This document shows, piece after piece, positions 1 through 64,000 of a stretch of 64,000 nucleotides of DNA (the first letter of the stretch is position 1; the number at the start of each line of letters is the position of its first letter). The DNA comes from an uncultured Planctomycetia bacterium (lineage in GTDB: Bacteria; Omnitrophota; Gorgyraeia; Duberdicusellales; 4484-171), in NCBI GenBank assembly GCA_964635565.1, contig CAZWON010000006.1, forward strand, positions 10,837 through 74,836. Direction: 5' to 3'. The notes below the pieces were generated by a model that ran no database searches, was not told the DNA's origin, and worked only from the letters and a program-made list of their open reading frames with translations. A program made the position numbers and the translations under genes.

Positions 1-524
1 CCACCATTTACATAAGAAAGGTCTAGTCCTGCTAAATTAATTTCATATTTCTGCCATTCTTTAGTTAACCTTAAGGGACCATACTCTTTACTTACAGTAT
101 CAGGATATTTTACAGCCTCGCCAGCAGGAGTAGTCTGAATTCCTCCCACTTTAACCAAAGTAATTACTTCTCCGCCATCTTTCCCTCTTGCCCAAAAGGT
201 AAGTTTGTTAAACCCTGTCAAATCAAAACCTGTCTGTTTGTCTCCCCAGTTATTGGAAGAGGACTGCCAATAGATACCCGCCCATCCTTGCTGTTGAGAA
301 CGCTGGGCAGTATAAGTAACTTTTATGCAGGTAGAACCAGAAAAGGGCGACTCCTGGGATTGGTCATTAAATTTTAAATCTCCGTAGTCTCCCATCCATC
401 CACTTGGGATAAAACGATTCGTAGGAGAATTTTTATCTGTGTAGATATAAAATTTGTCCAGACAAAAAGCACTCACGGTAAATATCAATAAAAATATACT
501 CATTATACTTACTACTCTTTTCAT
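1..524 (-). CDS. Secreted hypothetical protein, 3'-truncated by the window edge. Possibly a carbohydrate-binding or glycan-associated protein.
   Basis: ATG at 524..522 (minus strand) with a GGAGG RBS 7 nt upstream (cctcc at 531..535). The frame stays open to position 1. Own translation begins MKRVVSIMSIFLLIFTVSAFC (signal peptide) and is W/G-rich (GWAGIYWQSSSNNWGD). It is not in the ORF track, presumably because it is truncated. Confidence 0.55.
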   Translation of the reverse strand, partial: MKRVVSIMSIFLLIFTVSAFCLDKFYIYTDKNSPTNRFIPSGWMGDYGDLKFNDQSQESPFSGSTCIKVTYTAQRSQQQGWAGIYWQSSSNNWGDKQTGFDLTGFNKLTFWARGKDGGEVITLVKVGGIQTTPAGEAVKYPDTVSKEYGPLRLTKEWQKYEINLAGLDLSYVNG

Positions 525-530
525 TTTACC

Positions 531-535
531 TCCTC
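531..535 (-). promoter_or_regulatory. Shine-Dalgarno GGAGG for the truncated first gene
   Basis: cctcc on the plus strand, 7 nt upstream of the ATG at 524..522. Confidence 0.6.
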
Positions 536-591
536 CTTTTTTGATTTTCTTTTTTCTAAAGAAATTTTTGGAAATCCACCACCTCCTTCTT

Positions 592-2883
592 TTAATTATT
601 CCATAACCCTTGATAGGTGAAATAAGCTTTTTTTAGCTGGCGCAGAAATGGTGAATGCTTACCATCTCCTTGAGAACATATGCCCAGCCACTCCTCATGC
701 ATATAGCCATCTAAAAAAGGACCGGCAAAAAGACCCTTTCGGTCATGATAGCTAGGCTCATACGCTTTCCACCATTCATCTAACCACTCAAAAGCAATCC
801 CACCAATAGCATTACCTGCGCCAAAACCACAAGAATTGTAATAAATATCCCACCAGGCATTACGATGATACTCAGCCTGATAATCTTCGCTTTCCTCCTC
901 GGTATAATTTTTATAATAGGAAGGAGCACCGTATTCTGTAATCATCGCAGGCTTATGAGCCACTCTTTTTACTTCATCCCATAAGTCCAAAAATCCATAG
1001 CTACCTCTATAGGCGTTTGTTCCAAAAATGTCTATATCAGGACAACACCGAGCAAAAATATCCAAGTACAATATGTCACCAGAAGCAATTGCTACAGGTC
1101 TTTTTAAAGGGTCAAGTTTTTTAATAAGTCGGGCAGCCTCATTGGCGAATTTAAAAAAACTCTCTGGCTTCTTATCAGCATTGCACCCTAAACCATAAAC
1201 ATTTTCATTGCCTAAAATCCACATAAGAACATAAGGTTCATCTTTGAACTCCTCTACCATCTCCTTTACACTCTCTAACATCTTCTTTTTCTCCCCTGTA
1301 TCATCATAATCAGTGCCTTTCTCCCAGGTTGCTCCGCTTCCCAAGGCATATTTACCTAAAAAATCACCCAGAAGTATATATATACCATATTTTTCATACA
1401 TTTGTCTAAATAGGCTCTTGTTCAACTTAAAGGGGTGATGATATACACGAATAGCATTTACTCCCATTTCCTTCATTAGTTTAAAATCTCCTACAGATTT
1501 CTCGTCCTTATCCTGAGTATTATCTCTGTCTTTATCTACCCAAGCCTCAAAAGGAGCATCAATTAACCCATTATTATTTGTATCTTGAGTGGTCCAGTTC
1601 TGCAATGTCCCCTCGTCAGGAGATTCTCCTACCCGGGTAGGAGCATAAGTTACTGCTTTAATTATAAAAGGCTCATTATCCACCAATAACTGCCAATCAC
1701 CATCTTCATATCTTAGGAGTTTAACTTTATCTCCTCCTCTTACTTCCACTACCTTTTGTGTCTTTCTTTTCTTAAGTTTATTATTGTATAAACATAACTT
1801 TTTTAAAAAAGACCTCTTAACCAATCTACCCGGATTAACAATAAACTCATCATTTCTTATATCGTGGTCAAAACCATTCACCACCTCAATATAAGCATCC
1901 TCAAGGTAAAGATTTAACTCAGGATATTTTCTTAAAAGATATTTAATTCTATAAAGGGCTACCTTGCCTATATACCACGGTGTCTGCCAGTATGTCCATC
2001 CTACCGCATGAGGAAAATGTACGACCACCGCATAATAAGCTTTTATTGCCTGTTTGATTAAACCACTCCTTTCTAAAATATCTCCAATATAAAACTGTCT
2101 TACTCCTTGGGGCTCACCAGCTATATTCCACTTATAAAAAGCACGGGCTAAGTCTCTTGAATTAAGTATCTTCCAGTGATCAAGAGAAAACAATTCCTTC
2201 TTTATTTTGACAAAATTAGGGTCAAATTTAAGAGAACTGGTATTAGGATAAATCCCCTCGCCTACTGCCTTAGAGAGACCTATTGGATCCTCGATTATAT
2301 ATTTATAATCTTTTCTACCTATACCTACAAATTTACCATACTTAGCATAGTTTACAGGAAACTCTTCTCCTTCGTCATAAAGCTTAACTTTAGTAATAAC
2401 TATTTTTTCTTTTTTTTCCTCTTCAATGATTTTCCCTGTCTCTAACTTCTTCAAGGTAATTTCGGCCTTCTCTTTTATAGACCAAAACCACCCCCGAGGA
2501 TCCCATGCCTGGGCAAAAGGATATTTTTCTATCACTTTACGAAACACTTCTTTTGCCTCTTTAAGCTTTCCCTCCCGCATAAGAGCCTCGCCCTTAATAA
2601 AGTAACAAATAGCAACATCATTCATTACCTTATAAAAACTCTCCTTATCTTGGGGAGGGAAATTATTTAAAGTTTCAGCAAGTTTATCTGCTTCGTAAGA
2701 AAATTTGTCAATACAGGCTTTGGTTAAGGAGTAAACTTCACTAAAATTACGCTTGCCTAATTCTGACCAAGCTTTACTTACATACTCATAAGATGCCACC
2801 TCACTGCAAAATACAAATTTCAAACTCCAAAATGCAAAAATGCATATCAAAATGCAAAATTTTAATTTTGTTTTTTTTATCAT
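592..2883 (-). CDS. Secreted clan GH-A (TIM-barrel) glycoside hydrolase, GH2/GH5-like, with an N-terminal TPR-like region
   Basis: N-terminal signal peptide. Motifs NAIRVYHHP, WILGNENVYG (acid/base NE) and MITEYG (nucleophile TE-G) are typical of clan GH-A. It sits directly upstream of a sugar ABC importer. Confidence 0.55.
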   Translation of the reverse strand: MIKKTKLKFCILICIFAFWSLKFVFCSEVASYEYVSKAWSELGKRNFSEVYSLTKACIDKFSYEADKLAETLNNFPPQDKESFYKVMNDVAICYFIKGEALMREGKLKEAKEVFRKVIEKYPFAQAWDPRGWFWSIKEKAEITLKKLETGKIIEEEKKEKIVITKVKLYDEGEEFPVNYAKYGKFVGIGRKDYKYIIEDPIGLSKAVGEGIYPNTSSLKFDPNFVKIKKELFSLDHWKILNSRDLARAFYKWNIAGEPQGVRQFYIGDILERSGLIKQAIKAYYAVVVHFPHAVGWTYWQTPWYIGKVALYRIKYLLRKYPELNLYLEDAYIEVVNGFDHDIRNDEFIVNPGRLVKRSFLKKLCLYNNKLKKRKTQKVVEVRGGDKVKLLRYEDGDWQLLVDNEPFIIKAVTYAPTRVGESPDEGTLQNWTTQDTNNNGLIDAPFEAWVDKDRDNTQDKDEKSVGDFKLMKEMGVNAIRVYHHPFKLNKSLFRQMYEKYGIYILLGDFLGKYALGSGATWEKGTDYDDTGEKKKMLESVKEMVEEFKDEPYVLMWILGNENVYGLGCNADKKPESFFKFANEAARLIKKLDPLKRPVAIASGDILYLDIFARCCPDIDIFGTNAYRGSYGFLDLWDEVKRVAHKPAMITEYGAPSYYKNYTEEESEDYQAEYHRNAWWDIYYNSCGFGAGNAIGGIAFEWLDEWWKAYEPSYHDRKGLFAGPFLDGYMHEEWLGICSQGDGKHSPFLRQLKKAYFTYQGLWNN

Positions 2884-3716
2884 CCTACTAATGCTCCTGC
2901 AGTAAGCCCTTTTACAAATTGCTGTTGCATTCGTACATAGAGAAGAATTATAGGAAGGGCCGCTACTGTAAGAGCTGCCATTATAAGGGTGTGCTGAGTA
3001 ACCATTCTATTAGAAAATTCCATTAATCCAACCTGAAGGGGCATAAGATTATCATTAGTAAACATTAAAGACGCCAAGACAAATTCATTCCATACATTCA
3101 AAGCATTAAAAATAACTACCACTGCCAGCGCAGGAGCAACCAAGGGTAAACCTACATGCCACCATATCCGCAATTTATTACATCCGTCGATGCGGGCAGC
3201 ATCTTCTAAGTCACGAGGCAACTGGTCAAAGAAAGTCTTAAGAAGATAAATGCTTAAAGAAAGTCCCATATTAGTCATTGCCAGAACATAACCTGTACGA
3301 TTAAGAAGGTGCAACTGTTTTAACAGAATATATACCGGCACAAAACCCGCAGGTAAAGGAATCATCATTGCTGTAAGAAACATATAAAATATAACATTTT
3401 TGCCAGGAAATTGCAAACGGCTGAAGCTGTATGCTGACAGAGAAGAAACAAGTACAATAAGAAGAACAGTAATAAAAGTATAAAAAATACTATTTAAAAA
3501 ATAACGCCAAAAACCTTCTTTTAAAATAACTTCCTTATAGTTATCCCAATTGAGACGGCGAGGAAATTTCAGTCCATAATCACTGTTGAACTCCTTTTGA
3601 TCTTTAAAAGAAACATTAATCATCCATAAAAAAGGGAAAATACAACTTAAAGCAACGCTTAGAAGAAAAGCATGGAGAACAATGATAATAACTACTTTTT
3701 TAGCTTGATAATACAC
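2880..3716 (-). CDS. Carbohydrate ABC transporter permease (MalG/UgpE-like)
   Basis: Six-TM profile. EAA loop DLEDAARIDGCNKLRIWWHVGLPL. Overlaps neighbouring genes, consistent with an operon. Confidence 0.85.
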   Translation of the reverse strand: MYYQAKKVVIIIVLHAFLLSVALSCIFPFLWMINVSFKDQKEFNSDYGLKFPRRLNWDNYKEVILKEGFWRYFLNSIFYTFITVLLIVLVSSLSAYSFSRLQFPGKNVIFYMFLTAMMIPLPAGFVPVYILLKQLHLLNRTGYVLAMTNMGLSLSIYLLKTFFDQLPRDLEDAARIDGCNKLRIWWHVGLPLVAPALAVVVIFNALNVWNEFVLASLMFTNDNLMPLQVGLMEFSNRMVTQHTLIMAALTVAALPIILLYVRMQQQFVKGLTAGALVG

Positions 3717-4596
3717 CGTATTTTTCTCTTATTTTTTTAGAAATAAAAAACATTGTAAAAGATACTATTACTAAAATTATTCCCAAGATTAACCCTTCGG
3801 CTGCTGCTAAGCCTGCAATATTATGCCTGAGGTGGTCATAAATCACCATTACAGGCACAGTGGTAAGCCCCCCTGCCCCTCCAGTTAAAGCCAGAATCAT
3901 TGCAAAAGCCTGCATTGTCCCTAAAATAGTCAATACCACAACTAAAGTAATTACAGGCATAAGAAGAGGAAAAGTAATTCTTATAAAGCATTGCCATGCG
4001 CTAGCTCCATCAATACGCGCGGCTTCATAAAGCTGTTCAGGGATACTCTGTAAACCTGCCAATAAAATTACAAAAGCCCAACCAAACCCCTTCCAGCAAT
4101 GGACAAGAGCAGTTATAAGACGCACACGTTCGGTTCCTAACCAGCTTTCTGTCATAAAACCCAGTCCTATATTATGGAGTAAATGATTTAGCACATCTCT
4201 TCCTATAGGTTCTCCTGCTAAAAACTGTTTCATAAGAAGACCGATTATAATCTCAGAAAGCACAGGAAGAATAAAAAATACAATACGGTAAAACTTTCTT
4301 AACCTTATTATTTTATCTACTCCCAAAGCTAACATAAACGCTAGAATATTCTGAAAGGTTAACGCCCAAAAAGTAATAAAAGCACCATTATACATTGAAG
4401 ACCACCAGTCAGGGGAGGTAAAAACCACTTTAAAATTGCTCCAACCTATAAATTGAGGAGGAGAAATCAAGTCATTTTCTTGAAAACTGAGAATAAAAGT
4501 ATAGAAAAAAGGATAAACCCAAAAGATAGTAAAAATAAAAAGAGCGGGGATAATAAAAGAAAAATTTACTGTCTTCTCTTTAACAGCGAGGTTCAT
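3700..4596 (-). CDS. Carbohydrate ABC transporter permease (MalF/UgpA-like)
   Basis: EAA loop YEAARIDGASAWQCFIRITFPLL. Multi-TM protein. Confidence 0.85.
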   Translation of the reverse strand: MNLAVKEKTVNFSFIIPALFIFTIFWVYPFFYTFILSFQENDLISPPQFIGWSNFKVVFTSPDWWSSMYNGAFITFWALTFQNILAFMLALGVDKIIRLRKFYRIVFFILPVLSEIIIGLLMKQFLAGEPIGRDVLNHLLHNIGLGFMTESWLGTERVRLITALVHCWKGFGWAFVILLAGLQSIPEQLYEAARIDGASAWQCFIRITFPLLMPVITLVVVLTILGTMQAFAMILALTGGAGGLTTVPVMVIYDHLRHNIAGLAAAEGLILGIILVIVSFTMFFISKKIREKYGVLSS

Positions 4597-5885
4597 CGAT
4601 GAATTCTTTCCTTTATCTTCTGAATATCTTTAGCAATTTCTTCAGGATCTTTAATACCCATAACAACCTGTTGTAATCCTCTATTTATAACCTCAATAAC
4701 TTGGGAATGCTCATTTTTGGGCCAAATATCAGGATGGGTAAAGGAACCAAATTCACTAGTTAAATTCTTAAGTACAAGAGGAAGTTCCTCCTCGCAATTC
4801 TTTACAGAAGGTAAATTGTTGGTTTCTTTTATGAGAGTTTTCTGTTGTTCTCTGGCAGTAAGCCATCTTAAGAATTTGACTGCTTTTTCTTTATTGAAAG
4901 AGCGAGCATTAACCATAAAGGAAGAACCTGCTCCACCCCAAACCTTAACAGGAAACTCATCAGAAACTTTAGGCAAAGGAAAAAAAGCATAATCAAGGTT
5001 GGGTGCTAATTTTCTATATACATTTACTGCCCAGCTTCCATTAAAAGAAAAAGCTGCTTTTTCTTTAGAAAAGGCGTCTTCTGCTTCTTTATTAGTCATT
5101 GTGGCAATACCTTCTGCAAGTATTCCTGCTTCACGCAATATGGCAAAATAAGAAAATACTTTTATCCAATCACTATCAGTATAAGGTATCTTTCCTTCTA
5201 TTGTTTGCAAAAATTTCTTCTCGCCCATCAGGTTTATCGCCCACTCTGTAGCTAAAGCATTAAGCAACCAACCCTCTCCCCATCCACAAACAAAACCATC
5301 TACTCCCAATTTATTTTTAACTATCTTAGCGTCATTAATAAACTCTTCGAAAGTTTGAGGGGGAGTATCCGGATCTAAACCAGCTTTCTTAAAAAGAGTC
5401 CTATTATATATAAAACTAAGAAGAGTAGTGTCAATGGGAACTCCATATATACCAGGTTTAATGTTATAGGTATTGTTATCTTTAAAAACTACCAGACGTA
5501 AGGTTTGAGGATAAAATATTTTTTGCCAAGAAGAATCATTCTCTTTCATATAAGGTGTTAAATCAAGAATGTGACCAGCTTTTATAAAAGAAGCAAAGGT
5601 TCTTTTTTCGCCCAAAATACCAAAAATATCAGGTAAGGTTCCTGCTCTTGCTGCAGCAATTACCTTCTGAGAATATATATCAGGAGGAAAAAAAAGCTTG
5701 AACTCTACATTTATGCCACTCTCCTTTTCATATTCCTTAGCCAATTTCTGAAATGCATCCTGGCGGTCAACCATCCAGTGCCAGATAATAAGTTTCTCCT
5801 TGGTGGGTTTATGAGAAGAAGTACATCCTGAAGTAATGATAAAAAGACAAAGTAAGATTTTTCCCCACTTACCTTTCTTTAACAT
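4593..5885 (-). CDS. Extracellular solute-binding lipoprotein of the sugar ABC transporter
   Basis: Signal peptide with lipobox (LFIITSGC). Length of about 430 aa fits family-1 solute-binding proteins. First gene of the permease operon. Confidence 0.8.
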   Translation of the reverse strand: MLKKGKWGKILLCLFIITSGCTSSHKPTKEKLIIWHWMVDRQDAFQKLAKEYEKESGINVEFKLFFPPDIYSQKVIAAARAGTLPDIFGILGEKRTFASFIKAGHILDLTPYMKENDSSWQKIFYPQTLRLVVFKDNNTYNIKPGIYGVPIDTTLLSFIYNRTLFKKAGLDPDTPPQTFEEFINDAKIVKNKLGVDGFVCGWGEGWLLNALATEWAINLMGEKKFLQTIEGKIPYTDSDWIKVFSYFAILREAGILAEGIATMTNKEAEDAFSKEKAAFSFNGSWAVNVYRKLAPNLDYAFFPLPKVSDEFPVKVWGGAGSSFMVNARSFNKEKAVKFLRWLTAREQQKTLIKETNNLPSVKNCEEELPLVLKNLTSEFGSFTHPDIWPKNEHSQVIEVINRGLQQVVMGIKDPEEIAKDIQKIKERIHR

Positions 5886-6246
5886 ACTATCTCCTCGGCA
5901 ATAAGAGCTAATAGTTTATCATAATTATAAAAATATTGCAATAGATGTAAAAAATGCATAGTGTCAAGAAAAGTGTGTAAATTCTTGGCCAAATAAACAA
6001 AAAAAGCTATACCCTCTTATATAAGGAAAGAAGGAAAAGTATAGCCTATGAAACAAGTAAATTTTGATGCTGGTAAAATTTACCCCTAAGATGAAGCGGG
6101 GGTTAAAGAAATTCTACCGAATGTATCCTGACCCATTAAGACATTACTGACTCAAACGTTATTGTATCAGAATAAATGTTTAATTTTGGATGTCCGATGT
6201 CGAAATTAAATTTTTCTTTATTTCTGGAAAATAAAAGAAACTCATT

Positions 6247-6930
6247 TTAGAATAACATTCTATGTAACTTAAGAAAATTCTTCATATCTTCTGGTAAATC
6301 TATCCTTATCTCTACTGTCTCTCTACTTATAGGATGAATAAAGCTTAAAAAAGAAGCATGTAAAGCAAGACGCTTAAAATCAACTCCCTTATATTTTTTT
6401 TCTTTAATAACAAAATCTTTCCTAAAAGCATATTTACGTTCTCCCAGGATAGGTGTTCTGCGTTTAGCCAGCTGAATTCTAAGCTGATTAGTTCTTCCTG
6501 TTAAGGGAATAAGTTTTATCAAACTGAACTCTTGAAAACTTTCTATAAGCTCATAGTATGCCTTGGCTCTCTTTCTTTTCTCGCCGAAACGCGCACCTTC
6601 CTTATCTAAAATATAATCATCAAAAAAACCTTTTTTGTTCTTCAAACTTCCTTTTATAAAAGCGAAATATTCTTTTTTAACTAACCTCTTTCTAAATTGT
6701 TCCATAATTTTCTTTTGAATATCTTTGTTTTTAGCATAAACAATCAAGCCTGTGGTCTCTCTATCTAAACGATGGCAGGGATAAACGGTCTCTTTCAATG
6801 CGCTCTCTAAAATAGAAGTTAAGGTATACTTTTCTCTTTTAGGGGAAGGATGAACCAATAGCTTTGCTCTCTTATTTATAACTAATACATATTCATCGTT
6901 AAATAATACTTCAAATGCTCTTTTAACCAC
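6247..6930 (-). CDS. RNA pseudouridine synthase, RluA family
   Basis: Catalytic motif HRLDRETTGLIVYAKN with the Asp. Length about 227 aa. Confidence 0.85.
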   Translation of the reverse strand: MVKRAFEVLFNDEYVLVINKRAKLLVHPSPKREKYTLTSILESALKETVYPCHRLDRETTGLIVYAKNKDIQKKIMEQFRKRLVKKEYFAFIKGSLKNKKGFFDDYILDKEGARFGEKRKRAKAYYELIESFQEFSLIKLIPLTGRTNQLRIQLAKRRTPILGERKYAFRKDFVIKEKKYKGVDFKRLALHASFLSFIHPISRETVEIRIDLPEDMKNFLKLHRMLF

Positions 6931-6936
6931 TTTTTA

Positions 6937-8505
6937 TTATTCCTTCTTTAAAAAAAGAAATTCTATTTCTTTTTTTAAATCTTTTTTTAAAATTTTCCCC
7001 GTGGCATTTTTAGGAAGGCTATCTTTTACAATCACTTTGAGAGGAACTTTATAAGAAGCAAGATTTGCCCGTAAATATTTAATAAGCTCTCTTGTATCTA
7101 TATTTTCTCCTACCACAAAAACAACAGGAACTTCTCCCCGATGAGGATGACTTATACCAACACAAGCTACTTCTTTAACATCGGGATGCTTATATATTAA
7201 TTCTTCAATTTCTCGAGGATACACATTAAGCCCACGGACATTAATCATCTCCTTCTTCCGTCCTTTAATATAAATATATCCTTCTCTATCAATCGAAGCC
7301 AAATCTCCAGTATAAAGCCACCCACCCCTTAAAACATTTTCTGTCTCCTTACCTAAACGGTAATATCCTTTCATAATACTGGGGCCTTTAACTAAGAGTT
7401 CGCCTACGCCCTTCGATAAACTCTTTCCCTCGTTATTCACAATTTTTACGCTTAAAGAATCTAAGGGTATTCCTACAGAAGATGGCTTTCTTTTTTTCAA
7501 AGGATTTAAAGAAACTACAGGAGAGGCCTCTGTTAAACCATAGCCTTCCAGAAGAGGCCTTTTAAATTTTTTTTCAAATTGCTTTAAAACATCCCTTGAT
7601 AATGCTGCTGCACCAGAAATATATACCCTTACAGGGTTAAAAAGTATTATTCCTATATGTTTATACCAAGGAATTCTTATCTGGGATAAAATATTATATA
7701 CAGAAGGAACTGCAACAAATACTGTAACTCTATTTTTAAATACTGCCCTCAATACCCTCTTAAAAGGCCGAATCGCTCGCATAAGAACAATCTTCGCTCC
7801 TTTATAAAAAGGAAGCAACATACACACTGTAGAAGCAAAAGAATGAAAAAGAGGCAAAATACACAAAAAAGAGTCCTTTTGTGTAACTCTTATAGCATAA
7901 GAACAATCTCTTATATTAGAAATGAGATTTCGGTGAGTTAAACATGCTCCCTTGGGACGACCAGTGGTACCAGAGGTATAAATTATTTCTGCAATATCAT
8001 CAGGTTTAAGCTTGTTTTTAAAAAAAGGACCGTCTTCTTTAAGAAGCTCATAAAAGTTCTTCACAGAAGCATCATTAGACCGGGGGACGCAAATAAGATA
8101 TTTAAGAGAACTGACGCGAGAAAGAATTACCTTAGATGCCTCTAGTTTATCAATAGATAGAATAAGAATAGTACATTTAGAATCTTCTATGATAAATTTA
8201 GCTTCTTCTCTTTTAAAAAGATTATTTATAGGAACAACTATTGCTCCCAGAGAAAGAATGGCAAAATAAGAATAGATGAATTCAGGACAATTAGGAAGCC
8301 ATAAGCATACCTTATCTTCTTTTCTTACTCCCAAATGATAAAGTGCATGAGAAAATCTCAACGATATTTCTCTTATCTTTCCATAAGTAACCTTTTTTGC
8401 TCCAAAAATAATAGTTTCTTTTTTAGAGAAAGTCTCAGTTATCTCATAAAACATCTCTACTAAGTTAGACATTTTCTTCTCTTTTATCTTCTTCTCCCAC
8501 CACAT
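6937..8505 (-). CDS. AMP-dependent synthetase/ligase (long-chain fatty acid--CoA ligase-like)
   Basis: AMP-binding motif YTSGTTGRPKG. Also YGLTE and the C-terminal lysine region GWLYTGDLASIDREGYIYIKGRKKE. Confidence 0.85.
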   Translation of the reverse strand: MWWEKKIKEKKMSNLVEMFYEITETFSKKETIIFGAKKVTYGKIREISLRFSHALYHLGVRKEDKVCLWLPNCPEFIYSYFAILSLGAIVVPINNLFKREEAKFIIEDSKCTILILSIDKLEASKVILSRVSSLKYLICVPRSNDASVKNFYELLKEDGPFFKNKLKPDDIAEIIYTSGTTGRPKGACLTHRNLISNIRDCSYAIRVTQKDSFLCILPLFHSFASTVCMLLPFYKGAKIVLMRAIRPFKRVLRAVFKNRVTVFVAVPSVYNILSQIRIPWYKHIGIILFNPVRVYISGAAALSRDVLKQFEKKFKRPLLEGYGLTEASPVVSLNPLKKRKPSSVGIPLDSLSVKIVNNEGKSLSKGVGELLVKGPSIMKGYYRLGKETENVLRGGWLYTGDLASIDREGYIYIKGRKKEMINVRGLNVYPREIEELIYKHPDVKEVACVGISHPHRGEVPVVFVVGENIDTRELIKYLRANLASYKVPLKVIVKDSLPKNATGKILKKDLKKEIEFLFLKKE

Positions 8506-8523
8506 TTCTGAATTAATTATAAT

Positions 8524-8874
8524 TTACTTTAATGTATTTTTAGGAGTAAATATCTTGCACCACATCAATCCCGTAATGCTACCGAGAGTACTCACAATAA
8601 TATCTTTAAAATCAAAAGAACGATAGGGCAAAAAATACTGAACAACTTCAACAAAAATTCCTAAAAACAAAGCATAGAAGAAACTTTTTATGTATTTAGC
8701 AGAGGTAAATGCTGACATACAAAAATATACTAAAATAAGATAGAGAAAATAGTGAAATATTTTATCCACAGGGAATTCTTCAAATTGGGGGATTCTTTTT
8801 AGAGGCAAAAAAGAAACAAAAAGAATAAATAAAGAATAAATAATTACTATTTTTTTAGCAGTATTATTTTTCAT
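8524..8874 (-). CDS. VanZ-like small membrane protein
   Basis: Three to four TM segments. DKxxHxxxY-like motif (DKIFHYFLY) and a C-terminal D..S..GS..G pattern. Confidence 0.45.
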   Translation of the reverse strand: MKNNTAKKIVIIYSLFILFVSFLPLKRIPQFEEFPVDKIFHYFLYLILVYFCMSAFTSAKYIKSFFYALFLGIFVEVVQYFLPYRSFDFKDIIVSTLGSITGLMWCKIFTPKNTLK

Positions 8875-8895
8875 AACTATCTACAATATATATAG

Positions 8896-9651
8896 TTATG
8901 GCAATGACAAAGTGAATCCATCATAGGCAAATTTTACCATAGGAAAATCCTTCCTTATCTTTCCTTCAATAATGTGGGGTTTAGCGCGAAGCATACTCAT
9001 TCCAAAATGGGTAAATATTGCAGTCTTCGGTTTTATTTCTTTTACCAACTTTAAAGCCTCATCTAAACAGAGATGGTCATAATCGCTTCGAGGCTGGTAA
9101 AAAACAACATTAATCACTAATACCGTAGAATCTTTATAAGCATCAATTAAATCGGAAAGATACTTTGTATCGGAGATAAAGGAAACTTTCTCTTTATCAA
9201 AACAAAACTTTAAACCATATGTTTCTACAGAATGCACATTCCTAAATGGGACAGAAAAATTAATATCTCCTATAGAATATTCGCCTTTTTTTATCACAAC
9301 TATCTTATCTAAGTAATTTTTTAAATAAGAAAAAACTACTCCTTCATTACCTACTGCATCAGAAGGAGCAAATAATATCCCTCTTTTGCGATATCCTCCC
9401 TCTGTCATCGCTTCAATCATTATATTAACATCTCCGGAATGATCGAGATGTTTATGAGTTAAAATAATAGCATCTAAATTAGTAGGGTCAAGATGGGGAC
9501 GGGTATGATTACACCGCACAATTGCCCCTGGACCAGGATCTATAATAAGATTGGTAGATTTATAATTTATCCAAACTCCTGCTGAGGAACGCAATTGTCT
9601 TATCATTACGAACCTTGCTCCTGCTGTTCCCAAAAACTTTATAAATCCCAT
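8896..9651 (-). CDS. MBL-fold metallo-hydrolase
   Basis: N-terminal FLGTAGA. HxHxDH motif THKHLDHSGD. Confidence 0.8.
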   Translation of the reverse strand: MGFIKFLGTAGARFVMIRQLRSSAGVWINYKSTNLIIDPGPGAIVRCNHTRPHLDPTNLDAIILTHKHLDHSGDVNIMIEAMTEGGYRKRGILFAPSDAVGNEGVVFSYLKNYLDKIVVIKKGEYSIGDINFSVPFRNVHSVETYGLKFCFDKEKVSFISDTKYLSDLIDAYKDSTVLVINVVFYQPRSDYDHLCLDEALKLVKEIKPKTAIFTHFGMSMLRAKPHIIEGKIRKDFPMVKFAYDGFTLSLP

Positions 9652-9716
9652 CGATACTTTCCTTAAAACATAAAAGAGAATAGCTAATAAATTTTAATTT
9701 ATTTGATTCTGCGTCC

Positions 9717-10757
9717 TTAATAACAAATCCACCTTCTTGCTTCTTTATTTATACCAATTTTTACAAGTTTTTGAAAGGAATTTATTTTTGCTTCTTTTCT
9801 TAATTTAATAATCTGATATGCTGTCTTTTTACCAATCGTAGGAATCCTTATAAGCTCATCAAATCTTGCCTTGTTTATATTAATAGGGAAAAGGTGACTG
9901 TTCTTAAAAGCAGAAGCAGTTTTAACATCCATATTTCTTAATAGATTTCCATATTCGTCATATAAAAATTCACTGCTAACAAAACCGTAATCTCTAATGA
10001 GAAAATCTGCTTCATATAAACGTCTAACTCTTAAATTATCTACAGGAGAAACACTACTAAGAGGAATATTAGGGAAAGGAAGGAAACAACTATAGTAAAC
10101 TCTTTTTAACTTTAATAAACGATATAACCTTTCAGTAACACTTAAAATTTCACGGTCAGACTCGCCTAAAGCACCCACTACAAACTGGGTAGTTATACCT
10201 TTTGATAAAGAAAGACTTCTGTTTAGCGCACTTAAATATTTAAGTCTCGCAAAGAGGTCACTGAAGGATTTCTTATGAGAAACTTTCCTGAGATACTTCT
10301 GTGCAGGAAATTCTAAATTAACAGAAAGTCTATCAACATAATGAAATAACTCTTTGATTAAATACAGGCTTGCATTAGGAAGGATTTTAGCATGAATATA
10401 CCCTTTATAGCCTAATTTTTTTCTCAATAAAATAACTGTTTCTAATATTTTCTCCTGAGAATAGTCTTCCTTTTTATATATACCACTGGAAAGAAAAATA
10501 CCTTCTACTTTATTTTTCTTATATAAATTCATAAAGAGTTTAGCTAATTGTAAGGGCTTTAAAATAAAACGGGGGCAATTACTTTTTACATTATTGAAAC
10601 AATAGCCACAATTGTAATAACAACAATTGGTAAGAAGAATTTTAAAAATATAATTTATCTTTTTGGCCTTTGCAGGATAAATATAGGAAGATAAACAATC
10701 AGCTTCGACCTCTGCATTTTGAGATAAAATATTCTGGGCGCTTAACAAATTCTTCAT
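9717..10757 (-). CDS. Radical SAM protein with a C-terminal helix-hairpin-helix. Resembles the putative DNA modification/repair radical-SAM family.
   Basis: CxxxCxxC cluster motif NCCYYNCGYC near the N-terminus. C-terminal HhH-like IPTIGKKTAYQIIKLRK. The start overlaps the DUF523 gene by 59 nt, so the true start may be further downstream. Confidence 0.65.
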   Translation of the reverse strand: MKNLLSAQNILSQNAEVEADCLSSYIYPAKAKKINYIFKILLTNCCYYNCGYCFNNVKSNCPRFILKPLQLAKLFMNLYKKNKVEGIFLSSGIYKKEDYSQEKILETVILLRKKLGYKGYIHAKILPNASLYLIKELFHYVDRLSVNLEFPAQKYLRKVSHKKSFSDLFARLKYLSALNRSLSLSKGITTQFVVGALGESDREILSVTERLYRLLKLKRVYYSCFLPFPNIPLSSVSPVDNLRVRRLYEADFLIRDYGFVSSEFLYDEYGNLLRNMDVKTASAFKNSHLFPININKARFDELIRIPTIGKKTAYQIIKLRKEAKINSFQKLVKIGINKEARRWICY

Positions 10758-11217
10758 TGCTTACTATAACTACATTATCATTTTTAAGAAGATAGGCAAA
10801 CAATCCTAATCCTTCTTTTAATATTTTACTAAAACTACCATTATAAATAAAATCAGGGGAACAGGAGGGGCTTTTTGACTTAAGAATTGCTAACCTTATG
10901 TTGTTTTCCTTTGCTATTTTAAAAGACAGTTTTGCTCCTTGGATAAACATTCCTGTCACATCTTTACCTTTTATATCTACTACTCTATTTTTCCTAAGAA
11001 AGATGTCCGAAGCCTTTCCTTTTAACTCAAAAGGGCCTCTTTTTTTCTTAAAGCCTGCTAACTCCTCTGGACAAACACCAATAGGCCTAAAACTTCTCAG
11101 TAATTTGACCAAAGTTTTATCATAACAATTACTCCCATCGTAACGGCAATTTCTTCCCAATAAACAGGCACTTATCAATACTTTTCCTTTCATGACTAAA
11201 CATAAACATTTAATCAA
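10699..11217 (-). CDS. DUF523 / TudS-family (thiouracil desulfidase-like) Fe-S protein
   Basis: N-terminal VLISACLLGRNCRYDGSN. Also CPEELAG, LKSKSPSC and IYNGSF, matching conserved blocks of DUF523/TudS proteins. Confidence 0.7.
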   Translation of the reverse strand: MIKCLCLVMKGKVLISACLLGRNCRYDGSNCYDKTLVKLLRSFRPIGVCPEELAGFKKKRGPFELKGKASDIFLRKNRVVDIKGKDVTGMFIQGAKLSFKIAKENNIRLAILKSKSPSCSPDFIYNGSFSKILKEGLGLFAYLLKNDNVVIVSNEEFVKRPEYFISKCRGRS

Positions 11218-11284
11218 TGGCCAACACCCAACACTCTACAACTTAAAGGCAACCACTTGACTCCTTAATCTATATTACCCTCTT

Positions 11285-11764
11285 TTACTCTTTAAGCCAC
11301 AGTTTCCTTAACTGGTCATTTATTTCTTTTTTTATAGTGTAGTCAATATTCTTGTCAATGTCTTTTTTATTCTTAACATGAGGAAATCTCTTTTTTCTTG
11401 CCTTTCTACCAAGAAAGTCGGTAGTCGATAAGACACCTGCCCCCTGTTTTCTCACATAGCTTACAATCTCATAATCATCACTTACAACTACTATCTGACG
11501 CTTATTCCTACAAACATCAATCTTCCTGCAAATTAATTCATCCGCGCTCTTTACGCCACTAAAAATTATCTCAAATTCCTGTTCTCTATTCTTCAATAAA
11601 ACATCGACATTTCCATCAAAAACAATGGTCACACGATTATTTCTACTGCCTGTGAGGCGATATCTTTTTATAAAAGAAATAAATTCTTCTCTTGGGGAAG
11701 GGCTCTTTTTTAAGAAAGAAACCTTATGTATTACGTTCCAGCCATCTATGATATACCACAACAT
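11285..11764 (-). CDS. NYN-domain (YacP-like) predicted ribonuclease
   Basis: MLWYIIDGWNVIH ... VTIVFDG ... IVVVSDDYEI, the YacP/NYN pattern. Confidence 0.7.
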   Translation of the reverse strand: MLWYIIDGWNVIHKVSFLKKSPSPREEFISFIKRYRLTGSRNNRVTIVFDGNVDVLLKNREQEFEIIFSGVKSADELICRKIDVCRNKRQIVVVSDDYEIVSYVRKQGAGVLSTTDFLGRKARKKRFPHVKNKKDIDKNIDYTIKKEINDQLRKLWLKE

Positions 11765-12671
11765 ATACTAATCCTCCCAAGATGCTGGTAAGAATGTTAA
11801 TAAACAAAAAAGAAAAAGATAAACTCAAGGCTATAGATTTATCTATAGCAATACGGGAGAAAAAATAAACTGTCGCAGCATCTCTTGTCCCCATACCAGC
11901 AATAGTAATAGGAAGGGTAGCAATAAATTGCACTATTGGTATGAGAATAAAAAAATATACAGCTTCTACCTTTAAAAAAAATGCTTTTGAAAGAACAAAG
12001 AAAATAAAACATATACTTCCCTGTATAACACAGGAATAAATTAAGCTTTTAAAAAATATAGAAGGATTTTGTCTAAAGAAATAAAGGTCATTATAAAAAC
12101 GCACCAGTCTATTCTTAATAATTCCTCCCTTGACATATCTATTTATACGGTGGAAAAAATATTTATTAAATACAATAAGCACTAATCCTAAGTTTAAAAG
12201 TAAAAAGAATGCTATTGATATAATGATATTATACTCCTTTATCCTTCTACTTGCTATTATATAAGCAAATAATGCTATTATTCCCAAACTAAAACCCCCA
12301 CTAAACCTATCCATAACTACACTGGAAATAATTTTAAATGATTTTTTATGGCGGTAACTTAAAGCCAGACTTCTAAAAATATCTCCTCCTAATAAAGAAG
12401 GAGACAGAATATTAAAAAAAAGACTAGAAAAATACGTATACAATATCTCCCTGATACCAATATCTACACTTATAGAAGAAAGAATAAAACGCCATCTCAA
12501 TGCTCCTAAAGCATTTACCATAACAAAAAGAAAAAAAGAAAATATAATATAAAATTTATTGGCCTCTCTATAAAGCGCTATAATCCGTTGATAAGAAATG
12601 AATTTGAAGAGAAAAAAGATAATTCCTAATCCAATACAAACCCGGAGAGTAAAAAATGCTATTTTTTTCAA
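11724..12671 (-). CDS. Flippase-like domain membrane protein (UPF0104 / LPG-synthase TM family)
   Basis: Eight or so TM segments. N-terminal GLGIIFFLFKFISYQ ... LGALRWRFIL, typical of UPF0104. Confidence 0.55.
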   Translation of the reverse strand: MKKIAFFTLRVCIGLGIIFFLFKFISYQRIIALYREANKFYIIFSFFLFVMVNALGALRWRFILSSISVDIGIREILYTYFSSLFFNILSPSLLGGDIFRSLALSYRHKKSFKIISSVVMDRFSGGFSLGIIALFAYIIASRRIKEYNIIISIAFFLLLNLGLVLIVFNKYFFHRINRYVKGGIIKNRLVRFYNDLYFFRQNPSIFFKSLIYSCVIQGSICFIFFVLSKAFFLKVEAVYFFILIPIVQFIATLPITIAGMGTRDAATVYFFSRIAIDKSIALSLSFSFLFINILTSILGGLVYVVVYHRWLERNT

Positions 12672-12672
12672 T

Positions 12673-13599
12673 TCAATAACTTACATAACTACCTTTAAGC
12701 TGACGATACACGCTTAAAGCAGCAATTGCCCCTTCGCCTGCAGCAGTAATAAGTTGTCTTAAAGGACGGCGCCGACAATCACCACAGGCATAAATATAAG
12801 GAGAGGATGTTGCCATATTTTCATCGGTAATAATAAACCCTTCCTCATTCATATCAATAAGCCCCCTATATATCTGGGTATTAGGTGTTATGCCTATAGC
12901 AATAAAAACAGCATTAACCTTAAGGGTGTCAATCTTATTCTCTTTATTATTCTCTATTACTACTTCTTCAACAAAATCCTTCCCTCTGATTTTTTTTACA
13001 GTACTATTCCATAAAATCTTGATATTTTCTTTTTTAAACACTTCTTTCTGCAAGTAATCCAGAGCTCGTAACTTATCACGACGGTGAATTAAATAAATCT
13101 TTTTACATATAGAAGAAAGATAAAGAGCATCTTCTACCGCTATATTTCCTCCGCCTACAACAACAACTTCTTTCCCTTTGAAAAAATAACCATCGCAAAC
13201 TGCACACCAAGAAACTCCTCTCCCTATGAATTCTTCTTCTCCTTCAACTTCTAACCTTCTAAAAGAAGCTCCTGTAGCAATCACCAAAGAAAACGCCTCA
13301 TACTCTCCTTTATTAACATAAACATTAATTCTCTCTTCTTTTTGAGTAACCTTCGTCACTTCTTCCTCTATGACTTTAATATCTAATTCTTTTAAGGATG
13401 AGCCTAAAATATTTAAAAATTCCCCTCCTCTAGTTCCCAACTTTACTCCTGGATAGTTATCTACATAGTTAATGTAATTAAGCTGTCCTCCTAAAGCGGA
13501 TTTTTCAAAAATAACGGGTTGTAGCCCTGCCCGCTTAGCATATAAAGCACAGGAAACTCCTGCAATCCCTCCTCCAATAATTATTAATTCTTCTTTCAT
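12673..13599 (-). CDS. trxB: Thioredoxin-disulfide reductase
   Basis: FAD motif GGGIAGVSCALYAKRAG. Redox-active CAVCDG. NAD(P)H motif VVGGGNIAVEDA. Confidence 0.9.
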   Translation of the reverse strand: MKEELIIIGGGIAGVSCALYAKRAGLQPVIFEKSALGGQLNYINYVDNYPGVKLGTRGGEFLNILGSSLKELDIKVIEEEVTKVTQKEERINVYVNKGEYEAFSLVIATGASFRRLEVEGEEEFIGRGVSWCAVCDGYFFKGKEVVVVGGGNIAVEDALYLSSICKKIYLIHRRDKLRALDYLQKEVFKKENIKILWNSTVKKIRGKDFVEEVVIENNKENKIDTLKVNAVFIAIGITPNTQIYRGLIDMNEEGFIITDENMATSSPYIYACGDCRRRPLRQLITAAGEGAIAALSVYRQLKGSYVSY

Positions 13600-13615
13600 A
13601 GTTTAACCTTAAAAA

Positions 13616-13813
13616 TTACTTTCTCTTTAAAGAGATAAAATACTCTATAGAACGATTATATGTCTTTTCTGCCTCAGGAGGGAAAAGACATCCGGGAAGC
13701 TCATTATGTGATAAATGATACCGCAGGCATTCGCAACATATGCCTTTGCGGGAACATCCGGGATAAGTACAGGGACACAACTGCGTATTTTTACTCTTAT
13801 TATTGCACTCCAT
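13616..13813 (-). CDS. Small Cys-rich hypothetical protein (9 Cys in 65 aa)
   Basis: CPCTYPGCSRKGICCECLRYHLSHNELPGC. Tightly packed between trxB and def, overlapping def by 14 nt. Confidence 0.4.
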   Translation of the reverse strand: MECNNKSKNTQLCPCTYPGCSRKGICCECLRYHLSHNELPGCLFPPEAEKTYNRSIEYFISLKRK

Positions 13814-14312
13814 TCTTAACCCTCTTTTTTATCTCTCTTAGTTTACCTCTTAACTTTAACCGTTCTAAGAAAGGAATACGTTCAATAAAAACTATCCCAT
13901 TGATGTGGTCAATTTCATGTTGGAGAGCAACAGACAAAATTCCTTCTGCTTCAATATCAAAAGGGTTACCTCTTTCATCTAATGCTGAAACCCAAACTTT
14001 TTCTGCCCGCCTTATCCTCAATATAATCCCCGGAAAGCTTAAACATCCCTCCTCAAATTGGACTCTCCCTTCTTTTTTTATTATCCGGGGGTTAACCAAC
14101 TTAAAAATATCTTTCTGAATCTGAATAACTACAAGACGTAAATCAACCCCTGCTTGATTCGCAGCTAATCCTATCCCTTCAGAAAGTATCATTAAAGAAT
14201 GCATCTCGTTAAGAATCTTGCGGATATTATCGTTAACTTCCTTTACTTCTCTACACTTTTTACGTAGAATATCCTCACCCCAAAAATGTATTCTTAATTT
14301 TATTTCTTTCAT
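13800..14312 (-). CDS. def: Peptide deformylase
   Basis: Three PDF motifs: GIGLAANQ, EGCLSFPG, QHEIDH. Confidence 0.9.
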   Translation of the reverse strand: MKEIKLRIHFWGEDILRKKCREVKEVNDNIRKILNEMHSLMILSEGIGLAANQAGVDLRLVVIQIQKDIFKLVNPRIIKKEGRVQFEEGCLSFPGIILRIRRAEKVWVSALDERGNPFDIEAEGILSVALQHEIDHINGIVFIERIPFLERLKLRGKLREIKKRVKNGVQ

Positions 14313-14637
14313 TTAGCTCTACAAATTTTATCTTGAAATCCTCCAATTCCTCGGGAAGAAACATCCCATAAGAAAGAATAATAAGTTTATCGCCTTTAAA
14401 CCCCGTGCGTGCTGCAGGCCCATTTAGGCATACTACCCCACTACTTCTTTCTCCTTTTATAACGTAAGTCTCAATTCTTGCTCCATTATTAAGGTTAAGA
14501 ACCTCAACTTTTTCTCCTTCAAGAAGATCCGCTGCTTCCATAATGTCTTCATCAAGAGTAATGCTTCCTTTATAATAAAGCTGTGTCTCAGTAACAGTAG
14601 CATAATATATTTTTGACTTTAACATACTTCTTAACAT
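14275..14637 (-). CDS. panD: Aspartate 1-decarboxylase
   Basis: MLRSMLKSKIYYATVT ... KGSITLD (Gly-Ser self-cleavage site). Length 120 aa. Confidence 0.9.
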   Translation of the reverse strand: MLRSMLKSKIYYATVTETQLYYKGSITLDEDIMEAADLLEGEKVEVLNLNNGARIETYVIKGERSSGVVCLNGPAARTGFKGDKLIILSYGMFLPEELEDFKIKFVELNERNKIKNTFLG

Positions 14638-14645
14638 ATTACCAC

Positions 14646-15791
14646 CTATCCTTTTACTCTCTTCTTCAATATATCAAAGGTCAAAGAAGCAATCATAAAA
14701 CCTTCATCTGTGGGAATAACTATAACTTTTGTTTTAGAAGATACCACCTTCTGGATACTTCTCTTAAGTGAGTTTATTAAATCAGGGTTATTCTCTCCTA
14801 TACCTGCAGTAAAACAGACAGCGTCTGCTCCTCCTAAAACCATATAATAGGCACCGATATACTTTTTAATTCGATACATAAACATCTCAAGGGCAAGCTG
14901 AGCAAGTTTATTACCTCTTTCTGCAGCTTTTTTTATTTCCCTTATGTCATTACTTATTTGGGAAACACCTAATAATCCACTTTTTTTATTCAGAAGTTCA
15001 TCTACCTTTTTAAGAGATAACTTCTCTTTTTCCATTAAATATAAGACTGCTGCTACATCAATATCTCCACAACGTGTTCCCATCATAAGACCTTCTAAGG
15101 GGGTAAATCCCATTGACGTATCAATAGACTTTCCTTTATCGATTGCTGTTATACTACAACCGTTGCCTAAATGGCAGGTTATAAGTTTCACTTTACTTAA
15201 TGGCTTCTTAAGAATACGAGCAGCTTGTTTTGCTACATATTGATGAGAGGTTCCGTGAAAACCATATTTTCTTATCTTATATTTTTTGTAGTATTTTAAA
15301 GGAAGGGCATACCTATGGGCATAATCAGGAATAGTTTGATGGAAAGCAGTATCAAATACAGCTACTTGTAAAACATTAGGTAAAGTATTAAGTGTTGCCT
15401 TAATACCCTCCAGATTAGCAGGATTATGCAAAGGAGCTATTTTTATACATTCTTTGATTTTTCTTATTACCTTTTTATCAATAACATGAGGCTCGTGAAA
15501 AGTCTCACCGCCATGAACGACTCTATGACCAATGGCTTTTATTTCACTGAGATGCTCAATAACCTTATTATCTATCAATTGGGAAAAAACTACCTTCATT
15601 CCCTCAGTATGAGTGGAAACACCTGAATCCTTTTCCCCAATCTTTTCTATAACTCCCCCTGCTAAAAGTTTACCGTGAGGGAAAAGATATAATTTATATT
15701 TAATAGAAGAACTCCCACAATTTATGGTAAGAATATGAGCATTAAGAGAAGTCTTTATGGTTGTTTTCTGTATTCTATTAAATCTCTTCAT
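14646..15791 (-). CDS. ackA: Acetate (propionate) kinase
   Basis: ILTINCGSSSIKYKLY signature. Adjacent to a phosphotransacetylase. Confidence 0.85.
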   Translation of the reverse strand: MKRFNRIQKTTIKTSLNAHILTINCGSSSIKYKLYLFPHGKLLAGGVIEKIGEKDSGVSTHTEGMKVVFSQLIDNKVIEHLSEIKAIGHRVVHGGETFHEPHVIDKKVIRKIKECIKIAPLHNPANLEGIKATLNTLPNVLQVAVFDTAFHQTIPDYAHRYALPLKYYKKYKIRKYGFHGTSHQYVAKQAARILKKPLSKVKLITCHLGNGCSITAIDKGKSIDTSMGFTPLEGLMMGTRCGDIDVAAVLYLMEKEKLSLKKVDELLNKKSGLLGVSQISNDIREIKKAAERGNKLAQLALEMFMYRIKKYIGAYYMVLGGADAVCFTAGIGENNPDLINSLKRSIQKVVSSKTKVIVIPTDEGFMIASLTFDILKKRVKG

Positions 15792-16737
15792 TGATAAAGC
15801 TTGTTTTCTGCGCTCTAATAACCGTAACTGCAGTACAATCTACAATATCATCTATACTACACCCACGAGAGAGGTCACTACAAGGTTGGGCAGTACCTAA
15901 AATTATAGGCCCTATTGCTCTTGCTTTTGCTAATCGTTCTGTAAGCTTATAGCAAATATTTCCTGCGTCAAGATTAGGGAAAATTAAAACATTGGCTCTA
16001 CCTGCCACTTCACTATCTGCAACTTTTCTTTTTGCCACTTCAGAAACTATTGCTGAATCCGCCTGAAGTTCACCATCAATCAAAAAACTATCATCTTTAG
16101 ACTTGGCAATTTCTACAGCATCTTTAACTTTATCTATCCATCTTCCCTCGGCACTACCTTTGGTAGAAAAACTTAACAAAGCTACACGAGGAGTAATATT
16201 TAGGACATCACGGGCAAACCTAGCTGCAGAAAGGGCAATTAAAGCTAACTGTTCGCTGGTAGGATAAGGAATTACTCCACAATCAGCATAAACAAAAAGA
16301 CCACTCTCTCCATAACTACAATCAGGTATAGCCATAACAAAACAACTGGAAACAATCCCATAACTTCTATCAATATTTAAACAATTTATTGCCGCTCTTA
16401 TAACATTTGATGTTGTAGAGATAGCACCAGCAACAAAACCATCCGCATATCCCAAACGTACCATCATCGCAGCATAATAAAGGGGATTCTCCATAATCTC
16501 CCTTGCTTCCTCAAATGTTACTCCTTTTACCTGTTTTCGTTCATAAAAAATATTAGCAAATTCCTCCTGTTTCTCTGGTTCAAGATTATCATGAGTTAAA
16601 AGTAGAGGAGAAGCTATATTTTCTCTCTTTATATATTCTACTGCTTTAACAATTCGCTCATCAGAAACCTCAGGAAAAATAATTTTCTTAGGATCTTGTT
16701 TCGCTCTTTTTCTTAACTCACTAATTATCTTCTCCAT
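15778..16737 (-). CDS. pta: Phosphate acetyl/butyryl-transferase
   Basis: Pta_PtaB-family length and blocks (GAISTTSNVIRAA, GELQADSA). Operon with ackA. Confidence 0.75.
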   Translation of the reverse strand: MEKIISELRKRAKQDPKKIIFPEVSDERIVKAVEYIKRENIASPLLLTHDNLEPEKQEEFANIFYERKQVKGVTFEEAREIMENPLYYAAMMVRLGYADGFVAGAISTTSNVIRAAINCLNIDRSYGIVSSCFVMAIPDCSYGESGLFVYADCGVIPYPTSEQLALIALSAARFARDVLNITPRVALLSFSTKGSAEGRWIDKVKDAVEIAKSKDDSFLIDGELQADSAIVSEVAKRKVADSEVAGRANVLIFPNLDAGNICYKLTERLAKARAIGPIILGTAQPCSDLSRGCSIDDIVDCTAVTVIRAQKTSFINEEI

Positions 16738-16999
16738 AGCGCCTCCCTTAAAAATTTAGAAATTGAATCTTATCACAAACTTATTCTTTCTTCAACCTAA
16801 AATTTACTCTCTGTTATTGCAACATAAAAATATCACCTTTTTTGCAAAATAAGTATGCATATTCTAATTCCAGAACTTTTTTCTAACCGCGTAGGTTAGA
16901 ACGGTAACGCCTGTAACAACATTGGCTTTCTTTATAACAGGCTTTCCATAAATATTTGTATTTACAATCAATTGCCATTAGTGTTAGAATATTCCCATT

Positions 17000-17707
17000 A
17001 TGTATAAAGATTATTTGAAGGCATTTGTCAATATTATTTTCCCTGCCTACTGCTTTGTATGCAGGAAAAAACAAGCGAAAGAGATTATCTGTGAAGAATG
17101 CAAGAATAAAATAGAAGTTCTTATGCCTCCTTTCTGTAGGCTATGCGCAAAAGAAATAAGAAAAGAAAATGCTGATATATGTAAAGATTGCCTTAAAAGA
17201 AAAATTTATTATGATAGAGTAATAAGCTGTTTTTTATACAAAGAACCATTAGTAACCCTTATCCACCTCGTAAAATATAAATACTACGATTACATTATGG
17301 AATTTATGTCTTTGCTTATGATGGATTATCTATCAAAAATGAACTTTTCTTTTAAAGAGTATGACTTTATTACAAGTGTACCTTCTCATCCTCTAAGGAT
17401 ACGAGAAAGGGAATATAATCAGAGCGCTATACTGGCGAAAAAAATAAGTGAATTCTTAAAAATTCCTTTTAAAAATGATATAATCTTTTCCAAGAAGAAT
17501 AAACCATCACAAACTACTTTAAAAAAAGATTTAAGGCTTAAAAATGTAGAAAATAATTTTTTTATAAAGAAAGATTTAACAGATAAAAATATAATTATTG
17601 TTGATGATGTAATCACCACGGGCGCTACTCTATCTGAATGTGCAAAAGCATTAAAGAAAAAGGGAGCAAATAGTGTTGTAGCATTAACTTTGGTGAAAGT
17701 CCCATGA
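17000..17707 (+). CDS. comF: ComF-family phosphoribosyltransferase (double zinc ribbon plus PRTase)
   Basis: N-terminal CFVCRKK ... CEECKNK ... CRLC zinc ribbons. PRTase motif IIIVDDVITTGATL. Confidence 0.8.
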   Translation: MYKDYLKAFVNIIFPAYCFVCRKKQAKEIICEECKNKIEVLMPPFCRLCAKEIRKENADICKDCLKRKIYYDRVISCFLYKEPLVTLIHLVKYKYYDYIMEFMSLLMMDYLSKMNFSFKEYDFITSVPSHPLRIREREYNQSAILAKKISEFLKIPFKNDIIFSKKNKPSQTTLKKDLRLKNVENNFFIKKDLTDKNIIIVDDVITTGATLSECAKALKKKGANSVVALTLVKVP

Positions 17708-18789
17708 GAATACTAAGAATGTATATATTAAAAGATTTCCTCTCCTCTTTTATTTTTTCTCTTATGAGTCTTACTTTAGTAATGGTCTTAGGTAACTTAA
17801 AAAAAATATCTGATATGATCATCAGAAAGGGAATAAATATTACCGATGCTCTTAGAATATTCTCTCTATTTATTCCTTATATCTTAGGCTTTACTCTTCC
17901 TCTTGCTATCCTTATGGGAATTCTACTTACAATGGGCAGGATTATTGCCAATAACGAATTAATAGCAATAAATATTGCTGGTATTTCTCTTTTAAAAATC
18001 CTTGCAATTTTTATTATTGTCGCTATTATATTCAGTTTATTTCTTTTCATTCTCCATGATAAAGTTATTCCCTATTTCCATTATAGTTACCGAAGTACCC
18101 TAAAAAACCTTTATGCCAAAAATATAGTTGCTATTATTGAACCAGGAGTATACTTAGAGAATTTTAAGAATACTATTCTCTATGTAGACGATATCGCAGA
18201 TAATAAATTGAAAAATATCTATATATACGAGACAACTGAAAAGGGATTAAACCGTCTTACTTATGCCCGGAGAGGAGAGTTTGTTGTAGATAACAATAAG
18301 TTAACCATGCGTTTAGAAAAAGGCTTCAGAGATGAAATGAATCCGGGAGGGAAAAAAACACTCTACCGCTTAAACTTTAAAATATTTTTTATAGATCTTC
18401 CCATCCAGGAGAAAAAAAATAAAAATGTTGAAAAGAAGGCTTCTGATATGAACCTAAAAGAACTTAAGGAAAATATAAAATACTTAAGGAAATTAAATAT
18501 AAGTCCTACGGAATTACTTGCTGAATTATATAAAAGACTCAGTTTATCATTCTCACCGATTACTTTTGTAATTTTAGGCTTTGGAATATCCTTGATAGTA
18601 AAACACCGCGAGAAGTCAGTAAACTTTGGCATAGCAGTACTAATAGCAGGAGTTTATTATCTCCTTATTCTTCTCGGAGAAACCCTTGTTGATTATAATT
18701 ATCTACCACCGTTATTAGGAATGTGGCTCCCTAATCTTATTATAGTTACTATTGGAGGTCTATTAATAATTAGAAAATGCATATATTAG
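17704..18789 (+). CDS. lptF: LPS export permease LptF/LptG family
   Basis: MRILRMYILKDFLSSFIFSLMSLTLV start with YjgP/YjgQ topology. Overlaps comF by 4 nt. Confidence 0.75.
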   Translation: MRILRMYILKDFLSSFIFSLMSLTLVMVLGNLKKISDMIIRKGINITDALRIFSLFIPYILGFTLPLAILMGILLTMGRIIANNELIAINIAGISLLKILAIFIIVAIIFSLFLFILHDKVIPYFHYSYRSTLKNLYAKNIVAIIEPGVYLENFKNTILYVDDIADNKLKNIYIYETTEKGLNRLTYARRGEFVVDNNKLTMRLEKGFRDEMNPGGKKTLYRLNFKIFFIDLPIQEKKNKNVEKKASDMNLKELKENIKYLRKLNISPTELLAELYKRLSLSFSPITFVILGFGISLIVKHREKSVNFGIAVLIAGVYYLLILLGETLVDYNYLPPLLGMWLPNLIIVTIGGLLIIRKCIY

Positions 18790-19865
18790 ATAGGTATATA
18801 ATAAAAAAAATTGTCTTATCCTATTTATTTGTTGTGTTTAGTTTTATTGGCCTCCATTTTATTATTGACCTCTTCTCTCATTTAAAAGATTTTTTGGAGG
18901 CAAAAGTATCATTGTATATTATTCTTCAATATTATATCTATTCTTTACCTCTGTTTTTCCTCCGCACAAGTTCTTTTGCTATGCCAATAAGTATTTTATA
19001 TTCTGTGGGAGAACTTAACCGCAACAATGAAATAATAAGCATGCGCTCATCGGGTATAAGCATTGAGAGGCTTGCTTTACCTATATTGTTCTTTGCTCTA
19101 TTCCTCTCTTTTTTCTCGCTTTTTTTACAGGAAAATGTCCTTATTTATTCGCAAAAAAAAGCTGACGATACAATTATAGAATTTGTGAAAACCAAAAGTG
19201 GCAAACAGAGAATAGAAAGAAATCTTGTATTCCGCAGTGACAGTCAACTTTTTTTTGCTTCAGAATTTATTCCCCAGAAAAACATACTTAAAGGTGTAAC
19301 GATACTAAAAGGAAATACAGAAGGAAACATAGAAGAAAAAATTATGTGTCAAACAGTTACATATAAAAAACATCAGTGGGAGGCATATGAAGTTATAAGT
19401 TATAAATTAAATAAATATGGAGAAATGATTGGACAACCTATCTTAGAACATAAACGGATAATTACACTGACTATTAAACCCAAAGAAATACTTCTGAAAA
19501 AGAACTCTCTAAGCGAGTATATACCTTTAAAAAAAATAAAGAAAGAGATAAAAATGCTCAAAAAAGAACCCTCTTCTAACCTTATAAATAATCTTATAAT
19601 AAATTACCACAAGAAAATTGCTGAACCTTTCGCTCACCTTTTCTTAACTATAGGAGTACTGCCTTTTGCCTTTGAAATAAGAAAAAGAAAGGTAGCTTTA
19701 TCCGCTCTTGCAGGCGGATTTATGTTTGGATTTCTCTATTACTTAATTTTCTCCATCAGTATCTCTTTGGGGAGAAAAGATATTCTTATTCCCTATCTAA
19801 GTAGTTGGGTTGCTCCTTTATTCTTTCTTGCCATGGGCATAAGTGGAATTATTTTGATAAGATAG
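18777..19865 (+). CDS. lptG: LPS export permease LptG/LptF family
   Basis: MHILDRYIIKKIVLSYLFVVFSFIGLHFIID start. Paired with the previous gene. Confidence 0.75.
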   Translation: MHILDRYIIKKIVLSYLFVVFSFIGLHFIIDLFSHLKDFLEAKVSLYIILQYYIYSLPLFFLRTSSFAMPISILYSVGELNRNNEIISMRSSGISIERLALPILFFALFLSFFSLFLQENVLIYSQKKADDTIIEFVKTKSGKQRIERNLVFRSDSQLFFASEFIPQKNILKGVTILKGNTEGNIEEKIMCQTVTYKKHQWEAYEVISYKLNKYGEMIGQPILEHKRIITLTIKPKEILLKKNSLSEYIPLKKIKKEIKMLKKEPSSNLINNLIINYHKKIAEPFAHLFLTIGVLPFAFEIRKRKVALSALAGGFMFGFLYYLIFSISISLGRKDILIPYLSSWVAPLFFLAMGISGIILIR

Positions 19866-19932
19866 CGGAGAGTTTAGCGGATAGGGATTAGTTTATTTTT
19901 AGCGGTTAGCGGATAGAAAAAGCTGTTGACTG
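19866..19932. repeat. Convergent intergenic spacer with TAGCGGATAG-type direct repeats
   Basis: The sequence agatagcggagagtttagcggataggg...tagcggttagcggatag lies between the lptG stop and the alr stop. The reverse complement of tagcggata recurs at 60650..60660. Confidence 0.5.
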
Positions 19933-21066
19933 TTAGTGTTTAGGATGAATTGAATTCTTATAAATACGAGGGATTTTAAGAGAAAGGCGAGAAACAATCT
20001 CATAAGGGATGGTATCGCAATAATCTGCCAAATCCTCTACTGTTATCTTATGCCGGGGTGAGTTACCAATAAGAATTACTTCCTCCCCTGTTTTTATAGG
20101 GAAATTTTTTAGATTTACCATAATGTGGTCCATACATACTCTGCCTACTACATTAAACACTCTATCTTTAATAATCACTTTACTGCGATTAGAAAGCTTC
20201 CAAGGATAGCCATCAGCATAACCACATGCTACAGTAGCTACAAAACAAGGACGAGAAGCAATAAAAGTCCTTCCATAACTTATACTCCGTCCTTTATCTA
20301 CTTTCTTTACAAAAATTACTTTTGACTTTAAAGAAAGTAAAGGCTTGACTCTTATATCTAAAGAAGAAGGTTTTATGCCATATAATATCAAGCCAGGTCT
20401 TACTAAGTTAAAATGAGCTTCTTTATATCTCATTAATCCAATACTATTAGCACAATGAAGATACTCAAATTTAATTCCTTCCTTTTCTAAAGCGCCAACC
20501 ACCTCGTTAAATATTCTTATCTGTCTTTCAGTAAATTTGTAGTCAGTATCAGCGGAAGGAAAATGAGTATACAGACCTTCCTGTTTTAAGTTTTTAAAAT
20601 GGCTTAATTTCTTAATAAAATACATACTTTCTTTATACCATATTCCTAATCTACCCATCCCTGTATCAATCTTTACATGGATGCTAAGCATCTTATTTCT
20701 TTTTTTTGCTTCTCTATTTAATTTCTCGGCAAATGATAAATCGACTACAGTAGGAGTAACTTTATATTTTATAAGCTCTCCCGCAAATTTTTTATCTACT
20801 GCGCTTAATATAAGAATAGGACCTTCTAGACCTTCTCTTCTTAAGGCGATTGCTTCTTCTAAGCTTCCTAATCCAAAAAAATCTACTCCTAAAAATGACA
20901 ATTCTTTTGCTAAAGGAATAAGGCCGTGTCCGTAGGCTTCCTGTTTTAATGTTGCCATTACTTTTACTTTTCTACCTACTATTTTTTTAATCTTTTGGAA
21001 ATTATACCTTAATGCTCCTAAATCTATTTCTATCCACAACGGTCTATACATAATATCCTCACTCAA
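19933..21066 (-). CDS. alr: Alanine racemase
   Basis: PLP-lysine motif VMATLKQEAYGHG. Length 377 aa. Confidence 0.85.
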   Translation of the reverse strand: MSEDIMYRPLWIEIDLGALRYNFQKIKKIVGRKVKVMATLKQEAYGHGLIPLAKELSFLGVDFFGLGSLEEAIALRREGLEGPILILSAVDKKFAGELIKYKVTPTVVDLSFAEKLNREAKKRNKMLSIHVKIDTGMGRLGIWYKESMYFIKKLSHFKNLKQEGLYTHFPSADTDYKFTERQIRIFNEVVGALEKEGIKFEYLHCANSIGLMRYKEAHFNLVRPGLILYGIKPSSLDIRVKPLLSLKSKVIFVKKVDKGRSISYGRTFIASRPCFVATVACGYADGYPWKLSNRSKVIIKDRVFNVVGRVCMDHIMVNLKNFPIKTGEEVILIGNSPRHKITVEDLADYCDTIPYEIVSRLSLKIPRIYKNSIHPKH

Positions 21067-21149
21067 GCTTACCGTAATTAACGAAAAAAGAATGTAAGTC
21101 TATAATGCCACTTTATTTAATAGTCTAAATTTTTTAGTTTTTAAATTTC

Positions 21150-21200
21150 TACTTTGATATAAGCTATGAACTATGAGATAATTTTCTATTGGTTAATCCC
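21150..21200. repeat. Copy of the intergenic box element AGCTATGAACTATGAGATAATTTTCTATTGGTTAA
   Basis: It shares an exact 16-mer, agctatgaactatgag, with 60574..60589. About 35 nt in total are near-identical. Located 108 nt upstream of the alr start. Confidence 0.7.
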
Positions 21201-21210
21201 TTTAATAATA

Positions 21211-21885
21211 CTACCCTCTATATATTTTCCTTACCTGACAGTCCTTAGGATAAATATACAACGGTTCCAATTTATCCAAAGAAGTAAATTTTTTATTCAA
21301 AACGTATTCTCTTGAAAGCATCAAAAGAAATCTTGCGCGTGGCCATATATCTTTAGGATAAAAATTTAAATCTTTCTTAATACTTAAAGCCTTTTCTCTT
21401 AAGAAAGCGTCGTAGGTAACAAACGTATACGAAGAATACCTCCTTATAAATTCCTCTAAAGAATATAAGTTTTCTTTTCTCTCTCTCATAATTTTACCAT
21501 TTTTTATTATAAAAGGTGCCCCGTAAATAAGATTTCTTCTTGCATCAGAGAACATAGCAACTTTTTTGTGTTTACTTTTCAGCTGATTCACACAAGAAAA
21601 GAAACTTCCTATACTAACTACAGGTTTATTCAACGATAAACTAAAAGCTTTTATAATACTAAATGATATGCGCAATCCTGTAAATGAACCAGGCCCTTTC
21701 CCTATGCAAAAAGCATTAAAATCTTTTAAAGAAATAGAGAGCCTCTCTATCGCATTTTTAAGATGGACTATTACCTCGGAGGCTCCATATTTTTTACGAC
21801 GATTAAATTCAAAAATCACCTCACTATTTATCATTATGGCAAAAGATATAAACTCGGTTGATGTATCAATACCCAATAAGTTCAT
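21211..21885 (-). CDS. tsaB: tRNA t6A37 threonylcarbamoyladenosine biosynthesis protein TsaB
   Basis: MNLLGIDTSTEFISFAI N-terminus. Adjacent to tsaE. Confidence 0.8.
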   Translation of the reverse strand: MNLLGIDTSTEFISFAIMINSEVIFEFNRRKKYGASEVIVHLKNAIERLSISLKDFNAFCIGKGPGSFTGLRISFSIIKAFSLSLNKPVVSIGSFFSCVNQLKSKHKKVAMFSDARRNLIYGAPFIIKNGKIMRERKENLYSLEEFIRRYSSYTFVTYDAFLREKALSIKKDLNFYPKDIWPRARFLLMLSREYVLNKKFTSLDKLEPLYIYPKDCQVRKIYRG

Positions 21886-21899
21886 CTCAATTATAAACT

Positions 21900-22361
21900 T
21901 TAGCTATAACAACTTAACTCTGTTAGTTTAGCCTTAGGATATCCTTTTAGAGTAATAATAATTTTACGCTTTTTGAATTCTATAAATCCTATTCTTACTT
22001 TTATATACTCAGGCAGAATATCTTCTATTCTTTCCCCCCATTCAATTAAAGTTACTCCTGGGGGATTGTAAAAAAACTGCTGGTAATCTAAATTTATAAG
22101 CTCTTTCTTTCTCTCTATACGGTAAAGGTCAATATGATACACCTTTAAGTCAGATTTGCTGTACTCTTTTATAATAGTAAAGGTAGGACTTATAATATCC
22201 TTTTCTCTAAACCCAAATCCTCTTAACACTCCTTTTATAAAGGTAGTTTTCCCTACCCCTAACCCTCCCTCAAATATTACAACATCACCAACACAAAGAA
22301 TTTTTCTTAATTTCTGGCCTAAAAGTTTTGTCTCTCTATCAGAGGTAGTTATAAATTTCAT
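21900..22361 (-). CDS. tsaE: tRNA t6A37 ATPase TsaE
   Basis: P-loop GGLGVGKTTFIKG. Length 153 aa. Confidence 0.85.
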   Translation of the reverse strand: MKFITTSDRETKLLGQKLRKILCVGDVVIFEGGLGVGKTTFIKGVLRGFGFREKDIISPTFTIIKEYSKSDLKVYHIDLYRIERKKELINLDYQQFFYNPPGVTLIEWGERIEDILPEYIKVRIGFIEFKKRKIIITLKGYPKAKLTELSCYS

Positions 22362-22377
22362 TATTTACTTTAATTTA

Positions 22378-23235
22378 TCAGAAATGCATGTATCCTCTGA
22401 TATTTATTTTTTCTTTCTTTTTCTTATCTTTAAAATAGTACCCTTCTTTAATACTTTTAACAACTCCTACAAAATAAAACTTTTTCTTCAGCAACTCTAT
22501 TTTTTTCTCATTTCTATCTACAGTAAAAATAAGTCCGTAGTCTTCCCCTCGATACATATCTTTTATATTACAAGTAACAGGTACTCTATCTTTATACAAA
22601 ATAGCACCTTTTCTACTTTCTTTTAAAATCCTGTAAAGGTCAATAATAAATCCATCTGAGATATCAATCATAGCATTAACCTTAAAATTTTTTACTAAAT
22701 AACGGACTTCTTTAAGCGGAGGTATAAATGGTTTATTAAAAGCCAGCTTCCCCAATTTAGCAGTAACAAAAATATAATCTCCTATTCTTGCTGTACTTCT
22801 TAAAATAGGCTTTTTTGTCTGCCCCATCACCCAGATATCAAGAAAGAGTTTTTTTGCCTTTGAGGTATCTCCACCTATTACTAAAGCACCGCATAAAGAG
22901 GCAATATTCTCTATACCATTTATTATTTTCTTTATACTATCGGGGGTAATATATGAAGGAATCCCTGCTGACACAATAATAAACTTCGGTTCACCACCAC
23001 ATGCAGTAATATCAGAAATAGCACGGGCAGTAGCACGTTTTCCTATATTAAGAAAAGAGATTTCTTTTAACCTAAAATGCACATCCTCAATGAATAAATC
23101 ACTGCTTATAAGATAATATTTATTTTTTTCTTTTATAACCGCACAGTCCTCACCAATACCCGCGAGGATACTTTTGTTTTTCTTAGCTTTTTTCTTTAAA
23201 AATCTAACCCAATCTAACTCACTAAAACCTATCAT
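22378..23235 (-). CDS. thiL: Thiamine-monophosphate kinase (AIR synthase-related fold)
   Basis: GEDCAVI ... DLFIEDVHF N-terminal block. Conserved thiL-tsaE adjacency. Confidence 0.65.
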   Translation of the reverse strand: MIGFSELDWVRFLKKKAKKNKSILAGIGEDCAVIKEKNKYYLISSDLFIEDVHFRLKEISFLNIGKRATARAISDITACGGEPKFIIVSAGIPSYITPDSIKKIINGIENIASLCGALVIGGDTSKAKKLFLDIWVMGQTKKPILRSTARIGDYIFVTAKLGKLAFNKPFIPPLKEVRYLVKNFKVNAMIDISDGFIIDLYRILKESRKGAILYKDRVPVTCNIKDMYRGEDYGLIFTVDRNEKKIELLKKKFYFVGVVKSIKEGYYFKDKKKKEKINIRGYMHF

Positions 23236-23359
23236 CTTATCTTTCCTGAAACCAGATATACGCTGATATTATAGCTTAAATAAAGCATTATTCAAAGGAG
23301 AAGATTAAATTCTTTTTTATAAGTAAAGCGAATTAATGATATTTAAAACATATGAAGAG

Positions 23360-24403
23360 TCACCTTAGGTTTTGGCTTAATCTTCTTATGTTTTGCTTAA
23401 AAGGAGGATAGATTATCCCCTTATCAGTAACTATTGCAGTGATAAGTTTATGAGGGGTAATATCAAAAGCAGGGTTATAAACCTTAAAATTTTTGGGAAC
23501 AATTCTAAACTTCCCTAAAATTTTCCTTACTTCATTAGGATCTCGCTGTTCAATAGGTATATATTTACCTGTCTCTATACTAAGATCGAAACTAGTTAAA
23601 GGAGCAACTACATAAAAAGGGATTCTATGATAATGGGCCAAGATTGCTAAATTGTAGGTCCCTATTTTATTTGCTACATCACCATTTTTTGCAATACGGT
23701 CCGCTCCTACAAAGATCTTATCAACCATTTTCTTTTGACAAAGATACGCTGCCATATCATCACAGATAAGGATGGCATCAATTTTCTTTTTCTTAAGTTC
23801 CCAGCAAGTTAAACGTGCTCCTTGTAAAAGGGGCCTTGTCTCATCTACATAAACTTTTATCTTACGGTAACGCTGTTTTGCTGCATAAATAATCCCTAAA
23901 GCAGTACCGTAATGTGATGTTGCAAGAAAGCCTGTATTACAGTGGGTAAGAATAGCATCTCCTTTTTTTATAAGACTAACTCCAAATCTTGCTATCCTTT
24001 CACAAAGGATAACATCTTCAGCATAGATAGCCTCTGCTTCCTTTAAAATAATTCTTTTAAGTTCTTTAATATCTTCTGCTGTACTATTATATACTGCTTT
24101 AATTATCCTTGACAAAGCCCAGGAAAGATTAACCGCAGTAGGACGACAACTCTTTAAATATGTAACCACCTTATCTAAATAAGATAAGAAATCTCTCCTT
24201 TTACCTTTAAATTTGGCTAAAGAAATATATACACTGTAAGCGCAAAATACTCCAATTAAAGGGGCGCCTCTTACTTTAAGTTTTTTAATTGCTTCGTAAG
24301 CATCTTTTAATCCTCTGCATTCTCTATAAACTTCTTTATAAGGAAGGCGTGTCTGGTCAAGATAGTAAAGATGTCCCTCTCTAAAAATAATTGCTTTGCT
24401 CAT
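23360..24403 (-). CDS. mtnA: S-methyl-5-thioribose-1-phosphate isomerase (eIF-2B alpha/beta/delta family)
   Basis: LDQTRLPYKEVYRECRGLKDAYEAIKKLKVRGAPLIG. Length 347 aa. Confidence 0.8.
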   Translation of the reverse strand: MSKAIIFREGHLYYLDQTRLPYKEVYRECRGLKDAYEAIKKLKVRGAPLIGVFCAYSVYISLAKFKGKRRDFLSYLDKVVTYLKSCRPTAVNLSWALSRIIKAVYNSTAEDIKELKRIILKEAEAIYAEDVILCERIARFGVSLIKKGDAILTHCNTGFLATSHYGTALGIIYAAKQRYRKIKVYVDETRPLLQGARLTCWELKKKKIDAILICDDMAAYLCQKKMVDKIFVGADRIAKNGDVANKIGTYNLAILAHYHRIPFYVVAPLTSFDLSIETGKYIPIEQRDPNEVRKILGKFRIVPKNFKVYNPAFDITPHKLITAIVTDKGIIYPPFKQNIRRLSQNLR

Positions 24404-25503
24404 AAAAAATCTTTAATTTTAAGTAGAAAACTTTTCTCAATACCAATTGCCTTAAAACGGCATACTTCAAAACAACACATACAGCGAATACATTTTGAAT
24501 AATCTATCCAGGCCTTTTGTTTTTTAATTACTATTGCTGAAAGAGGGCAGCTCTTAATACAATCATTGCATCCTCTGCATAAATCTCTATTTACTTTTGG
24601 GTATATCTTTATAAAAGGACTTAACATTTTTATAACAAAAATAGGAAGATTATTAACAAAAAATTGAGAAGGAAGCTTAAAATCTTTAACTGTAAAATCA
24701 CTCTCTGATACTATTTTAACGCTGTTACTATTAAAGTACCCTTTAGCTTCAGCAAGCCTTATAAGAGGATTCTTATCTTTAGATAAACCGATGATTCTTG
24801 ATACAGCATAGTCCACGCAAAGAGCATCGTCTCCTATAGCCACAAACTCTGTATGTCGTGGGACACCTCCTGTTGCTGGCCCCTCACCTTCCAAAGAAAC
24901 AATACCATCAACAATACTAAGAGTTGGCTTAATCAACTTATATAATTCCAGCAATAACCCTATAAAATCTTTAGTTTTGGGGTATAATTTGTGAAGAATA
25001 TTTTTGTAAGCTCCACTTATACAGCCATAAAGATTTTTTACAGCACAGGTAATAATGGTTATATTATGAGTCTTAAACTTGGGTAAGTTTATTATCGTAA
25101 AGTCGCGAGACCATTTTGAAAAAGGAATCCCTTCTAAAATATAAGTTGAAGAAGGATAAAGCAATTTAAAATTATTACGATATGCTAAATCTTCAATCTG
25201 TGTCTCCCTATATACTTTTTCTACACTAGTCTCAGTATTAAAAACAGAAGGATTATCTGCTATATAAACATCTAATCCTTTTTCTTTAAATACGCAACCT
25301 ACCGCTTCCACAAATACAGGATGAGTTGTAATTGCGTAATTAGGATTTACAGACGTAAGAAGATTGGGTTTAAGGAGAACTTTGTTCCCTTTAATCATTT
25401 TATCCAAAGAAAAGAAATTATCTAAGGCTTTTTTTATCTCCTGTTTTAATAAACTTAGACTGTATTCCTTAACCCTCAATAAGATAACTCTTTTTTCCTG
25501 CAC
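24400..25503 (-). CDS. DUF362-domain protein with a C-terminal 2x[4Fe-4S] ferredoxin domain
   Basis: C-terminal CRGCNDCIKSCP ... CIRCMCCFEVC. N-terminal DUF362-like region. Confidence 0.6.
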   Translation of the reverse strand: MQEKRVILLRVKEYSLSLLKQEIKKALDNFFSLDKMIKGNKVLLKPNLLTSVNPNYAITTHPVFVEAVGCVFKEKGLDVYIADNPSVFNTETSVEKVYRETQIEDLAYRNNFKLLYPSSTYILEGIPFSKWSRDFTIINLPKFKTHNITIITCAVKNLYGCISGAYKNILHKLYPKTKDFIGLLLELYKLIKPTLSIVDGIVSLEGEGPATGGVPRHTEFVAIGDDALCVDYAVSRIIGLSKDKNPLIRLAEAKGYFNSNSVKIVSESDFTVKDFKLPSQFFVNNLPIFVIKMLSPFIKIYPKVNRDLCRGCNDCIKSCPLSAIVIKKQKAWIDYSKCIRCMCCFEVCRFKAIGIEKSFLLKIKDFL

Positions 25504-25511
25504 TTTATTCT

Positions 25512-26252
25512 TTAAAAACTAAAAATTCTTTTAGCATTAGAATAAACTGTGTTTTTTAGTTCATCCAATGAGATATTTCTTATGTGAGCAGTGTAATTAT
25601 AAACTTTTATTATATCAAAGGGAATAGAATATTCGCCGTATATCTTCATATAGGGAGAATCTGTTTCTAAAAGCAGATTATCAAGGGGAATATACTTAAG
25701 TGCCTCATCGAGTTTATTTTTTCTCCTTAAAATATTAAGAGAAAAAGATACGTTTCCTTTTTTTTCTATGATATGTTTTAAAAAATTTATGTCCTGGGAG
25801 AAACAATGAAAAATAACTTTTGAATAATCAGTAAAATATTTATCAAGTATAGAAAAAATCTCATCATTATGCCAGCGATTATGAAGCATAAGAGGCAAAT
25901 CAAACTCTTTAGAAAGACTTATAAACTTTTCTAAGATACTTCTCTGCTGTTGGTAAGACAATGCAGCTTTGTAGTCTAAACCAACTTCTCCTATAGCTAC
26001 TATTTTCTTATTGTCTAAAAGAAAATCTCTATATTTATTTATTGTATCTGAAGAGAATTGTCTACCACCTAAAGGATGAAACCCTAAGGAAGTATATACA
26101 AAATCATAGCTACAAGAAAGACTTATGGACTCTAAAGAGCTATTTAAATCAACGCTTATATCAATGAAGATGTAGCCAGAAGAATTATTTAATATATTCT
26201 TTTGTGTTTCACCAGATAGAGAATTTATATGGCAATGGGCATCAATCAGCAT
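25512..26252 (-). CDS. tatD: TatD-family metal-dependent hydrolase/DNase
   Basis: MLIDAHCHIN start. Conserved metG-tatD adjacency. Confidence 0.85.
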   Translation of the reverse strand: MLIDAHCHINSLSGETQKNILNNSSGYIFIDISVDLNSSLESISLSCSYDFVYTSLGFHPLGGRQFSSDTINKYRDFLLDNKKIVAIGEVGLDYKAALSYQQQRSILEKFISLSKEFDLPLMLHNRWHNDEIFSILDKYFTDYSKVIFHCFSQDINFLKHIIEKKGNVSFSLNILRRKNKLDEALKYIPLDNLLLETDSPYMKIYGEYSIPFDIIKVYNYTAHIRNISLDELKNTVYSNAKRIFSF

Positions 26253-27768
26253 CTATTCTGGGGAAAAGAGGAGTTTCTTTTCTTATCGTAAATCCTTTGC
26301 TCTGCCACACTGTATCTTTTAAAGACACACAATCGTTTACACCTAGCTGGTCAAAAATCTTTTTGCTAGTATCTGGCATAAAAGGATAAATATAAATAGC
26401 GGTTATTCTTATCCCTTCCAAAAGGGAAAATAAAAAACCTCTCAACTCATCCTCTTTTTTCTCTTTCCATAAAAGCCAAGGTTTTGTATATTCAATAAAT
26501 TTATTCATAGTATTGACAAACTGCCACACAATATCCAAAACAGAAGAAAAACTAACATCTCTCATAAAAGGAATATATTTTTCATACAGACACTCCAATG
26601 CTTCTTTTAAAAAAGAGGGTATATCTCTATTGTACGGTTGAATATTGCCTTCAAAATACTTCTCTGCCATATTAAGAGTGCGGTAAACTAAATTACCTAA
26701 ATCATTCGCCAGGTCGCTATTTAAGCGGTGAATAATTGCCTCCCACGAAAAGTTACCATCCATCCCCACGGGCACTTCTCTTAAGAGAAAATAGCGTAAA
26801 CCGTCCACACCAATCTTCTCAATGAGTTGAAGAGGATTAACAATATTCCCTCTGGACTTAGAAATTTTATCTTCTCCCACTTTCCACCAGCCATGAGCAA
26901 ATATTATCTGAGGGGGTTTTATCCCTAAAGCATAAAGCATTATAGGCCAGAATATGGCATGGTGTCTTAGGATATCTTTGCCAATAAACTGAATCTCTGC
27001 AGGCCACCATTTTCTAAACCTGATCTCATCATAACCAAAACCTACAGCACTAATATAATTTAAAAGAGCATCAAACCACACATATACAACAAAATTATCA
27101 TCCAAAGGAAAATCTATGCCCCAGGAGACCCTCTTTTTAGGACGAGAAATACATAAGTCCTCTAAATGATTGCCTTCTAAAAATGACATTACCTCGTTGT
27201 ATCTTACCGTAGGTTTTATAAAATCAGGATTGTCTTTTAAGTGATTCTTAAGCCACTTTTCATATTTAGAAAGTTTAAAAAAGTAGTTATTTTCAACGAT
27301 CTCTTCAACTTCTCTTTTACAACTGGGACAACCGTTGCTTTCTTTAATCTGTGCTTCTGTCCAGAAAGATTCACAAGGAACGCAGTAAAACCCTTTATAT
27401 TCTGCTTTATACACATCTCCCTTCTCGTAAAGAATATTTATCACCCTTCTTACCACATCTTTGTGATAGCTATCTGTAGTGCGGATAAAGTAATCATAAG
27501 AAACATTCAATTTGCGCCATAAATCTTTAAATATCTCTACCTTACTATCTACAAATTTTCCTATAGCAACACCTTCTCTTTCTGCTGCCTTCTTAATTTT
27601 CTCTCCATGCTCATCAGTGCCTGTAAGAAAAAAAACATCGGTATTATTTAATCTGGCAAAGCGGGCAAGGCAATCACAAATGACATTGGTATAAGCATGT
27701 CCTATATGAGGAGAAGCATTCACATAATACAAAGGCGTAGTAATATAAAATTTATTCATTCTTATCAA
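26242..27768 (-). CDS. metG: Methionine--tRNA ligase (short form, no C-terminal tRNA-binding domain)
   Basis: HIGH motif (SPHIGHAYT). Zn knuckle CVPCESF ... CPSCKRE. KMSKS motif (KISKSRGN). Confidence 0.9.
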   Translation of the reverse strand: MIRMNKFYITTPLYYVNASPHIGHAYTNVICDCLARFARLNNTDVFFLTGTDEHGEKIKKAAEREGVAIGKFVDSKVEIFKDLWRKLNVSYDYFIRTTDSYHKDVVRRVINILYEKGDVYKAEYKGFYCVPCESFWTEAQIKESNGCPSCKREVEEIVENNYFFKLSKYEKWLKNHLKDNPDFIKPTVRYNEVMSFLEGNHLEDLCISRPKKRVSWGIDFPLDDNFVVYVWFDALLNYISAVGFGYDEIRFRKWWPAEIQFIGKDILRHHAIFWPIMLYALGIKPPQIIFAHGWWKVGEDKISKSRGNIVNPLQLIEKIGVDGLRYFLLREVPVGMDGNFSWEAIIHRLNSDLANDLGNLVYRTLNMAEKYFEGNIQPYNRDIPSFLKEALECLYEKYIPFMRDVSFSSVLDIVWQFVNTMNKFIEYTKPWLLWKEKKEDELRGFLFSLLEGIRITAIYIYPFMPDTSKKIFDQLGVNDCVSLKDTVWQSKGFTIRKETPLFPRIDAD

Positions 27769-28525
27769 AAACTATTTTTTCTATCCGTTTATCTTCTAAC
27801 TCTACATACACGGTTCGTCTCAATATATTCACAGAAATAACAGTGCCTTTACCAGAAGAAGTAGTAATTTTATCCCCCTCTTTAGGGAGACCTTTTGCAA
27901 GTTCGCGGTAATGCTTATACTCATAGAAAAGACAACACATAAGCCTACCACATATTCCTGATATCTTGGAAGGATTAAGAGGAAGTCTCTGCTGTTTCGC
28001 CATCTTAATACTTACAGGCTCAAAATTCTTCAAAAACGTCGCGCAACATAAACTTCTACCGCAGGGTCCAATTCCTCCAAAAAGTCTTGTCTCATCTCTT
28101 ACTCCAATCTGGCGCATTTCTATTCTAATTCTGAATACTTTTGCTAAGTATTTTACCAATTCTCTAAAATCAACACGCTCCTCAGAAGTAAAATAAAAAA
28201 TAATCTTCTTTTTATCAAAAGAATATTCTGCTTCTACAAGCTTCATTGACAGATTATACTCCTTTATTTTATTAAAACATATCTTTATAGCTTCTTTTGC
28301 CATTTTTTGATTATCCTTTATCTTCCTCGTATCCTCCCCTGTAACCTTCCGTATAACTTTCTTAAGAGAAAGAGCATTTGAGGTTTCATTTATCTCTAAA
28401 ATTTCTCCATAATCTAAACCTCTATCTGCTTCAACAATAACATAATCTCCCACATTTAAATCATCAGAGGCTAAATATACAGTAATATTACCCGCTTCTC
28501 TCAAACGCACTACTGCTACTTTCAT
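27752..28525 (-). CDS. ricT: PSP1 C-terminal domain protein (RicT/YaaT-like)
   Basis: Conserved PSP1 blocks (RQIGVRDETRLFGGIGPCGRSLCC). Position after holB, as in Firmicutes. Confidence 0.75.
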   Translation of the reverse strand: MKVAVVRLREAGNITVYLASDDLNVGDYVIVEADRGLDYGEILEINETSNALSLKKVIRKVTGEDTRKIKDNQKMAKEAIKICFNKIKEYNLSMKLVEAEYSFDKKKIIFYFTSEERVDFRELVKYLAKVFRIRIEMRQIGVRDETRLFGGIGPCGRSLCCATFLKNFEPVSIKMAKQQRLPLNPSKISGICGRLMCCLFYEYKHYRELAKGLPKEGDKITTSSGKGTVISVNILRRTVYVELEDKRIEKIVFDKNE

Positions 28526-28532
28526 AAATCCT

Positions 28533-29312
28533 TTAACTAAAACTTAAACTTAAAAGGTTGCAGGCTAAATTTATATTTATATTATCAATTGCTCTATATA
28601 TCTTTAAAATCTCTTCTAATATCCTTTGCGCCTCATTAATCCTATAAGGGAAAAACTCCAATATTTTACAGCTATCTTTATCAATTAAATTTTTTGTGTC
28701 TCCTAACAGTCTATATACGATATATTCTCTCATAAGGGTAATCAATTGTAATATAAATGCAGATAAAGACTCTCTATCAGAGACATAAATACGTTTATTT
28801 CTTATGAAATCTATAACATCATCGTAAACAATATTTACTTTTTTTTCTATATGGGGCAAGTAAATTTTTCTACAACGAGATAAAATTGTAGGTAGCATTA
28901 AATCAGTGCGCTCAGAGAGTAAAATAATCAAACAATTTTGAGGAGGCTCTTCCAGCAACTTTAAAAAGGCATTTCCTGCCTCAAGAGTAAGAAGGTGGGC
29001 ATAATTAATAATTAAAACCTTAATTTTTGCCTGGAAACTTTTACAATAAAGAAACCTCTGAGATTGACGGATAAACTCTATTTTAATCATTTTCTTTGGG
29101 AAGTTGATAATAAAAAGATCAGGATGAGTCTGGGTATTAATTCTTAAACAATCATCACAAGCATCACAAAAATAATCACTAAAAGAGCAATTAATAAGCT
29201 TACTCACATCCAGCGCCAAATTGAGATTATCCCCAACAAAAAGATAAGAGGAACAAAGACGATTATGTTTGGCTAAATGGTAAAAATAGTCTATAATAGT
29301 TTCTTTTCTCAT
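28533..29312 (-). CDS. holB: DNA polymerase III delta-prime subunit (short form with degenerate Walker A)
   Basis: HPDLFIINFPKKMIKIEFIRQ ... LKLLEEPPQNCLIILLSE. The P-loop is replaced by YLFVGDNLNLAL. Overlaps tmk by 4 nt. Confidence 0.65.
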   Translation of the reverse strand: MRKETIIDYFYHLAKHNRLCSSYLFVGDNLNLALDVSKLINCSFSDYFCDACDDCLRINTQTHPDLFIINFPKKMIKIEFIRQSQRFLYCKSFQAKIKVLIINYAHLLTLEAGNAFLKLLEEPPQNCLIILLSERTDLMLPTILSRCRKIYLPHIEKKVNIVYDDVIDFIRNKRIYVSDRESLSAFILQLITLMREYIVYRLLGDTKNLIDKDSCKILEFFPYRINEAQRILEEILKIYRAIDNININLACNLLSLSFS

Positions 29313-29920
29313 AAATATTTTATGATTGTCTTCTCTATCTCTTTAAAAAGATGAGGGAGTTTTTTATTAGCCTTAATAATACGAATCCTCTTAGGATATT
29401 GCTTTGCCAGCAATCTATATCCTCTTTTAAGACGTTGATGAAAAGAAATTGGTCTACTTTCTATTCTGTCTTTATGTTTAATCCTTTTCAAGCCTTCTTT
29501 TACTTTTGTATCCAAAAGAATGGTCAAATCAGGAACCCTACTGAGATTAAAAAGTTTAACTGCCTCTTCTGCAATATCCCTTAGCCCTAAAGCATAACCT
29601 TGATAAACAAGTGTAGAATCAAAAAAGCGATCACAAATTACAAAGTCATATTTTGCTAACGCTTTTTTAAGCTTTTCTTCAACCAGCTGTGTACGACAAG
29701 CTAAATAAAGAAGAAGCTCTGTGTGTTTACTCAACTCTTTATTTCTATTATCCAAAAGAATACTTCTTATCTTTTCTCCTATTCTTGTTGAACCCGGCTC
29801 CCGAAAAACTTTTACTTTAAACCCTCTTTTTTTCAAAAACTTCTCTAAAAAATTGATTATACTACTTTTACCGCTACCTTCTATTCCTTCTACTGTGATA
29901 AATATTGCTTTCTTTTTCAT
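29309..29920 (-). CDS. tmk: Thymidylate kinase
   Basis: P-loop FITVEGIEGSGKSS. DRF motif region. Confidence 0.9.
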   Translation of the reverse strand: MKKKAIFITVEGIEGSGKSSIINFLEKFLKKRGFKVKVFREPGSTRIGEKIRSILLDNRNKELSKHTELLLYLACRTQLVEEKLKKALAKYDFVICDRFFDSTLVYQGYALGLRDIAEEAVKLFNLSRVPDLTILLDTKVKEGLKRIKHKDRIESRPISFHQRLKRGYRLLAKQYPKRIRIIKANKKLPHLFKEIEKTIIKYL

Positions 29921-29943
29921 CTCTTTATATTATTATATATATT

Positions 29944-31377
29944 TTATCTCCTATACCAAATAGTCTGTCCATTAGGTAAATCCTCTAATATTATACCTTG
30001 TGCAAGAAGCTCATTCCGTATCGTGTCTGCTTCTTTAAACTTACCTTCCTTTCTTAAATGTGTCCGGCGCGTTATCCTTTCTGTTATCTCTCCTTCTGAT
30101 AAAACAGATGAAAATTTAGCTGTATCAATACTCATCATACTTTCTAAAGAAAAAATCTCTAATATCAAACACAAAAGAGCTTTTGCTTCTAAGAAAAATT
30201 CTTTATTCTTACTTAAATTTTCATTTACCACACGGATAATATCAAATATAACAGAAAAACCACCCCGCATATTAAAATCATCATCCATAGCATTTACAAA
30301 TTTTGTATATAAACCGCTAAATACCTTATAAGAAAAATTATTTCGCCTATCATTCCCGCTAAGATGAGTATGGCTGTTTAACTGTTTTATAAAAACTTCT
30401 ATTCTCTCCTTAATCCTTTCTGCTTCTTTTACCTTCTCTTTTGAAAAATCCAAGGGGCTACGGTAAGACGCAGAAAGATAAATTATTTTCAAAACTTCTG
30501 AAGAATAGTTATTAATCGCTTCTCTTAAAGTAACAAAATTCCCTAAAGATTTAGACATCTTTCTACCATCAATAGTTAAAAGCCCATGGTGCATCCAATA
30601 TAAAGAGAATGGTTTTTCAAAAAGAGCTTCCGATTGAGCTATCTCATTTTCGTGATGGGGAAAAATAAGGTCTTCGCCTCCTCCATGAATATCTAATGTA
30701 CTACCTAAATACCTACTTGCCATTACTGAACACTCGATATGCCATCCTGGCCGACCATCGCCAAAAGGAGATCCCCAAAAAGGTTCATCATTTTTTCTTC
30801 CTTTCCAGAGAGCAAAATCAAGAACATCCTCTTTTAAAGGAGAAGGCTCAATTCTTACCCCTGAAAACAAATCATCTATATTTCTTTTTGAAAGTTTGCC
30901 ATAATCTTTAAATCTTCTTATACGAAAATATACATTATTGGATTTTTGGTAAGCAAAATTTTTCTTAACCAACCCCTCTATAAAACTTATTATTTGAGGA
31001 ATATTATCTGTAGCTAATGGCTCAACATCTGCTTTAGTAATACCCAGTTTCTTTAAATCTTCATAGTAATTATTTATATAATGAGCTCTTACTTTATGAA
31101 AAGCTTCCTCTAAAGAAATCCTATCTTTAGAGGATAATTCTCGAGCTTTATTAATAATCTTATCATCTACATCTGTAATATTTCTTACAAACTTAACCTT
31201 GTATCCTCTAAAAGCAAGATACTTTCTTATGGTCTCAAAAATATATAAAGAGCGACCGTGCCCAATATGACAATCATCATATACAGTAACTCCACAGGTA
31301 TACATATTTACATAAGGATGATTAAGAGGATTAAATGGCTCTTTTTTCTCAGTAAGAGTATTATATATTTTTATCAT
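29944..31377 (-). CDS. cysS: Cysteine--tRNA ligase
   Basis: HIGH (CHIGHGRS). KMSKS (KMSKSLGN). Zn-binding C/H residues. Confidence 0.9.
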   Translation of the reverse strand: MIKIYNTLTEKKEPFNPLNHPYVNMYTCGVTVYDDCHIGHGRSLYIFETIRKYLAFRGYKVKFVRNITDVDDKIINKARELSSKDRISLEEAFHKVRAHYINNYYEDLKKLGITKADVEPLATDNIPQIISFIEGLVKKNFAYQKSNNVYFRIRRFKDYGKLSKRNIDDLFSGVRIEPSPLKEDVLDFALWKGRKNDEPFWGSPFGDGRPGWHIECSVMASRYLGSTLDIHGGGEDLIFPHHENEIAQSEALFEKPFSLYWMHHGLLTIDGRKMSKSLGNFVTLREAINNYSSEVLKIIYLSASYRSPLDFSKEKVKEAERIKERIEVFIKQLNSHTHLSGNDRRNNFSYKVFSGLYTKFVNAMDDDFNMRGGFSVIFDIIRVVNENLSKNKEFFLEAKALLCLILEIFSLESMMSIDTAKFSSVLSEGEITERITRRTHLRKEGKFKEADTIRNELLAQGIILEDLPNGQTIWYRR

Positions 31378-31401
31378 AACTTAAATAAACTAATATAAAC
31401 A

Positions 31402-31914
31402 TTACTCTTTCTCTGTGTTTAATTTATTTTTCCCTTCCAAAGATGCAATTGCAAAACATATAATCCCTTCATCTGTCCCCAAAATATTCAATCTTTCTTT
31501 AGACTTAATTTTTATATTAACAGAGATGCCAAATAGTCTGTAAAGATAATCTACCATCTTTTTCTTATACTTAGCCAAGGGAGGTTTATCCGCTACTACA
31601 GTGATATCTATATTTACTATCAAGTATTTTTTCTTAACTTTTTCTAATACGAATTTAGCAATATCAGCACTCTTTAACCCTTGTGATTTTTTACCTTGGG
31701 GAGGAAAATAATCTCCTATATCACCTAAAGAAGAAGCTCCCAAGAGAGCATCACAAATAGCATGCAAAATAATATCCCCGTCAGATACTGCCTCTATACC
31801 AAACCCACAGTCTATATTTACTCCTCCTAAAAGAAGAGATTTTTTCTTCTTAGTAAAACGATGAGTATCAAACCCTAATCCTATCCGCATATATCCTCTC
31901 TCATAAAAAACCAC
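31402..31914 (-). CDS. ispF: 2-C-methyl-D-erythritol 2,4-cyclodiphosphate synthase
   Basis: MRIGLGFDTHRF start. Length 170 aa. Confidence 0.9.
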   Translation of the reverse strand: MVFYERGYMRIGLGFDTHRFTKKKKSLLLGGVNIDCGFGIEAVSDGDIILHAICDALLGASSLGDIGDYFPPQGKKSQGLKSADIAKFVLEKVKKKYLIVNIDITVVADKPPLAKYKKKMVDYLYRLFGISVNIKIKSKERLNILGTDEGIICFAIASLEGKNKLNTEKE

Positions 31915-31999
31915 TGTATCGTAAGGAACCAGCCGTCAGTGGTCTATAACTTCTTGAGGCGCATCGTTTGTAGTTTCTTATCTTTATAAATATAGGCCC

Positions 32000-32030
32000 A
32001 CCGCTAAGAGCTAATTTTCTATGCTCTAAC
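32000..32030. repeat. Copy of the GAGCTAATTTTCTAT box element between ispD and ispF
   Basis: The sequence gagctaattttctatgctctaac sits about 94 nt upstream of the ispF start. It is preceded by the ACCACTG...CAGTGGT inverted repeat at 31922..31955. Confidence 0.55.
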
Positions 32031-32706
32031 TGCTGACTTTCTTCATTTTTAAAATTGCTCTTGCCAAAACCAAATCTTGAGGATATGTTACTTTTATATT
32101 CCAAAACTCTCCTTCTATAACTTTTACAGGCTGAGATAGTTTGACTATAAACTCACTATCGTCATAAACAAAGAATTTTCTAAATTTGTTATAGGCCTTA
32201 GAAAGTAATTTTCTCTCAAATACCTGAGGAGTCTGAATATACCAAAGATTTTTTCTTTCCAATGAATGTTTAATTATGTTTCTTTCCACTACCTTAACCG
32301 CATCATTAATCCTTAACCCCACTACTACTGCTTTATACTTAAAAACTTTCTTTTTTAGTCTTCCTATCATCGCTCTATTTATAAATGGCCTTGCCCCATC
32401 ATGAATAAATACATAATCTATATCCTCTTTTACCAAAAGCAATCCTTTGTATACTGAATCCTGTCTTCTTAAGCCCCCTGTTGTTAAAAAAACACGTCTA
32501 TCTTTTGTATAACGCTTAATTAAGGGAAAATATTTTTTCCGAGAAACAATAATTATCTGAGAAAAATATTTTATATTTCTAAAAACAGAATAACTATAAT
32601 AGAATAAAGGAAACTTTCCTAATCTAACAAAGGATTTATCAGTTTTCTTCTTTAATCGCCGGCCTCTTCCTGCACAAACTAATATTAAAGCACACTTCAT
32701 CCACAA
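32026..32706 (-). CDS. ispD: 2-C-methyl-D-erythritol 4-phosphate cytidylyltransferase
   Basis: ALILVCAGRGRRL N-terminal nucleotide-binding block. IHDGARP motif. Length 226 aa. Confidence 0.8.
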   Translation of the reverse strand: MWMKCALILVCAGRGRRLKKKTDKSFVRLGKFPLFYYSYSVFRNIKYFSQIIIVSRKKYFPLIKRYTKDRRVFLTTGGLRRQDSVYKGLLLVKEDIDYVFIHDGARPFINRAMIGRLKKKVFKYKAVVVGLRINDAVKVVERNIIKHSLERKNLWYIQTPQVFERKLLSKAYNKFRKFFVYDDSEFIVKLSQPVKVIEGEFWNIKVTYPQDLVLARAILKMKKVSS

Positions 32707-33698
32707 AGTTTTGTAAAAATTATCCTCCCGCTGGGAGACTGTAATACTGAGGTAACCTCAACATCCACATTCTTCCCGATAAGCCACTTAGCATTTTCTA
32801 CCACTACCATTGTCCCATCTTCTAAATACCCTACAGCTTGATTGTACTCCTTTCCTTCTTTTATTAACTTAAGAGAAAAACGCTCCCCAGGAAGAAGAAT
32901 TGTTTTAAGCGCATTAGCAAGGTCATTTATATTAAGAACCTTCACTCCCTGCAGTTGAGCAATTCTGTTAAGATTGTAATCAGTAGTAAGAATCTTGCCG
33001 TCTAAAATTTTAGCAAGCTTTACCAGTCTTTCATCTACCTCAAGATTCTCATGAGTCTCGTCCTCATAAATTTCTACTTCAATACTGGGCTCTTTTTTCA
33101 AAGCATGTAAAATTTCTATACCTCTCTTACCCTTTTGCCGTTTTAGAAAATCAGTAGAATCCGCAAGGGCTTGAAGTTCATTTAAAACATAACGGGGAAC
33201 AATAAACTTAGCCTCAATAAATCCTGTTTTTACAATATCTAAAATTCTCCCATCAATTATACTACTGGTATCCACAATTATATTTTCCTCCCTTAATTCC
33301 TGGCGTCTAAATCTTACATAGGGAATAATAAGACTAAATTCCTCCTTCCCTTTTAGACCAAGCGTCAACCCTAAATAAATACAGATAACATATATAAAGG
33401 CAGTAAAACCTGTAGTTATCTCGTCAGGGAGTTTAAAAAGAATTAGAAAGAAACTAAACAATTTTCCTAAAATTAAACCTAAAATTATTCCAAAAACACC
33501 TGAGGAAAGTCCTTTAAGCGAAACTCTGCGTGCTATTATCTCAAAAAAAACAATACTTATTCCTATAATCCCTCCCCCTATTGCATATATCAAAGTATTA
33601 CCCTCGTTCCCAAAAAGAGCATTTTCTCCCCCAAAAGAATAGGCAAGAAGTATACAAATAATAATAAAGAAAAGACGAATCAAATTAAGACTAACCAT
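32697..33698 (-). CDS. PIN/TRAM domain membrane protein (YacL-like)
   Basis: N-terminal TM helices, a central PIN-like domain (IVDTSSIIDGRI) and a C-terminal TRAM-like beta domain. Conserved position between radA and ispD. Confidence 0.7.
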   Translation of the reverse strand: MVSLNLIRLFFIIICILLAYSFGGENALFGNEGNTLIYAIGGGIIGISIVFFEIIARRVSLKGLSSGVFGIILGLILGKLFSFFLILFKLPDEITTGFTAFIYVICIYLGLTLGLKGKEEFSLIIPYVRFRRQELREENIIVDTSSIIDGRILDIVKTGFIEAKFIVPRYVLNELQALADSTDFLKRQKGKRGIEILHALKKEPSIEVEIYEDETHENLEVDERLVKLAKILDGKILTTDYNLNRIAQLQGVKVLNINDLANALKTILLPGERFSLKLIKEGKEYNQAVGYLEDGTMVVVENAKWLIGKNVDVEVTSVLQSPSGRIIFTKLCG

Positions 33699-33699
33699 A

Positions 33700-35064
33700 T
33701 TAACCTCCTATAACTTCTAATATTTCTTCTGCTGAGCTTAACCCTACAATATTAAAAGAATAACTCCCTTTATCTATTTCGTTAATATTACCTTTGGGAA
33801 CAAAACACTGCTTAAACCCCGCACGCTCTATTTCTTTCAACCTTAAAGAAAGGTGGCTTATAGGTCTAAGTTCTCCTGCTAAACCAACTTCTCCTATAAA
33901 TACAGAATTAGCTTCTAATTCTTTTTCTCTAAAAGAAGAAATTATAGCACACAACGCTGCTAAATCAACTGCAGGGTCAGAAATCTTCACTCCTCCAGCT
34001 ACATTTAAAAATATATCCTGGGTATGAAGGGCTAATCTTAAACGCTTCTCTATAGTAGCTATCAACAAAGAAAAACGATTAAAATCAAACCCTACAGCTC
34101 TTCTTCTTACTACTGTTAGGTTAGACTTACTTACCAATGCCTGTAATTCTATAAGAAGAGGCCGAAAACCTTCCAAAGCACAACAAATTGCGCTCCCTGC
34201 TACAGGATTGTCTTTATGAGGTAAAAAAACATCAGAAATATTCTTTACCTCTTTTAACCCCAAGGAAGTCATCTCAAAAACTGCTATCTGGCCTGTAGCA
34301 CCAAAACGATTTTTAGTAGCCCTTAATATCCGGTAAGAAGAAAGCATCTCTTGCTCAAAATATAACACACAATCAACAATGTGCTCTAATAGCTTTGGAC
34401 CTGCTAAAGAACCCTCCTTTGTGATATGACCTATTATAATAACTGTAACATCTTTTGTTTTTGCTAAGCGCATTAAAAATTCAGCACAACTCTTCACCTG
34501 ATTAATACTTCCTCTTACAGATTCAACATCAGGATGGTGAATTACCTGGATTGAATCTACTAATATTACCTCAAAGTTATACTCTTTAAAATATTTATAT
34601 ATATTTAGAACATTATCCTCGCTAACAATATATAATTTACTAAAATCTTTATTTAGCCGTTGAGCACGGAAATTTATCTGTTGAGGAGACTCTTCTGCAC
34701 TTACATATAGAACTTTTTTTGTATGAGAAAGGGACGCTCCTATCTGAAGTAATAATGTTGATTTACCAACTCCCGGTTCTCCCCCTATGAGAACAACTTC
34801 TCCTTCAACGAGCCCTCCTCCTAAGATGGAATCAAATTCTTTTATGTTGGTAGGAAATTTTACTGTTTTTTTTTCTTCTATGTTACTAAAAAGCTGGGGA
34901 GCTTCTTCTCTTATAAGGTTATCTTTTTCTATTTCAGTATCTTCAGCCTCATAAAAAGACTGCCACCGGTTACATATAGGACATCTTCCTAACCATTTAG
35001 TTGAATGGTAACCACATTCTGAACAGACAAACATATTCAATAATCTTGTTAGGTAAAAAGACAA
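33700..35064 (-). CDS. radA: DNA repair protein RadA/Sms
   Basis: N-terminal zinc finger CSECGYHSTKWLGRCPICNRW. Walker A GGEPGVGKSTLLLQ. KNRFG motif. Lon-like C-terminal domain. Confidence 0.9.
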   Translation of the reverse strand: MSFYLTRLLNMFVCSECGYHSTKWLGRCPICNRWQSFYEAEDTEIEKDNLIREEAPQLFSNIEEKKTVKFPTNIKEFDSILGGGLVEGEVVLIGGEPGVGKSTLLLQIGASLSHTKKVLYVSAEESPQQINFRAQRLNKDFSKLYIVSEDNVLNIYKYFKEYNFEVILVDSIQVIHHPDVESVRGSINQVKSCAEFLMRLAKTKDVTVIIIGHITKEGSLAGPKLLEHIVDCVLYFEQEMLSSYRILRATKNRFGATGQIAVFEMTSLGLKEVKNISDVFLPHKDNPVAGSAICCALEGFRPLLIELQALVSKSNLTVVRRRAVGFDFNRFSLLIATIEKRLRLALHTQDIFLNVAGGVKISDPAVDLAALCAIISSFREKELEANSVFIGEVGLAGELRPISHLSLRLKEIERAGFKQCFVPKGNINEIDKGSYSFNIVGLSSAEEILEVIGG

Positions 35065-35071
35065 AAATAAC

Positions 35072-35791
35072 TTATCTTCTTCTTGTTTTCTTCTCCTTAG
35101 GTTTATAAAGAAGCTTCCACGGGTGTTTCTTTAAATCATCTAAAAGCTCCTCTGCTTTTATGTATAAAGAATCGTCATAGAGAAACTTCCCTAACGTGCC
35201 TTCTTTTAATCGTGCATCAGTAATAATATTTTTAAATTCAGCGGTTATATCATTAATATTGCCAAGAGACTCCTCTAATTGGTTTTTAATATTGCTATCT
35301 TCAATAAAATTTTGTAATTTTAACGCAGTATCATGAACTGCCATAACTACATTAAAAAGAGGTAAAGAATTAACGCCCTCTATAGTTGCTCCTTCTTTTA
35401 AATATTTGCCCGAAGGAAGGGAAGGGGGAATTATTTCTAAATATTTCTCTCCAAAAAGACTTAAACTGTTGATAAAAAATTTAGAGCCTTCTGGTATATT
35501 TATCCCTTTTTCCACCTTAGCATAAACATATACAACTGGTCTGTTTTTTTCTTTTCTTATCTGTAGCTTTCCTACCTCCCCTATATCCACACCACAAAAT
35601 CTTACCGGCGAAGCAGTCTTTAATCCTTCTACAAAATTAAATTTAACTTTTATCAAATATGTACCTTTAAAAAAAGACACTTCTCTAATGGACATAATAG
35701 CAATAAAAAATAGAAAAAGAGCAACAAGAAAAAATATCCCTAACTTTATCTCTACCAAATACCTCCTTATATCCCAGGCTTTCCTTTTCAT
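35072..35791 (-). CDS. mlaD: MCE-domain protein (MlaD-like)
   Basis: Single N-terminal TM followed by an MCE domain. Downstream of MlaF/MlaE. Confidence 0.7.
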   Translation of the reverse strand: MKRKAWDIRRYLVEIKLGIFFLVALFLFFIAIMSIREVSFFKGTYLIKVKFNFVEGLKTASPVRFCGVDIGEVGKLQIRKEKNRPVVYVYAKVEKGINIPEGSKFFINSLSLFGEKYLEIIPPSLPSGKYLKEGATIEGVNSLPLFNVVMAVHDTALKLQNFIEDSNIKNQLEESLGNINDITAEFKNIITDARLKEGTLGKFLYDDSLYIKAEELLDDLKKHPWKLLYKPKEKKTRRR

Positions 35792-35792
35792 C

Positions 35793-36545
35793 CTAGACCT
35801 CCGTCTCTTTTATAGGACCTTCAGAACTACCTTTCATAAATTGAATTATCCGTTCATCTTTCAATTCATTTAAATCATCTTTTGTCCCTTCAAATATAAT
35901 CTTCCCCCCTAATAAAAATGCTAATCTATCTGCTAATTTTAAACCTACATGTAAATCGTGAGTAACAATAATAGAAGTCACGGAGAACTTACTATGTAAA
36001 TCTTCAATCAAAGATACTATTTTATCTACAGCAATGGGGTCAATACCTGTGGTAGGCTCATCATAGATAATTATCCGGGGATTATAAATTATAGCCCGAG
36101 CAATTGCTATGCGCTTCTTCATACCCCCGCTAAGTTCATAAGGAAACAAATTCTCTGTGCCCTGTAGACCAACTAATTTTAATGTTTCAGTAACCTTTTC
36201 TCTTATTTTATTCCGGGGTATTTTCTGATTATGATAAAGAACAAATCCCACATTTTCTTCTACATTTAAAAAATCAAATAGAGCATTACCTTGAAAAACT
36301 ATACCAATATTTTTCCTTATGTCATTAAGTCTGTCTTTATTTAAATTAGTAATATCGTTGCCATCAATAAAAATACTTCCACTATCAGGTTTAATAAGAC
36401 CGACGATGCTTCTTAAAAGGACAGTTTTGCCTGCTCCGCTTCTTCCAATAATTAAAAAAGTTTCTCCATCATTTATACTAAAACTTACTTTATCTAACAC
36501 CTTCTTATTGCCAAAAGATTTAGAAATCTCCACTACTTTTATCAT
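35793..36545 (-). CDS. mlaF: ABC transporter ATP-binding protein (MlaF-like)
   Basis: Walker A GRSGAGKT. Signature LSGGMKKR. Walker B IIYDEPT. Confidence 0.8.
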   Translation of the reverse strand: MIKVVEISKSFGNKKVLDKVSFSINDGETFLIIGRSGAGKTVLLRSIVGLIKPDSGSIFIDGNDITNLNKDRLNDIRKNIGIVFQGNALFDFLNVEENVGFVLYHNQKIPRNKIREKVTETLKLVGLQGTENLFPYELSGGMKKRIAIARAIIYNPRIIIYDEPTTGIDPIAVDKIVSLIEDLHSKFSVTSIIVTHDLHVGLKLADRLAFLLGGKIIFEGTKDDLNELKDERIIQFMKGSSEGPIKETEV

Positions 36546-36554
36546 ATTTTTTAA

Positions 36555-37319
36555 TTATATAAAAATAAAATAGAAAAAGGCTGTTAAAATACTATCAAAA
36601 ATTATAATCAAAATAAAGGAACGCACTACTGCGTGAGTAACTACTTTCGCTACATCTGAAGAAGAGAAGGGTCGAAAACCTTCAAAACAGGCAATAAAAG
36701 CAATGATAGCCCCAAAAAATATACTTTTAATCATACCACTTACAATATCCTTATACACCAATGCCTCAAAGGTCATTCTAAAATAGAAACCAAAGGGTAT
36801 AGCAAACTTTGTTGCTCCCACAATATAGCCACCAAGAATTCCCAAAAAATCTGCATAGATAACTAAAAGGGGCATAGAAATAACTAAACTTATAAACTTA
36901 GGAACTACAAGATAATTTATAGGGTCTACACCCATAACTTCTAAAGCATCAATTTGTTCACTTATCTTCATCGCTCCCAGCTGTGCTGTGATAGAGGCTC
37001 CGCTTCTGGAAGCAACGATAAGAGAACCTAAAACAGGCCCTAACTCTCTTGTTAAAGATAATGCCACCAGAGAAGCAATATATATTTCAGAAGAGAATAT
37101 TTTAAGCTGATAAGCGGTCTGAAAAGCAATAATAATTCCTACAAAGAAAGAAATTAAAGAGACGAGAGGAAAACTATCTATGCCAATAAAAACCATTTCT
37201 CTTATAAGACGGCGAAAATTGCGTTTACCATAAAATAGCCAATAAAAAATGTTTTTAACAAAGATATTTAGGTCACCAATATATTTAAAAAAACTCTCTA
37301 TATTTTTTATAATCCCCAT
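36555..37319 (-). CDS. mlaE: ABC transporter permease (MlaE-like)
   Basis: Conserved MlaE block TRELGPVLGSLIVASRSGASITAQLGAMKISEQIDALEVMGVDP. Confidence 0.8.
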   Translation of the reverse strand: MGIIKNIESFFKYIGDLNIFVKNIFYWLFYGKRNFRRLIREMVFIGIDSFPLVSLISFFVGIIIAFQTAYQLKIFSSEIYIASLVALSLTRELGPVLGSLIVASRSGASITAQLGAMKISEQIDALEVMGVDPINYLVVPKFISLVISMPLLVIYADFLGILGGYIVGATKFAIPFGFYFRMTFEALVYKDIVSGMIKSIFFGAIIAFIACFEGFRPFSSSDVAKVVTHAVVRSFILIIIFDSILTAFFYFIFI

Positions 37320-37337
37320 ATTTCTTTAAAAAAGAAT

Positions 37338-39767
37338 TTATTCAAATTTTAACACTTCTCTATCGCGCTTCACTTTTATTGTTACAGATTTATCTTTTTT
37401 AATTCGTTCTGAGAGACTTCCTTTAATAATCTCTTCTGCTAAAGGGTCCTCTAAAAATCTCTGAATAACTCTCTTTAATGGTCTTGCTCCGAAGACAGGA
37501 TCAAAGCCTTTTTCTACAAAGAAGTCGCGTGCTTCTACAGTCAACTCCACTTCTATTCCCTGCTCCTTTAAACGCTTATTAACAAAACCTACCTCTATAT
37601 CAACGATTTTCTCTAAGGCTTCTTTATCCAAAGGCTTAAACACAATAGTTTCATCTAAACGGTTTAAAAATTCGGGTTTAAATGTTCTCTTCACCTCATC
37701 CATAAGCAGTCGCTTCATCTCTTCATAGCCTATATCTTCTTTAACGGTGGTAAAACCTAAAGAACCTCTTTTCCTTATTATCTCGGCCCCTACGTTAGAA
37801 GTCATAATTAGAATAGTATTACGAAAATCTACTTTTCTCCCAAAACTGTCGGTGAGACGACCTTCTTCTAAAATCTGTAAAAGAAGATTAAATACATCAG
37901 GATGGGCTTTTTCTATTTCATCAAGAAGGATAACGGAATAGGGACGGCGTCTAACTTTTTCAGTAAGTTGACCTCCTTCTTCATACCCCACATATCCTGG
38001 AGGAGCACCAATCAACCGAGAAACATTAAACTTTTCCATATACTCGCTCATATCTAATTGAAGAAGTGCTTCTTCATCACCAAACATAAACTCTGCCAAT
38101 GCTCTTGCTAAGAGGGTTTTTCCTACTCCTGTAGGTCCTAAAAAAATGAAAGAACCAATAGGTCTCCGAGGTTCCTTTATCCCTGCTCGAGCTCTCCTAA
38201 CCGAACGAGCAATTGCCTCAATAGCCTCTTTTTGTCCTACAACCCTCTTCGATAATTCTTCCTCAATTCTAAGAAGTTTTTCTGACTCCTTTTCTTCTAA
38301 ACGATAAATGGGGATACCTGTAATCTGGGCCACTAATTTGGCAATATCCTCAACTGATACTGTGGGAATAATTTGGTCTCTCTTTTTACTCCATTCTCGC
38401 CGTAAAGTCTCTAATTTCAATCTCAACTTCTTTTCTTCGTCACGTAATTTTGCTGCTGACTCAAAATCCTGTTGTTTTATAAGAGCCTCTTTTTCTTTTA
38501 TTATCTCTCGCAACCGCTCTTCCAGCTCCTTTATATCACTGGGTACAGTTAGGACTGCTAAACGAGAACGTGCTCCTGCTTCATCAATCAAATCAATGGC
38601 TTTATCAGGCAAAAATCTTCCTGAAATATATCTATCAGAGAGCTTAGCAGCTGCTTCTAAGGCTTCGTCAGTGAATTGAACACGGTGGTGGGCTTCATAT
38701 TTATCTCTTAGACCCTTTAAAATCTCTATGGTCTCATATACACTGTTAGGTTCTACTACAATAGGCTGAAATCTCCTCTCTAAAGCCGCGTCTTTCTCTA
38801 TATATTTACGATACTCATCTAAGGTTGTAGCTCCAATGCACTGTATTTCTCCTCTGGAAAGAGAAGGTTTTAAGATATTAGAAGCATCAATAGCTCCTTC
38901 GGCTGCTCCTGCTCCTACTAAAGTATGGAATTCATCAATAAAGAGAATTACATCTTTGGACCGTTTAATCTCCTCCATTACTGCCTTAATTCTTTCCTCA
39001 AATTGACCACGATATTTGGTCCCTGCAATCATTAAAGCCAAATCTAATACTATAATCCTTTTATTCCTTAATACCTCAGGAACATTACCTTTAGTAATAC
39101 TCTGAGCTAACCCTTCTACAATTGCTGTCTTACCTACGCCTGCTTCTCCTAAGAGCACGGGATTATTTTTTGTCCGACGGGAAAGAACCTGAATAACTCT
39201 TTCTATCTCTGTACTCCTTCCAATTACAGGATCTAACTCCCCTTCTCTTGCTAGTTTGGTAAGGTCTCTTCCAAACGAATCTAAGGCAGGAGTTTTAGAA
39301 TGAGAAGAAGAACCTACACCTACACTGTGTGCCCCTCCTAAAAGGGTAGAAATTTCAGCCCGGACCTTCTCTAAATCCACTCCCATACTAAAAAGAATCT
39401 GTGATGCTAATCCTTCACCCTCACGGATGAGCCCTAAAAGGATATGTTCTGTGCCAATATAATTATGACCCAAAGTGCGCGCTTCTTCTGCTGCCAATTC
39501 TAAAGACTTTTTAGCACGAGGAGTAAAAGGAATATCTCCCAGAACAGAAGAAACTCCTCCTGAAATAATTAACTTTTCTATTTCTTTACGTAACACATCA
39601 AGACTTACTCCTAAATTTTGAAGCACAGCACATGCTACTCCCTCACCCTCACGGATGAGCCCTAAAAGGATATGTTCTGTGCCAATATAATCATGACTGA
39701 AACGACGCGCCTCTTCTTTCGCCAATACCAATACTTTCCTTGCTCTTTCTGTAAATCTATTAAACAT
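37338..39767 (-). CDS. clpC: ATP-dependent Clp protease ATP-binding subunit ClpC
   Basis: Two Clp_N repeats. Two AAA+ modules ([16 protein letters not shown]). UVR motif in the middle domain. Preceded by mcsA/mcsB. Confidence 0.9.
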
Positions 39768-39844
39768 AATTTCCTCCTCTTACTTATTAAAAGTTAAAGA
39801 ATTAATAACCTGCATTTTATAGCCCTTAGTTTATAGTTTATATC

Positions 39845-39890
39845 TTAACGAGTTTAATATGGACAATGAACTAAAAGCTATAAGCTAATT
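39845..39890. repeat. Degenerate copy of the box element (AAGCTATAAGCTAATTTTTATTCC)
   Basis: Lies between the mcsB stop and the clpC start, about 105 nt upstream of the clpC start. Confidence 0.45.
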
Positions 39891-40940
39891 TTTATTCCTT
39901 ACAAGTTTCTCTCTAATAACAGACGCCCTTATATAATCTCTATCTTCTTCCTTTAACACCTTACCTTCTAATTTCTGAAGATGTGCAGGTTGAATAATAA
40001 CAAAGAGATTATTAATAACACTTCGAGATATGTCCTTAATTATACCTAAATCTACTCCTATGCACAACATAGAAAGATGGGAAAATGCTTCCTTTGTAGA
40101 AATAAGACGACAATTTCTTAAAATACCCAGAGAACGCCAGGTGCTGTCTTCAAAAGTACGACGATATTTCTTTAACAAACTATTCCTTGCTGTTAGCTCA
40201 TGTTCTCTTACCTGATGCACCACACCTTTTAAACTATCAATAATCTCCTCTTCACTAAATCCCAATGTAGCTTGGTTGGAAACCTGAAAGAAATTGCCTA
40301 AAGCTTGTGTCCCTTCTCCAAACAGCCCTCTAGTAGTAAATGATAACTTTGCTAAAAGCTCTAAAATCTTATCTATCTGTTTAGTTAAAACTAATCCCGG
40401 CAGATGTAACATACACGAGGCTCTTAGACCCGTCCCTAAATTTGTAGGACAAGCGGTAAGATATCCAATCTCAGGAGAAAAAGAAAAACATAAATACTTT
40501 GATAATTCATCATCAAGCTGATTAATAAAGCTCCACGCTTTCTGTAAATCAAAACCGGAAAATATAACCTGCAACCTTAAGTGGTCCTCCTCATTAATCA
40601 TCACAGAAAAATCTTCCGAAACCGAAAGAATCAATGCTTTCCCCCGCTGTGAACGTGTATGCTCCTGGCTTATAAGGTGTCTTTCTAATAAAAATTGTTT
40701 ATCTAAGCTACTTAATGTTCCCATTTTAATAAAAGAAGCTTGACGCATTGCATCTATCTTTGTTGTTGCCTCTCTAACTTTACTTATGATCTCCTCCTTA
40801 TAAGAAAGACTGGCTTTCCAGGGAAAAGGGTAATTCTGGATATTCCGTGCCACTCTTATCCTTGTAGAAATTACAATATCCGAATGAGGACCTTCAGCGT
40901 TTAACCATCCTCTTTTGTTCTCTAAAAGCTCCTCAAACAT
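39885..40940 (-). CDS. mcsB: Protein-arginine kinase (ATP:guanido phosphotransferase)
   Basis: Phosphagen-kinase C-terminal domain blocks (CPTNLGTGLRAS). Operon position between mcsA and clpC. Confidence 0.85.
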   Translation of the reverse strand: MFEELLENKRGWLNAEGPHSDIVISTRIRVARNIQNYPFPWKASLSYKEEIISKVREATTKIDAMRQASFIKMGTLSSLDKQFLLERHLISQEHTRSQRGKALILSVSEDFSVMINEEDHLRLQVIFSGFDLQKAWSFINQLDDELSKYLCFSFSPEIGYLTACPTNLGTGLRASCMLHLPGLVLTKQIDKILELLAKLSFTTRGLFGEGTQALGNFFQVSNQATLGFSEEEIIDSLKGVVHQVREHELTARNSLLKKYRRTFEDSTWRSLGILRNCRLISTKEAFSHLSMLCIGVDLGIIKDISRSVINNLFVIIQPAHLQKLEGKVLKEEDRDYIRASVIREKLVRNKN

Positions 40941-41433
40941 TTTCAGATTTTTCTTTTTTCTTCAACTCTTTTATCTGGTCTCTAATCATTGCTGCTTCTT
41001 CATAGGCCTCTATCTGTATCGCCTTTTTAAGTCTTTCTCTTAAAATAGCTAACTTTTTATCTACAATTATTTCCTCCTTTACCGTGGGAGGAAACTTCCC
41101 TTTGTGTTGAGTGGTACTGTGGACTTTTTTAATAATAGGAAAAAGCTGATCCTTAAAAGTAAAATAACAATTAGCGCATCCTAAACGACCTTTTTTCTTA
41201 AAATCATAGAAGGTAATTCCACAGAAAGAACATCGGATATCCTTAAGTTTCTTATCCAAGTCCTCCTGAATAGTTAAATTACTTAAGAACTCAGAGATAC
41301 TCAAATGCTGTTTAAGCTCTTCTGCTTTAAGACGAGCACACTCCTGACAAATATGGAATTCCATAATCTTATCGTCCATAATCTCTGTAAGATGAACAGT
41401 CGCTATATTCTTATGACATATATCACACAACAT
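40933..41433 (-). CDS. mcsA: McsA-like activator (zinc fingers plus UVR motif)
   Basis: CDICHKN ... CQECA and CSFCG ... CANCY zinc-binding pairs. C-terminal UVR-like EAYEEAAMIRDQIKELK. Confidence 0.75.
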   Translation of the reverse strand: MLCDICHKNIATVHLTEIMDDKIMEFHICQECARLKAEELKQHLSISEFLSNLTIQEDLDKKLKDIRCSFCGITFYDFKKKGRLGCANCYFTFKDQLFPIIKKVHSTTQHKGKFPPTVKEEIIVDKKLAILRERLKKAIQIEAYEEAAMIRDQIKELKKKEKSENV

Positions 41434-41560
41434 AATATATTCTTAACCTCCAAATAATTAATACTCCCTTTTAGCGCTATTGCTTCCTTGTGTATTGCGC
41501 CATTTTCGTATTGGGTCGTCGTAGAACGTAGTTGGTTATAAAACACACAAGGACACACCG

Positions 41561-42436
41561 CTACAGGCTATACCTTATTCCTTCTTTCCTCGTAAGGCGT
41601 CTGAACTCTTTTAATATCAATTGAGTCATTTTACCAGGCTTACCTTCGCCTATCTTTCTTCCATCCACATTCACAACAGGCACAATTTCTGCTGCTGTCC
41701 CCGTTAAAAAGCACTCATCACTAATATAAAGCTCATGTCGGGTAATTACATGTTCATGAGCTGGTATTTTAAGGCGTTTAGCAATATTTAGTACAGCGTC
41801 GCGAGTAATTCCCCGTAAAGTACCCATACACTGAGGAGGAGTATAGATTTCTCCTCTCTTAACAGTAAAAATGTTATCTCCTGTACATTCAGCAATATAA
41901 CCTAAATGGTCCAGCATTAAAGCTTCTTTATAACCTGCATTTATCGCCTCAATCTTGGCAAGAATATTATTAAGATAATTCAAGGATTTAATTTGAGGAT
42001 TTAAGGCCTCAGGTATATTCCTTATTGTAGGAACAGTTATAATCGCCATTCCTTTTTTATAAAGCTCGCGAGGATATAAAGCTATTTTATCAGTAATAAT
42101 AATTACTGACTCATTGCCTCTGCATCTTTGAGGGTCAAGCCCTAAATCCCCTTCTCCTCTTGAGACAATAACTCTTATATAGGCGTCTTTAAGTCTGTTT
42201 GCTTTTAATGTTTTAATTATTGCCTCTATCATTTGCTTTTTATTAATTGGTATGTCTAACATTATGGAATGGGCTGACTCAAATAATCTGTCAATGTGCT
42301 CTTTAAGCTTAAATACTAAACAATTATATGACCTTATCCCTTCAAAAACACCATCACCATATAAGAAACCATGGTCAAACACACTTATTTTGGCATCTTT
42401 CCTATCAACTAATTTCCCATTTAAATATACCTTCAT
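41561..42436 (-). CDS. ilvE: Branched-chain amino acid aminotransferase (fold type IV)
   Basis: MKVYLNGKLVDRKDAKISVFDHGFLYGDGVFEGIRSY. Length 291 aa. Confidence 0.8.
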   Translation of the reverse strand: MKVYLNGKLVDRKDAKISVFDHGFLYGDGVFEGIRSYNCLVFKLKEHIDRLFESAHSIMLDIPINKKQMIEAIIKTLKANRLKDAYIRVIVSRGEGDLGLDPQRCRGNESVIIITDKIALYPRELYKKGMAIITVPTIRNIPEALNPQIKSLNYLNNILAKIEAINAGYKEALMLDHLGYIAECTGDNIFTVKRGEIYTPPQCMGTLRGITRDAVLNIAKRLKIPAHEHVITRHELYISDECFLTGTAAEIVPVVNVDGRKIGEGKPGKMTQLILKEFRRLTRKEGIRYSL

Positions 42437-42486
42437 AAATCCTCCCTCTCCTTGGACTAAACTTCAGTTACACTAACTACTCCTCT

Positions 42487-43170
42487 CTAAGAACACTCCT
42501 CTACAATAACGCCATTTTTTATGCATACTACTTTTTTTGTGCGCTTAGCTAATTCAAGATTGTGCGTAACGATTATTAAGGTCTTATTCTTACGGGTATT
42601 TAAATCCTCTAAAAGAGCTATTATTTTCTCAGCTGATTCTTTATCCAGATTACCTGTTGGTTCATCACAAAAAATAAGTGGTGGTTCATTAATTAAAGCC
42701 CGGGCAATAGCAACTTTCTGTTTTTCGCCTCCTGACAATTGAGACGGAACATAGGTCGCTTTTTCCTCTATCCCTAAATATTGTAACAACTTTCTTCCTG
42801 CTTTAAAAGAGGTTTTTGCTCTCTTATAGTTAAGTAAAGATGGCAAAACAATATTTTCTAAAACAGTGAGCTCCTCAATAAGATGGTAAAACTGAAAAAC
42901 AAATCCTATGGTTCTATTTCTCCAAAGAGCCATTTTATATTCATTGAAACGAAACAAATCCTCTCCTTTAAAGAAAATTTTACCTCGGGTGGGATAACTT
43001 AATCCTCCTAAGATACTCAATAATGTAGTCTTACCTGCGCCAGAAGGACCTACTATTACAAAATAATCTCCCTCTTTAACCGATAAGTTTATATTTTGTA
43101 AGGCGACCAACCTCTTATTACCACTATCGTATATTTTCCACAAAGAAACTACCTTAATAAGCTCACTCAT
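42487..43170 (-). CDS. lolD: ABC ATP-binding protein, LolD-like (lipoprotein release)
   Basis: Walker A GPSGAGKTT. Signature LSGGEKQK. Paired with an FtsX/LolC-family permease. Confidence 0.75.
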   Translation of the reverse strand: MSELIKVVSLWKIYDSGNKRLVALQNINLSVKEGDYFVIVGPSGAGKTTLLSILGGLSYPTRGKIFFKGEDLFRFNEYKMALWRNRTIGFVFQFYHLIEELTVLENIVLPSLLNYKRAKTSFKAGRKLLQYLGIEEKATYVPSQLSGGEKQKVAIARALINEPPLIFCDEPTGNLDKESAEKIIALLEDLNTRKNKTLIIVTHNLELAKRTKKVVCIKNGVIVEECS

Positions 43171-44320
43171 ACCTTAAAGCCTCCGAAGGGTTAAAACGAG
43201 AAGCTCTTATTGCAGGGAAGATACTGGAAATAAAAGAAAGAATAATACCTAATAAAGAAATTAAAACAATATCTTTTATGTTAACCATAATAGGTAAATA
43301 ATTAATGTAGTAAATTTCCTGAGGTAGATGGATAAATCGATACTCTTTTAACAAAAAACATATAGAAAGTCCTACGCCTACTCCTAAAACAACACCAACA
43401 AGTCCTAAGATAACACCCTGAAGAGTAAAAATACTTACAATACGCAATGGGTTAAACCCTAAGGATTTTAAAATTCCTATATCTTTGGTCTTTTCTACTA
43501 CTTTAACAGTAAGAGTGGCAAAAATATTAAAAGATGCTACTACAATAATTAAGCTTAAAATGATAAACATAGTTGTTTTCTCTAATTTTAATGCTGAAAA
43601 AAGAGCACTATTAGATTCTATCCAAGTATTTACCATACATCCTTTCTCAACAATACCTTGCAATTGTCTTTTAACATTATCAACTCTAAAGGGTTCTTTT
43701 ACTCTTACACCTATAAAAATAAGATAATTATTGCTTAAACTTCTTACTTCTTTAAGACTGCCCACTATATAATTATTATCTATGTCATACAATCCTATTT
43801 TAAAAACACCTCTTATCTTTGCCTTCTTAAGTTTTAACTTCCTTTCTAAGGGATAAAACTTTAAATTATCTTCTAAAAAAAACTTTCTTTTCAGACCTTC
43901 TCCAACAAAAAAACCATCTTCATTGTTTTCCTTTATCACATAGCGATAAAATAATTCTTTCTCAAAATGACTATCAAAATCCACTCCTCTTACCATAAGG
44001 GGAATAATATAACCATTGAATTTTCCAAAAACTTGTGTTTGCAAAAAAATAGAAGCACTTTCTATGTCATTTATTGCCTTGATTTCTTTTAAGATATGGG
44101 AAGGAAATTCTCCTTTAAGACTTTCTATAGTAATGTGATAGTTAAACCTCATAAGTTTACTCATAAGTTCTTTGTCAAAACCATTCATTACAGAAATAAC
44201 TATAATAAGAGTAGCTACCCCTAAACCAATTCCTAAACAAGCAATAACACTAATAAAAGAAACATGACGCGCTTTACCTCTGAAAAGATAACGAAAAGCA
44301 AGAAAAATCTCAGTCATCAA
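43163..44320 (-). CDS. lolE: FtsX-like permease, LolC/LolE family
   Basis: Four-TM topology with a large periplasmic loop. Overlaps lolD by 8 nt. Confidence 0.7.
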   Translation of the reverse strand: MMTEIFLAFRYLFRGKARHVSFISVIACLGIGLGVATLIIVISVMNGFDKELMSKLMRFNYHITIESLKGEFPSHILKEIKAINDIESASIFLQTQVFGKFNGYIIPLMVRGVDFDSHFEKELFYRYVIKENNEDGFFVGEGLKRKFFLEDNLKFYPLERKLKLKKAKIRGVFKIGLYDIDNNYIVGSLKEVRSLSNNYLIFIGVRVKEPFRVDNVKRQLQGIVEKGCMVNTWIESNSALFSALKLEKTTMFIILSLIIVVASFNIFATLTVKVVEKTKDIGILKSLGFNPLRIVSIFTLQGVILGLVGVVLGVGVGLSICFLLKEYRFIHLPQEIYYINYLPIMVNIKDIVLISLLGIILSFISSIFPAIRASRFNPSEALRYE

Positions 44321-45773
44321 TATTTTGGGGTTTTAAAAGAGGAAACAAAATAACATCTCTTATAGAAGACTGATCAAGAAAAAGCATAATAAGACGGTCT
44401 ATCCCAATACCTAATCCTGCTGCAGGAGGCATTCCATGCTCTAATCCCACGAGAAAATCCTCATCAATTTTTTTAGGTAATTCTTCTTCCTGCTTAATTT
44501 GTTCTAACAATCTTTTTCTCTGCTCAATAGGGTCATTAAGCTCAGAGTAACTGTTGGCTATTTCCATTCCCCCAATAAAAAGCTCAAACCGTTCTAATAT
44601 ATAGGGATTATCTTTTTTTGACTTTGCCAAGGGGGCTGTCCAGCTAAAAAAATCGATAACGAATACGGGTTTATCTAAAGGGTATTTTTTTTCAATAAGC
44701 TCTTCAGTTATATTTATAAGCTGTGTCCGAGAAAGTTGCTGTATTGATAAGTTTAACTTTCTACATATCTTATCACACACGGTATCTTGGTCATCTTCAG
44801 GGAAAACACCAAACTCTTCCTTAAAAAGCTCAGCAAAAGAAATCCTCAGCCAGGGAGGAGCAAAATCTATCTGTTTTCCTTGATATTTTAGGTTTAAAGA
44901 CAATTCTAACTTATCTAAAAGAAAAAGAAATAACTCTTCACATAAATTCATCATATATTCATAATTCTGATAGGCGCAGTAAGCCTCCAGCATAGTGAAC
45001 TCAGGAGAATGGCGCACAGAAAATCCCTCATTACGAAAATTTTTATTTATTTCAAAAACTCTATCAAATCCTCCTACGAGAAGTCGTTTTAAGTAAAGCT
45101 CAGGAGCAATGCGTAAATAAACATCTATATCAAAAGAATTATGATGAGTAACAAAGGGTGCGCCACTTGCTCCTCCAGGAATAGTCTGTAAAATAGGAGT
45201 TTCTACTTCAATATAGTCTTTCTTGTGAAAAAATTCTCTCATAGAATTAATAATTAAAGGACGCCTGAAGAATATCTGTCGTACCGAGGCATTAGAAATT
45301 AAATCCAAGTATCGCTGACGATATCTTATCTCTACATCTTTAAGGCCATGCCATTTCTCAGGAAGAGGCCTTAATGATTTAGCTAAAAGTTTCAATTCCT
45401 TAACTAAAATTGTAGGTTCTCCTGTTTTAGTTTTAAAAAGTTCTCCCTTCACTCCTACAATATCACCTACATCAATTTCTTTAAAAAGTTCATAGTCATC
45501 TTTTAAAATGTCTTTTCTCAAATAAAGCTGAGCTTTTGCAGATACATCGCTTATATGGGCAAAACTTGACTTACCATGTTCGCGTTTCGCAATAACTCTT
45601 CCTGCAGTGAAAACTTCCTTATTCTCCTTAAAATCTTTAAATATATCCTTTATATAAGAACCCTTGGGGAAAAAAGTTTCTTTATAAGGGTTACCATAAT
45701 GTGTACTGATTTTCTCTAATTTCTTTACGTTAACCATCGCTAAGATTATATAAGATTTGGCAGAAACTGTCAA
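44310..45773 (-). CDS. lysS: Lysine--tRNA ligase (class II)
   Basis: Class II motifs. Anticodon-binding OB fold N-terminus. GLGIGIDRLIM motif 3. Confidence 0.9.
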   Translation of the reverse strand: MTVSAKSYIILAMVNVKKLEKISTHYGNPYKETFFPKGSYIKDIFKDFKENKEVFTAGRVIAKREHGKSSFAHISDVSAKAQLYLRKDILKDDYELFKEIDVGDIVGVKGELFKTKTGEPTILVKELKLLAKSLRPLPEKWHGLKDVEIRYRQRYLDLISNASVRQIFFRRPLIINSMREFFHKKDYIEVETPILQTIPGGASGAPFVTHHNSFDIDVYLRIAPELYLKRLLVGGFDRVFEINKNFRNEGFSVRHSPEFTMLEAYCAYQNYEYMMNLCEELFLFLLDKLELSLNLKYQGKQIDFAPPWLRISFAELFKEEFGVFPEDDQDTVCDKICRKLNLSIQQLSRTQLINITEELIEKKYPLDKPVFVIDFFSWTAPLAKSKKDNPYILERFELFIGGMEIANSYSELNDPIEQRKRLLEQIKQEEELPKKIDEDFLVGLEHGMPPAAGLGIGIDRLIMLFLDQSSIRDVILFPLLKPQNIDD

Positions 45774-46049
45774 ACTACATTGTATATCTACCCGTATTAT
45801 ATGAAAAAGAGAATTTTCAATTTCTAATTTTTATTAAATTATCAATGAAATAATTTTTAAACAAGAATACGGATAGGCTTATGTTACAAAATAAGCAATG
45901 CTTAAAATGTAACATTACTTTATAACCTAATGTCAAGATTTCAGACGCTTCCAAACCAATCTTTAAAAACATAAGGGAAGATTACAGAACAAGCGCTTAA
46001 TTTTCGAGGGTCGCCCATATTATTTTAAAGTTAGTAGATTATTAAAACA

Positions 46050-46607
46050 TTAGGGGAAAGATATCTTTACAATGGTTAAACGAGAAATGGCAATAGGCGA
46101 GTTTTCTTCTTTAGGACTTATATTTAATTTCTCTACAGTTAAAATTTCTTTTGCTGACTCTATCCGATAAAGAAAACTTATTATTTTAGGCATATCTCCT
46201 TCGCAATTTAAATCTACATAGTATTTAATAATATTGTTTTCCTTCTTGATAGCAGAGGGTCTTATGTTAAGAAGATTAACCGAAGATTTGCGGGCAAAGT
46301 CTTCTATCAATTTTAGAAGACGATTCATCTCTTCATCATCGGAACCTGCTTTTTTTAAATAGGCACTGTAGTAGGAAGATTCTTTATTTATCTTCTCCTT
46401 TAAAGAAAGAAAACGTAAATCTTTCTGGATAATAAGTCTTTCCTTATCTATCTTTTCATCTAAGGATTCTATCTTCATAAAGGCGGGAGAAATCAACAAT
46501 CTGTCGAGAAAAGCCAAGAACACAAATACAATACTGCAATAGAATACAATCCTTTCTCTTTTAGATAATTTCTCTATAATAGCAGTTAACTGACCTATAT
46601 TAAACAT
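46050..46607 (-). CDS. GspM / PilO-like inner-membrane assembly protein
   Basis: Single N-terminal TM plus periplasmic domain. Last gene of the Gsp/Pil cluster. Confidence 0.5.
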   Translation of the reverse strand: MFNIGQLTAIIEKLSKRERIVFYCSIVFVFLAFLDRLLISPAFMKIESLDEKIDKERLIIQKDLRFLSLKEKINKESSYYSAYLKKAGSDDEEMNRLLKLIEDFARKSSVNLLNIRPSAIKKENNIIKYYVDLNCEGDMPKIISFLYRIESAKEILTVEKLNISPKEENSPIAISRLTIVKISFP

Positions 46608-48087
46608 TACTTTGAGTGGTCATTTTTAATTTAATTCCTACCTCAAAATCAGCAACTTCCTTATCTTCTTCTTTTCTTTTTGAAGTATAGCGCATTTTAA
46701 CTTCTTTAAATAAATCATCTTTACTTAAGTCTTCCACAAAAGAATAAATCGTAGTCATTGAGTCTGCAGTCCCTTTTATAGACAAAGAACTTGTTTCTCT
46801 GGTAAATCTAATATCGCTTATCGTTATAGCGGGAGAAAGATTTTTATAAATTCTATATATGATCTCTAAAGAATATCCTCTCTGGATAAGAAAGCGTTTT
46901 ATAAGCTGAGTGGTGCGGAATTTACTTTCTAAGGCATTGGCTTCTTTATGGATAACTTGAGAACGTTCTTTAAGCTTATCTAAATATATACTTCTAAATA
47001 CTATCTTACTGGCGACTAATATAAAAATAACTACTATAATGGAAAAAGAAAAAAATCCCATCCAGATTATCTGGCGACTTCTTTCCTCAAATGCTCTTTT
47101 GAGTTTAATCTCTTCGGGAAAGAGATTGATTTCTGTATTTTTATTCTCAAAAGAAGAAGCAATCACATCTAAGAACAAAGAAGGATTCACAGTAGAAAAC
47201 ATTTTTTTTACCTTTTCCCTTAAAACCAGATAATCTATAAAAGAAACACTTTCTGTAGTAATACCTATTGTATTATTCAGAAAAGGAGTTAAACCTTTAT
47301 ATTTTGTTGTAGGCATAAGAAGAAGAATCCTCTGAGGAACTGCTTCTATATCCTCGCTTCTATATACATCCAGAGATTTCTTTATTTCCTCTACAAATTG
47401 AGTAACATATCGTGTATAGTCCTCCTCGAGATGACGGTTTCCTATAGGAATACTCCGAGCAAAAACAGAATTTCCTCCAAAAACAATATTAAAATAACTG
47501 AAAGAACTATCAAGGTACAAAAAACCTGTAGGAAAATCGTCATTACTCAACTTAAATACTTCGGAAATAAATCTACCTGTGGTCTCCTGAGCAAAACATA
47601 TTTTTTTTATCTCTATTGCTGTCTTATTAATGATATTCATCTGCCTTCTTATAACCTCCCGCGTAACAATTACCAAAAGAACTTTGGTGTAATTTGCACG
47701 GTAAACCCCCATAATCTTATAATCAATAATGATTTCTTCTCGTGCATAGGGAGTATGACGAGCGGCCTGTAGATTCATAATATCAGCGATTTCCTTAGGA
47801 TCCTGGGAAGGAATCTCAATATTTTTGGTAATAGCCAGATGAGTGGGAATAACTAATACTATATTGGAATTCCTTAATTTTGTATCCTTAAAAAAAATTT
47901 TTATCTTCTCTGCTACATCATCATCAGTAAGCCCTCCCAAATCATAACCATATATATCCAAAACTTCACGATGGAATCTTTTTTGTTTAATATGAGCGAT
48001 TCTTAAGCCTCCTCCTCCAATCTGGATACTTATAGCATCCTTACTTTCTCCAAGAATAAAAGCATCTTTAAAATTATCTCCTAACAT
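46600..48087 (-). CDS. GspL-like protein (PilM actin-like ATPase fold fused to a PilN-like TM/periplasmic part)
   Basis: N-terminal PilM-like domain. One TM (IIWMGFFSFSIIVVIFILVA). C-terminal PilN/GspL periplasmic region. Confidence 0.6.
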   Translation of the reverse strand: MLGDNFKDAFILGESKDAISIQIGGGGLRIAHIKQKRFHREVLDIYGYDLGGLTDDDVAEKIKIFFKDTKLRNSNIVLVIPTHLAITKNIEIPSQDPKEIADIMNLQAARHTPYAREEIIIDYKIMGVYRANYTKVLLVIVTREVIRRQMNIINKTAIEIKKICFAQETTGRFISEVFKLSNDDFPTGFLYLDSSFSYFNIVFGGNSVFARSIPIGNRHLEEDYTRYVTQFVEEIKKSLDVYRSEDIEAVPQRILLLMPTTKYKGLTPFLNNTIGITTESVSFIDYLVLREKVKKMFSTVNPSLFLDVIASSFENKNTEINLFPEEIKLKRAFEERSRQIIWMGFFSFSIIVVIFILVASKIVFRSIYLDKLKERSQVIHKEANALESKFRTTQLIKRFLIQRGYSLEIIYRIYKNLSPAITISDIRFTRETSSLSIKGTADSMTTIYSFVEDLSKDDLFKEVKMRYTSKRKEEDKEVADFEVGIKLKMTTQSNV

Positions 48088-49119
48088 TTATTGCTCCCGC
48101 CAGAATAAAATATTTCCCTCTCGGCTCACTATACATTCTATAATCTCTTTAGCCTTTGAGTAACTAAGACTTGCTTCACTATTAATACTGAAATAATCTG
48201 AAGAAACGCCAATAAATCCTTTAGCCACAATATTACTTAAATTTTGCACTTCGCTTATAGAAAGGGAATAGTGCTGGCTTAAAGAAGGTACTACAGAAGT
48301 AGATGAAACAAAAATATTATCGTCCTCTGTCCCCAATTCACTATCTTCTCCCTTACGATAAGTAACTATCTTATCTATAACTGTATCCGTTATTCCAATT
48401 GCGGACAAAACTTCTTCTGAAGCTGTATTAATATTAACAGCCTTATCTCCATAGATAGTAATAAAATCCTTTATTTTATTAAATATATCAAAAGTTATTC
48501 CTTTTACCAGAAGTAACTCATCTAAACTCTCATAATCATCATCTTTACAATCATAAGGCTCACTGAGATTCCTATAATAGCTATCTTCAGCGCTACCCTG
48601 AGGAATCAAAAGATTACTATCCTTGTCTCTAAAATCAATTATAGAAGCAGCAAATTCTTTAGCCTCACTTTCACTTACATTAAGAACTATTTCAAACAAT
48701 CTTTCTATAATCTTCATATCTACTTTGTTTATGTTTATTTTTCTTGCCTCATCGACTACACCAAACATCGTTCTTATTGTACCATCTTGGGGGTAATTAT
48801 AAAATACATTAAATCTTCCTAAACCAATTTTTATATCCTTAAATTCTTCCTTTTTAGAAGCCCACACATCCAAAAAACTATCTATCCTGCTACTGTCATC
48901 TTTTGATATTGCCAAAATAGCTTTATTAACACCTGCCAAAGCAATAAGATGAAGAACATCCCTTTCTCCCAATCTTTTCACAAAAAGTGCCTTCTGCCTT
49001 GCTCCTCTCCCTAAATATAAACTAAAGATAGAAAGTAAAATTAAAACCCATAAAGCAAAGACTAAAATCATTCCCTTTTGATATTCCTTAATCATTTTGT
49101 ATCCAATCTTTAACTTCAC
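48088..49119 (-). CDS. gspK: GspK-like minor pseudopilin
   Basis: N-terminal hydrophobic segment MILVFALWVLILLSIFSL typical of GspK. Length 343 aa. Confidence 0.55.
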   Translation of the reverse strand: MKLKIGYKMIKEYQKGMILVFALWVLILLSIFSLYLGRGARQKALFVKRLGERDVLHLIALAGVNKAILAISKDDSSRIDSFLDVWASKKEEFKDIKIGLGRFNVFYNYPQDGTIRTMFGVVDEARKININKVDMKIIERLFEIVLNVSESEAKEFAASIIDFRDKDSNLLIPQGSAEDSYYRNLSEPYDCKDDDYESLDELLLVKGITFDIFNKIKDFITIYGDKAVNINTASEEVLSAIGITDTVIDKIVTYRKGEDSELGTEDDNIFVSSTSVVPSLSQHYSLSISEVQNLSNIVAKGFIGVSSDYFSINSEASLSYSKAKEIIECIVSREGNILFWREQ

Positions 49120-49711
49120 CTAAAGGTATATTAACCACTCTTTGATAATTAAAGGTACTATTTTTATAACGTAATGATATATATAGACTTACAGATAAAG
49201 GGATATCCTTTGTGTTCCATTCTTCTTTCCAAAAATATTTTTTTTCCTTAAGGTTATAAGAATAATAATTTATCCTAAAATCATCAATATTATTTAAAAG
49301 CAATTGTGTTGTCCCTTCTTTCTCGCGATAAATATCATTTAAATTTTTTAGAACTCTAAATATTTTCTTATTTTTTTTATCCCAATAGTATGTAACTTCT
49401 CCTATACCTTTACTTAAACCAGGAAACTGACTATTTTTTTTTATAAAGGTAGCAAAACTTACTTTTATTTTACTGCCCCTAAAATCTATAGAATTATACT
49501 TAACGGTATTCCTTAAATCGTAAGAAAATTTCTCAAAAAATATTGCTACATCCTCATCACTACTTTCTTTATAAACTCTCTGCCATATTTTTAAGCCACT
49601 ACTAAAAGTAGCAAGTAAAGTAAGTCCTACCACCGAAAATATACCTGCTACAATTACTGCTTCTATAAGAGTAAAATTATTTTTATTAAAAAATCTTCTT
49701 TTTTTCTCCAT
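49088..49711 (-). CDS. Minor pseudopilin (GspJ-like), prepilin-type N-terminus
   Basis: FTLIEAVIVAGIFSVVGL prepilin helix. The residue before Phe is Asn rather than Gly. Confidence 0.55.
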   Translation of the reverse strand: MEKKRRFFNKNNFTLIEAVIVAGIFSVVGLTLLATFSSGLKIWQRVYKESSDEDVAIFFEKFSYDLRNTVKYNSIDFRGSKIKVSFATFIKKNSQFPGLSKGIGEVTYYWDKKNKKIFRVLKNLNDIYREKEGTTQLLLNNIDDFRINYYSYNLKEKKYFWKEEWNTKDIPLSVSLYISLRYKNSTFNYQRVVNIPLGEVKDWIQND

Positions 49712-49722
49712 AAAATATTTCT

Positions 49723-50220
49723 TTACTCCTTCTTAAAATAAATATAAGTAGCGCGCACTAATTCTATATTTCTCTTACTCTCTCTCCATTTAACTTTTAA
49801 TGTTATTCTGTACATATCTATCTTATCTGTTCCTTCAGAAAAAGAATACGAAAGGTCCCATAAGAATTTTTTATTATATACATCAAAATATCCTCTGGTC
49901 TGGGGAAAAAGAGGAGCTTTATATCGCTTTAAATCATTTTCAATGCTCTCTATTTTATTATCCATCCACAGTTGGGCATATATATAATGTTGAGCATATG
50001 AAGAAACATTAAGGGAGGTAAAAAAACTTTCGTATATAAAAAGGATTCCTGTAACAAGAATAACTACTGCAACAATAAGCTCAACAAGAGTAAAGTAAGC
50101 CTTCCAAACTCTTTTTTTACCAAGAAAGTTATTGCAAGGAGAGATTTCATTATTTATATCTAATATGGAAATAATTTCTTTATTCCCAATTGGTAATATC
50201 GTCTTCGCTTTCTTTACCAT
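49723..50220 (-). CDS. Minor pseudopilin (GspI/H-like), prepilin-type helix. The 5' end is uncertain.
   Basis: FTLVELIVAVVILVTGILF with Glu at +5. The called ORF has a 41-aa leader and overlaps gspG by 41 nt. Confidence 0.5.
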   Translation of the reverse strand: MVKKAKTILPIGNKEIISILDINNEISPCNNFLGKKRVWKAYFTLVELIVAVVILVTGILFIYESFFTSLNVSSYAQHYIYAQLWMDNKIESIENDLKRYKAPLFPQTRGYFDVYNKKFLWDLSYSFSEGTDKIDMYRITLKVKWRESKRNIELVRATYIYFKKE

Positions 50221-50617
50221 CTCTTCCTAAAGAATACAAATCATAATCAGGTTTATGCCTTCCTGGAGAAACATACCGATATTTTCTCCCCCACGGATCA
50301 AGGGGTTCCTTTTCTAAATAAGGACCATTCCAGTTTGGTGCCCCTGAAGGTTTCTTCAAAAGAGCTTCTAAGCCCTCATCAGTAGTAGGAAAAACTCCAT
50401 TATCCAGCTCATAAAGCTTAAGAGCAGTAGCGATATTAACCTGAATATCTGCTTTAGCAGCTGCTCTTCTTGCCTGTTCTCCTCTTCCTGCAAGACGAGG
50501 AAACACCATTGCTACTAATGCACCAATAATAATAACTACAAGCATAAGCTCAATAAGGGTAAATCCTTTAGATACAATAATTTTCTGGCCAATATATCTT
50601 ATCTTCATTATTAACAC
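50180..50617 (-). CDS. gspG: Type II secretion major pseudopilin GspG
   Basis: KG|FTLIELMLVVIIIGAL prepilin site. GspG C-terminal signature DPWGRKYRYVSPGRHKPDYDLYSLGRDGKESEDDITNW. Confidence 0.85.
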   Translation of the reverse strand: MLIMKIRYIGQKIIVSKGFTLIELMLVVIIIGALVAMVFPRLAGRGEQARRAAAKADIQVNIATALKLYELDNGVFPTTDEGLEALLKKPSGAPNWNGPYLEKEPLDPWGRKYRYVSPGRHKPDYDLYSLGRDGKESEDDITNWE

Positions 50618-50629
50618 CTCCTTAAATCT

Positions 50630-51478
50630 TTAATCTTTACGATAGTATTTTTTCCATTCTCTCTCTAAATCCTCGATAGTATTAAAATAGTTTGCGTAAG
50701 AAGTGCGCAATGCCTCCTCTATGCTTTTACCATCACGTAACTGACGACAAAAATCTGTAAATCTCTTATTCCCATATTTCTCAATTAGGAAGCCTACCAG
50801 TGATACTGCCTCTAAATAGTAAAGATTAATAAGGTTTTTGCCTGTCATAATAAGAACTAAGGGAATACCGTTATCATTGGTATAACGGACATATATTTTA
50901 TCAGTAGACTTTATATTTCTTATGTCCATTTTCATCATATCACGCAGAGAAAGCAATGTTTTCTTTCTAAATGTATCATTTATTATATCCTCTATTGCGT
51001 CTCTCTTTGATTTTTCTTCCCACTGGGCAATTCCTTCATCAAGCCACAGAGGGATAAAGCTTGTAAACCCTACGAAATCTCTAAACATAAGGTGAGTAAT
51101 CTCATGAGGTAAAATGGAATCAAGGAATCCTTTACCCCTAAAATAACCCATAATTATCTTTTTGGTATAATCCGCCATACCATGAGACCAGTTAGGCATA
51201 TTACTTGCTTTAAGATAAGATTGGTGACTGGGATAGATGTATATCCTTACTCTTTTATCCCACAGCCAGAACTTCGAATAACGTTCATAACCTAAATCCC
51301 GGGCAATATCTATATAATATTTTTCTGCACAGGAGAGAACTTCTTGAGCAAAGGATAAATGCTGAGGATAATAATACACGATAAAATGTGTTCCTTTAAG
51401 TCGAGAAAAATCATCCTCTGCAAAAAGGAGAGAGTTAAAACTTAAAAAGAAAAGAATAAAAACTATTATCCTCTTCAT
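50630..51478 (-). CDS. Secreted peptidase-MA-like zinc metalloprotease
   Basis: Signal peptide. HEITH followed by WLDEGIAQW, which matches the Peptidase_MA_2 pattern HExxH ... W.xEG.A. Confidence 0.55.
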   Translation of the reverse strand: MKRIIVFILFFLSFNSLLFAEDDFSRLKGTHFIVYYYPQHLSFAQEVLSCAEKYYIDIARDLGYERYSKFWLWDKRVRIYIYPSHQSYLKASNMPNWSHGMADYTKKIIMGYFRGKGFLDSILPHEITHLMFRDFVGFTSFIPLWLDEGIAQWEEKSKRDAIEDIINDTFRKKTLLSLRDMMKMDIRNIKSTDKIYVRYTNDNGIPLVLIMTGKNLINLYYLEAVSLVGFLIEKYGNKRFTDFCRQLRDGKSIEEALRTSYANYFNTIEDLEREWKKYYRKD

Positions 51479-52687
51479 TTATCTAACCATAATATTTATT
51501 TGAAAAATAGGAAGGAGCATTGCCAGCACAATAAAACCTACAATTGAACCTATAAAAAGAATCATTATGGGTTCTAAAACAGTAGTGAAAACCTTTGTTC
51601 CTTCTTCTAATTCTTCCTCATAAATTGTGGCTAATTCTCCTAATGTCTCGTCCAACCTGCCTGATTCTTCTCCAATAGAAATCAAACTCGTAACAAAAGG
51701 AGGAAACATTTTTGACTGCCCCAAAGATGTTCCCAGCGATGCGCCATCTTCTAACTCTTTTATACTTTTCAAAAACTCACTCTTTATAACCTCATTATTC
51801 AAGATAGGAATGACAAGATTTAACCCTCTTAGTATAGGGATTCCACTTTTTATTAGAATTTCTAAGGTCCTACTTAAAAGGGCTATATCCTTTTTAAAAA
51901 CAAAATCTTTTAATACAGGAATACGTAACTTTAAAATACTTAAAAAAACCCTAACCTCTTTTCTCTTTCTCTGCCGAAGATAAATAAGAAGAAATACACA
52001 TAAAGAAATTACTATAAGGGGCCATTTTTCTTTTAGGAGAGTACTTAAAGAAATTAGAATACGTGTAGGTAAAGGAAGTTGGGAACCTAATTCAGAAAAA
52101 ATATTCATAAGGCGAGGGACCACAAAAGAAAGCATAAATATCACTGTTCCCACCCCTACTAATAACATGATTATAGGATAAACCAAAGCAATTTTTACTT
52201 TAGAAAATATATCTGCTTGCTTCTGACGATAATTTGCAATCCTTAATAAAACCTCCTCTAATTTACCACTATCCTCTCCTGCTTTTACCATAGAAGTATA
52301 AAAATTAGAAAATACCATAGGAAATTTGGCTAATGCAGAAGAGAAACTCTGGCCTTCTTTTATCTCGGAATGCAATTTTAGAACAACTCTCTTAAAATAA
52401 CTATTTTGCATCTGGTGAGAAATTATTTCCAAAGCTCTTAGGATAGGAACCCCTGCTTTAATAAGAATAGCTATCTGTCTCGTAAATACTGTAATTGTGC
52501 GAAAACTTACCCTTTTAAATAAAACTCTTTTAGAAGGAATATCTTTAAGAACTTTTTCTTCTAATCTTACAGGAAAATATCCCATTTCTTCTATTTTCTT
52601 AAGTGCTGATTCTTTGTTAGATGCTTCTATTTCTCCTTCAACTACTGTCTGGGGGTCAGTTTTTGCACGATAATAATAGATAGCCAT
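51479..52687 (-). CDS. gspF: Type II secretion / type IV pilus platform protein GspF/PilC
   Basis: Two GspF repeats. Three TM segments. Length 402 aa. Confidence 0.85.
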   Translation of the reverse strand: MAIYYYRAKTDPQTVVEGEIEASNKESALKKIEEMGYFPVRLEEKVLKDIPSKRVLFKRVSFRTITVFTRQIAILIKAGVPILRALEIISHQMQNSYFKRVVLKLHSEIKEGQSFSSALAKFPMVFSNFYTSMVKAGEDSGKLEEVLLRIANYRQKQADIFSKVKIALVYPIIMLLVGVGTVIFMLSFVVPRLMNIFSELGSQLPLPTRILISLSTLLKEKWPLIVISLCVFLLIYLRQRKRKEVRVFLSILKLRIPVLKDFVFKKDIALLSRTLEILIKSGIPILRGLNLVIPILNNEVIKSEFLKSIKELEDGASLGTSLGQSKMFPPFVTSLISIGEESGRLDETLGELATIYEEELEEGTKVFTTVLEPIMILFIGSIVGFIVLAMLLPIFQINIMVR

Positions 52688-52696
52688 CTATTCTCC

Positions 52697-52785
52697 TTCT
52701 TAGCTCATAGCTGTTAGCTCATAGCTCATATTTTTAAGCAAGGAAAGAGCTAAAGAATGAGCTATGAGCTATTCCATTATTCTTT
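52697..52785. repeat. Perfect 14-bp inverted repeat (AGCTCATAGCTCAT / ATGAGCTATGAGCT) plus box element between gspE and gspF
   Basis: Arms at 52716..52729 and 52757..52770 with a 27-nt loop. Followed by gagctattccattattc. A related element lies at 60470..60625. Confidence 0.75.
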
Positions 52786-52787
52786 TA

Positions 52788-54896
52788 TTATTTCTCTTCC
52801 CTAACAAAATAGTTTATTCGTGTTCTTTCACTTCCTGTAAGGTCCAAAAAACAAATACCTATCTCATATCTATCTATTTCCTCAGCAGGTTTAGACCAGA
52901 CAACTTTAGCTAAACATACAATAGGGTCTTTACCATCAGGTAACTCCATATTAACCTCTAAGATTGAACCTATGGGGATTTCTTCAGGAGCAATAAAAGC
53001 AACACCTCCCGCACTGATATTTTTTGTCGTAGTAAATTTATCCCATAAATATCCTTTTTTGGTAAGTTCCTCTTTTGATTTTATAATACGATAAAGAATA
53101 CGAATACGGGCATCTAATCTTTTAAAAGCCCGCTGTTCTAAAAAAATACTGGCTTCTCTTAAAGAAGTCTTTTCTTCATAAAGAAACCTCTTATCTTCAC
53201 TTGATACTACTCTCATAACCTCTTCAGGGGTGGTTATTCCTTCCATAACTTTATACCAACCATCTTGCCTTAAAGTATTCATACCTCTTTGAATAGCAAT
53301 CTTTTTTATTTCCTCTGAAGGAGCTCTTTCTATTACTAAATTTCTAATTACCTCGTCCATTAAAAGAATCTCATATATACCTGTTCTACCCAGATAACCC
53401 GTAAAATTGCATTTCTCACAGCCTCTACCTTTAAAAATTCTTAACTCTTCTGGTGAGGTTAATGACAAATCTTGTGCAATTTGGTTTTTAAGTTCAACGG
53501 ATAACTCTTTATCGTCCTCTTTACAATGAGGACAAATTACTCGCACCAATCTCTGAGCAATGAACGCTTCAATACTTGAGGAAACAAGATAAGGTTCTAT
53601 CCCAACATCAATTAACCTAGCTACCCCACTAGCAGAATCTTTAGTATGAAGAGTAGAAAACACCAAATGGCCTGTTAAAGCCATTCTTATGGCAATCTCT
53701 GCGGTCTCTAAGTCGCGTACCTCTCCTACCATAATAATATCAGGATCATGCCTTAAAATACTACGTAACCCACGGGCAAAATCTAAACCTATATCTGGCG
53801 CTACTTGTATCTGAGTAATACCTTTGAGTTCATATTCAATGGGGTCCTCAATAGTAATAATCTTTCTATCGCGGGTATTAAGTTTGCTTAAGCAAGCATA
53901 AAGAGTTGTGGTCTTACCACTTCCTGTAGGGCCAGTAATAAAAATAATACCGTTGGGTTTTGAGATGAGTCTCTCTACAATCTTTAAATCATTATCAGAA
54001 AACCCTAATCTTTCTAAACTGAAAAGCATTTTTGTAGGAAGAATTCTAATCACCATGCTTTCTCCATAAGGAGTAGGAAGGGTAGAAATTCTTAAATCTA
54101 AATTCTGCTCCCGCGTCTTAACTATTGTACGACCATCCTGAGGAAGCCGTTTTTCTACAATATTGAGATTGCACATTATTTTTATACGGGAAATAATGGG
54201 TAGAATAAATTTCTTTACTTCTTTAGAAATATTGGCATCGTACAATACTCCATCAATACGATAACGAATAGAAACCTCTCCTCGGTAAGGTTCAATATGA
54301 ATATCGGTAGCTCTTCTTTTATAAGCTTCAAATATTATCTGATTAACTAACTTCATTATAGAAGCATCTTCGGCTAACTCTTCTATATCTTCTATTTCTT
54401 TTACCGTAAAATCTTTCGGTTTGGTAGAGAGAGAAATTTTATCCACGGTATCTGCTCCTAAACCATAATGACGTTTTAAACTCTCATAAATATCCTCCTC
54501 TAAGGAAAGTTTCATTTCTATATTACATCCCAAGTGAATCATCAACTCATCCTGGGTCTTTATATTAAAAGGATAGGCAACTGCGATAACTAAAGTATTG
54601 TTTTTCTTAAGTTGCAAAGGGAAAAAGTGATAATAAAAAGCAATGCGTGCCGATACTTTCTTTAATGCTTCTTTATCTAAAGAGAGATTATTCAAATCCA
54701 CTACTTCTAAAGCTAATTCTTCAGCTAAAGCATTTAAAGCTGTTTTTTTATCAACGATTCCTTTTTTAGAAATAGCCAAGATAAAACTTTCTTTAGTAGA
54801 TGCTATTTCTTTCGCAACCTCCTCTGCCACTTCAGAAGAAATTACTCCTCTTTTAACAAGAATGCTCTTAATTTGTGTATCATATCTTCCTGCCAT
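52788..54896 (-). CDS. gspE: Type II secretion ATPase GspE with a C-terminal PilZ domain
   Basis: T2SSE_N N-terminal domain. Walker A GPTGSGKTT. Tetracysteine CPHC ... CEKC. The C-terminal ~125 aa carry PilZ motifs RAFKR (RxxxR) and NISAGG (D/NxSxGG). Confidence 0.85.
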   Translation of the reverse strand: MAGRYDTQIKSILVKRGVISSEVAEEVAKEIASTKESFILAISKKGIVDKKTALNALAEELALEVVDLNNLSLDKEALKKVSARIAFYYHFFPLQLKKNNTLVIAVAYPFNIKTQDELMIHLGCNIEMKLSLEEDIYESLKRHYGLGADTVDKISLSTKPKDFTVKEIEDIEELAEDASIMKLVNQIIFEAYKRRATDIHIEPYRGEVSIRYRIDGVLYDANISKEVKKFILPIISRIKIMCNLNIVEKRLPQDGRTIVKTREQNLDLRISTLPTPYGESMVIRILPTKMLFSLERLGFSDNDLKIVERLISKPNGIIFITGPTGSGKTTTLYACLSKLNTRDRKIITIEDPIEYELKGITQIQVAPDIGLDFARGLRSILRHDPDIIMVGEVRDLETAEIAIRMALTGHLVFSTLHTKDSASGVARLIDVGIEPYLVSSSIEAFIAQRLVRVICPHCKEDDKELSVELKNQIAQDLSLTSPEELRIFKGRGCEKCNFTGYLGRTGIYEILLMDEVIRNLVIERAPSEEIKKIAIQRGMNTLRQDGWYKVMEGITTPEEVMRVVSSEDKRFLYEEKTSLREASIFLEQRAFKRLDARIRILYRIIKSKEELTKKGYLWDKFTTTKNISAGGVAFIAPEEIPIGSILEVNMELPDGKDPIVCLAKVVWSKPAEEIDRYEIGICFLDLTGSERTRINYFVREEK

Positions 54897-54946
54897 ATTT
54901 TTATTTATTTTTTACATAACTTATTGTTAATCAAAACAATATGTAA

Positions 54947-55579
54947 TCACCGCCTCCTACTTCCTGCCTTATTCTTTCTTATCCAATTAAGCAGAGCTTC
55001 TGCATAATCATCTCTACCAAGAGCTCTTAAACGTTTTACTTCTTTTAGGGCACTTGCCTTATCTCCACTATTAAAATAGGCTCCTCCTAAAGCTACATAA
55101 GCATTAAAATAATCGGGCTTAAGCATTGTGCATTTCTTCAATGACTGAACCGCTTTATTATAATCTTTCATACTCATATAAACAAGACCTAAATGATAAT
55201 ATAACAAGGGATTTTTTGGCTGAATAATTCTTGCTTTCATAAAATATCTGATTGCTTCTTCATAATCTTTTTTAGAAGCGAAAATTAACGCTAAGTTATA
55301 ATAAGCACTAAAACTTTTAGGATTAAGTTTTATAACTTTCTTATAACAACTAATTGCTTTGTTATAATCTTTTTTTAGCCCGTAAATAAGCCCTAACTGT
55401 AAATAAGCAATACTATGGGAAGGGTCAATTTTTATAATTTCTTTATATTCTCTTATAGCAGAATCATAATCCTGTTTTTTAACATAAGCATTAGCCTTTT
55501 CGAACCTATCAGCAATCTCGCCGCAAAAAGCATTAAATGAGAATAAAAATATTAGTAAAAATAAATTTATTAACTTCAT
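54947..55579 (-). CDS. TPR-repeat protein with signal peptide (PilF/PilW-like candidate)
   Basis: Signal peptide ending FNAFC. Five to six TPR units (AIREYKEIIKIDPSHSIAYLQLGLIY and so on). Directly upstream of gspE. Confidence 0.65.
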   Translation of the reverse strand: MKLINLFLLIFLFSFNAFCGEIADRFEKANAYVKKQDYDSAIREYKEIIKIDPSHSIAYLQLGLIYGLKKDYNKAISCYKKVIKLNPKSFSAYYNLALIFASKKDYEEAIRYFMKARIIQPKNPLLYYHLGLVYMSMKDYNKAVQSLKKCTMLKPDYFNAYVALGGAYFNSGDKASALKEVKRLRALGRDDYAEALLNWIRKNKAGSRRR

Positions 55580-55606
55580 TATTCTCTCCTCCTTATAGGT
55601 ATTCCA

Positions 55607-57013
<1,407 letters not shown>

Positions 57014-57027
57014 TTAATAACCAATTT

Positions 57028-57090
57028 ATAGCTTATGGTTTTTTAGTAGAAACTAAAAAGTTAAACCATAAGCTAAATTTTATTTGCTAT
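57028..57090. repeat. 13-bp perfect hairpin (TAGCTTATGGTTT / AAACCATAAGCTA) plus box element between atpG and atpD
   Basis: Arms at 57029..57041 and 57063..57075. Followed by aattttatttgctatttact, which is shared with 60590..60612. Confidence 0.7.
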
Positions 57091-57104
57091 TTACTACAAG
57101 TATT

Positions 57105-57959
57105 TTACTTCTGTGCTTTCCGCTCAAAAATCATTCTTGCTGCAAATAATTCTCTCATACTTCTATCGGTTAATTCATGACGGAGACGAAAATATTTATA
57201 TTTCAGTTTCTCATCCAGTTCTTCAATTTTATGAGTGCAATCTTCTAAATGCATAAATCGAGCAGCAAACTCAGCCAATCTACTCATCATAAGAATTTCA
57301 TATATTCTTTTTACTATCCAGAGATAAATTAAATATTCCACTACTTGCTCTATATAAGACTCCCAAACAAATCCATAAATATCTATTTGTTTGTTACCCT
57401 CTTTAAGGTGACCACAAGGTAGAAGGGTTTCTATCTCTACTCGCTGAACAGCTAAAGAGTACGCTTTAGGATAAATTATCTTAACTTTACCTATACTACC
57501 TTTTATCACTTCTTTTAATATATAACTCTGAAGAGCTACTGCCTGTTCACCAACATAGTCTTCTTTAATTCCTTCCATATATACACAATTTATCCCTCTT
57601 TCTCGCACATAGATTCTTCCTCTCTCTCCTACAACAATAAGCCTTCCTTTCTGTTTTGATAGCTCAATAAATGCTTTATTTATTACCTGCATATTAAGTC
57701 CCCCTAAAAGCCCTGCGTCAGAAGTGATAGCAATAACTCCTAAAAGGTTGCTTGAAGGTGTAATAAAGGGATGGGATATATCTTTTAAATCTATACTGCC
57801 AAGAAATTCTTCTACTACCCGAGAAAACTTCTCAAAAGGATGAACTTTTCCTTCAAAAGCATAAAATTGAGAAATGGCGATCCCTTTAAGAACTTTAAGA
57901 AGCTCGGCTAACCCTTTGTAGAAATCCCTATCCCTTTTTACATCAGAAATAAAAGCCAT
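57105..57959 (-). CDS. atpG: F-type ATP synthase gamma subunit (divergent)
   Basis: Length 284 aa. C-terminal helix LAEFAARFMHLEDCTHKIEEL aligns with the gamma EHAARMxAM block. Sits between alpha and beta. Confidence 0.7.
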   Translation of the reverse strand: MAFISDVKRDRDFYKGLAELLKVLKGIAISQFYAFEGKVHPFEKFSRVVEEFLGSIDLKDISHPFITPSSNLLGVIAITSDAGLLGGLNMQVINKAFIELSKQKGRLIVVGERGRIYVRERGINCVYMEGIKEDYVGEQAVALQSYILKEVIKGSIGKVKIIYPKAYSLAVQRVEIETLLPCGHLKEGNKQIDIYGFVWESYIEQVVEYLIYLWIVKRIYEILMMSRLAEFAARFMHLEDCTHKIEELDEKLKYKYFRLRHELTDRSMRELFAARMIFERKAQK

Positions 57960-57973
57960 TTATTATTATTTAC

Positions 57974-59461
57974 CTAACCCTTCTTACTAAAATACTTCTG
58001 TAAGAAAGAATATAATACTTCCTGAATTTTATCAGTAACAATCTTCTGTTCTCGTAATCTAGAAATAACTTCAGGATATTCTTTCCTAAGAGCATACAGA
58101 CAATACTGCTTAAAATCCCTGATTTCTGAAGAAGAAAGATTATCCAGTATTCCCAAACTTAAGGCATAAAGATAAATTATCTGCTCCTCAATCTCAATAG
58201 GAGCATTTTTAGGCTGGATAAGAAGATGAGTTATTATTTCTCCTCTTTTTAAAGAACGTTCCGCCTCTTTAGAAAGACTGGTAGCACGTAGCTGTGTCAT
58301 CTGAAGAAGCTCTTTGTACTGAAGATACCCCAAACGCAAGTTTCTACTTAAAGCTTTCATTGCTGGCCATTGTGCTTTACTGCCAATACGGGAGACAGAA
58401 AGACCTAAATCAATTGCTGGTCTAAATCCTTTATTAAAGAGTGAGGTGCTAAAATATATTTGGCCATCGGTCATAGAAATAATATTTGTAGAAATATATC
58501 CGGTGACATCCCCATGTTGAATCTCTACAATAGGGAAAAAAGTCATTGAACCCCCTCCTAATTCAGGGCGAAGTTGACCTGCTCTTTCCATAAGTTGAGA
58601 ATGAATATAGAAAATGTCTCCCGGATAAGCTTCTCTACCTGGCGCTCTTCCTAAGAGCAAAGATATCTGCCTGTAGACCCAGGCATGACGGGTCAAATCA
58701 TCAAAAACAACAAGAACATCTTTTCCTTTATGCATAAAATATTCTCCCAGCATGCAAGCGGTATAAGGAGCAAGGTATTGTTCTCCTGCTGAAGTAGAAG
58801 CAACACCGCTTACTACAATTGTATAGGAAATAGCATCTTTTTCTTTTAGAATATCCAGAATCTTAACTAAATTAGAATAAGGTTTGCCAATGCAACAATA
58901 TATACACACTACATTTTTACCTTTCTGATTAAGAATAGTATCTATAGCTACGGTGGTTTTACCTGTTAATCTATCTCCAATAAGTAGCTGGCGCTGGCCT
59001 TTACCAATGGGGATAGTAGCATCTATGGTAAGTATTCCTGTTTCAAGAGTTCTATCTACAGGAACCCTATCTAATACCCCAGGTGCATCTCTAAAAACAG
59101 GATATAATCTATCTGTTTTAATCTCTCCCAACCCGTCCTGAGGCTGACAAAGACTGTCTACTACTCTACCTAAGAAAGCTTCTCCCACAGGAAGCGATAG
59201 AAACTGACCTTTATTATAAACCTCTTCTCCTGCTTTTATATCTACAGCAGAACCTAAAACAAGAATCTGAACTTCATCTTCAACAAATCCAATGACTATG
59301 CCTTTAAGACCATTAAAAAATTCAACCATCTGACCATTAACACAACTAGGTATACCACGAGCAAAAACAATAAATTTCTGGACTGATTTTATAGTCCCTA
59401 CTTCACGAATATCTACAGAATAATTAATATTTTGGTTTAAGTTATTTATCCCTTCTTCCAT
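57974..59461 (-). CDS. atpA: F-type ATP synthase alpha subunit
   Basis: P-loop GDRLTGKTTVAIDTILNQ. Blocks LAPYTACMLGEYF, YRQISLLLGRAPGREAYPGD. Confidence 0.9.
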   Translation of the reverse strand: MEEGINNLNQNINYSVDIREVGTIKSVQKFIVFARGIPSCVNGQMVEFFNGLKGIVIGFVEDEVQILVLGSAVDIKAGEEVYNKGQFLSLPVGEAFLGRVVDSLCQPQDGLGEIKTDRLYPVFRDAPGVLDRVPVDRTLETGILTIDATIPIGKGQRQLLIGDRLTGKTTVAIDTILNQKGKNVVCIYCCIGKPYSNLVKILDILKEKDAISYTIVVSGVASTSAGEQYLAPYTACMLGEYFMHKGKDVLVVFDDLTRHAWVYRQISLLLGRAPGREAYPGDIFYIHSQLMERAGQLRPELGGGSMTFFPIVEIQHGDVTGYISTNIISMTDGQIYFSTSLFNKGFRPAIDLGLSVSRIGSKAQWPAMKALSRNLRLGYLQYKELLQMTQLRATSLSKEAERSLKRGEIITHLLIQPKNAPIEIEEQIIYLYALSLGILDNLSSSEIRDFKQYCLYALRKEYPEVISRLREQKIVTDKIQEVLYSFLQKYFSKKG

Positions 59462-59467
59462 TATTAT

Positions 59468-60193
59468 TTAAACTTCATTTATTAGCTGGCGTGCTCCTTC
59501 CTTTATCTTCCACTTCAAACTAGCATCAATTACTAAACTTCCTATATTAATTAATAAACCAGACAATAAAGAAACGTCTTTTTCCTTTATAAACTCTATG
59601 TTCTTGCCTATTTTTTCCTTTAACTTAGAAGAAATAACATCAAACTTACTATCATCAAGGTCAAAAGCGCTTTTTATTACTGCAAAGGAGGCATCTACAT
59701 TTTGAGAAATGCTCAATTTATCAATCCCTGCATGAATAAATTCATCCACTAAATGATTATGTAATATTAAACGGACCTCTTGGCTAAGTGCTTTATCCAA
59801 TAAACTAACTGCTTCCTCTATTGCCTTTTCTTTGATTTTTCTTTCCATTTCCAAAATAAGATTCTGGCGAGCTTTTTCTGCCTGTTTTATCATTTCTTCA
59901 CTTTCCTGGCGGGCCTTCTCAATAATCTTCTCTTTCTGGGCGTTAGCTGATTGCTGAATTGCTTGCTTAATCTTTTCTGCTTCTTCTTTTGCTTCAGAAA
60001 TTTTCTTCTGATACATCTGGTTTATCTCATCTAAACGTTTATCTACCTCTTCCTGTTTTTTCATGTAATCTCTGGTAAGAACATCTAAATGCTGTGTAGC
60101 AGAAGTTATGTTTTTGGATAAAACTTTTTTAAGCAAGAATACAAGAAAAGCAAATATAATAACCTGAAATACTATTAAAACTACAAGCAACAT
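59468..60193 (-). CDS. atpF: F-type ATP synthase subunit b fused to a delta (OSCP) C-terminal-domain-like region
   Basis: N-terminal TM and charged coiled coil (b-like). The C-terminal approximately 100 aa (DVSLLSGLLINIGSLVIDASLKWKI) resemble the delta C-terminal domain. No separate delta gene is present. Confidence 0.6.
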   Translation of the reverse strand: MLLVVLIVFQVIIFAFLVFLLKKVLSKNITSATQHLDVLTRDYMKKQEEVDKRLDEINQMYQKKISEAKEEAEKIKQAIQQSANAQKEKIIEKARQESEEMIKQAEKARQNLILEMERKIKEKAIEEAVSLLDKALSQEVRLILHNHLVDEFIHAGIDKLSISQNVDASFAVIKSAFDLDDSKFDVISSKLKEKIGKNIEFIKEKDVSLLSGLLINIGSLVIDASLKWKIKEGARQLINEV

Positions 60194-60251
60194 CTACTCC
60201 TCCTATTTTATTTTCATTGATACCTAATTACTTATATATAGGGTATAATCT

Positions 60252-60467
60252 TTAAGGAGTAAGAATCTGAAAAACAATCAGCATCGCAATAATAGCTAAG
60301 CTCTGGGCAAATACAAGACCTACCACCATTGCAGTAAAAATCTTAGGAGCAGCAGAGGGATTTCTCCCTAAGGCATTGATACTGGCAAATATTCCTGCAG
60401 CAAAAACAGCACACGGTCCTAAAATGCATAACCCAAAAATTACAATCAGTGCTAAATTTCTACTCAT
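60252..60467 (-). CDS. atpE: F-type ATP synthase c subunit, with Gln at the conserved carboxylate position
   Basis: Two-helix hairpin. The ALGRNP loop aligns with the RQP/RNP loop. The residue 20 positions after the loop Arg is Q55 (CAG at 60305..60303), where E/D is expected. Confidence 0.75.
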   Translation of the reverse strand: MSRNLALIVIFGLCILGPCAVFAAGIFASINALGRNPSAAPKIFTAMVVGLVFAQSLAIIAMLIVFQILTP

Positions 60468-60469
60468 AT

Positions 60470-60625
60470 TATTAGCTCAGGGCTCTTAGCTCTTGGCTCA
60501 TAGAGTAGCTCTTAGCTCATAACTCTTAGTTCCTCGCTCTTCGTTCTTGTTTAATATCAACTATGAGCTAACAGCTATGAACTATGAGCTAATTTCTATT
60601 CGCTAAACGCTATTTACTCTACCCC
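60470..60625. repeat. Composite intergenic repeat element (imperfect long hairpin plus GAGCTAATTTCTATTCGCTAAACGCTATTTACT box) between atpC and atpE
   Basis: AGCTCTTAGCTCAT ... ATGAGCTAACAGCT inverted arms. The 30-mer gagctaacagctatgaactatgagctaa nearly matches the reverse complement of 52701..52730. Box copies occur at five other loci. Confidence 0.75.
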
Positions 60626-60686
60626 ACTATCCTATACACGATACGCTCAACGCACAGCGAGATATGGTTTATCCGCTATACGCTCT

Positions 60687-60920
60687 TTACGGTTCTTCCA
60701 CAATTATTGTCGCAACGTTCTTCTCTAATTTTACCACACCCCTCTTAATTATAAATGAATTTTTATTATCAATACTGATATGGCCTCTTATTAGACGAGA
60801 GATGATATTTTTATGAAAAGGGGTAATTTCAAATACCCCCTGCTCACCAGGTAAAATAATACTCTTTGCCTTCCCTTCAAAAATTGTCTTCTGAGGGGAA
60901 ATAATCATAAATTCTAACAT
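60687..60920 (-). CDS. atpC: F-type ATP synthase epsilon subunit, N-terminal beta-sandwich domain only
   Basis: MLEFMIISPQKTIFEGKAKSIILPGEQGVFEITPFH matches the epsilon N-terminal domain. At 77 aa it lacks the C-terminal helical hairpin. Confidence 0.7.
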   Translation of the reverse strand: MLEFMIISPQKTIFEGKAKSIILPGEQGVFEITPFHKNIISRLIRGHISIDNKNSFIIKRGVVKLEKNVATIIVEEP

Positions 60921-60922
60921 CT

Positions 60923-61726
60923 TTATTCTTTAATATCGGTAGATTCGGAAGACTCTTCTTCCCCAAAAGAAATTTTTTTTGCTTCTGAAATTATATCATG
61001 AGTTGCCCGGGAAGAACGGTACCAAGTAAAGAAAAACACCAAAGAAAGTAACCCAATAAAAATAATAATGGAAAAAATTACTATCCAAGTAGCAGTTTTT
61101 GTAGGCGAGAGAGTTTTAAACTTACTCTCAGCAAGAATATCAGGAGTAAGAGGACCAGTCTTTGTCTCTAAAAGTTTCTCCATGTCGCTAATCTCATCTT
61201 TAAGGCGGGAAAGGCTCTTAATATTGGCACGATACACACCAATATGCTGAGAACGACTTATGGTATCATCGCTCTGGGATTTTATTATTTCCGCAATGAG
61301 AGAATTGGCACGCTCAGAAAGTTTCTTCACTTCATCATAATGGGAAGAGCCTTTAAATGATACTAAAAGTTTATCAATCCTTCTCTTTACTCCTTCTATT
61401 TCTTCAGAAGGAATGAGCCAGATATCCTCTATTTCTACTTCAAAAATTTTCGTCTGGCGGGGCTTTAATATTACTCCATTATCATATACATAATAGAGAG
61501 ATTTCTGGGAATCAAAATCTAACTTAAGCCCTCCTAAGTCTATAATGTTTTTGGGCTTTACCTCCTCAGGTAAATAAACTTTTACCGGTACAAACTGGGT
61601 TTTTACAGAGGAAGGATTTATGGCAACAATTCGAAAACGGATATTATCACCCCAGCAAAAAAAAGGAAATAATATCCCTATTATAAATAAAATATTAAGC
61701 ATTTTTTTTTGAAAAGAAAAAAACAT
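60923..61726 (-). CDS. Hypothetical membrane-anchored protein (signal peptide plus C-terminal TM)
   Basis: N-terminal hydrophobic leader. C-terminal TM WIVIFSIIIFIGLLSLVFFF followed by an acidic tail. No recognisable family. Confidence 0.45.
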   Translation of the reverse strand: MFFSFQKKMLNILFIIGILFPFFCWGDNIRFRIVAINPSSVKTQFVPVKVYLPEEVKPKNIIDLGGLKLDFDSQKSLYYVYDNGVILKPRQTKIFEVEIEDIWLIPSEEIEGVKRRIDKLLVSFKGSSHYDEVKKLSERANSLIAEIIKSQSDDTISRSQHIGVYRANIKSLSRLKDEISDMEKLLETKTGPLTPDILAESKFKTLSPTKTATWIVIFSIIIFIGLLSLVFFFTWYRSSRATHDIISEAKKISFGEEESSESTDIKE

Positions 61727-61826
61727 CTTTTCTTTCTACCTTTCTTAACCTACGTTTTCTTATAAAACAATTTAGAAATTTATTTTAATTATATCTTTTC
61801 TTAATTATTTCTACAATACTTAAAAA

Positions 61827-64000
61827 CTACTGTAAAACTGTTGAAACAATGGGTGCGTCCATGCCACCGAATTTAGCCTCAAACAGAGCCTGAAGAATTC
61901 TTAAAACACCCTCTATAGTATCTGTTTTCTTCCTAATTGCCTTAATTGTAGGGGACTCACTGAGTTTCTCTTCAAGTATCTCACTAATATCATAACCCTG
62001 ACCAGCTGCTAACTCAGTTAATTTATCTGTAATCTCGTTTAAAGTGCTAGTAACTATAGGGCTTGCTCCTTGGTTTGCAATAATCGAAGGAAGTTCTTCT
62101 ACAGATTCCTGTAAATTCTTTAAAGTAATTGCAATACTTACTCCGTCTTCGCTTCCAATAGTAGCTTCTAATGCTTTTACTAAATCTAAAGTTTTCTTAG
62201 CAGCTCGTTCAGCCTCAGGAGCAGCAGAGGCTAACCCTGCAATAGTAGTTATAGACATTTCCTCTACTGAACCAGAACCTGTAACTAATCCTCCAGTAGT
62301 CTGTTCACTAACAGTATAGGTATAAGCCTTTCCAGGGGTAAAGCGTGTATCTGCATTAAATTCAAAAATATATAAACCAGGAGTTGTCTCCGTCATTACC
62401 CAATCCTTTACAATAGATTGGTTATCCCAACTGTATATATTCACCATAGGATAAAGTCCGCTGGGTCCTTGAACCTGCAAAGTAATGGCTTCTCCGCTTA
62501 AAGCAGGATTAGGTGATACTGTTGCTTTCCAAGAATATTTCTTAGCTGTTGCTTCTAATTCCTCACCTGCAGCTACTGCCTGTTCCGCACCTGCTTGGAG
62601 TTGCTCAATAGCCTCTGTGGTGCGTTCTTCAAAACTTGTTAAGGTTTCATCTACAGCGCTAACCATTTCATCGGTCTTTGTCTCAATAATAGTTTTTTGC
62701 TCTTCCATCTTCTGGTCAATAAGGTCAGTCTGGTCTTGTAGTGTCTGTTGTATTTCTGCATTCACCTCTGATATAGGTTTATCCAAAACTGCATTTACAG
62801 TATCCTGAACATCCTGTAATTTTGTTTCCGCAGTAATAGTAAAGGAATCTGGCGTTTTAAAGTGGGCACCACTGGCATTAGTAATATCTGTAATAGTTGT
62901 ATATACTTTCCCTGCAATAAGAGTTGTAGGATTCCATATAGAACTAAAGAAACCTGCAGGATCAGGGCTTGTATCAACTAAATGGGCAATTTCTTGTTCA
63001 GTTTCTGGGTCATAGATATATACATCTGCCTGAATACCACCACTTACTACAAATCCATCTCGTTCAAGCCAGCTACTTACACTGAGAGTATCTGTCGTTG
63101 GGTCGTAGGCAAAATCAGAGTAAGCCCGCCAAATATGGATAGCTGTTGTTTCCATAAAAATAGTCTCGTTCTCTGTCCCTACTAAAGGCTCATCTCTATC
63201 CAAAAGGAAACTAATCTGCTTATCACCATAACCAGTCTTTGACCACACGAGCGTCCAGAAACCATAAGGAAGCTCAACAGTACAAGGTGAACCTAAAGGT
63301 GCGCCAGGATTACCTGGCATCTCTGAGGTCTGCCAAACATCCCCTTTATCGGAAGAGCCATCAACGGTAAGTTGAGATAAGTTCTCATTAGTTAAAAGAT
63401 CCCTTATGTTAAAAGTCACAGAATAATAGTCTATAATAAAGTTATCATCGGAGGTATCGTTAACAGTAACATCACGAATATCAGAAACTCTCACCTTTAC
63501 AGTGGTTGAACGATCATCAGGAATTGTCCAAGCATAAGAATTAGGGGAAATCGTATTATCATAGGAAGAAACAATAGTATGAAGATCGGTATTAAAATTA
63601 TCTTTAGAATACTCAATATTTACTAAAGGAATTGAACCTTGTGTAGTTTCCCACGTAATATTGTGTTCTTCTCTTGTAACCCACCGTTCTCCACCATTAG
63701 GAGAAGTAATATGTAAGATTCCTCTCACAATAGAACAATCACTATCAGAGGCATCAAAAGCATCAGAATCAGTTGCACTCATCACTCTTACTCTAATTGT
63801 CTCAATCCTACTCTCTCCTTGAGGAGGAGCATTAGGAACTTTCCAGATATAACTTCCTGTATTAGGGGTTGAAGAAACAATGGCATAATCAAAAGTCAAT
63901 CCACTATCTTTAGAATAATCTAATCTTACATTATCTACGGTTCCTACACAACTCCAACTAACTGTGTAATCCTCACCTACAGTAAGTTCTTCTCCGCCAT
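61827..64000 (-). CDS. Large Ser/Thr/Asp-rich surface or secreted repeat protein, 5'-truncated by the window edge
   Basis: The track start at 63899 is a TTG. Own reading shows the frame stays open to 64000. Repeated YSKD..T.....N.....Y.W.IP units. A central Q/E-rich coiled-coil segment. Confidence 0.5.
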   Translation of the reverse strand, partial: GGEELTVGEDYTVSWSCVGTVDNVRLDYSKDSGLTFDYAIVSSTPNTGSYIWKVPNAPPQGESRIETIRVRVMSATDSDAFDASDSDCSIVRGILHITSPNGGERWVTREEHNITWETTQGSIPLVNIEYSKDNFNTDLHTIVSSYDNTISPNSYAWTIPDDRSTTVKVRVSDIRDVTVNDTSDDNFIIDYYSVTFNIRDLLTNENLSQLTVDGSSDKGDVWQTSEMPGNPGAPLGSPCTVELPYGFWTLVWSKTGYGDKQISFLLDRDEPLVGTENETIFMETTAIHIWRAYSDFAYDPTTDTLSVSSWLERDGFVVSGGIQADVYIYDPETEQEIAHLVDTSPDPAGFFSSIWNPTTLIAGKVYTTITDITNASGAHFKTPDSFTITAETKLQDVQDTVNAVLDKPISEVNAEIQQTLQDQTDLIDQKMEEQKTIIETKTDEMVSAVDETLTSFEERTTEAIEQLQAGAEQAVAAGEELEATAKKYSWKATVSPNPALSGEAITLQVQGPSGLYPMVNIYSWDNQSIVKDWVMTETTPGLYIFEFNADTRFTPGKAYTYTVSEQTTGGLVTGSGSVEEMSITTIAGLASAAPEAERAAKKTLDLVKALEATIGSEDGVSIAITLKNLQESVEELPSIIANQGASPIVTSTLNEITDKLTELAAGQGYDISEILEEKLSESPTIKAIRKKTDTIEGVLRILQALFEAKFGGMDAPIVSTVLQ

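Follow-up and report, generated by a model that had tools for sequence, protein, structure and literature searches.

An exported Peptidase_MA_2-family metallopeptidase in a type II secretion-like filament operon of Omnitrophota and its sister group in the dcw cluster

Analysis of a type IV filament operon from the phylum Omnitrophota identified a gene, from now on referred to as gene X (50630..51478, minus strand), that encodes a 282 amino acid exported zinc metallopeptidase of the gluzincin type, assigned from its open reading frame and a match to the Pfam family Peptidase_MA_2 (PF13485). Gene X is located between the genes for the platform protein GspF and the major pseudopilin GspG, and relatives are found at this position throughout the phylum. 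A second group of relatives occupies an equally fixed position between murG and murC in the division and cell-wall (dcw) cluster. We have high confidence in this descriptive part, comprising the gene, its motif, fold class and export signal as well as the continuity of the operon, the phylum-wide synteny and the two orthologous groups. With regard to function, we tentatively propose envelope remodelling, with X possibly acting as a machine-dedicated periplasmic endopeptidase that may cut peptidoglycan.

Sequence features, export signal and predicted fold

The open reading frame of gene X starts with ATG and extends exactly from 50630 to 51478 on the minus strand of the window, i.e. the whole 64-kb stretch of DNA analysed. 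Its translation contains both LPHEITHLMF and PLWLDEGIAQWEE. A preliminary description of this stretch had reported the reading frame, HEITH and WLDEG-region motifs and a signal peptide, and all of these sequence details were confirmed. Against Pfam, the protein scores 62.4 bits with Peptidase_MA_2 (gathering cut-off 32.4, E = 6.6e-17), and PF13485 is precomputed for all of the 120 homologues listed. The Peptidase_M1 family reaches 25.6 bits in Pfam, below its cut-off of 27.7. No NCBIfam model covers the protein; the sole match, flagellinolysin, scores 16 bits against a cut-off of 205 and was dismissed as an identity for X.

HEITH (51092..51106, minus strand) represents the HExxH zinc-binding and catalytic motif with residues H125, E126 and H129, as judged from sequence and invariance. 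E148 in WLDEG (51035..51037, minus strand) is the predicted third zinc ligand based on its invariance and an HExxH-x18-E spacing as found in M1 gluzincins. All 36 close relatives in the alignment and all 167 family members from fetched loci keep these four residues and Y221, which argues against a fortuitous HExxH. The preliminary description had allowed for such a chance motif combined with the absence of any family match; the PF13485 score of almost twice the cut-off speaks against the latter. In the structural model, HExxH and E148 are located on two helices (residues 118-136 and 144-153), the arrangement that defines gluzincins. Zinc binding and peptidase activity are predicted from this intact zinc site.

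X resembles PF13485 members in its score above cut-off, in HExxH with a downstream Glu and in a thermolysin-like two-lobed fold. PF13485 at large is a broad and uncharacterised family, whereas the X subgroup is tight and Omnitrophota-specific, consisting of exported single-domain proteins of ~260-290 aa encoded at fixed genomic positions. A literature search on PF13485 and Peptidase_MA_2 found nothing relevant.

The first 20 residues (MKRIIVFILFFLSFNSLLFA; 51419..51478, minus strand) form a predicted signal peptide, based on sequence reading and a hydrophobicity heuristic, with a predicted cut before EDD. Its basic n-region, hydrophobic h-region and alanine at position -1 correspond to a cleavable Sec layout. 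The N-terminus, which ends in LFA followed by EDD, contains neither a lipobox nor the prepilin motif, in which cleavage occurs between G and FTLxE. Using the hydrophobicity heuristic (not SignalP), a Sec-type layout was found in 100/106 relatives linked to the filament operon and in 48/49 linked to the dcw cluster. A lipobox is missing from most signal peptides of both groups.

An AlphaFold2 model of X, based on the 36-sequence alignment (mean pLDDT 89.8, pTM 0.83), shows one domain of 260 aa following the signal peptide, with the thermolysin-like catalytic fold of gluzincins (clan MA, subclan E). The model resembles the catalytic domains of M9 collagenases and M1 aminopeptidases, a result with which Foldseek concurs, and the closest solved folds belong to proteases acting on proteins or peptides, namely collagenases, aminopeptidases, M30 and M60. 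A profile search against the PDB aligned only the HExxH...WL(N/D)EG segment of X with M1 enzymes, with E148 falling on the Glu of their NEG motif. X was rejected as an M1 aminopeptidase based on its score below cut-off and the presence of SHGMADY in place of GxMEN. Further, M1 aminopeptidases such as ERAP1, IRAP, aminopeptidase N and LTA4 hydrolase carry an N-terminal beta-saddle and a C-terminal ARM domain, both of which are missing from X. M9 membership was likewise rejected: Pfam and NCBIfam gave no M9 family match and the resemblance is structural only, with 13-17% identity to ColG, ColH, ColT and Vibrio collagenases, whose activator domain and collagen-binding modules are also missing from X. 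Without a beta-saddle, ARM domain or GxMEN, X falls outside M1; it is classified here as a gluzincin of the Peptidase_MA_2 family and probably acts as an endopeptidase. The earlier reading of X as a secreted Peptidase_MA-like metalloprotease is backed by the sequence, the PF13485 score, motif conservation and the predicted fold.

Operon organization and synteny

The operon containing gene X is encoded on the minus strand and begins with an exported TPR protein with weak PilW/Tgl-like similarity (54947..55579; TPR families; TIGR02521 at 64.5 bits, below cut-off). It is followed by a GspE/PilB-type ATPase with an MshEN N-domain and a C-terminal PilZ domain (52788..54896; PF00437 at 439 bits, PF05157, PF07238) and the gspF-like platform gene (51479..52687; PF00482 at 206 bits). 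Downstream of X, gspG encodes the 142-aa major pseudopilin (50180..50608; TIGR01710 at 146.7 bits, cut-off 88.85). The minor pseudopilins comprise a weakly GspI-like protein with the prepilin-type N-terminus FTLVE (49723..50220; TIGR01707, E = 6.7e-4, below cut-off), a weakly GspJ-like protein with FTLIE (49088..49711; PF11612 at 25.5 bits, GA 28) and a GspK-like protein (48088..49119; PF21687 at 49 bits; NF037980 at 79.5 bits, below cut-off). The operon continues with a PilM-PilN fusion representing a GspL-like assembly platform (46600..48087; PF11104, PF05137) and ends with a GspM/PilO-like platform protein (46050..46607; PF10741, PF04350). The next gene is lysS. With gspF and gspG as its flanking genes, X does lie within a pseudopilin/platform operon as the preliminary description had stated.

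The TAA stop codon of gspF directly abuts the ATG of gene X (0-nt gap), and the gspG ATG, with GGAGG in front, is found 21 nt past the TAA stop codon of gene X. Between 52687 and 46050, no minus-strand terminator-like site was found. Based on these abutting or closely spaced junctions and the lack of terminator-like sites in this interval, the genes are predicted to form one transcription unit, and X is predicted to be co-transcribed with the other operon genes as part of this single unit.

When compared with a canonical T2SS, GspG reaches the equivalog level; E, F and K can be recognised but score below their equivalog cut-offs, the matches to I and J are weak, and PilMN and PilO-like proteins represent L and M. 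GspC, GspD, GspH and GspO were not found in the operon or the scanned flanks. No secretin was seen downstream of gspM in ten relatives or in the window flanks; housekeeping genes, OEP proteins and a second GspE were encountered there instead. A PilT-like second (retraction) ATPase is absent from the 64-kb window. In canonical gsp operons, genes are arranged in the order C-D-E-F-G-H-I-J-K-L-M, with GspH following G and nothing located between F and G. The preliminary description had expected a GspH-type pseudopilin at the position of X, which is wrong since GspH normally follows GspG; the gene after gspG is weakly GspI-like in the operon analysed here.

Genes for an F1-like ATPase (beta, gamma, alpha and a b/delta fusion; 55607-60193) are located directly upstream of the operon and are also present in most relatives. 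Seymour et al. 2023 described the same type of locus in Omnitrophota, in a section of their paper in which a 'type-4a pilus gene cluster' adjoins a 'symbiotic' F-type ATPase of type 2/3 and is proposed to let the cells attach to host cells and move on them (PMC10066038). The same section is silent on a peptidase, and the word 'peptidase' is found nowhere in the text of the paper (PMC10066038). Similarly, the Omnitrophota literature searched for pilus and T2SS-like loci contained no mention of the gene X peptidase. With the pilin being a GspG equivalog according to NCBIfam, 'T2SS-like' would be at least as apt a name for the operon as 'T4aP'.

An alignment-based scan of one genome per species identified 255 genomes encoding a relative of X, and the best 80 loci were analysed. 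A genome scan using the single X protein gave 0 confirmed relatives, whereas the alignment-based scan succeeded. Almost all of the best 80 of 255 loci come from Omnitrophota MAGs or SAGs. Among the 120 homologues listed, all named ones are assigned to 'Candidatus Omnitrophica/Omnitrophota' and annotated as hypothetical, with the closest named homologue originating from bin 4484_171. Gene order was determined by tblastn of the operon proteins of the window against the best 80 loci, yielding the conserved arrangement (atpD)-gspE-gspF-X-gspG-gspI-gspJ-gspK-pilMN-gspM. Among the 76 loci whose downstream sequence is long enough to tell, X is followed by gspG in 73, at a distance of <=400 nt in 68. 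Of 67 loci, 48 have gspF directly upstream of X and 10 have it at an upstream distance of 0.4-6.8 kb; in the other 9, no gspF was seen within 7 kb. The inserts between gspF and X encode receiver domains, PAS/GAF/CHASE4/Cache histidine kinases and REC-PilZ proteins. Because these inserts split gspF from X and X stays with the pseudopilin genes, it appears that X heads the pseudopilin block and that regulators have been slotted ahead of it. L034 and L043 are the only loci in the best 80 where X has no operon genes around it. In L015, gspF precedes X and neither gspG nor any other ORF is found in 1.5 kb downstream.

To avoid circularity, a reverse search was started from three distinct GspG proteins found at 13 places. 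A Peptidase_MA_2 gene is located just upstream of gspG in this entire set wherever upstream sequence suffices. One GspG-selected lineage contains a small PilZ gene between the two. A synteny check had been suggested in the preliminary description, with absence of the gene in relatives counting against its reading; in essentially all relatives examined, the syntenic locus does contain gene X.

Median identities to the window proteins are 75% for GspG, 54% for GspE, 51% for X, 48% for GspF, 43% for GspK, 37% for both PilMN and GspM, 33% for GspJ and 32% for GspI, where the value for X is somewhat inflated by the selection of loci based on similarity to X. By this measure, X is about as conserved as GspE and GspF and clearly not a fast-evolving accessory gene.

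The synteny bears directly on the idea that X is a chance neighbour, i.e. a housekeeping peptidase with no link to the machine, placed between gspF and gspG by coincidence. A few family members are indeed found in unrelated contexts, but the position is kept in 73/76 testable loci as well as in the GspG-selected loci, with overlapping or abutting frames, and the probability of a chance neighbour is close to nil. A non-cutting structural or adaptor subunit that retains a protease fold, for example as a substitute for GspC or GspH, would fit an operon without GspC, GspH and GspD. It is nevertheless highly improbable since all catalytic residues are invariant in 167/167 proteins from two paralogue groups and since X possesses neither a GspC-like transmembrane anchor nor a GspH-like prepilin motif. 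On the strength of these sequence comparisons, a non-catalytic role and a chance neighbour are essentially excluded.

A sister group in the dcw cluster

When 1.84 billion cluster representatives were searched with a profile, 227 clusters passed E <= 1e-30 and 1193 passed E <= 1e-10, many of them representing proteins of ~260 aa that are without the segment corresponding to X residues ~186-214. One such short member, P0152, is encoded within a dcw cluster with the gene order murE-murF-mraY-murD-ftsW-murG-X'-murC-murB-ddl-ftsQ-ftsA, where X' denotes the peptidase gene. Another short member follows a MacAB-TolC-like pump, and another is located beside a rhomboid and an S49 protease. When metagenomes were scanned with an alignment of short members, 80 loci were returned, ~50 of them with the order murD-ftsW-murG-X'-murC-murB-ddl and ~25 with the filament operon. 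In one NCBI MAG, murG (4922-6004), X' (6001-6783) and murC (6776-8140) are joined by overlapping stop and start codons. Named dcw-type proteins are annotated as 'peptidase MA family metallohydrolase [Candidatus Omnitrophota bacterium]'. Family members outside both contexts are rare (L034, L043, L081 and P0225).

Labelling of 167 proteins by their neighbours resulted in 106 operon-linked, 49 dcw-linked, 11 other and 1 mixed protein. It should be noted that the two context groups are called paralogous based on separate loci, not on one genome carrying both. In a neighbour-joining tree, one clade contains all 49 dcw-linked proteins and no operon-linked protein, and another contains all 106 operon-linked proteins and no dcw-linked protein. 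The nearest neighbour shares the same context for 155/155 context-assigned proteins, and a bootstrapped two-cluster cut of these 155 proteins gave perfect separation in 180/200 replicates. A UPGMA two-cluster cut that included the 12 other or mixed proteins was dominated by outliers and misleading; the 155-protein cut was used. Sequence identity is ~53% within the context groups and 39% between them. At about 50 positions, the complete zinc site among them, both groups share one residue with a conservation of at least 85%, compared with just 4 positions at which each group conserves a residue of its own. As judged from these sequences, the family consists of two context-specific orthologous groups of a phylum-specific peptidase with one common predicted active site.

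The segment that many short members lack corresponds to a clade-specific insertion of ~29 residues in X (residues ~186-214; 50837..50923, minus strand), modelled as a beta-hairpin with strands 195-202 and 205-212. It is present in 84/106 operon-linked and 0/49 dcw-linked proteins, a distribution that points to a later gain inside the operon-linked group. The hairpin was rejected as a hallmark of that group, since 22/106 operon-linked proteins are without it. Within the literature searched, neither a metallopeptidase fixed between gspF and gspG throughout a phylum nor its twin in the dcw cluster appears to have been described.

Candidate functions and biological implications

X is predicted to be a Sec-exported, catalytically competent gluzincin endopeptidase, and its gene is a fixed part of the T2SS-like type IV filament operon of Omnitrophota. 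X represents the filament-operon copy, with the sister copy fixed between murG and murC in the dcw cluster, and we hypothesize that both copies carry out the same chemistry. Because the closest paralogue is found at the murG-murC junction, the substrate would belong to the envelope of the cell itself. The most economical candidate would be the peptides of peptidoglycan, either cross-links or stems, since the dcw genes flanking X' make and insert this polymer and since the wall is a documented obstacle to T2SS assembly; envelope proteins are the alternative. At the site where the filament machine and an outer-membrane channel pass, the operon copy may open the wall locally or help to maintain it, or it may trim a component of the envelope.

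Wall-remodelling helpers are part of several trans-envelope machines, examples being FlgJ, VirB1, EtgA and TagX of the T6SS. A normal peptidoglycan mesh stops the multimers formed by T2SS secretins, which is relieved by GspA/GspB or by lower cross-linking (PMC10329019), and in the chitinase secretion route of Serratia, the peptidoglycan endopeptidase ChiX is described as an integral part (PMC4259817). The logic proposed for X is the same, with GspA/GspB and ChiX being machine-dedicated and machine-encoded wall helpers. In contrast to X, none of GspA/GspB, ChiX, FlgJ, VirB1, EtgA and TagX is a gluzincin; X belongs to none of their families, and its peptidoglycan activity is putative. We know of no gluzincin-fold peptidoglycan peptidase described so far.

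Several observations weaken the envelope-remodelling proposal. X matches none of the known peptidoglycan peptidase families (M23/LytM, M15, M14, NlpC/P60 and others) by sequence or fold. Pfam and NCBIfam searches gave only MA_2 and a weak M1 match and zero peptidoglycan-hydrolase families. A viral fold search for endolysin-like relatives found enhancin-like proteases only. The proposal is weakened by this lack of wall-hydrolase matches and endolysin relatives, combined with nearest folds that cleave proteins. The wall connection relies on the neighbours of the paralogue, i.e. on guilt by association, and not on gene X itself, and the rare family members outside both contexts weaken it further. 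Finally, the secretin is the part most in need of a hole in the wall, and no secretin is found near the operon. A bolder extension, which we consider doubtful, would make the X family an unrecognised class of gluzincin-fold peptidoglycan endopeptidases, with duplication in Omnitrophota having produced a division copy and a filament 'hole-maker' that replaces GspA/GspB-type functions.

X could alternatively be a dedicated cargo that folds in the periplasm and is exported by the T2SS-like machine to digest surface proteins of a host or prey. A Sec signal peptide, the lack of a membrane anchor and lipobox, a fold closest to extracellular proteases (M9 collagenases, M30 and M60) and the rating of the major pilin by NCBI annotation as GspG, a secretion-type pseudopilin, are all consistent with this role. 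So is the view, put forward in connection with the cluster, that Omnitrophota live by predation or parasitism and that this locus serves their contact with hosts (PMC10066038). However, X is encoded inside the operon between platform and pilin genes and not at its edge, and it is conserved to a similar degree as the ATPase and platform protein and more than the minor pseudopilins, which is unusual for a host-directed effector. Further, a sister group with nearly the same conserved residues is found in the dcw cluster, where a prey-directed enzyme would make no sense, and no secretin was seen in or near the operon. Taken together, we regard a cargo role as rather unlikely.

Cargo genes located beside their own T2SS are known, namely StcE with etp, SslE/YghJ with gsp-beta and PulA with pul. 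T2SS cargo carries no sequence signature that we know of, and in X only the Sec-type signal is visible. StcE and SslE/YghJ are similar to X in being zinc metalloproteases with a Sec signal whose genes are linked to T2SS genes. Unlike X, they are large multidomain mucinases (M66 and M60) that are lineage-specific and encoded at the flanks of the operon. X is small, located between gspF and gspG, distributed phylum-wide and has a paralogue in the dcw cluster.

A further alternative is a maturation or turnover protease that trims or degrades pseudopilins or other periplasmic parts of the machine, for example in removing mis-assembled subunits or dismantling the pseudopilus. X travels with the pseudopilin block even where regulators separate it from gspF, and without a PilT-like second ATPase in the window, such an activity could have a place. 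A new protein-protein contact would also fit the hairpin insertion, which arose only within the operon-linked group. Arguing against this, no pilins are found near the dcw paralogue despite the same active-site residues, and there is, to our knowledge, no precedent for a periplasmic metalloprotease that processes type IV pilins. Prepilin leader cleavage takes place at the cytoplasmic face and is carried out by A24 aspartyl peptidases. X gave no A24 match in Pfam or NCBIfam and represents a soluble exported metalloprotease fold, not a polytopic membrane aspartyl peptidase of the GspO/PilD type. It is also distinct from GspH and other (pseudo)pilins, with no N_methyl or pilin family match in Pfam or NCBIfam and no prepilin leader in its sequence. 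We consider a turnover or maturation role unlikely. Of the interpretation given in the preliminary description, protease identity and genomic place stand and the GspH expectation falls, and its suggestions of a dedicated cargo or of pilin processing are not favoured by the new evidence.

The X family is known but uncharacterised, the machine is of a known kind and the locus type has already been described. Type IV filament machines, including T2SS and T4P, are among the best-studied envelope nanomachines, and we know of no exported metalloprotease that is counted among their conserved parts. X is fixed in such an operon across a phylum of ultra-small and probably host-dependent bacteria, with a sister copy fixed in the division and cell-wall cluster. 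If X cuts the wall as tentatively proposed, it would represent a new fold class of peptidoglycan peptidases and a direct genetic answer to how a machine without GspA/GspB crosses the wall. Were X instead a cargo or a protease acting on pilins, the proposed host-attachment locus of Omnitrophota would still gain its first conserved protease component. Either way, X offers a small, soluble and easily expressed handle for studying the surface machinery of an uncultured phylum in vitro.

Gene neighborhood of the filament operon

Directly upstream of the T2SS-like filament operon, which carries the gene for the exported Peptidase_MA_2 metallopeptidase (X) between gspF and gspG, the window contains an F1-like ATPase gene set (55607-60193, minus strand). 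On this strand, the set encodes the beta (55607-57001), gamma (57105-57959) and alpha (57974-59461) subunits as well as a b/delta fusion (59468-60193). A 'symbiotic' type-2/3 F-type ATPase has been described beside these Omnitrophota pilus clusters (Seymour et al. 2023, PMC10066038), and the set found in the window agrees with it. In most relatives, atpD adjoins the filament operon. Two proteins are encoded after the ATPase set, specifically, one of 267 aa lacking a Pfam match (60923-61726) and one of 690 aa with only weak, sub-threshold Pfam matches (61827-63899).

At the other end of the operon, an ORF of ~157-160 aa with no Pfam match recurs directly after gspM in many relatives (loci L007, L016, L017, L026-L028, L031, L047, L055, L061, L062, L066-L068 and others). 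The window lacks this ORF; its interval between gspM and lysS holds only a 51-aa ORF. One relative (L056) encodes a second GspE/MshEN ATPase ~1 kb downstream of gspM (12057-13683), a possible sign of a second filament system in that relative.

Elsewhere in the window, a 763-aa protein combining TPR repeats with a GH2-type TIM barrel (592-2883, minus strand) and a ClpC-like AAA+ protein adjoining a McsB-like ATP:guanido phosphotransferase (37338-39767 and 39885-40940, minus strand) are unrelated to the peptidase finding.

Distribution and genomic contexts of the peptidase family

An exported Peptidase_MA_2 paralogue is fixed at the murG/murC junction of the Omnitrophota cell-wall/division (dcw) cluster, being found at L083:7001-7783, L164:6001-6783 and ~49 metagenome loci among L084-L163, with stop and start codons overlapping those of its neighbors. 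To our knowledge, no protease has been described between murG and murC.

Near the filament operon, the peptidase gene can also be placed upstream of gspE (L130:5986-6735) or ~1.4 kb after gspM (L087:2976-3686); both proteins resemble the dcw and operon groups to roughly the same degree. Further family members lie outside both main contexts: L034:3780-4598, a second copy in a MAG (CAIRWO01) that also carries an operon copy (L060); L043:6842-7849, surrounded by radical-SAM and VIT1-like genes; L081 and L082 (both 7001-7795, MAG labelled Lentisphaerales), adjoining a rhomboid and an S49 protease; and P0225, encoded downstream of a MacAB-TolC-like pump.

Several public MAGs with a typical Omnitrophota operon (L001, L002, L010, L012, L014, L015, L024, L036, L044, L052 and L013) are labelled 'uncultured Planctomycetia/Planctomycetales' or 'Margulisiibacteriota', and these labels are probably taxonomic misassignments.

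Regulatory domains around GspE and the peptidase

The GspE ATPase of the window (52788-54896, minus strand) has an N-terminal MshEN domain as well as a PilZ domain at its C-terminus. In relatives, receiver domains, sensor kinases and REC-PilZ or small PilZ proteins are inserted beside the peptidase gene, specifically between gspF and X in L009, L038, L058, L064, L071 and L073, with another insert beside the peptidase gene at L168:3067-3504. The GspE domains together with these inserts suggest that the pseudopilin block is under cyclic-di-GMP and two-component control.

Follow-up and report, generated by a model that had tools for sequence, protein, structure and literature searches.

Dispersed extragenic palindromes located within operons are known from enterobacteria as REP or BIME elements (e.g. 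at the malE-malF junction), where the transcribed stem-loop protects the upstream mRNA and leads to differential expression. The STRRs (short tandemly repeated repetitive sequences) of heterocystous cyanobacteria are built from the heptanucleotide units CCCCAGT, TTGGTCA and CAACAGT. REPs and REPINs are described as single imperfect palindromes of ~35 nt that carry a GTAG or CGTC tag and are mobilised by RAYT transposases (PMC3733652, PMC8266576). The STRRs (Mazel 1990; Mrazek 2007, as cited in PMC4692102 and PMC4679880) are short tandem arrays of 7-nt units that are intergenic, dispersed and often placed within operons, an example of this type being the array at pecE-pecF in Anabaena. More generally, heptameric SSRs are over-represented in many bacteria and are mainly intergenic (PMC4692102, PMC4679880). 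In Xanthomonas, GGGAATC arrays are likewise intergenic, and in many cases two arrays converge as an inverted pair that could form a stem-loop (Rehm et al. 2015, PMC4692102); related species have them at the same gene junctions with variation in length and sequence (PMC4692102). Arrays of TAACTGA are found next to start codons in marine Beggiatoaceae, cyanobacteria and Bacteroidetes (MacGregor 2015, PMC4679880). No function has been established for the STRR, Xanthomonas or TAACTGA arrays (PMC4692102, PMC4679880). An inverted-repeat stem is also found in the rRNA intervening sequence (IVS) of Coxiella, a stem-loop with an S23p ORF that is excised by RNase III (PMC4990558).

The element analysed here lies between the genes of a secretion ATPase and a platform protein in a 64-kb stretch of DNA (the window), which is part of an 84.7-kb metagenomic contig. 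The first of these genes (52788-54896, minus strand) encodes a GspE/MshE-type ATPase of 702 aa, in which MshEN is the N-terminal and PilZ the C-terminal domain (Pfam matches: T2SSE 1.2e-131, PilZ 4.4e-15 and MshEN 2.4e-13; NCBIfam was also searched). The second (51479-52687, minus strand) encodes a GspF protein of 402 aa, which matched Pfam T2SSF at 2e-61 and TIGR02120 at 3.8e-107, the latter under the curated cut-off. In the operon, Pfam and NCBIfam matches were obtained for E, F, G, J, K, a PilM/PilN-like protein (GspL position) and M. Judged from these profile matches the secretion system is T2SS/T4P-like, and its subtype is uncertain because the scores were under the equivalog cut-offs. 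From the gene arrangement, the co-directional gspE and gspF are probably co-transcribed. The closest GspF homologs carry the names Candidatus Omnitrophica/Omnitrophota. A locus from a sister assembly, L060, was considered as more of the same genome and was rejected as a different organism (44% G+C versus 33%).

From the gspE stop (a double TAA TAA) to the gspF start there is a non-coding spacer of exactly 100 nt (52688-52787, minus strand), as given by the ORF map and the sequence, and its limits are supported by end-to-end alignment with orthologs for both the GspE-type ATPase and GspF. In mRNA sense it reads UAA-AAGAAUAAUGGAA-[UAGCUCAUAGCUCAU]-27 nt-[AUGAGCUAUGAGCUA]-ACAGCUAUGAGCUAA-GAAGGAG-AAUAG-AUG. 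The sequence-only reading had described a perfect 14-bp inverted repeat with a 27-nt loop at this place, and the sequence reads exactly so, with AGCTCATAGCTCAT at 52716-52729 and its reverse complement ATGAGCTATGAGCT at 52757-52770 of the plus strand on either side of the loop (52730-52756, minus strand). The perfect stem is in fact 15 bp and not 14, there being an extra outer pair T52715-A52771, and the repeat ranks first among the inverted repeats of the whole window. Both arms are composed of heptamer units; the sequence-only reading had mentioned neither these units and their recurrence in the window nor the minus-strand orientation of the two genes. The 5' arm of the hairpin in mRNA sense (52757-52771, minus strand) has two units, UAGCUCA UAGCUCA U, and the array in the 3' arm (52701-52729, minus strand) has four, UGAGCUA UGAGCUA ACAGCUA UGAGCUA, so that the 15-bp stem consists of the 5' arm and the first two units of the 3' arm array. 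The last two units of that array give an alternative perfect register of 12 bp (52701-52712 with 52760-52771). On the plus strand the left array is TAGCTCA TAGCTGT TAGCTCA TAGCTCA (52701-52728) and the right array is TGAGCTA TGAGCTA; TRF reported the left one at 52701-52730 (period 7, 4.3 copies, 82% matches) and the right one at 52757-52772 (2.3 copies, 100%). The hairpin is thus made by a (TAGCTCA)n array that faces a (TGAGCTA)n array. The Shine-Dalgarno sequence of gspF, GAAGGAG (52693-52699, minus strand), lies 5 nt upstream of the ATG (52685-52687). The spacer was base-for-base the same in two independent assemblies (ENA ERZ1742239 and Logan SRR6823441) and is therefore no assembly artefact.

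Folding of the spacer in mRNA sense gave -28.7 kcal/mol (z = -2.5 to -2.8), which bears out the stable stem that had been claimed and for which this check had been proposed; the plus strand gave -31.0 kcal/mol (z = -3.4). Rho-independent terminators are also stable stem-loops downstream of a stop codon, with a G+C-rich stem, a loop of 3-8 nt and a U-tract directly after the stem. The gspE-gspF hairpin differs from them and was rejected as an intrinsic terminator: its loop is 27 nt and the stem is followed, in mRNA sense, by ACAGCUAUGAGCUAAGAAGG, without a U-tract. A canonical terminator is present elsewhere on the contig, with the GC stem CCCCGTGCAT...ATGCACGGGG followed by T7, and the promoter and terminator scans called no terminator-like or promoter-like site in the spacer. 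The suggestion that the stem attenuates read-through finds no support, in view of its long loop, the missing U-run and the comparison with this canonical terminator. A translational switch that sequesters the Shine-Dalgarno sequence was also rejected, as GAAGGAG and the AUG were unpaired in both the MFE and the centroid fold, and the alternative 12-bp register likewise leaves them free. Features of a riboswitch are lacking as well. Searches of Rfam gave zero gathering-level matches in the whole window, and the potC RNA motif (RF01751), the sole low-E match of the spacer, was dismissed at 27.2 bits versus a gathering threshold of 44 bits (E = 0.0016-0.0033 for 300-600 nt searched), the resemblance being that of a generic hairpin with a pyrimidine-rich loop. 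Two small reading frames were examined and set aside, a 9-codon AUG...UAA frame in the 3' arm that is not conserved in the relatives L123 or L125 and a mechanical 49-aa antisense ORF at 52764-52913.

In the window and its relatives neither the folding energy nor the G.U counts consistently favoured the sense strand. Among 23 hairpins of other phyla with co-directional flanks, the sense strand was favoured in 14 and the antisense strand in 9, and the mean sense-antisense figure was -2.5 kcal/mol, both results being subject to noisy ORF calls. Because there is no consistent strand asymmetry, selection at the RNA level is not demonstrated and an element that acts at the DNA level or is neutral fits equally well.

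The hairpin proved not to be specific to the gspE-gspF locus when all spacers of the window of at least 45 nt were listed. TAG-phased heptamers were present in seven spacers, that of gspE-gspF and six others, and five of the other six lie between co-directional housekeeping genes (atp, mcsB-clpC, ispD-ispF and tsaB-alr). The 14-mer occurred 12 times in the window when up to 2 mismatches were allowed, compared to 0.61 expected from dinucleotide shuffles, and 12 occurrences were reached in 0/100 shuffles. With the same type of shuffling, three TAG at 7-nt period were found 5 times on the plus strand (0.27 in the shuffled sequences) and 7 times on the minus strand (1.02). Across the units of the window TAG stays in phase and the other four positions vary. 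Given that the heptamer units recur elsewhere in the window, the gspE-gspF hairpin is a member of a dispersed family located in spacers. The census of dispersal covers ~85 kb of the genome, and no further heptamer elements were found in the 10 kb of contig beyond the left end of the window.

Four of the elements, including that at gspE-gspF, form predicted hairpins, their z values ranging from -2.6 to -5.0. The sister hairpin at 60468-60600 (minus strand; -42.5 kcal/mol, z = -5.0) consists of ~8 TAGNNNN units that face ~10 inverted units; it is located between an atp epsilon-like gene and a 71-aa gene, which is probably that of the c subunit, and ends 6 nt before the ATG. In Rfam, this 60.5-kb element gave sub-threshold miRNA-precursor look-alikes only. 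Another sister hairpin, at 57029-57075 (minus strand; -27.5 kcal/mol, z = -4.4), has a perfect stem of 13 bp with the arms TAGCTTATGGTTT / AAACCATAAGCTA and occupies the spacer between the ATP synthase gamma-like and beta-like genes, where it is preceded by TAG/TAA-phased heptamers (from 57002). The hairpin in the mcsB-clpC spacer (39810-39884, minus strand; -23.7 kcal/mol, z = -2.6) has the arms UAGCUUU UAGUUCA ... UAAACUA AGGGCUA and belongs to a TAG-phased heptamer stretch at 39768-39884. The tsaB-alr spacer contains a half element with direct heptamers only (21156-21190, minus strand), and this element and the one at 60.5 kb have ~30 nt in common that reach past the arrays, which argues for copying of the element and not for independent slippage. 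The remaining two are a short related fragment, ATAGAAAATTAGCTCTTAGCGG, directly after the ispD stop in the ispD-ispF spacer (32000-32025, minus strand), and a TAGCGGN/TAGGGAT heptamer array in a spacer between convergent genes (19875-19925, plus strand).

The spacers of two relatives, L123 (75% GspF identity) and L125 (74%), are 98 nt and 99 nt long, respectively, and have TAGCTCA-type units at both ends. L123 and the window have the same outer arm pair (TAGCTCATAG/CTATGAGCTA; AUAGCUCAUAGCUC ... CUAUGAGCUAAGA) and the same stretch UAAAAAUAU in the loop, whereas the inner units that form the perfect stem of the window have diverged in L123. The L123 spacer gives a hairpin whose arms are heptamers (-23.7 kcal/mol, z = -4.6), and the fold of the L125 spacer is weak and does not stand out versus shuffled sequence (-22.8 kcal/mol, z = -0.7). 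The stem registers differ among the window, L123 and L125. With three spacers and shifting heptamer registers there was no trustworthy alignment for a covariation analysis. In a 70% relative (L127/L128) the spacer is 312 or 203 nt; it contains other small hairpins, and a heptamer array of the ACGCGAT type immediately precedes the Shine-Dalgarno sequence. In total, a spacer is kept at the junction in three related Omnitrophota lineages.

Among 26 more distant orthologs, i.e. Omnitrophota with the same MshEN-T2SSE-PilZ ATPase, the median spacer was ~14 nt and 11/26 spacers were ≤5 nt, with a range from -1 to 50 nt and outliers of 97, 184 and 2038 nt, the last of which is due to an inserted two-component system. 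A spacer of 100 nt is therefore unusual for gspE-gspF, as the sequence-only reading had stated, and the comparison of orthologous junctions that it had called for came out in two ways, the spacer being kept in the three related lineages and short in most of the distant orthologs. Given the short median among the latter, the 100-nt spacer is a derived insertion or expansion.

When the element was compared with described repeat families, it had the properties that define STRRs and long SSRs, namely at least three tandem 7-nt units in intergenic positions dispersed over several loci. It does not belong to the cyanobacterial STRR family in the narrow sense: the unit in the window is TAGCTCA, or TAGNNNN, the host is a member of Candidatus Omnitrophota and the arrays typically occur as inverted pairs that give hairpins. 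The presence of arrays at the same junction with variation, as seen for the window versus L123 and L125, resembles the situation in Xanthomonas, where however the units are G-rich and have been proposed to form G-quadruplexes, in contrast to the AT-rich units with a stop codon found here. Similarities to the TAACTGA arrays (PMC4679880) include heptamers with a stop codon, positions a few nt upstream of starts, essential operons and a patchy spread across phyla, but in those arrays the repeats are nearly always direct and overlap the ribosome-binding site or take its place, and the arrays of the window are inverted with the canonical Shine-Dalgarno sequence kept. Membership in the REP/REPIN class, whose imperfect palindromes of ~20-40 nt have a GTAG or CGTC tag at one end, was rejected, the arms being tandem heptamers with GGAA-UAGC before the stem and without a GTAG tag; no RAYT is known for the genome, of which one contig was covered. 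With regard to MITEs, inverted arms are present, and the copies share units and, at two loci, ~30 nt of flank, but they are not near-identical overall, and no direct duplication was found flanking the gspE-gspF element when a target-site duplication was sought. With the 23S rRNA IVSs of Coxiella and Leptospira the element shares an inverted-repeat stem around a loop, and its inverted tandem arrays (a 15-bp stem of heptamer units) are of the kind found in IVS-type cassettes. It is not a full cassette of this type, since the loop is 27 nt and contains no ORF for a four-helix bundle, and it is located in an mRNA spacer and not in rRNA. We consider it likely that the gspE-gspF inverted repeat is one copy of a dispersed palindromic element made of heptanucleotide repeats, of the STRR/long-SSR kind, that is transcribed within the operon mRNA and is possibly REP-like. 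It is probably not a control device made for the secretion genes.

Outside the window, the sequence TAGYTCATAGCTNNTAGCTCA was found in at least 120 stretches (one genome per species), compared to a rough random expectation of ~9. The matches listed include Omnitrophota, Nitrospirota, Chloroflexota, Bacteroidota, Desulfobacterota, Planctomycetota, Gemmatimonadota, Aminicenantes, a cyanobacterium, Pseudomonas and others, and among these listed matches there were at least 218 arrays and at least ~37 hairpin arrangements, with several arrays located directly upstream of a Shine-Dalgarno sequence and ATG in the same way as the gspF hairpin. TAGCTCA was not supported as a specially privileged unit. 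In an unbiased 0.5-Mb sample of GspF loci 0/49 period-7 arrays used TAGCTCA, and the 49 arrays had many other units. The heptamer unit thus varies by lineage and is not universal.

A further set of heptamer arrays was observed next to small four-helix-bundle genes of the PF05635 family (23S rRNA intervening-sequence protein, bAvd-like). Such genes are present in two junctions of the atp-T2SS cluster in the 70% relative. All 13 PF05635 genes that were inspected (L127, L128, L104 with three, L160, L065, L094, L209, L211, L212 with two, and L214) have inverted tandem arrays of 7-9-nt units on both sides, including the 5/13 that were fetched by protein homology alone and have the same inverted arrangement. 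The array units differ from gene to gene and are complementary across each gene. The mean energy of the flank-to-flank duplex was -62.6 kcal/mol (10/13 genes scorable) compared to -27.8 kcal/mol for 92 control genes (Mann-Whitney, p = 3e-7). TAGCTCA/TGAGCTA units are found at three of the genes (L104, L065 and L094). No paper describing a link between PF05635 genes and inverted heptamer arrays was found. No PF05635-like ORF was detected in the window with jackhmmer, nor was a PF05635 gene present in the 10 kb beyond its left end.

Several other explanations for the gspE-gspF hairpin were weighed. The stable stem in mRNA sense, a spacer that is longer than in most orthologs, and the retention of spacer and hairpin potential in three related lineages (with a weak fold in L125) would suit a dedicated cis-regulator that determines the GspE:GspF ratio, as an attenuator/terminator or as a translational switch. 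Such a regulator is nevertheless very improbable, given the 27-nt loop without a U-tract, the absence of a terminator-like call in the spacer and a Shine-Dalgarno sequence that is unpaired in all predicted folds. In addition, the heptamer motif also occurs at unrelated operon junctions, the stem register and sequence differ among the relatives without a clean compensatory pattern, and 11/26 orthologous junctions are ≤5 nt. An array of sites for a DNA- or RNA-binding protein that reads 7-nt units, with the palindrome as two opposed arrays, would require many specificities, since the units differ greatly from lineage to lineage and even from one junction to the next. No candidate for such a protein was found, and gspF has a canonical Shine-Dalgarno sequence, unlike the genes in Beggiatoaceae, for whose TAACTGA repeats this was proposed by MacGregor (PMC4679880). 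We regard binding arrays as improbable, even though TAG remains in phase while the other four positions vary, the arrays at two loci are placed 12 nt and 6 nt before an ATG and, by our own reasoning, three heptamers equal 21 bp or two helical turns. It is possible, if somewhat unlikely, that the hairpin has no function, arose merely through replication slippage and local inverted duplication, and is tolerated because it lies in a spacer. Polymerase slippage is the origin generally given for heptamer SSRs (Mrazek 2007, as cited in PMC4692102 and PMC4679880), and the rapid turnover of units between relatives and the folding without strand asymmetry are consistent with this origin. What it leaves unaccounted for is that position and arm sequence were retained though GspF differs by ~25%, that two copies share flanks outside the repeats and that hairpin arrangements recur strongly across many phyla.

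The PF05635 observations allow a refinement of the dispersed-element explanation, in which the hairpin is a gene-less (solo, MITE-like) form of the hairpin cassettes that bracket a PF05635 gene, and RNase III would cut the stem and split the operon transcript. The inverted 7-9-nt arrays around all the inspected genes, their strong flank duplexes and the TAGCTCA/TGAGCTA units at L104, L065 and L094 agree with this idea, and in the same operon of the window's relatives there are junctions that are empty, junctions with arrays only and junctions with arrays and a PF05635 gene. The excision of the Coxiella IVS with its S23p ORF by RNase III provides a precedent (PMC4990558). We still regard the solo-cassette origin as rather unlikely for this hairpin: a PF05635 gene is absent from the window and the 10 kb beyond its left end, the 27-nt loop holds no gene remnant, no target-site duplication is evident and a 15-bp stem is short for RNase III. 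The direction may also be either way, with genes entering existing hairpins or hairpins deriving from gene cassettes. The broader proposition, that heptamer hairpins are the solo form of widespread undescribed IVS cassettes which colonise operon junctions in many phyla and whose stems are cleaved by RNase III, so that polycistronic mRNAs are cut and the small-gene transcript is freed, is in our view doubtful. If it were true, the STRR-type heptamer repeats and the abundant 'four helix bundle protein' genes would both belong to a single mobile system, and if the link between PF05635 genes and arrays holds genome-wide it would provide a testable origin for repeats whose function has been open since 1990.

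Under the preferred explanation of a dispersed heptamer-repeat element, the sequence of events might be as follows. The element would have been gained or expanded at the gspE-gspF junction in the ancestor of an Omnitrophota subclade, after which units were gained, lost and mutated, and the perfect 15-bp stem would reflect units that are locally homogeneous. The hairpin would be contained in the polycistronic transcript of the type II secretion genes and is predicted to fold just upstream of the free gspF Shine-Dalgarno sequence. By analogy with REPs, the stem may block 3'-to-5' exonucleases or be a target for a double-strand RNase, which would uncouple the stabilities of the gspE and gspF segments of the mRNA, and translation of gspF would start at its own ribosome-binding site and not depend on coupling. 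An effect on the E:F ratio, as the sequence-only reading had also envisaged, is plausible on this analogy if it is exerted via mRNA stability or processing, and it may well be small or nil. The retention of the arms and the loop motif across ~25% protein divergence could instead reflect a conserved function specific to this locus.

These considerations suggest that the hairpin is a passenger-type repeat that matters little to the secretion operon and at most influences how stable the gspE and gspF messages are relative to each other. Heptamer-repeat hairpins, which are known mainly from cyanobacteria, Xanthomonas and Beggiatoaceae, are hereby extended to Candidatus Omnitrophota, a phylum for which they had no prior description, where the units have an in-phase stop codon (TAG) and the elements are lodged within housekeeping operons. 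Arrays and hairpins built from the TAGCTCA unit are also present in MAGs of many phyla. At the gspE-gspF junction itself, unrelated heptamer arrays were found in other lineages, with NACGGGN and TGACGGA units and a hairpin of TCGGGG units.

Inverted tandem arrays with units of 7-9 nt were found on both sides of all the PF05635 four-helix-bundle genes (bAvd-like, 23S rRNA intervening-sequence protein family) that were inspected (13/13), and the array units varied between genes yet were complementary across each one. These genes were located in the close relative represented by loci L127 (2482-2841) and L128 (1-297), and in the further loci L104 (three genes, 1138-1456, 5436-5834 and 7502-7879), L160 (5219-5662), L065 (1027-1413), L094 (729-1118) and L209, L211, L212 (two genes) and L214 (five genes in all, around 1501-1880). 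The mean flank-to-flank duplex energy was -62.6 kcal/mol for the PF05635 genes, of which 10/13 could be scored, compared with -27.8 kcal/mol for 92 control genes (p = 3×10−7). No description of PF05635 genes with bracketing inverted arrays was found in a literature search.

Hairpin elements were also observed inside genes. In the Aminicenantes MAG WVZO01 a TAGCTCA/TGAGCTA element of about 97 nt with a conserved loop is present within long ORFs at L043 2332-2429, L044 1140-1237 and 4431-4528, L067 3227-3339 and L071 6517-6614, and one reading frame is open throughout the element. Judged by eye from a YKTGDL-like motif, the host ORFs look like NRPS adenylation-domain genes, and module duplication may have been a route by which the copies spread. 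The element resembles the palindromic insertions that are known to occur in-frame in Rickettsia.

The further junctions of the gene cluster carry differing arrays in the related lineages, consisting of TAGCGNN heptamers, GTGACTTT octamers and GTATGACNNN units (L123 1352-1487 and 2883-3104; L125 1403-1563 and 2959-3104; L127 60-160 and 8040-8200), and the atpD-TPR junction of the window is only 27 nt long. The content of the junctions shows fast turnover between lineages. In the 50-nt TPR-gspE spacer (window 54897-54946, minus strand), ATTGTT...AACAAT nested within TTACAT...ATGTAA makes up a small hairpin, which has a counterpart ATTGTTGT...ACAACAAT in two of the relatives (L123 3738-3787; L125 3729-3786).

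The secretion ATPase (window 52788-54896, minus strand) has a T2SSE core flanked by an N-terminal MshEN and a C-terminal PilZ domain, two families known as c-di-GMP-binding modules. BLAST alignments with orthologs cover the C-terminal PilZ region, to about residue 700, and both MshEN and PilZ appear in the gene calls of the three close relatives. Between gspF and gspG lies a Peptidase_MA_2 / M1-like metallopeptidase gene (window 50630-51478, minus strand), a position that is kept in L123, L125 and L127. The gspE-gspF pair is not always adjacent, since one of the more distant Omnitrophota orthologs has an insertion there of two genes, for a histidine kinase and a response regulator (L153 1970-3994).

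Directly upstream of TPR-gspE-gspF is an F-type ATP synthase gene set (window 55607-60700, minus strand), which includes a 241-aa protein matching both the subunit b and the delta/OSCP families, alpha, a divergent gamma, beta, an epsilon-like gene of 77 aa and a probable subunit c gene of 71 aa. The ATP synthase-TPR-gspE-gspF synteny is kept in three related lineages (L123, L125, L127), and almost every gene in the window has the same orientation. A perfect 12/12 match to the sigma-70 consensus (TTGACA, 17 nt, TATAAT; window 45745-45773, minus strand) borders the 276-nt gspM-lysS gap. Transcription of the lysS unit probably begins at this promoter, and the secretion operon would therefore end there. 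Elsewhere on the source contig (L216, about 16770-16800), CCCCGTGCAT...ATGCACGGGG with a T7 run behind it forms a canonical intrinsic terminator, which shows that Rho-independent termination signals of the ordinary type exist in this organism.

A giant gene, whose 3' end lies at window 61827-64000 (minus strand), runs on past the window and is called at 4010 residues on the source contig; the part covered had no Pfam match and the sole NCBIfam match was a very weak one to ZorA. A TTTTGCA repeat with a period of 7/8 (window 2805-2860, minus strand) occupies the first codons of a glycosyl-hydrolase-like gene of 763 aa, where a signal peptide seems to be encoded, and is probably compositional.

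Follow-up and report, generated by a model that had tools for sequence, protein, structure and literature searches.

A PilZ domain at the C-terminus of a GspE/PilB-family ATPase of Omnitrophota, a candidate c-di-GMP switch of a T2SS-like apparatus

Results

Domain layout of the ATPase

The window, that is, the whole 64,000-nucleotide stretch of DNA that was analysed, encodes a protein of 702 amino acids made of three parts: a MshEN-like N-terminus is followed by the entire ATPase core of the GspE/PilB family and, at the C-terminus, by PilZ. The gene and its elements are as follows.

52788..54896, minus strand: GspE/PilB-family ATPase with C-terminal PilZ, 702 amino acids plus stop codon (ORF list, Pfam, NCBIfam)
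54459..54896, minus strand: MshEN-like N-terminal domain, residues 1-146, with degenerate c-di-GMP motifs (PF05157)
53211..54377, minus strand: T2SSE ATPase core, residues 174-562 (PF00437, E 1e-131)
53907..53933, minus strand: Walker A motif GPTGSGKTT, residues 322-330 (regular expression; invariant in 70 sequences)
53409..53534, minus strand: tetracysteine zinc motif, C455, C458, C493 and C496 (all four invariant in the 70-sequence alignment)
53133..53210, minus strand: flexible linker between ATPase and PilZ, residues 563-588 (AlphaFold pLDDT below 50 for residues 573-589)
52803..53138, minus strand: PilZ domain, residues 587-698 (PF07238, E 4.4e-15)
53118..53132, minus strand: RxxxR motif, R589-A-F-K-R593 (R589 in 121/121 and R593 in 120/121 family members)
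53004..53021, minus strand: (D/N)xSxxG motif, N626-I-S-A-G-G631 (N or D at 626 in 121/121, S628 in 116/121, G631 in 121/121)

The initial annotation of this DNA had proposed a GspE ATPase with an intact core, Walker motifs and tetracysteine included, that carries a PilZ domain at its C-terminus, and both parts of this description hold, with the key residues of the core invariant and the two PilZ motifs where it had put them. The interval it gave for the extension, 52788-53170, corresponds to residues ~576-702 and runs from within the linker through the PilZ domain to the stop codon. In the DPD..GE.RD region of the core, D384, G391, E392, R394 and D395 are invariant in the alignment of relatives. 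The protein scores below both equivalog cutoffs (571.6 versus 630.25 bits for GspE, TIGR02533; 553.5 versus 675.65 bits for PilB, TIGR02538); it is a member of the T2SSE superfamily and neither of these two named equivalogs. The solved structures nearest to residues 9-568 are those of Geobacter PilB (5TSG/6OLJ, E ~1e-128), and all of them stop at about residue 565. The AlphaFold model of the full-length protein has a pTM of 0.50.

Genes around the ATPase

The neighbouring genes belong to a T2SS-like operon, with an ATP synthase operon and a giant gene upstream of it.

54947..55579, minus strand: TPR protein of 210 amino acids, directly upstream (Pfam TPR)
51479..52687, minus strand: GspF platform protein (PF00482, E 2e-61)
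50630..51478, minus strand: Peptidase_MA_2 protein with a hydrophobic, signal-peptide-like N-terminus, inside the operon (PF13485, E 7e-17)
50180..50617, minus strand: GspG-type major pseudopilin (PF08334, E 4e-33, and N_methyl)
46050..50220, minus strand: minor pseudopilins (a 165-residue protein, a GspJ-like protein and GspK), a GspL-like PilM-PilN fusion and GspM/PilO (Pfam)

GspF, GspG, the GspJ-like protein, GspK, PilM-PilN and GspM/PilO thus follow directly downstream of the ATPase gene; the Pfam families behind the last group of genes are T2SSJ, T2SSK_1st, PilM_2 with PilN, and T2SSM_b/PilO, and the 165-residue minor pseudopilin has a weak N_methyl match. Neither a secretin nor GspC was found in the 64-kb window. 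We examined the surroundings of the gene in 80 related loci, which had been collected by a scan of species genomes with a 7-sequence PilZ alignment as the query. GspF is nearby in 75 of them, and the Peptidase_MA_2 gene is conserved in 57. The slot upstream of the ATPase gene, occupied in the window by the TPR protein, holds in ~47 of the 80 loci a stand-alone protein of 150-165 residues that consists of MshEN only, with near-canonical motifs; among the relatives, a TPR protein is found there only in loci L005 and L043.

The Pfam scans of 64 ORFs of the window (at least 120 residues long up to 40 kb, at least 100 beyond; four plus-strand ORFs overlapping minus-strand genes were left out) returned no GGDEF, EAL or HD-GYP domain, as had been claimed, and the string GG[DE]EF is absent from every window ORF of at least 60 residues. 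Furthermore, no diguanylate cyclase or phosphodiesterase was found in ~10 kb beyond the left end of the window or in ~7.7 kb beyond its right end. Elsewhere in Omnitrophota, both GGDEF domains and pilZ genes have been described (preprint 10.1101/2023.11.21.568195).

Two other candidates for PilZ proteins in the window were considered. A search of all six-frame ORFs of at least 60 residues for RxxxR followed by [DN]xSxxG returned, apart from the ATPase gene, one plus-strand ORF (13651-14115); we take this match to be due to chance, since its coordinates overlap a peptide deformylase gene on the minus strand. The 267-residue protein encoded after the giant gene (60923-61726) was tried as one of the small PilZ homologues that have been reported downstream of giant genes, and gave no PilZ match even at E <= 1.

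The fusion in other assemblies and genomes

A long protein with an additional C-terminal domain could in principle be an artefact, with a GspE gene and a separate small pilZ gene merged through chimeric assembly, a frameshift or read-through during gene calling. Stand-alone small pilZ genes are indeed reported to be common in Omnitrophota near the giant genes (10.1101/2023.11.21.568195), and the linker is of low complexity and poorly conserved, variable in both sequence and length within the family. On the other hand, the gene is a single uninterrupted ORF in the window, and exactly the same 702-residue protein is found, with the extension in frame, on five contigs, including those of two separately named assemblies (ENA ERZ1742239 and Logan SRR6823441). 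The same architecture, ATPase and PilZ in frame, is present in all of the best 120 homologues, and in the genomes of other species the two domains share one ORF in each of the 67 complete loci. We therefore rejected the artefact, whose probability we consider negligible. The independent assemblies and the survey of relatives, both named beforehand as checks of the annotation, agree with it.

Among the relatives that carry a taxonomic name, nearly all are Candidatus Omnitrophota, and so is every one of the named fusion proteins that we looked up among the matches of the representative search. Of the 80 loci, most bear Omnitrophota in their titles as well; about a dozen stand under other labels given by the submitters (~9 Planctomycetia/Planctomycetales, one each of Deltaproteobacteria, Eisenbacteria and Patescibacteria, and three unclassified). 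Because these oddly labelled loci have the same conserved neighbours wherever the contig allows a comparison, we suspect that the titles reflect labelling and not a true spread of the fusion. The G+C content ranges from 37 to 64% across the six loci that were checked among the species genomes with the fusion.

Matches of ~1000 residues in the representative search were considered as possible larger fusions; according to Pfam they are T2SSE-T2SSE tandems with no PilZ domain, one of them with a T2SSF stretch. Note that the current annotation of the fusion proteins is 'ATPase, T2SS/T4P/T4SS family', or even 'TadA'.

The PilZ domain

The match to PF07238 reaches 56.3 bits against a gathering score of 22.5 and covers profile positions 1-100 of 102; the isolated tail alone scores 60.4 bits. 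Both motifs persist in the most divergent fusions (33% identity), and a change of serine to glycine in the (D/N)xSxxG motif was seen in 2 of 80 species. The residue directly before RxxxR, position 588, is K or R in 103 of 121 family members and Q in the protein of the window; a basic residue at this place presumably goes together with the binding of a c-di-GMP dimer, as in PP4397 and VCA0042.

We compared the three parts of the protein with those of its nearest relative. The PilZ domain is the best conserved segment (96.5% identical, dN 0.034), followed by the ATPase core (91% identity, dN 0.058) and the N-terminal domain (70.5% identity, dN 0.184). The fusion has been kept across the phylum under strong purifying selection.

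Structure prediction with AF2 gives, for the PilZ domain alone, a beta-barrel and a C-terminal helix (positions 114-126 of the model) with pLDDT 80.8 and pTM 0.73; the six-stranded barrel followed by an alpha-helix, by which PilZ domains are recognised, is thus present in the prediction. In a Foldseek search, the best match to this model is MotI (5VX6, E 7e-6, TM 0.70), followed by Alg44, BcsA, YcgR, PP4397 and MrkH. The probability is 1.00 for the PilZ domains of MotI, Alg44, BcsA and YcgR, and the top matches are all ligand-binding PilZ domains. The predicted disorder of residues 573-589 is consistent with the N-terminal loop of an unliganded PilZ domain. Profile search and predicted fold both favour the initial annotation. 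With its motifs and its predicted fold intact, the domain is apparently a functional c-di-GMP receptor.

It might alternatively be an adaptor that acts independently of the ligand, similar to the type II PilZ proteins of Xanthomonas and Pseudomonas, which bind to the N-terminus of PilB; with or without c-di-GMP, such a domain would dock on the N-terminal part of the same polypeptide or on a partner, and the fusion would be a Rosetta stone for the PilB-PilZ interaction. The only PilZ sequences in the PDB matched by the tail are the PilB-binding proteins of Xanthomonas (3DSG, 3CNR, 7LKQ), which are also the most similar in sequence among the structural matches (25-27% identity), and the N-terminal domain has a match in the PilB fragment of X. 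citri that was co-crystallised with PilZ (7LKM_A, E 3e-5). Moreover, the N-terminus of X. citri PilB, like that of the protein in the window, lacks the c-di-GMP motifs (PMC8389850). However, the E-values of these PilZ sequence matches, 0.02-0.05, are not significant, and in Foldseek the Xanthomonas proteins rank 44-48 (E 0.04-0.1, ~75 aligned columns), behind canonical PilZ domains with bound ligand. Type II PilZ proteins have neither RxxxR nor (D/N)xSxxG, and their barrel is incomplete (10.1101/814665), whereas here the motifs are invariant and a full barrel is predicted. We consider an adaptor of this kind unlikely.

The N-terminal domain

Residues 62-146 match PF05157 (E 2.4e-13); note that T2SSE_N and MshEN are one and the same Pfam family. 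The AF2 model shows a helical N-subdomain and an alpha/beta C-subdomain, with pLDDT ~84-90. A c-di-GMP-binding MshEN domain is defined by two tandem copies of the motif RLGxx(L/V/I)(L/V/I)xxG(L/V/I)(L/V/I)xxxxLxxxLxxQ, five residues apart. A relaxed form of this motif (Wang et al. 2016, PMC5013675) was found neither in the window nor in any of the 120 homologues.

The gapless HMMER alignment with V. cholerae MshE (5HTL) shows that nine key residues of the c-di-GMP motifs are replaced in the protein of the window: R9 by Q8, G11 by K10, L25 by A24, L29 by A28 and Q32 by I31 in the first part, and R38 by S37, G40 by I39, L54 by A53 and Q61 by E60 in the second. Equivalent losses are found throughout the family; for example, the counterpart of Arg9 is I, L or V (Q in the window) and that of Gln32 is A or I, the glycines at position 3 of both motifs are gone, and so are the Arg and Gln of the second motif. 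[quoted passage not shown] 2016, PMC5013675). The initial annotation had contrasted the C-terminal PilZ domain with the N-terminal binding of MshE-type ATPases, and the contrast turns out sharper than it had claimed: a MshEN-like domain is present, but without the residues that bind c-di-GMP. Since these nine residues are missing, the PilZ domain looks like the ATPase's own c-di-GMP sensor.

Potentially, the MshEN-like domain could still be the site at which the ATPase binds c-di-GMP, in a divergent mode, with the PilZ domain redundant or used, for example, for localisation. The family is clearly matched, both 24-residue motifs keep their hydrophobic positions (L9, L13, G17, L/I18-19, L38, L42, G46, L54, L57), and MshEN binding is mostly hydrophobic (Wang et al. 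2016, PMC5013675). Set against this are the family-wide losses described above, the failure of all 120 homologues to match even the relaxed motif, and a rate of evolution which, in the closest pair, is ~5 times that of the PilZ domain. A divergent N-terminal site seems very improbable to us.

Discussion

We propose that the protein is the assembly ATPase of a T2SS-like (pseudopilus) system of an Omnitrophota bacterium, which has probably gained a canonical PilZ domain at its C-terminus as a c-di-GMP switch. Judging from the sequence and the structural models, we would give this reading a probability of about 0.7. According to this proposal, c-di-GMP would bind to the tethered PilZ domain, on its RxxxR loop and its barrel. 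Binding would order the ~25-residue linker, so that the PilZ domain could dock on the ATPase hexamer or on the N-terminal domain, and docking would switch either ATP turnover or the engagement with the GspL/GspF platform. In this way the cellular c-di-GMP level would gate pseudopilus assembly and secretion, with no separate adaptor. Our guess, by analogy with MshE and PilB-PilZ-FimX, is that c-di-GMP would activate the ATPase rather than inhibit it.

On the other hand, since most relatives encode a separate near-canonical MshEN protein, the PilZ domain may be one of several c-di-GMP inputs, and perhaps not the principal one. In a tentative scenario, which we find possible with the odds against it, the ancestral MshEN site has decayed, PilZ was fused to the ATPase and in most species the canonical MshEN survives as the small protein encoded directly upstream; the motor would then be gated both in cis and in trans. 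Because the lineage keeps a degenerate MshEN in the ATPase as well as a canonical stand-alone MshEN protein, it provides a natural comparison set.

The fusion makes it possible to test, with recombinant protein of a phylum that is uncultured, whether c-di-GMP directly switches a GspE hexamer, and which surface is responsible. It is also a clean marker architecture at the phylum level for genome annotation, and an entry point to the regulation of the conserved secretion-like apparatus that Omnitrophota have next to their giant genes. Since the operon is conserved beside the ATP synthase operon and downstream of the genes of giant proteins, the system could, if this two-receptor scenario is true, be a c-di-GMP-controlled export or attachment device of ultra-small, possibly predatory bacteria.

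Comparison with known systems

We found no description of a GspE/PilB-PilZ fusion in the full-text literature that was searched, the coverage of which is incomplete. The nearest solved proteins, PilB of G. metallireducens and G. sulfurreducens (5TSG, 6OLJ, 5ZFR), end at the ATPase core and have no C-terminal extension.

The MshE-type ATPases (V. cholerae MshE, VC0405; P. aeruginosa PA14_29490) are likewise GspE/PilB-family ATPases of T4P/T2SS systems that sense c-di-GMP directly, within the same polypeptide, and they share the MshEN and T2SSE architecture with the fusion up to residue ~565. However, they bind the ligand on the two 24-residue MshEN motifs, which are degenerate in the fusion, where the candidate receptor is the C-terminal PilZ domain; the characterised MshE-type ATPases have no such domain.

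In X. citri, PilB-PilZ-FimX (7LKM; PMC8389850) links c-di-GMP to filament assembly, and here too a PilZ fold is coupled to a PilB-type ATPase with a non-binding N-terminus. The X. citri PilZ is a separate protein with no motifs and an incomplete barrel, which sits on the PilB N-terminus while FimX senses c-di-GMP, whereas the PilZ domain of the fusion is covalently attached at the C-terminus and canonical, with both motifs. No FimX-like GGDEF-EAL protein was found in the window. The class of PilB-binding type II PilZ proteins (PA2960/XAC1133) does not accommodate the domain, which is fused, has the motifs and is predicted to form a full barrel.

BcsA cellulose synthase and Alg44 likewise have a canonical PilZ domain, C-terminal or embedded, which acts in cis on the machine to which it is fused, with RxxxR in the linker before the barrel, and both proteins belong to the best structural matches (4P00, 4RT0). 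The domain controls a glycosyltransferase or a polysaccharide co-polymerase there; in the fusion it would control a hexameric secretion ATPase. YcgR and MotI (DgrA), the latter the best structural match, use a PilZ domain to make a molecular motor respond to c-di-GMP, as is proposed for the fusion, but they are separate two-domain proteins which act in trans on the flagellar motor as brakes or clutches. In summary, two routes by which c-di-GMP reaches T4P/T2SS motors are known, the N-terminal MshEN domain and the trans adaptors (PilZ with FimX); a motor with a canonical PilZ domain covalently attached to its C-terminus would add a third.

Domain architecture of the fusion protein

The initial annotation had proposed that an ATPase of the GspE/PilB family is fused to a C-terminal PilZ domain and so coupled to c-di-GMP in cis. 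We find the protein encoded in a single open reading frame, with the PilZ part at its 3' end (residue numbers are those of this protein):

52788..54896, minus strand: fusion gene, 702 aa
residues 62-146: MshEN (PF05157), Pfam E 2e-13
residues 174-562: T2SSE (PF00437), Pfam E 1e-131
residues 587-698: PilZ (PF07238), Pfam E 4.4e-15, 56.3 bits vs a gathering score of 22.5
53118-53132, minus strand: RxxxR motif, R589AFKR593
53004-53021, minus strand: (D/N)xSxxG motif, N626ISAGG631

Both PilZ motifs are where they had been reported, and the Pfam PilZ score of the isolated tail is 60.4 bits. Scanned in all six frames, the window has the paired motif only in the fusion gene and in one plus-strand ORF (13651-14115); the latter was taken as a chance match, since it overlaps a peptide deformylase gene on the opposite strand. 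The GspE core had been called complete, and it is: Walker A (GPTGSGKTT), the DPD..GE.RD region and all four cysteines that bind zinc are there and do not vary across the fusion family. The NCBIfam equivalog cut-offs were narrowly missed for GspE (571.6 vs 630.25) and PilB (553.5 vs 675.65), and we classify the protein as a member of the superfamily that belongs to neither of these named orthologous groups.

Reality and distribution of the fusion

Five contigs carry the identical 702-aa sequence. At least two of them belong to assemblies with separate names (ENA ERZ1742239, Logan SRR6823441), and these two have the same neighbouring genes. All three Pfam domains (PF05157, PF00437 and PF07238) are present in every one of the 120 top homologues, which are 55-86% identical and 697-753 aa long. 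Furthermore, we scanned the PilZ-domain alignment against one genome per species (GTDB representatives), which gave 80 related loci. In all 67 loci whose 5' end lies within its contig, Walker A and PilZ lie in one ORF. Given this and the five identical copies, the possibility that the fusion is an artefact is excluded. The strict RxxxR...(D/N)xSxxG pattern is matched in 77 of the 80 loci; one of the remaining three is truncated and two have G for S. The G+C content ranges from 37 to 64% across the six loci checked, and therefore the fusion is an old and stable architecture.

With residues 441-702 as the query, an exhaustive HMMER search over 1.84 billion cluster representatives gave 48 clusters at E up to 1e-30. 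Their full-length members fall into two kinds: the same fusion (728-779 aa, with seven checked by Pfam) and tandem double ATPases that lack PilZ. All named fusions among these matches are from Candidatus Omnitrophota, one of them at only 33% identity. The double ATPases are proteins of about 1000 aa which match the ATPase part of the query twice (P0137, P0145, P0147, P0150, P0152, P0155, P0157, P0159, P0167 and P0174). The five scanned with Pfam (P0137, P0145, P0152, P0167 and P0174) contain two complete T2SSE cores in tandem, with an additional T2SSF stretch in P0174; this architecture is unusual and unrelated to PilZ.

Nearly all named relatives are Omnitrophota, as are all named homologues of the cysteinyl-tRNA synthetase of the window (Omnitrophota/Omnitrophica). 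The nearest genome, whose fusion protein is 86% identical (L005/L002, CAYVYZ010000005.1), was deposited as "uncultured Planctomycetia", and a few other loci are labelled Deltaproteobacteria, Eisenbacteria or Patescibacteria (L063, L079, L080), yet they keep the same conserved neighbours as far as their contigs reach. These submitter labels are probably inconsistencies of labelling. Since the window encodes LptF/LptG and the Mla system, the host is, by its gene content, a diderm.

The PilZ domain

The PilZ residues are almost invariant in 121 aligned sequences (R589 in 121, R593 in 120, N/D626 in 121, S628 in 116 and G631 in 121). The motifs are kept in the most divergent members, with a spacing between them of about 30 to more than 50 residues. 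In a comparison with the closest relative, conservation is highest in the PilZ domain (96.5% identity, dN 0.034), followed by the ATPase core (91%, dN 0.058) and the N-terminal domain (70.5%, dN 0.184); dN/dS is about 0.02, an indicative value, since synonymous sites are saturated. Such alignments show the PilZ domain to be under strong constraint.

The AlphaFold2 model of residues 575-702 (pLDDT 80.8, pTM 0.73) is a PilZ-like beta-barrel followed by a C-terminal helix, with RxxxR on a disordered N-terminal loop. The top 42 Foldseek matches in the PDB are PilZ domains only. The best is MotI/DgrA (5VX6, E 7e-6, TM 0.70); others among the leading ones are a P. aeruginosa PilZ domain (4XRN), Alg44, PA0012, BcsA, YcgR, PP4397 and MrkH, and most were crystallised with c-di-GMP. 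Weak sequence matches to the PilB-binding PilZ of Xanthomonas could suggest that the fused domain is likewise an adaptor that acts independently of ligand; this is contradicted by the presence of the c-di-GMP motifs, and the predicted fold also speaks against it. By its motifs and model, the PilZ domain looks functional. Position 588 is K or R in 103 of the 121 members, a feature reportedly tied to an intercalated c-di-GMP dimer by work on PP4397 and VCA0042, which by analogy suggests that most orthologues bind such a dimer.

The N-terminal MshEN-like domain

In MshE-type ATPases c-di-GMP binding maps to the N-terminal domain, and the contrast drawn in the initial annotation is apt because the N-terminal motifs are lost throughout the family. 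Residues 9-73 align without gaps (HMMER) on residues 10-74 of V. cholerae MshE (5HTL), with key residues of the two 24-residue motifs replaced (MshE numbering: R9 by Q, G11 by K, L25 by A, L29 by A, Q32 by I, R38 by S, G40 by I, L54 by A and Q61 by E). Family-wide, the Arg positions hold I/L/V and S/P/N and the Gln positions A/I and K/E. None of 120 homologues matches the relaxed search pattern of Wang et al. 2016 (PMC5013675), where the non-binding of XpsE is put down to a similar set of substitutions. A divergent site that still functions is unlikely because of these substitutions at key positions. The domain looks non-functional as a c-di-GMP receptor; the protein's own MshEN site has decayed, and the MshEN fold, still present, appears retired as a sensor.

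Genomic neighbourhood

The fusion gene heads a T2SS-like operon (46050-54896, all on the minus strand), preceded directly by genes for a TPR protein and the F-type ATP synthase:

55607-60193, minus strand: F-type ATP synthase operon directly ahead of the T2SS-like operon (genes for a b/delta fusion, alpha, gamma, beta)
51479-52687, minus strand: GspF
50630-51478, minus strand: Peptidase_MA_2 (zincin-like) protein with a hydrophobic, signal-peptide-like N-terminus, between gspF and gspG
50180-50617, minus strand: GspG
in the operon, minus strand: three minor pseudopilins, including GspJ-like and GspK
46600-48087, minus strand: PilM-PilN fusion, 495 aa, GspL-like (PilM_2 N-terminal, PilN C-terminal)
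in the operon, minus strand: GspM/PilO

The Peptidase_MA_2 protein is kept in 57 of the 80 related loci; it is a possible substrate of the system or a possible processing factor for it. The PilM-PilN fusion also occurs in the relatives L002 and L003. No secretin (GspD), GspC or prepilin peptidase was found in the operon, in the rest of the 64-kb window or in the gene lists of the related loci L001-L003.

As had been noted, the window holds no GGDEF, EAL or HD-GYP gene; neither do the genes listed for about 10 kb past its left end, nor the 7.7 kb or so past its right end, all of it giant gene. The sole cyclic-nucleotide-related gene seen in the extended neighbourhood encodes a cNMP_binding-Patatin protein (cyclic-nucleotide-regulated phospholipase-like), about 7.6-9.5 kb past the left end (L087 19904-21754). 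In some relatives a single-domain response regulator lies directly upstream of the fusion gene, or alternatively gspF is followed by a block of genes for histidine kinases and response regulators (L003 9626-9991, L004 89-433, L001 13383-22011), which suggests an additional two-component input to the same machine. Elsewhere in the window (37338-41433, minus strand), the gene for a ClpC-like AAA+ protein (Clp_N, AAA, UVR, AAA_2) is followed by those for a McsB-like ATP:guanido phosphotransferase and a small McsA-like protein with a UVR motif. Firmicutes are the best-known carriers of this arginine-kinase/ClpC module.

The ATP synthase beta gene was detected in 62 of the 67 complete related loci, directly upstream where gene order was inspected. 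Between atpD and the fusion gene, 47 of 80 relatives have a stand-alone MshEN protein of 150-165 aa (loci among L007-L081; examples are L001 9534-10001 and L003 8998-9471). Its tandem motifs are near-canonical, e.g. KRLGDILIEKGLITQEVLDDALREQ-RETKE-FLGAILLRKKRIKEADLLTALSEQ, the sole deviation being F for R at the first residue of the second motif. It is a candidate for a second, trans-acting c-di-GMP receptor of the same machine, going by these motifs. The protein is absent from the window, where, as in two relatives, the TPR protein fills its slot.

Further upstream, a giant gene reaches into the right end of the window with its 3' part (61827-64000, minus strand); it is called as at least 4,010 aa on ENA contig NODE_197 and cut there by the contig end. 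The 690-aa ORF with a TTG start listed here is in fact this 3' part, the frame being open to the window edge. The tail gave only a faint match to the Ig-like Kre9_KNH. The distant relatives L001 and L003, too, have giant genes upstream of their ATP synthase/T2SS cluster, with lengths of at least 3,298 and at least 2,835 aa. A preprint (10.1101/2023.11.21.568195) has tied Omnitrophota giant genes to loci of T2SS-like type, to small pilZ genes and to GGDEF domains; it concerns a different locus and does not mention the GspE-PilZ fusion.

Possible mechanism and comparison with known systems

A canonical-looking PilZ domain is covalently tethered to the C-terminus of a secretion ATPase via a flexible, variable linker. 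The binding site for c-di-GMP would lie between the barrel and the RxxxR loop, where other PilZ domains have theirs. Binding would order the linker and shift the position of PilZ against the hexamer or the N-terminal domain, with an effect on either ATP turnover or the coupling to the GspL/GspF platform. Our guess, by analogy with MshE and PilB-PilZ-FimX, is that c-di-GMP activates the ATPase; the sign lies beyond what sequence can tell. The fusion offers a simple, testable system for c-di-GMP switching of a secretion ATPase and a tie to Omnitrophota biology.

Its domains are visible in automatic annotations and, because PilZ is a promiscuous module, it would strike a specialist as neat rather than startling. 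Direct sensing of c-di-GMP by T4P/T2SS ATPases with MshEN, control of PilB by PilZ in trans, and PilZ fused to the regulated enzyme (BcsA, Alg44) are already established. On the other hand, we found no description in the literature searched of the combination seen here, in which GspE/PilB motors across a phylum carry a canonical PilZ in cis together with a degenerate MshEN, often beside the gene for a canonical stand-alone MshEN protein.

Follow-up and report, generated by a model that had tools for sequence, protein, structure and literature searches.

The window, by which the whole analysed stretch of 64,000 nucleotides is meant, carries towards its end a series of minus-strand genes in which the subunits of an F-type ATPase lie between a giant open reading frame (ORF) on one side and a set of T2SS/T4P-like genes on the other. 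In the reading direction of the minus strand, the features are the following:

61827..64000, minus strand: C-terminal portion of a giant ORF that runs on past the window edge, made up of tandem repeats of about 95 aa
60923..61726, minus strand: bitopic membrane protein of 267 aa, assigned by homology to the C-terminus of the giant ORF
60687..60920, minus strand: epsilon subunit of 77 aa, consisting of the N-terminal beta-sandwich only (PF02823, 50.1 bits)
60468..60686, no strand assigned: epsilon-c spacer with sequence repeats, too short for a subunit a
60252..60467, minus strand: F-type c subunit of 71 aa with Gln55 at the carboxylate position (translation, PF00137, phmmer, MAFFT, AlphaFold, Foldseek)
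59468..60193, minus strand: b-delta fusion of 241 aa with one N-terminal transmembrane (TM) helix, peripheral stalk (PF00430 and PF00213)
57974..59461, minus strand: alpha subunit of 495 aa (canonical atpA cut-offs; GDRLTGKT and SVSRIG motifs)
57105..57959, minus strand: gamma subunit of 284 aa, divergent (PF00231, 113.8 bits)
55607..57001, minus strand: beta subunit of 464 aa, predicted to be catalytically competent (TIGR01039; Walker and DELS motifs)
54947..55579, minus strand: TPR protein with an N-terminal hydrophobic, signal-like segment, located between beta and GspE (ORF and domain search)
46050..54896, minus strand: T2SS/T4P-like genes (domain matches)

The 71-residue protein encoded at 60252..60467, MSRNLALIVIFGLCILGPCAVFAAGIFASINALGRNPSAAPKIFTAMVVGLVFAQSLAIIAMLIVFQILTP, has been recognised as an F-type c subunit by profile, sequence and structure comparisons. 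The Pfam family ATP-synt_C (PF00137), an alignment proposed in the preliminary description of this locus, matched the ORF with 24.7 bits against a gathering score of 24, and the top phmmer matches among all PDB chains were exclusively c or proteolipid subunits, the best of them being the c subunit of Chloroflexus aurantiacus (9itj_H, E 5.7e-6). The narrower model TIGR01260 gave 17.3 against a cut-off of 43.95, and c was likewise below the cut-off in all of the PRK equivalogs. An AlphaFold model built with an alignment of 39 relatives is a two-helix hairpin (helices 3-35 and 40-69, pLDDT 89), for which the top Foldseek matches in the PDB were all F-type c-ring chains, with TM-scores of 0.63-0.78. 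The polar loop connecting the helices is RNP and is invariant among the relatives, which bears out the earlier reading of ALGRNP as the R-Q/N-P loop of c subunits. The agreement between PF00137, phmmer, MAFFT and the hairpin model upholds the proposal that this minus-strand ORF is an F-type c subunit carrying a Gln at the carboxylate position.

That residue is encoded by CAG (bases 60305..60303) as codon 55, 20 residues past the loop Arg35. In the phmmer alignments with c subunits of solved structure, Q55 is paired with the ion-binding Glu, and a gapless MAFFT alignment puts it in the same column as E. coli D61, PS3 E56, I. tartaricus E65 and spinach E61; both the codon and the column are those given in the preliminary description. 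An acidic residue, Asp or Glu, halfway along helix 2 is expected of an F-type c subunit serving as an ion carrier; here it is absent, its place being taken by Gln55. Across the whole sequence of 71 residues not a single Asp or Glu occurs, and therefore alternative alignments cannot restore a carboxylate. An acidic residue brought into the column from elsewhere in the protein, which had been named as the observation that would overturn the claim, is impossible, as c has none. Helix 1 was also described as poor in glycine, and this holds as well, with four Gly in the 30 residues ahead of the loop Arg against seven to eight in the reference c subunits. The positions of the GxGxGxG motif read G17-P-C19-A-V21-F-A23, and the same replaced form is conserved in the family. 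The residue aligned with Q32, a Na+ ligand in I. tartaricus, is F22, which occurs in 120 of 121 aligned sequences and without exception in the alignment of 39. With F22 occupying the Q32 position, the protein is predicted to be without the Na+ ligand set.

The Gln is genuine and inherited and does not stem from a sequencing error. An identical c protein occurs on five contigs whose samples, from ENA, Logan, NCBI and JGI, are independent of one another; in the cluster formed at 90% identity, each of the eight members reads FAQSL, and the closest species relatives (loci L007 and L008) carry Gln codons of both kinds, CAG and CAA. Since CAG and GAG are separated by one base, it was natural to suspect a misread or misassembled housekeeping GAG codon, or a variant confined to one strain, and this had been put forward as something to be excluded. 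The recurrence of the same protein over independent samples, throughout the 90% cluster and across species leaves this explanation a negligible probability. The check for Gln in homologues that had been suggested found it in 40 of 84 related loci, encoded by both CAG and CAA. As the Gln state is inherited across samples and species, reads supporting GAG, the other observation named as able to overturn the claim, are not the explanation.

A protein search with c over 5.8 billion proteins returned 405 relatives, which belong to Omnitrophota/Omnitrophica wherever a name is given. Among the best 120 of these 405 relatives (protein clusters), the carboxylate column holds Q in 65, E in 52, M in two and Y in one, while the RNP loop is invariant throughout. 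When one genome per GTDB species was scanned, relatives turned up in 319 stretches, and 80 loci were retrieved; together with four metagenome loci they constitute the set of 84 Omnitrophota loci, in which the column reads Q in 40, E in 34, V in three, A in two, S in two, and M, G and F in one each. The codons used are CAG (30), CAA (10), GAG (20) and GAA (14). About 60% of species have a neutral residue as their wild type and about 40% keep Glu, so that some members could still bind an ion. On a neighbour-joining tree calculated from the remaining columns, at least 19 changes of state are required, compared with a mean of 41.7 when the states are shuffled, although the tree of a 71-residue protein is poorly resolved and the number of switches is approximate. 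Pairs of proteins that are 94-97% identical outside the column differ in having E or Q. Distant representatives of 50% clusters carry mostly E, with some Q, S and A/T; because of this distribution, and because the column switches many times, Glu is probably the ancestral state and has repeatedly been lost. These comparisons indicate that the helix-2 carboxylate of c is dispensable in the Omnitrophota family.

The loss of the carboxylate has not been accompanied by a relaxation of the protein as a whole. The c subunit is the most conserved protein of the locus, with a median identity to the window of 73%, against 69% for beta, 68% for alpha, 53% for epsilon, 43% for gamma and 36% for b-delta. 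Between the window locus (L001) and L007, c has a pN of 0.019 and a pS of 0.68, and the median pN/pS over all 3321 pairs is 0.25, the reported pN/pS values spanning 0.03-0.25. The c subunit is under strong purifying selection, and selection of this kind also acts on the rotor and stalk subunits. The loop and its flanks, ALGRNPS.APKIFTAM, are nearly invariant; in F-type enzymes this loop surface of c binds gamma and epsilon.

Proteins with several c hairpins were also encountered. P0135 (1139 aa), P0128 (968 aa), P0136 (447 aa), P0169 and P0160 are single-chain fusions of multiple c hairpins, the first three having 15, eight and five stretches matched by HMMER, respectively. Their readable repeats keep Glu and they lie outside the Omnitrophota locus family, resembling the known 13-hairpin K subunit of Methanopyrus kandleri. 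P0131 and P0138 (138-140 aa) are two-hairpin (4-TM) duplicates of the RNP-loop c, with Glu in both hairpins.

Among the other subunits, alpha and beta exceed the cut-offs of canonical ATP synthase models, alpha scoring 564.8 against 554 with NF009884 and 554.7 against 484.45 with TIGR00962, and beta scoring 585.9 against 462.85 with TIGR01039. The best PDB matches of both are ordinary bacterial F1, and on the strength of these two subunits alone the cluster would be expected to receive the annotation of an ordinary ATP synthase. Gamma, epsilon, c and b-delta are recognisable, yet all of them remain under the equivalog cut-offs. Gamma reaches 79.5 with TIGR01146, for which the cut-off is 194, and the best NCBIfam model for b-delta is alt_F1F0_F0_B (TIGR03321), which is covered from profile position 8 to 236 of 246 with a score below the cut-off. 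The epsilon ORF measures 74-90 aa throughout the 84 loci and is therefore without the C-terminal helical domain, the part of epsilon that inhibits hydrolysis in bacterial F1. The motifs of catalysis are conserved across the family, comprising Walker A, the catalytic Glu motif G[VI]GER.REG, Walker B and DELS..D in beta, and the P-loop in alpha. The arginine finger of alpha lies in SVSR[IV]G, present in 75 of 75 sequences, and its Arg corresponds to bovine alpha R373 by counting on the bovine sequence. Variation between R and K in the motif G-F-[RK]-P-A-I-D was considered as a lost arginine finger and ruled out, as the finger is that of SVSR[IV]G. From these motifs, the alpha3beta3 core is predicted to be catalytically intact.

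The order of genes (giant ORF, C-terminal TM module, epsilon, c, b-delta, alpha, gamma, beta, GspE/PilB-PilZ, GspF/PilC) is common to every locus long enough to judge, whether its c is of the E-, Q- or M-type. A gene for subunit a is missing from this arrangement, as no such ORF was found in the window cluster or in 85 related loci, the search having covered the window and 10 kb on either side in the relatives. The spacings between epsilon and c and between c and b are mostly below 400 bp, and gaps of more than 500 bp in the 86 loci hold unrelated ORFs and none that is a-like. In these larger gaps lie a vWA-like protein, a diverged b-delta, a second giant gene, or an inserted toxin-antitoxin or nucleotidyltransferase element. 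With E. coli subunit a as the phmmer query, the window and 1.16 Mb of loci gave no match, but this is a weak test, made with a single query; the stronger argument is that the 86 syntenic loci offer neither the space for a subunit a nor an unassigned multi-TM ORF. Neither a second set of ATPase genes in the 64-kb window nor a second c gene in the window or the 86 loci was found. Taken together, the loci indicate that the cluster belongs to a family of F-type enzymes in which the absence of a is a shared trait, and not a mutated housekeeping ATP synthase.

The epsilon-c spacer of the window, of about 220 bp, is larger than that of most relatives (3-60 bp), and the spacers of L007 and L008 are enlarged too. 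It consists of imperfect repeats with a period of about 14 nt (TTAGCTC..GCTC) and contains an inverted repeat of 33 nt with 82% complementarity (60471-60503 / 60561-60593). It could act as an RNA hairpin on the translation or stoichiometry of c, or could be a small repeat insertion. A subunit a hidden in this spacer or in the gaps of other loci was considered and rejected, the spacer being occupied by repeats and the gaps by unrelated ORFs. A scan for promoters and terminators showed no enrichment over shuffled sequences. Two further observations concern individual loci. L016 and L020, both from assembly JAQURC01 (isolate STD1_64), are two complete copies of the locus on different contigs, each with a Q-type c, and reflect either a real duplication or a bin in which two strains are mixed. 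In L080 (1345..3111), a nucleotidyltransferase/HEPN-like pair lies between c and b-delta, and the TM module is separated from epsilon by a small pair resembling a toxin-antitoxin system, which shows that the operon tolerates insertions.

The giant ORF extends beyond the window, reaching at least 4010 aa on the parent contig (L001 1..8641) and at least 7753 aa in L005. Its repeats of about 95 aa are 35-48% identical among themselves, and it always ends just upstream of the ATPase genes. The 267-aa protein that follows it is composed of a beta-sandwich, a three-helix bundle and a C-terminal TM helix whose sequence is unusually conserved (TW..IF.I..F.GLL..V.FFTW). In other genomes, its homologue is the very C-terminal end of the giant ORF; among 75 loci, the module continues the reading frame of the giant gene in 40 and is separate, as in the window, in the other 35. 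On the far side of the ATPase genes, the slot of the TPR protein is held in some relatives by stand-alone MshEN-domain proteins, and the GspE/PilB gene starts 711 bp downstream of beta. The T2SS/T4P-like genes run in the order GspE/PilB (with MshEN and PilZ), GspF/PilC, an MA-type peptidase, pseudopilin G, a 165-aa ORF without a Pfam match, pseudopilins J and K, a PilM-PilN fusion and PilO/GspM. The GspE/PilB-type ATPase (52788..54896) bears an N-terminal MshEN and a C-terminal PilZ domain; because both are c-di-GMP-binding modules, this architecture suggests that the adjacent pilus or secretion system is under second-messenger control.

With a probability of about 0.75, this c subunit is part of an F-type ATPase that works without chemiosmosis, is distributed across the phylum Omnitrophota and corresponds to the published sF locus type. 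The preliminary description held that an E-to-Q ring would be incapable of canonical H+ or Na+ transport, and the wider comparison sustains this, as c has no acidic residue, the column is replaced by Q, V, A, S, M, G, F or Y in the family and no a occurs in 86 loci; as far as can be judged from sequence, the complex is very unlikely to move ions. Where subunit a is missing, there would be no half-channels, no stator Arg and no path for ions to or from the ring, and a Glu in the middle of the membrane would stay protonated and act like its isostere Gln. Such equivalence of Glu and Gln would in turn allow the two to be interchanged by one base (GAR/CAR) and small or hydrophobic residues to be tolerated. 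The c-ring would then be kept as the membrane-embedded foot of the gamma-epsilon rotor, functioning as a rotor or anchor instead of an ion carrier, and this role would explain the strong purifying selection on c. The enzyme would most likely run in the direction of ATP hydrolysis only. On a more speculative level, drawn from synteny, its mechanical output may pass to the C-terminal TM module of the giant protein, to the T2SS/T4P-like machine, or to both. The cluster probably serves as a membrane device that is driven by ATP and linked both to a giant surface protein and to a pilus or secretion system. A more specific proposal, which we regard as tentative and somewhat doubtful, is that of an ion-uncoupled rotary motor that delivers torque to the giant-protein TM module and/or the T2SS/T4P system and that would, in an ultra-small bacterium living as a predator or parasite, power adhesion, export, extension or retraction at the cell surface.

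That the cluster is a decaying relic, in which the lost carboxylate marks an Fo on its way to becoming a pseudogene, might be suggested by the loss of both a and the carboxylate and by the divergence of gamma, epsilon and b-delta. This is hardly credible in view of ORFs that are all intact in more than 80 species, relatives in 319 species genomes, catalytic motifs that are preserved, and a c subunit that is the best conserved protein of the locus with pN/pS of 0.03-0.25. A working chemiosmotic F1Fo, with a and perhaps a second, Glu-bearing c encoded elsewhere and a mixed ring or an unconventional ion site, gains something from the canonical atpA/atpD scores of alpha and beta and from the tolerance of hybrid rings for carboxylate-less hairpins, for which the c1/c2/c3 rotor of A. 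woodii is an example; the search for a, moreover, extended over the window and 10 kb around the relatives. We nonetheless consider it improbable. Neither an a nor a second c is present in the 86 loci or the 64-kb window, c itself has no acidic residue and no Na+ ligand set (F22 at the position of Q32), and variants with V, A, S, G, F or M in the column are incapable of ion binding. The epsilon subunit is without its regulatory domain, the synteny is with a giant ORF and a T2SS and not with energy metabolism, and a V/A-type ATPase is common in part of the phylum (2026 preprint, discussed below).

Somewhat less improbable, but still unlikely, is that the F1-like part unfolds or exports pilins or the giant protein at the expense of ATP, with an oligomer of c as its dock at the membrane. 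A parallel would be type III export, where FliI, FliH and FliJ are homologous to alpha/beta, b-delta and gamma, respectively. The FliI/SctN models also recognise alpha and beta, if more weakly, and the cluster directly follows a giant ORF of at least 4010 aa and precedes a secretion-like system. Against this stand the F1 heterohexamer signature of alpha and beta and the presence of gamma, epsilon and c, which make up a complete rotor and not a homohexamer, and no homologue of an export gate was found. An export ATPase of this kind overlaps with the non-chemiosmotic F-type ATPase favoured here, both being independent of ion flow, and only the output differs.

The partnership between the c carboxylate and subunit a is usually held to be the invariant core of rotary ion translocation. 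A family represented in at least 319 species-level genomes of a single phylum would appear to have dropped both and to have kept the c hairpin as its most constrained part, which would separate the mechanical or structural role of the c-ring from the carrying of ions in a natural system and provide a concrete candidate for an ATP-driven, ion-independent membrane rotor. For metabolic reconstructions, it follows that chemiosmotic ATP synthases should not be inferred from alpha and beta matches in Omnitrophota metagenome-assembled genomes (MAGs). A conserved C-terminal TM module would tie the giant proteins of the phylum to the motor, which offers a lead on how hosts are attacked or attached to. 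If correct, an ion-uncoupled motor would constitute a new mode of output for rotary ATPases, parallel to and independent of the Mycoplasma gliding motor.

A non-respiratory, "symbiotic" (sF) F-type ATPase located next to T4aP genes has been described in Omnitrophota, with T4aP genes within 10 kb of the sF cluster in 57 of 66 contigs (Seymour et al., 2023, Nat Microbiol, PMC10066038). The group was defined by the phylogeny of alpha and beta, and sF alpha was placed near the Mycoplasma type 2/3 ATPases (PMC10066038). The window shares with it the phylum, F-type alpha and beta within 10 kb of T4P/T2SS-like genes and the proximity of giant ORFs. Judged from its Omnitrophota-named homologues and the make-up of the locus, with alpha compared by HMM scores, the window cluster is to be assigned to the published sF group. 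No mention of c, the lost carboxylate, the absent a, the b-delta fusion, the short epsilon or the giant-ORF TM module was found in that study (PMC10066038). The locus type has accordingly been in the literature since 2023, while an ion-blind c-ring and the lack of subunit a were not found described there, in papers on the giant genes or in a wider literature search.

Functional parallels come from Mycoplasma, where type 2 (MMOB1660/1670) and type 3 (MSC_0618/0619) ATPases likewise put F1-derived alpha, beta and gamma to a use other than synthesis. In M. mobile, an F1-like motor is coupled to the giant surface proteins Gli349 and Gli521, and the type 2 cluster is without a peripheral-stalk homologue (PMC11864180); no c-ring is known to have been described for it. 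The Omnitrophota cluster differs from type 2 in having a clear c and a b-delta stalk. Membership in the Mycoplasma families is not supported, alpha and beta falling under the NCBIfam cut-offs of the type 2/3 models (NF045863/NF045858 and NF045936/NF045934: 412.7 against 600, 441.3 against 850, 309.5 against 520 and 399.9 against 570), and the G1 beta of M. mobile in the PDB is a weaker match to beta than canonical subunits are (368 against about 500 bits). The two systems may share the logic of driving giant surface proteins, the Omnitrophota motor having been derived independently, although this is speculative.

A 2026 preprint on 176 complete genomes reported alpha and beta to be common and gamma to be rarely detected at strict thresholds, in keeping with the divergent gamma of the window (bioRxiv 10.64898/2026.06.07.730766). 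The same preprint found V/A-type ATPase subunits in 70-99% of the class Gorgyraeia outside Pluralincolimonadales, from which it follows no more than that a further coupling enzyme is common within part of the phylum.

Compared with the canonical F1Fo, alpha and beta reach equivalog level here, whereas a subunit a, a full-length epsilon and separate b and delta are absent from the locus. The N-ATPase (alternate F1Fo, atpDCQRBEFAG) bears some likeness to the cluster in that either would be an additional F-type operon next to the main coupling enzyme, in that it has no separate delta gene and in that its b, of about 245 aa, is the best match of b-delta. It possesses subunit a, AtpQ/AtpR and a c with the full ion-binding set, in contrast to the Omnitrophota cluster, which is without a, Q and R and without the carboxylate. 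In the loci, neither subunit a nor extra small membrane ORFs occur between epsilon and c. Membership in the N-ATPase family was set aside, with atpQ, atpR and a lacking and all five alt_F1F0 models (TIGR03305/03324/03323/03322/03321) far under their cut-offs.

Natural hairpins without a carboxylate are known from c1 of A. woodii and from the 16-kDa proteolipids of V-type enzymes, in each case as parts of hybrid or duplicated rotors, and set a precedent for rotor rings that accept a Glu-to-Gln or otherwise ion-blind hairpin. Chains of this kind are also found among the weak phmmer matches of c, for example PDB 4bem, which we take to be the Acetobacterium woodii rotor. Such rotors contain many carboxylate-bearing hairpins and work with a subunit a, whereas the only c gene of the Omnitrophota locus is ion-blind and no a accompanies it. 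In E. coli, the mutations cD61N and cD61G abolish proton translocation and oxidative phosphorylation. They neutralise the very position that is occupied by Gln55; in Omnitrophota, by contrast, the neutral state is the wild type and is found in a protein under purifying selection. On these comparisons, the cluster is best described as an F-type derivative without ion coupling.
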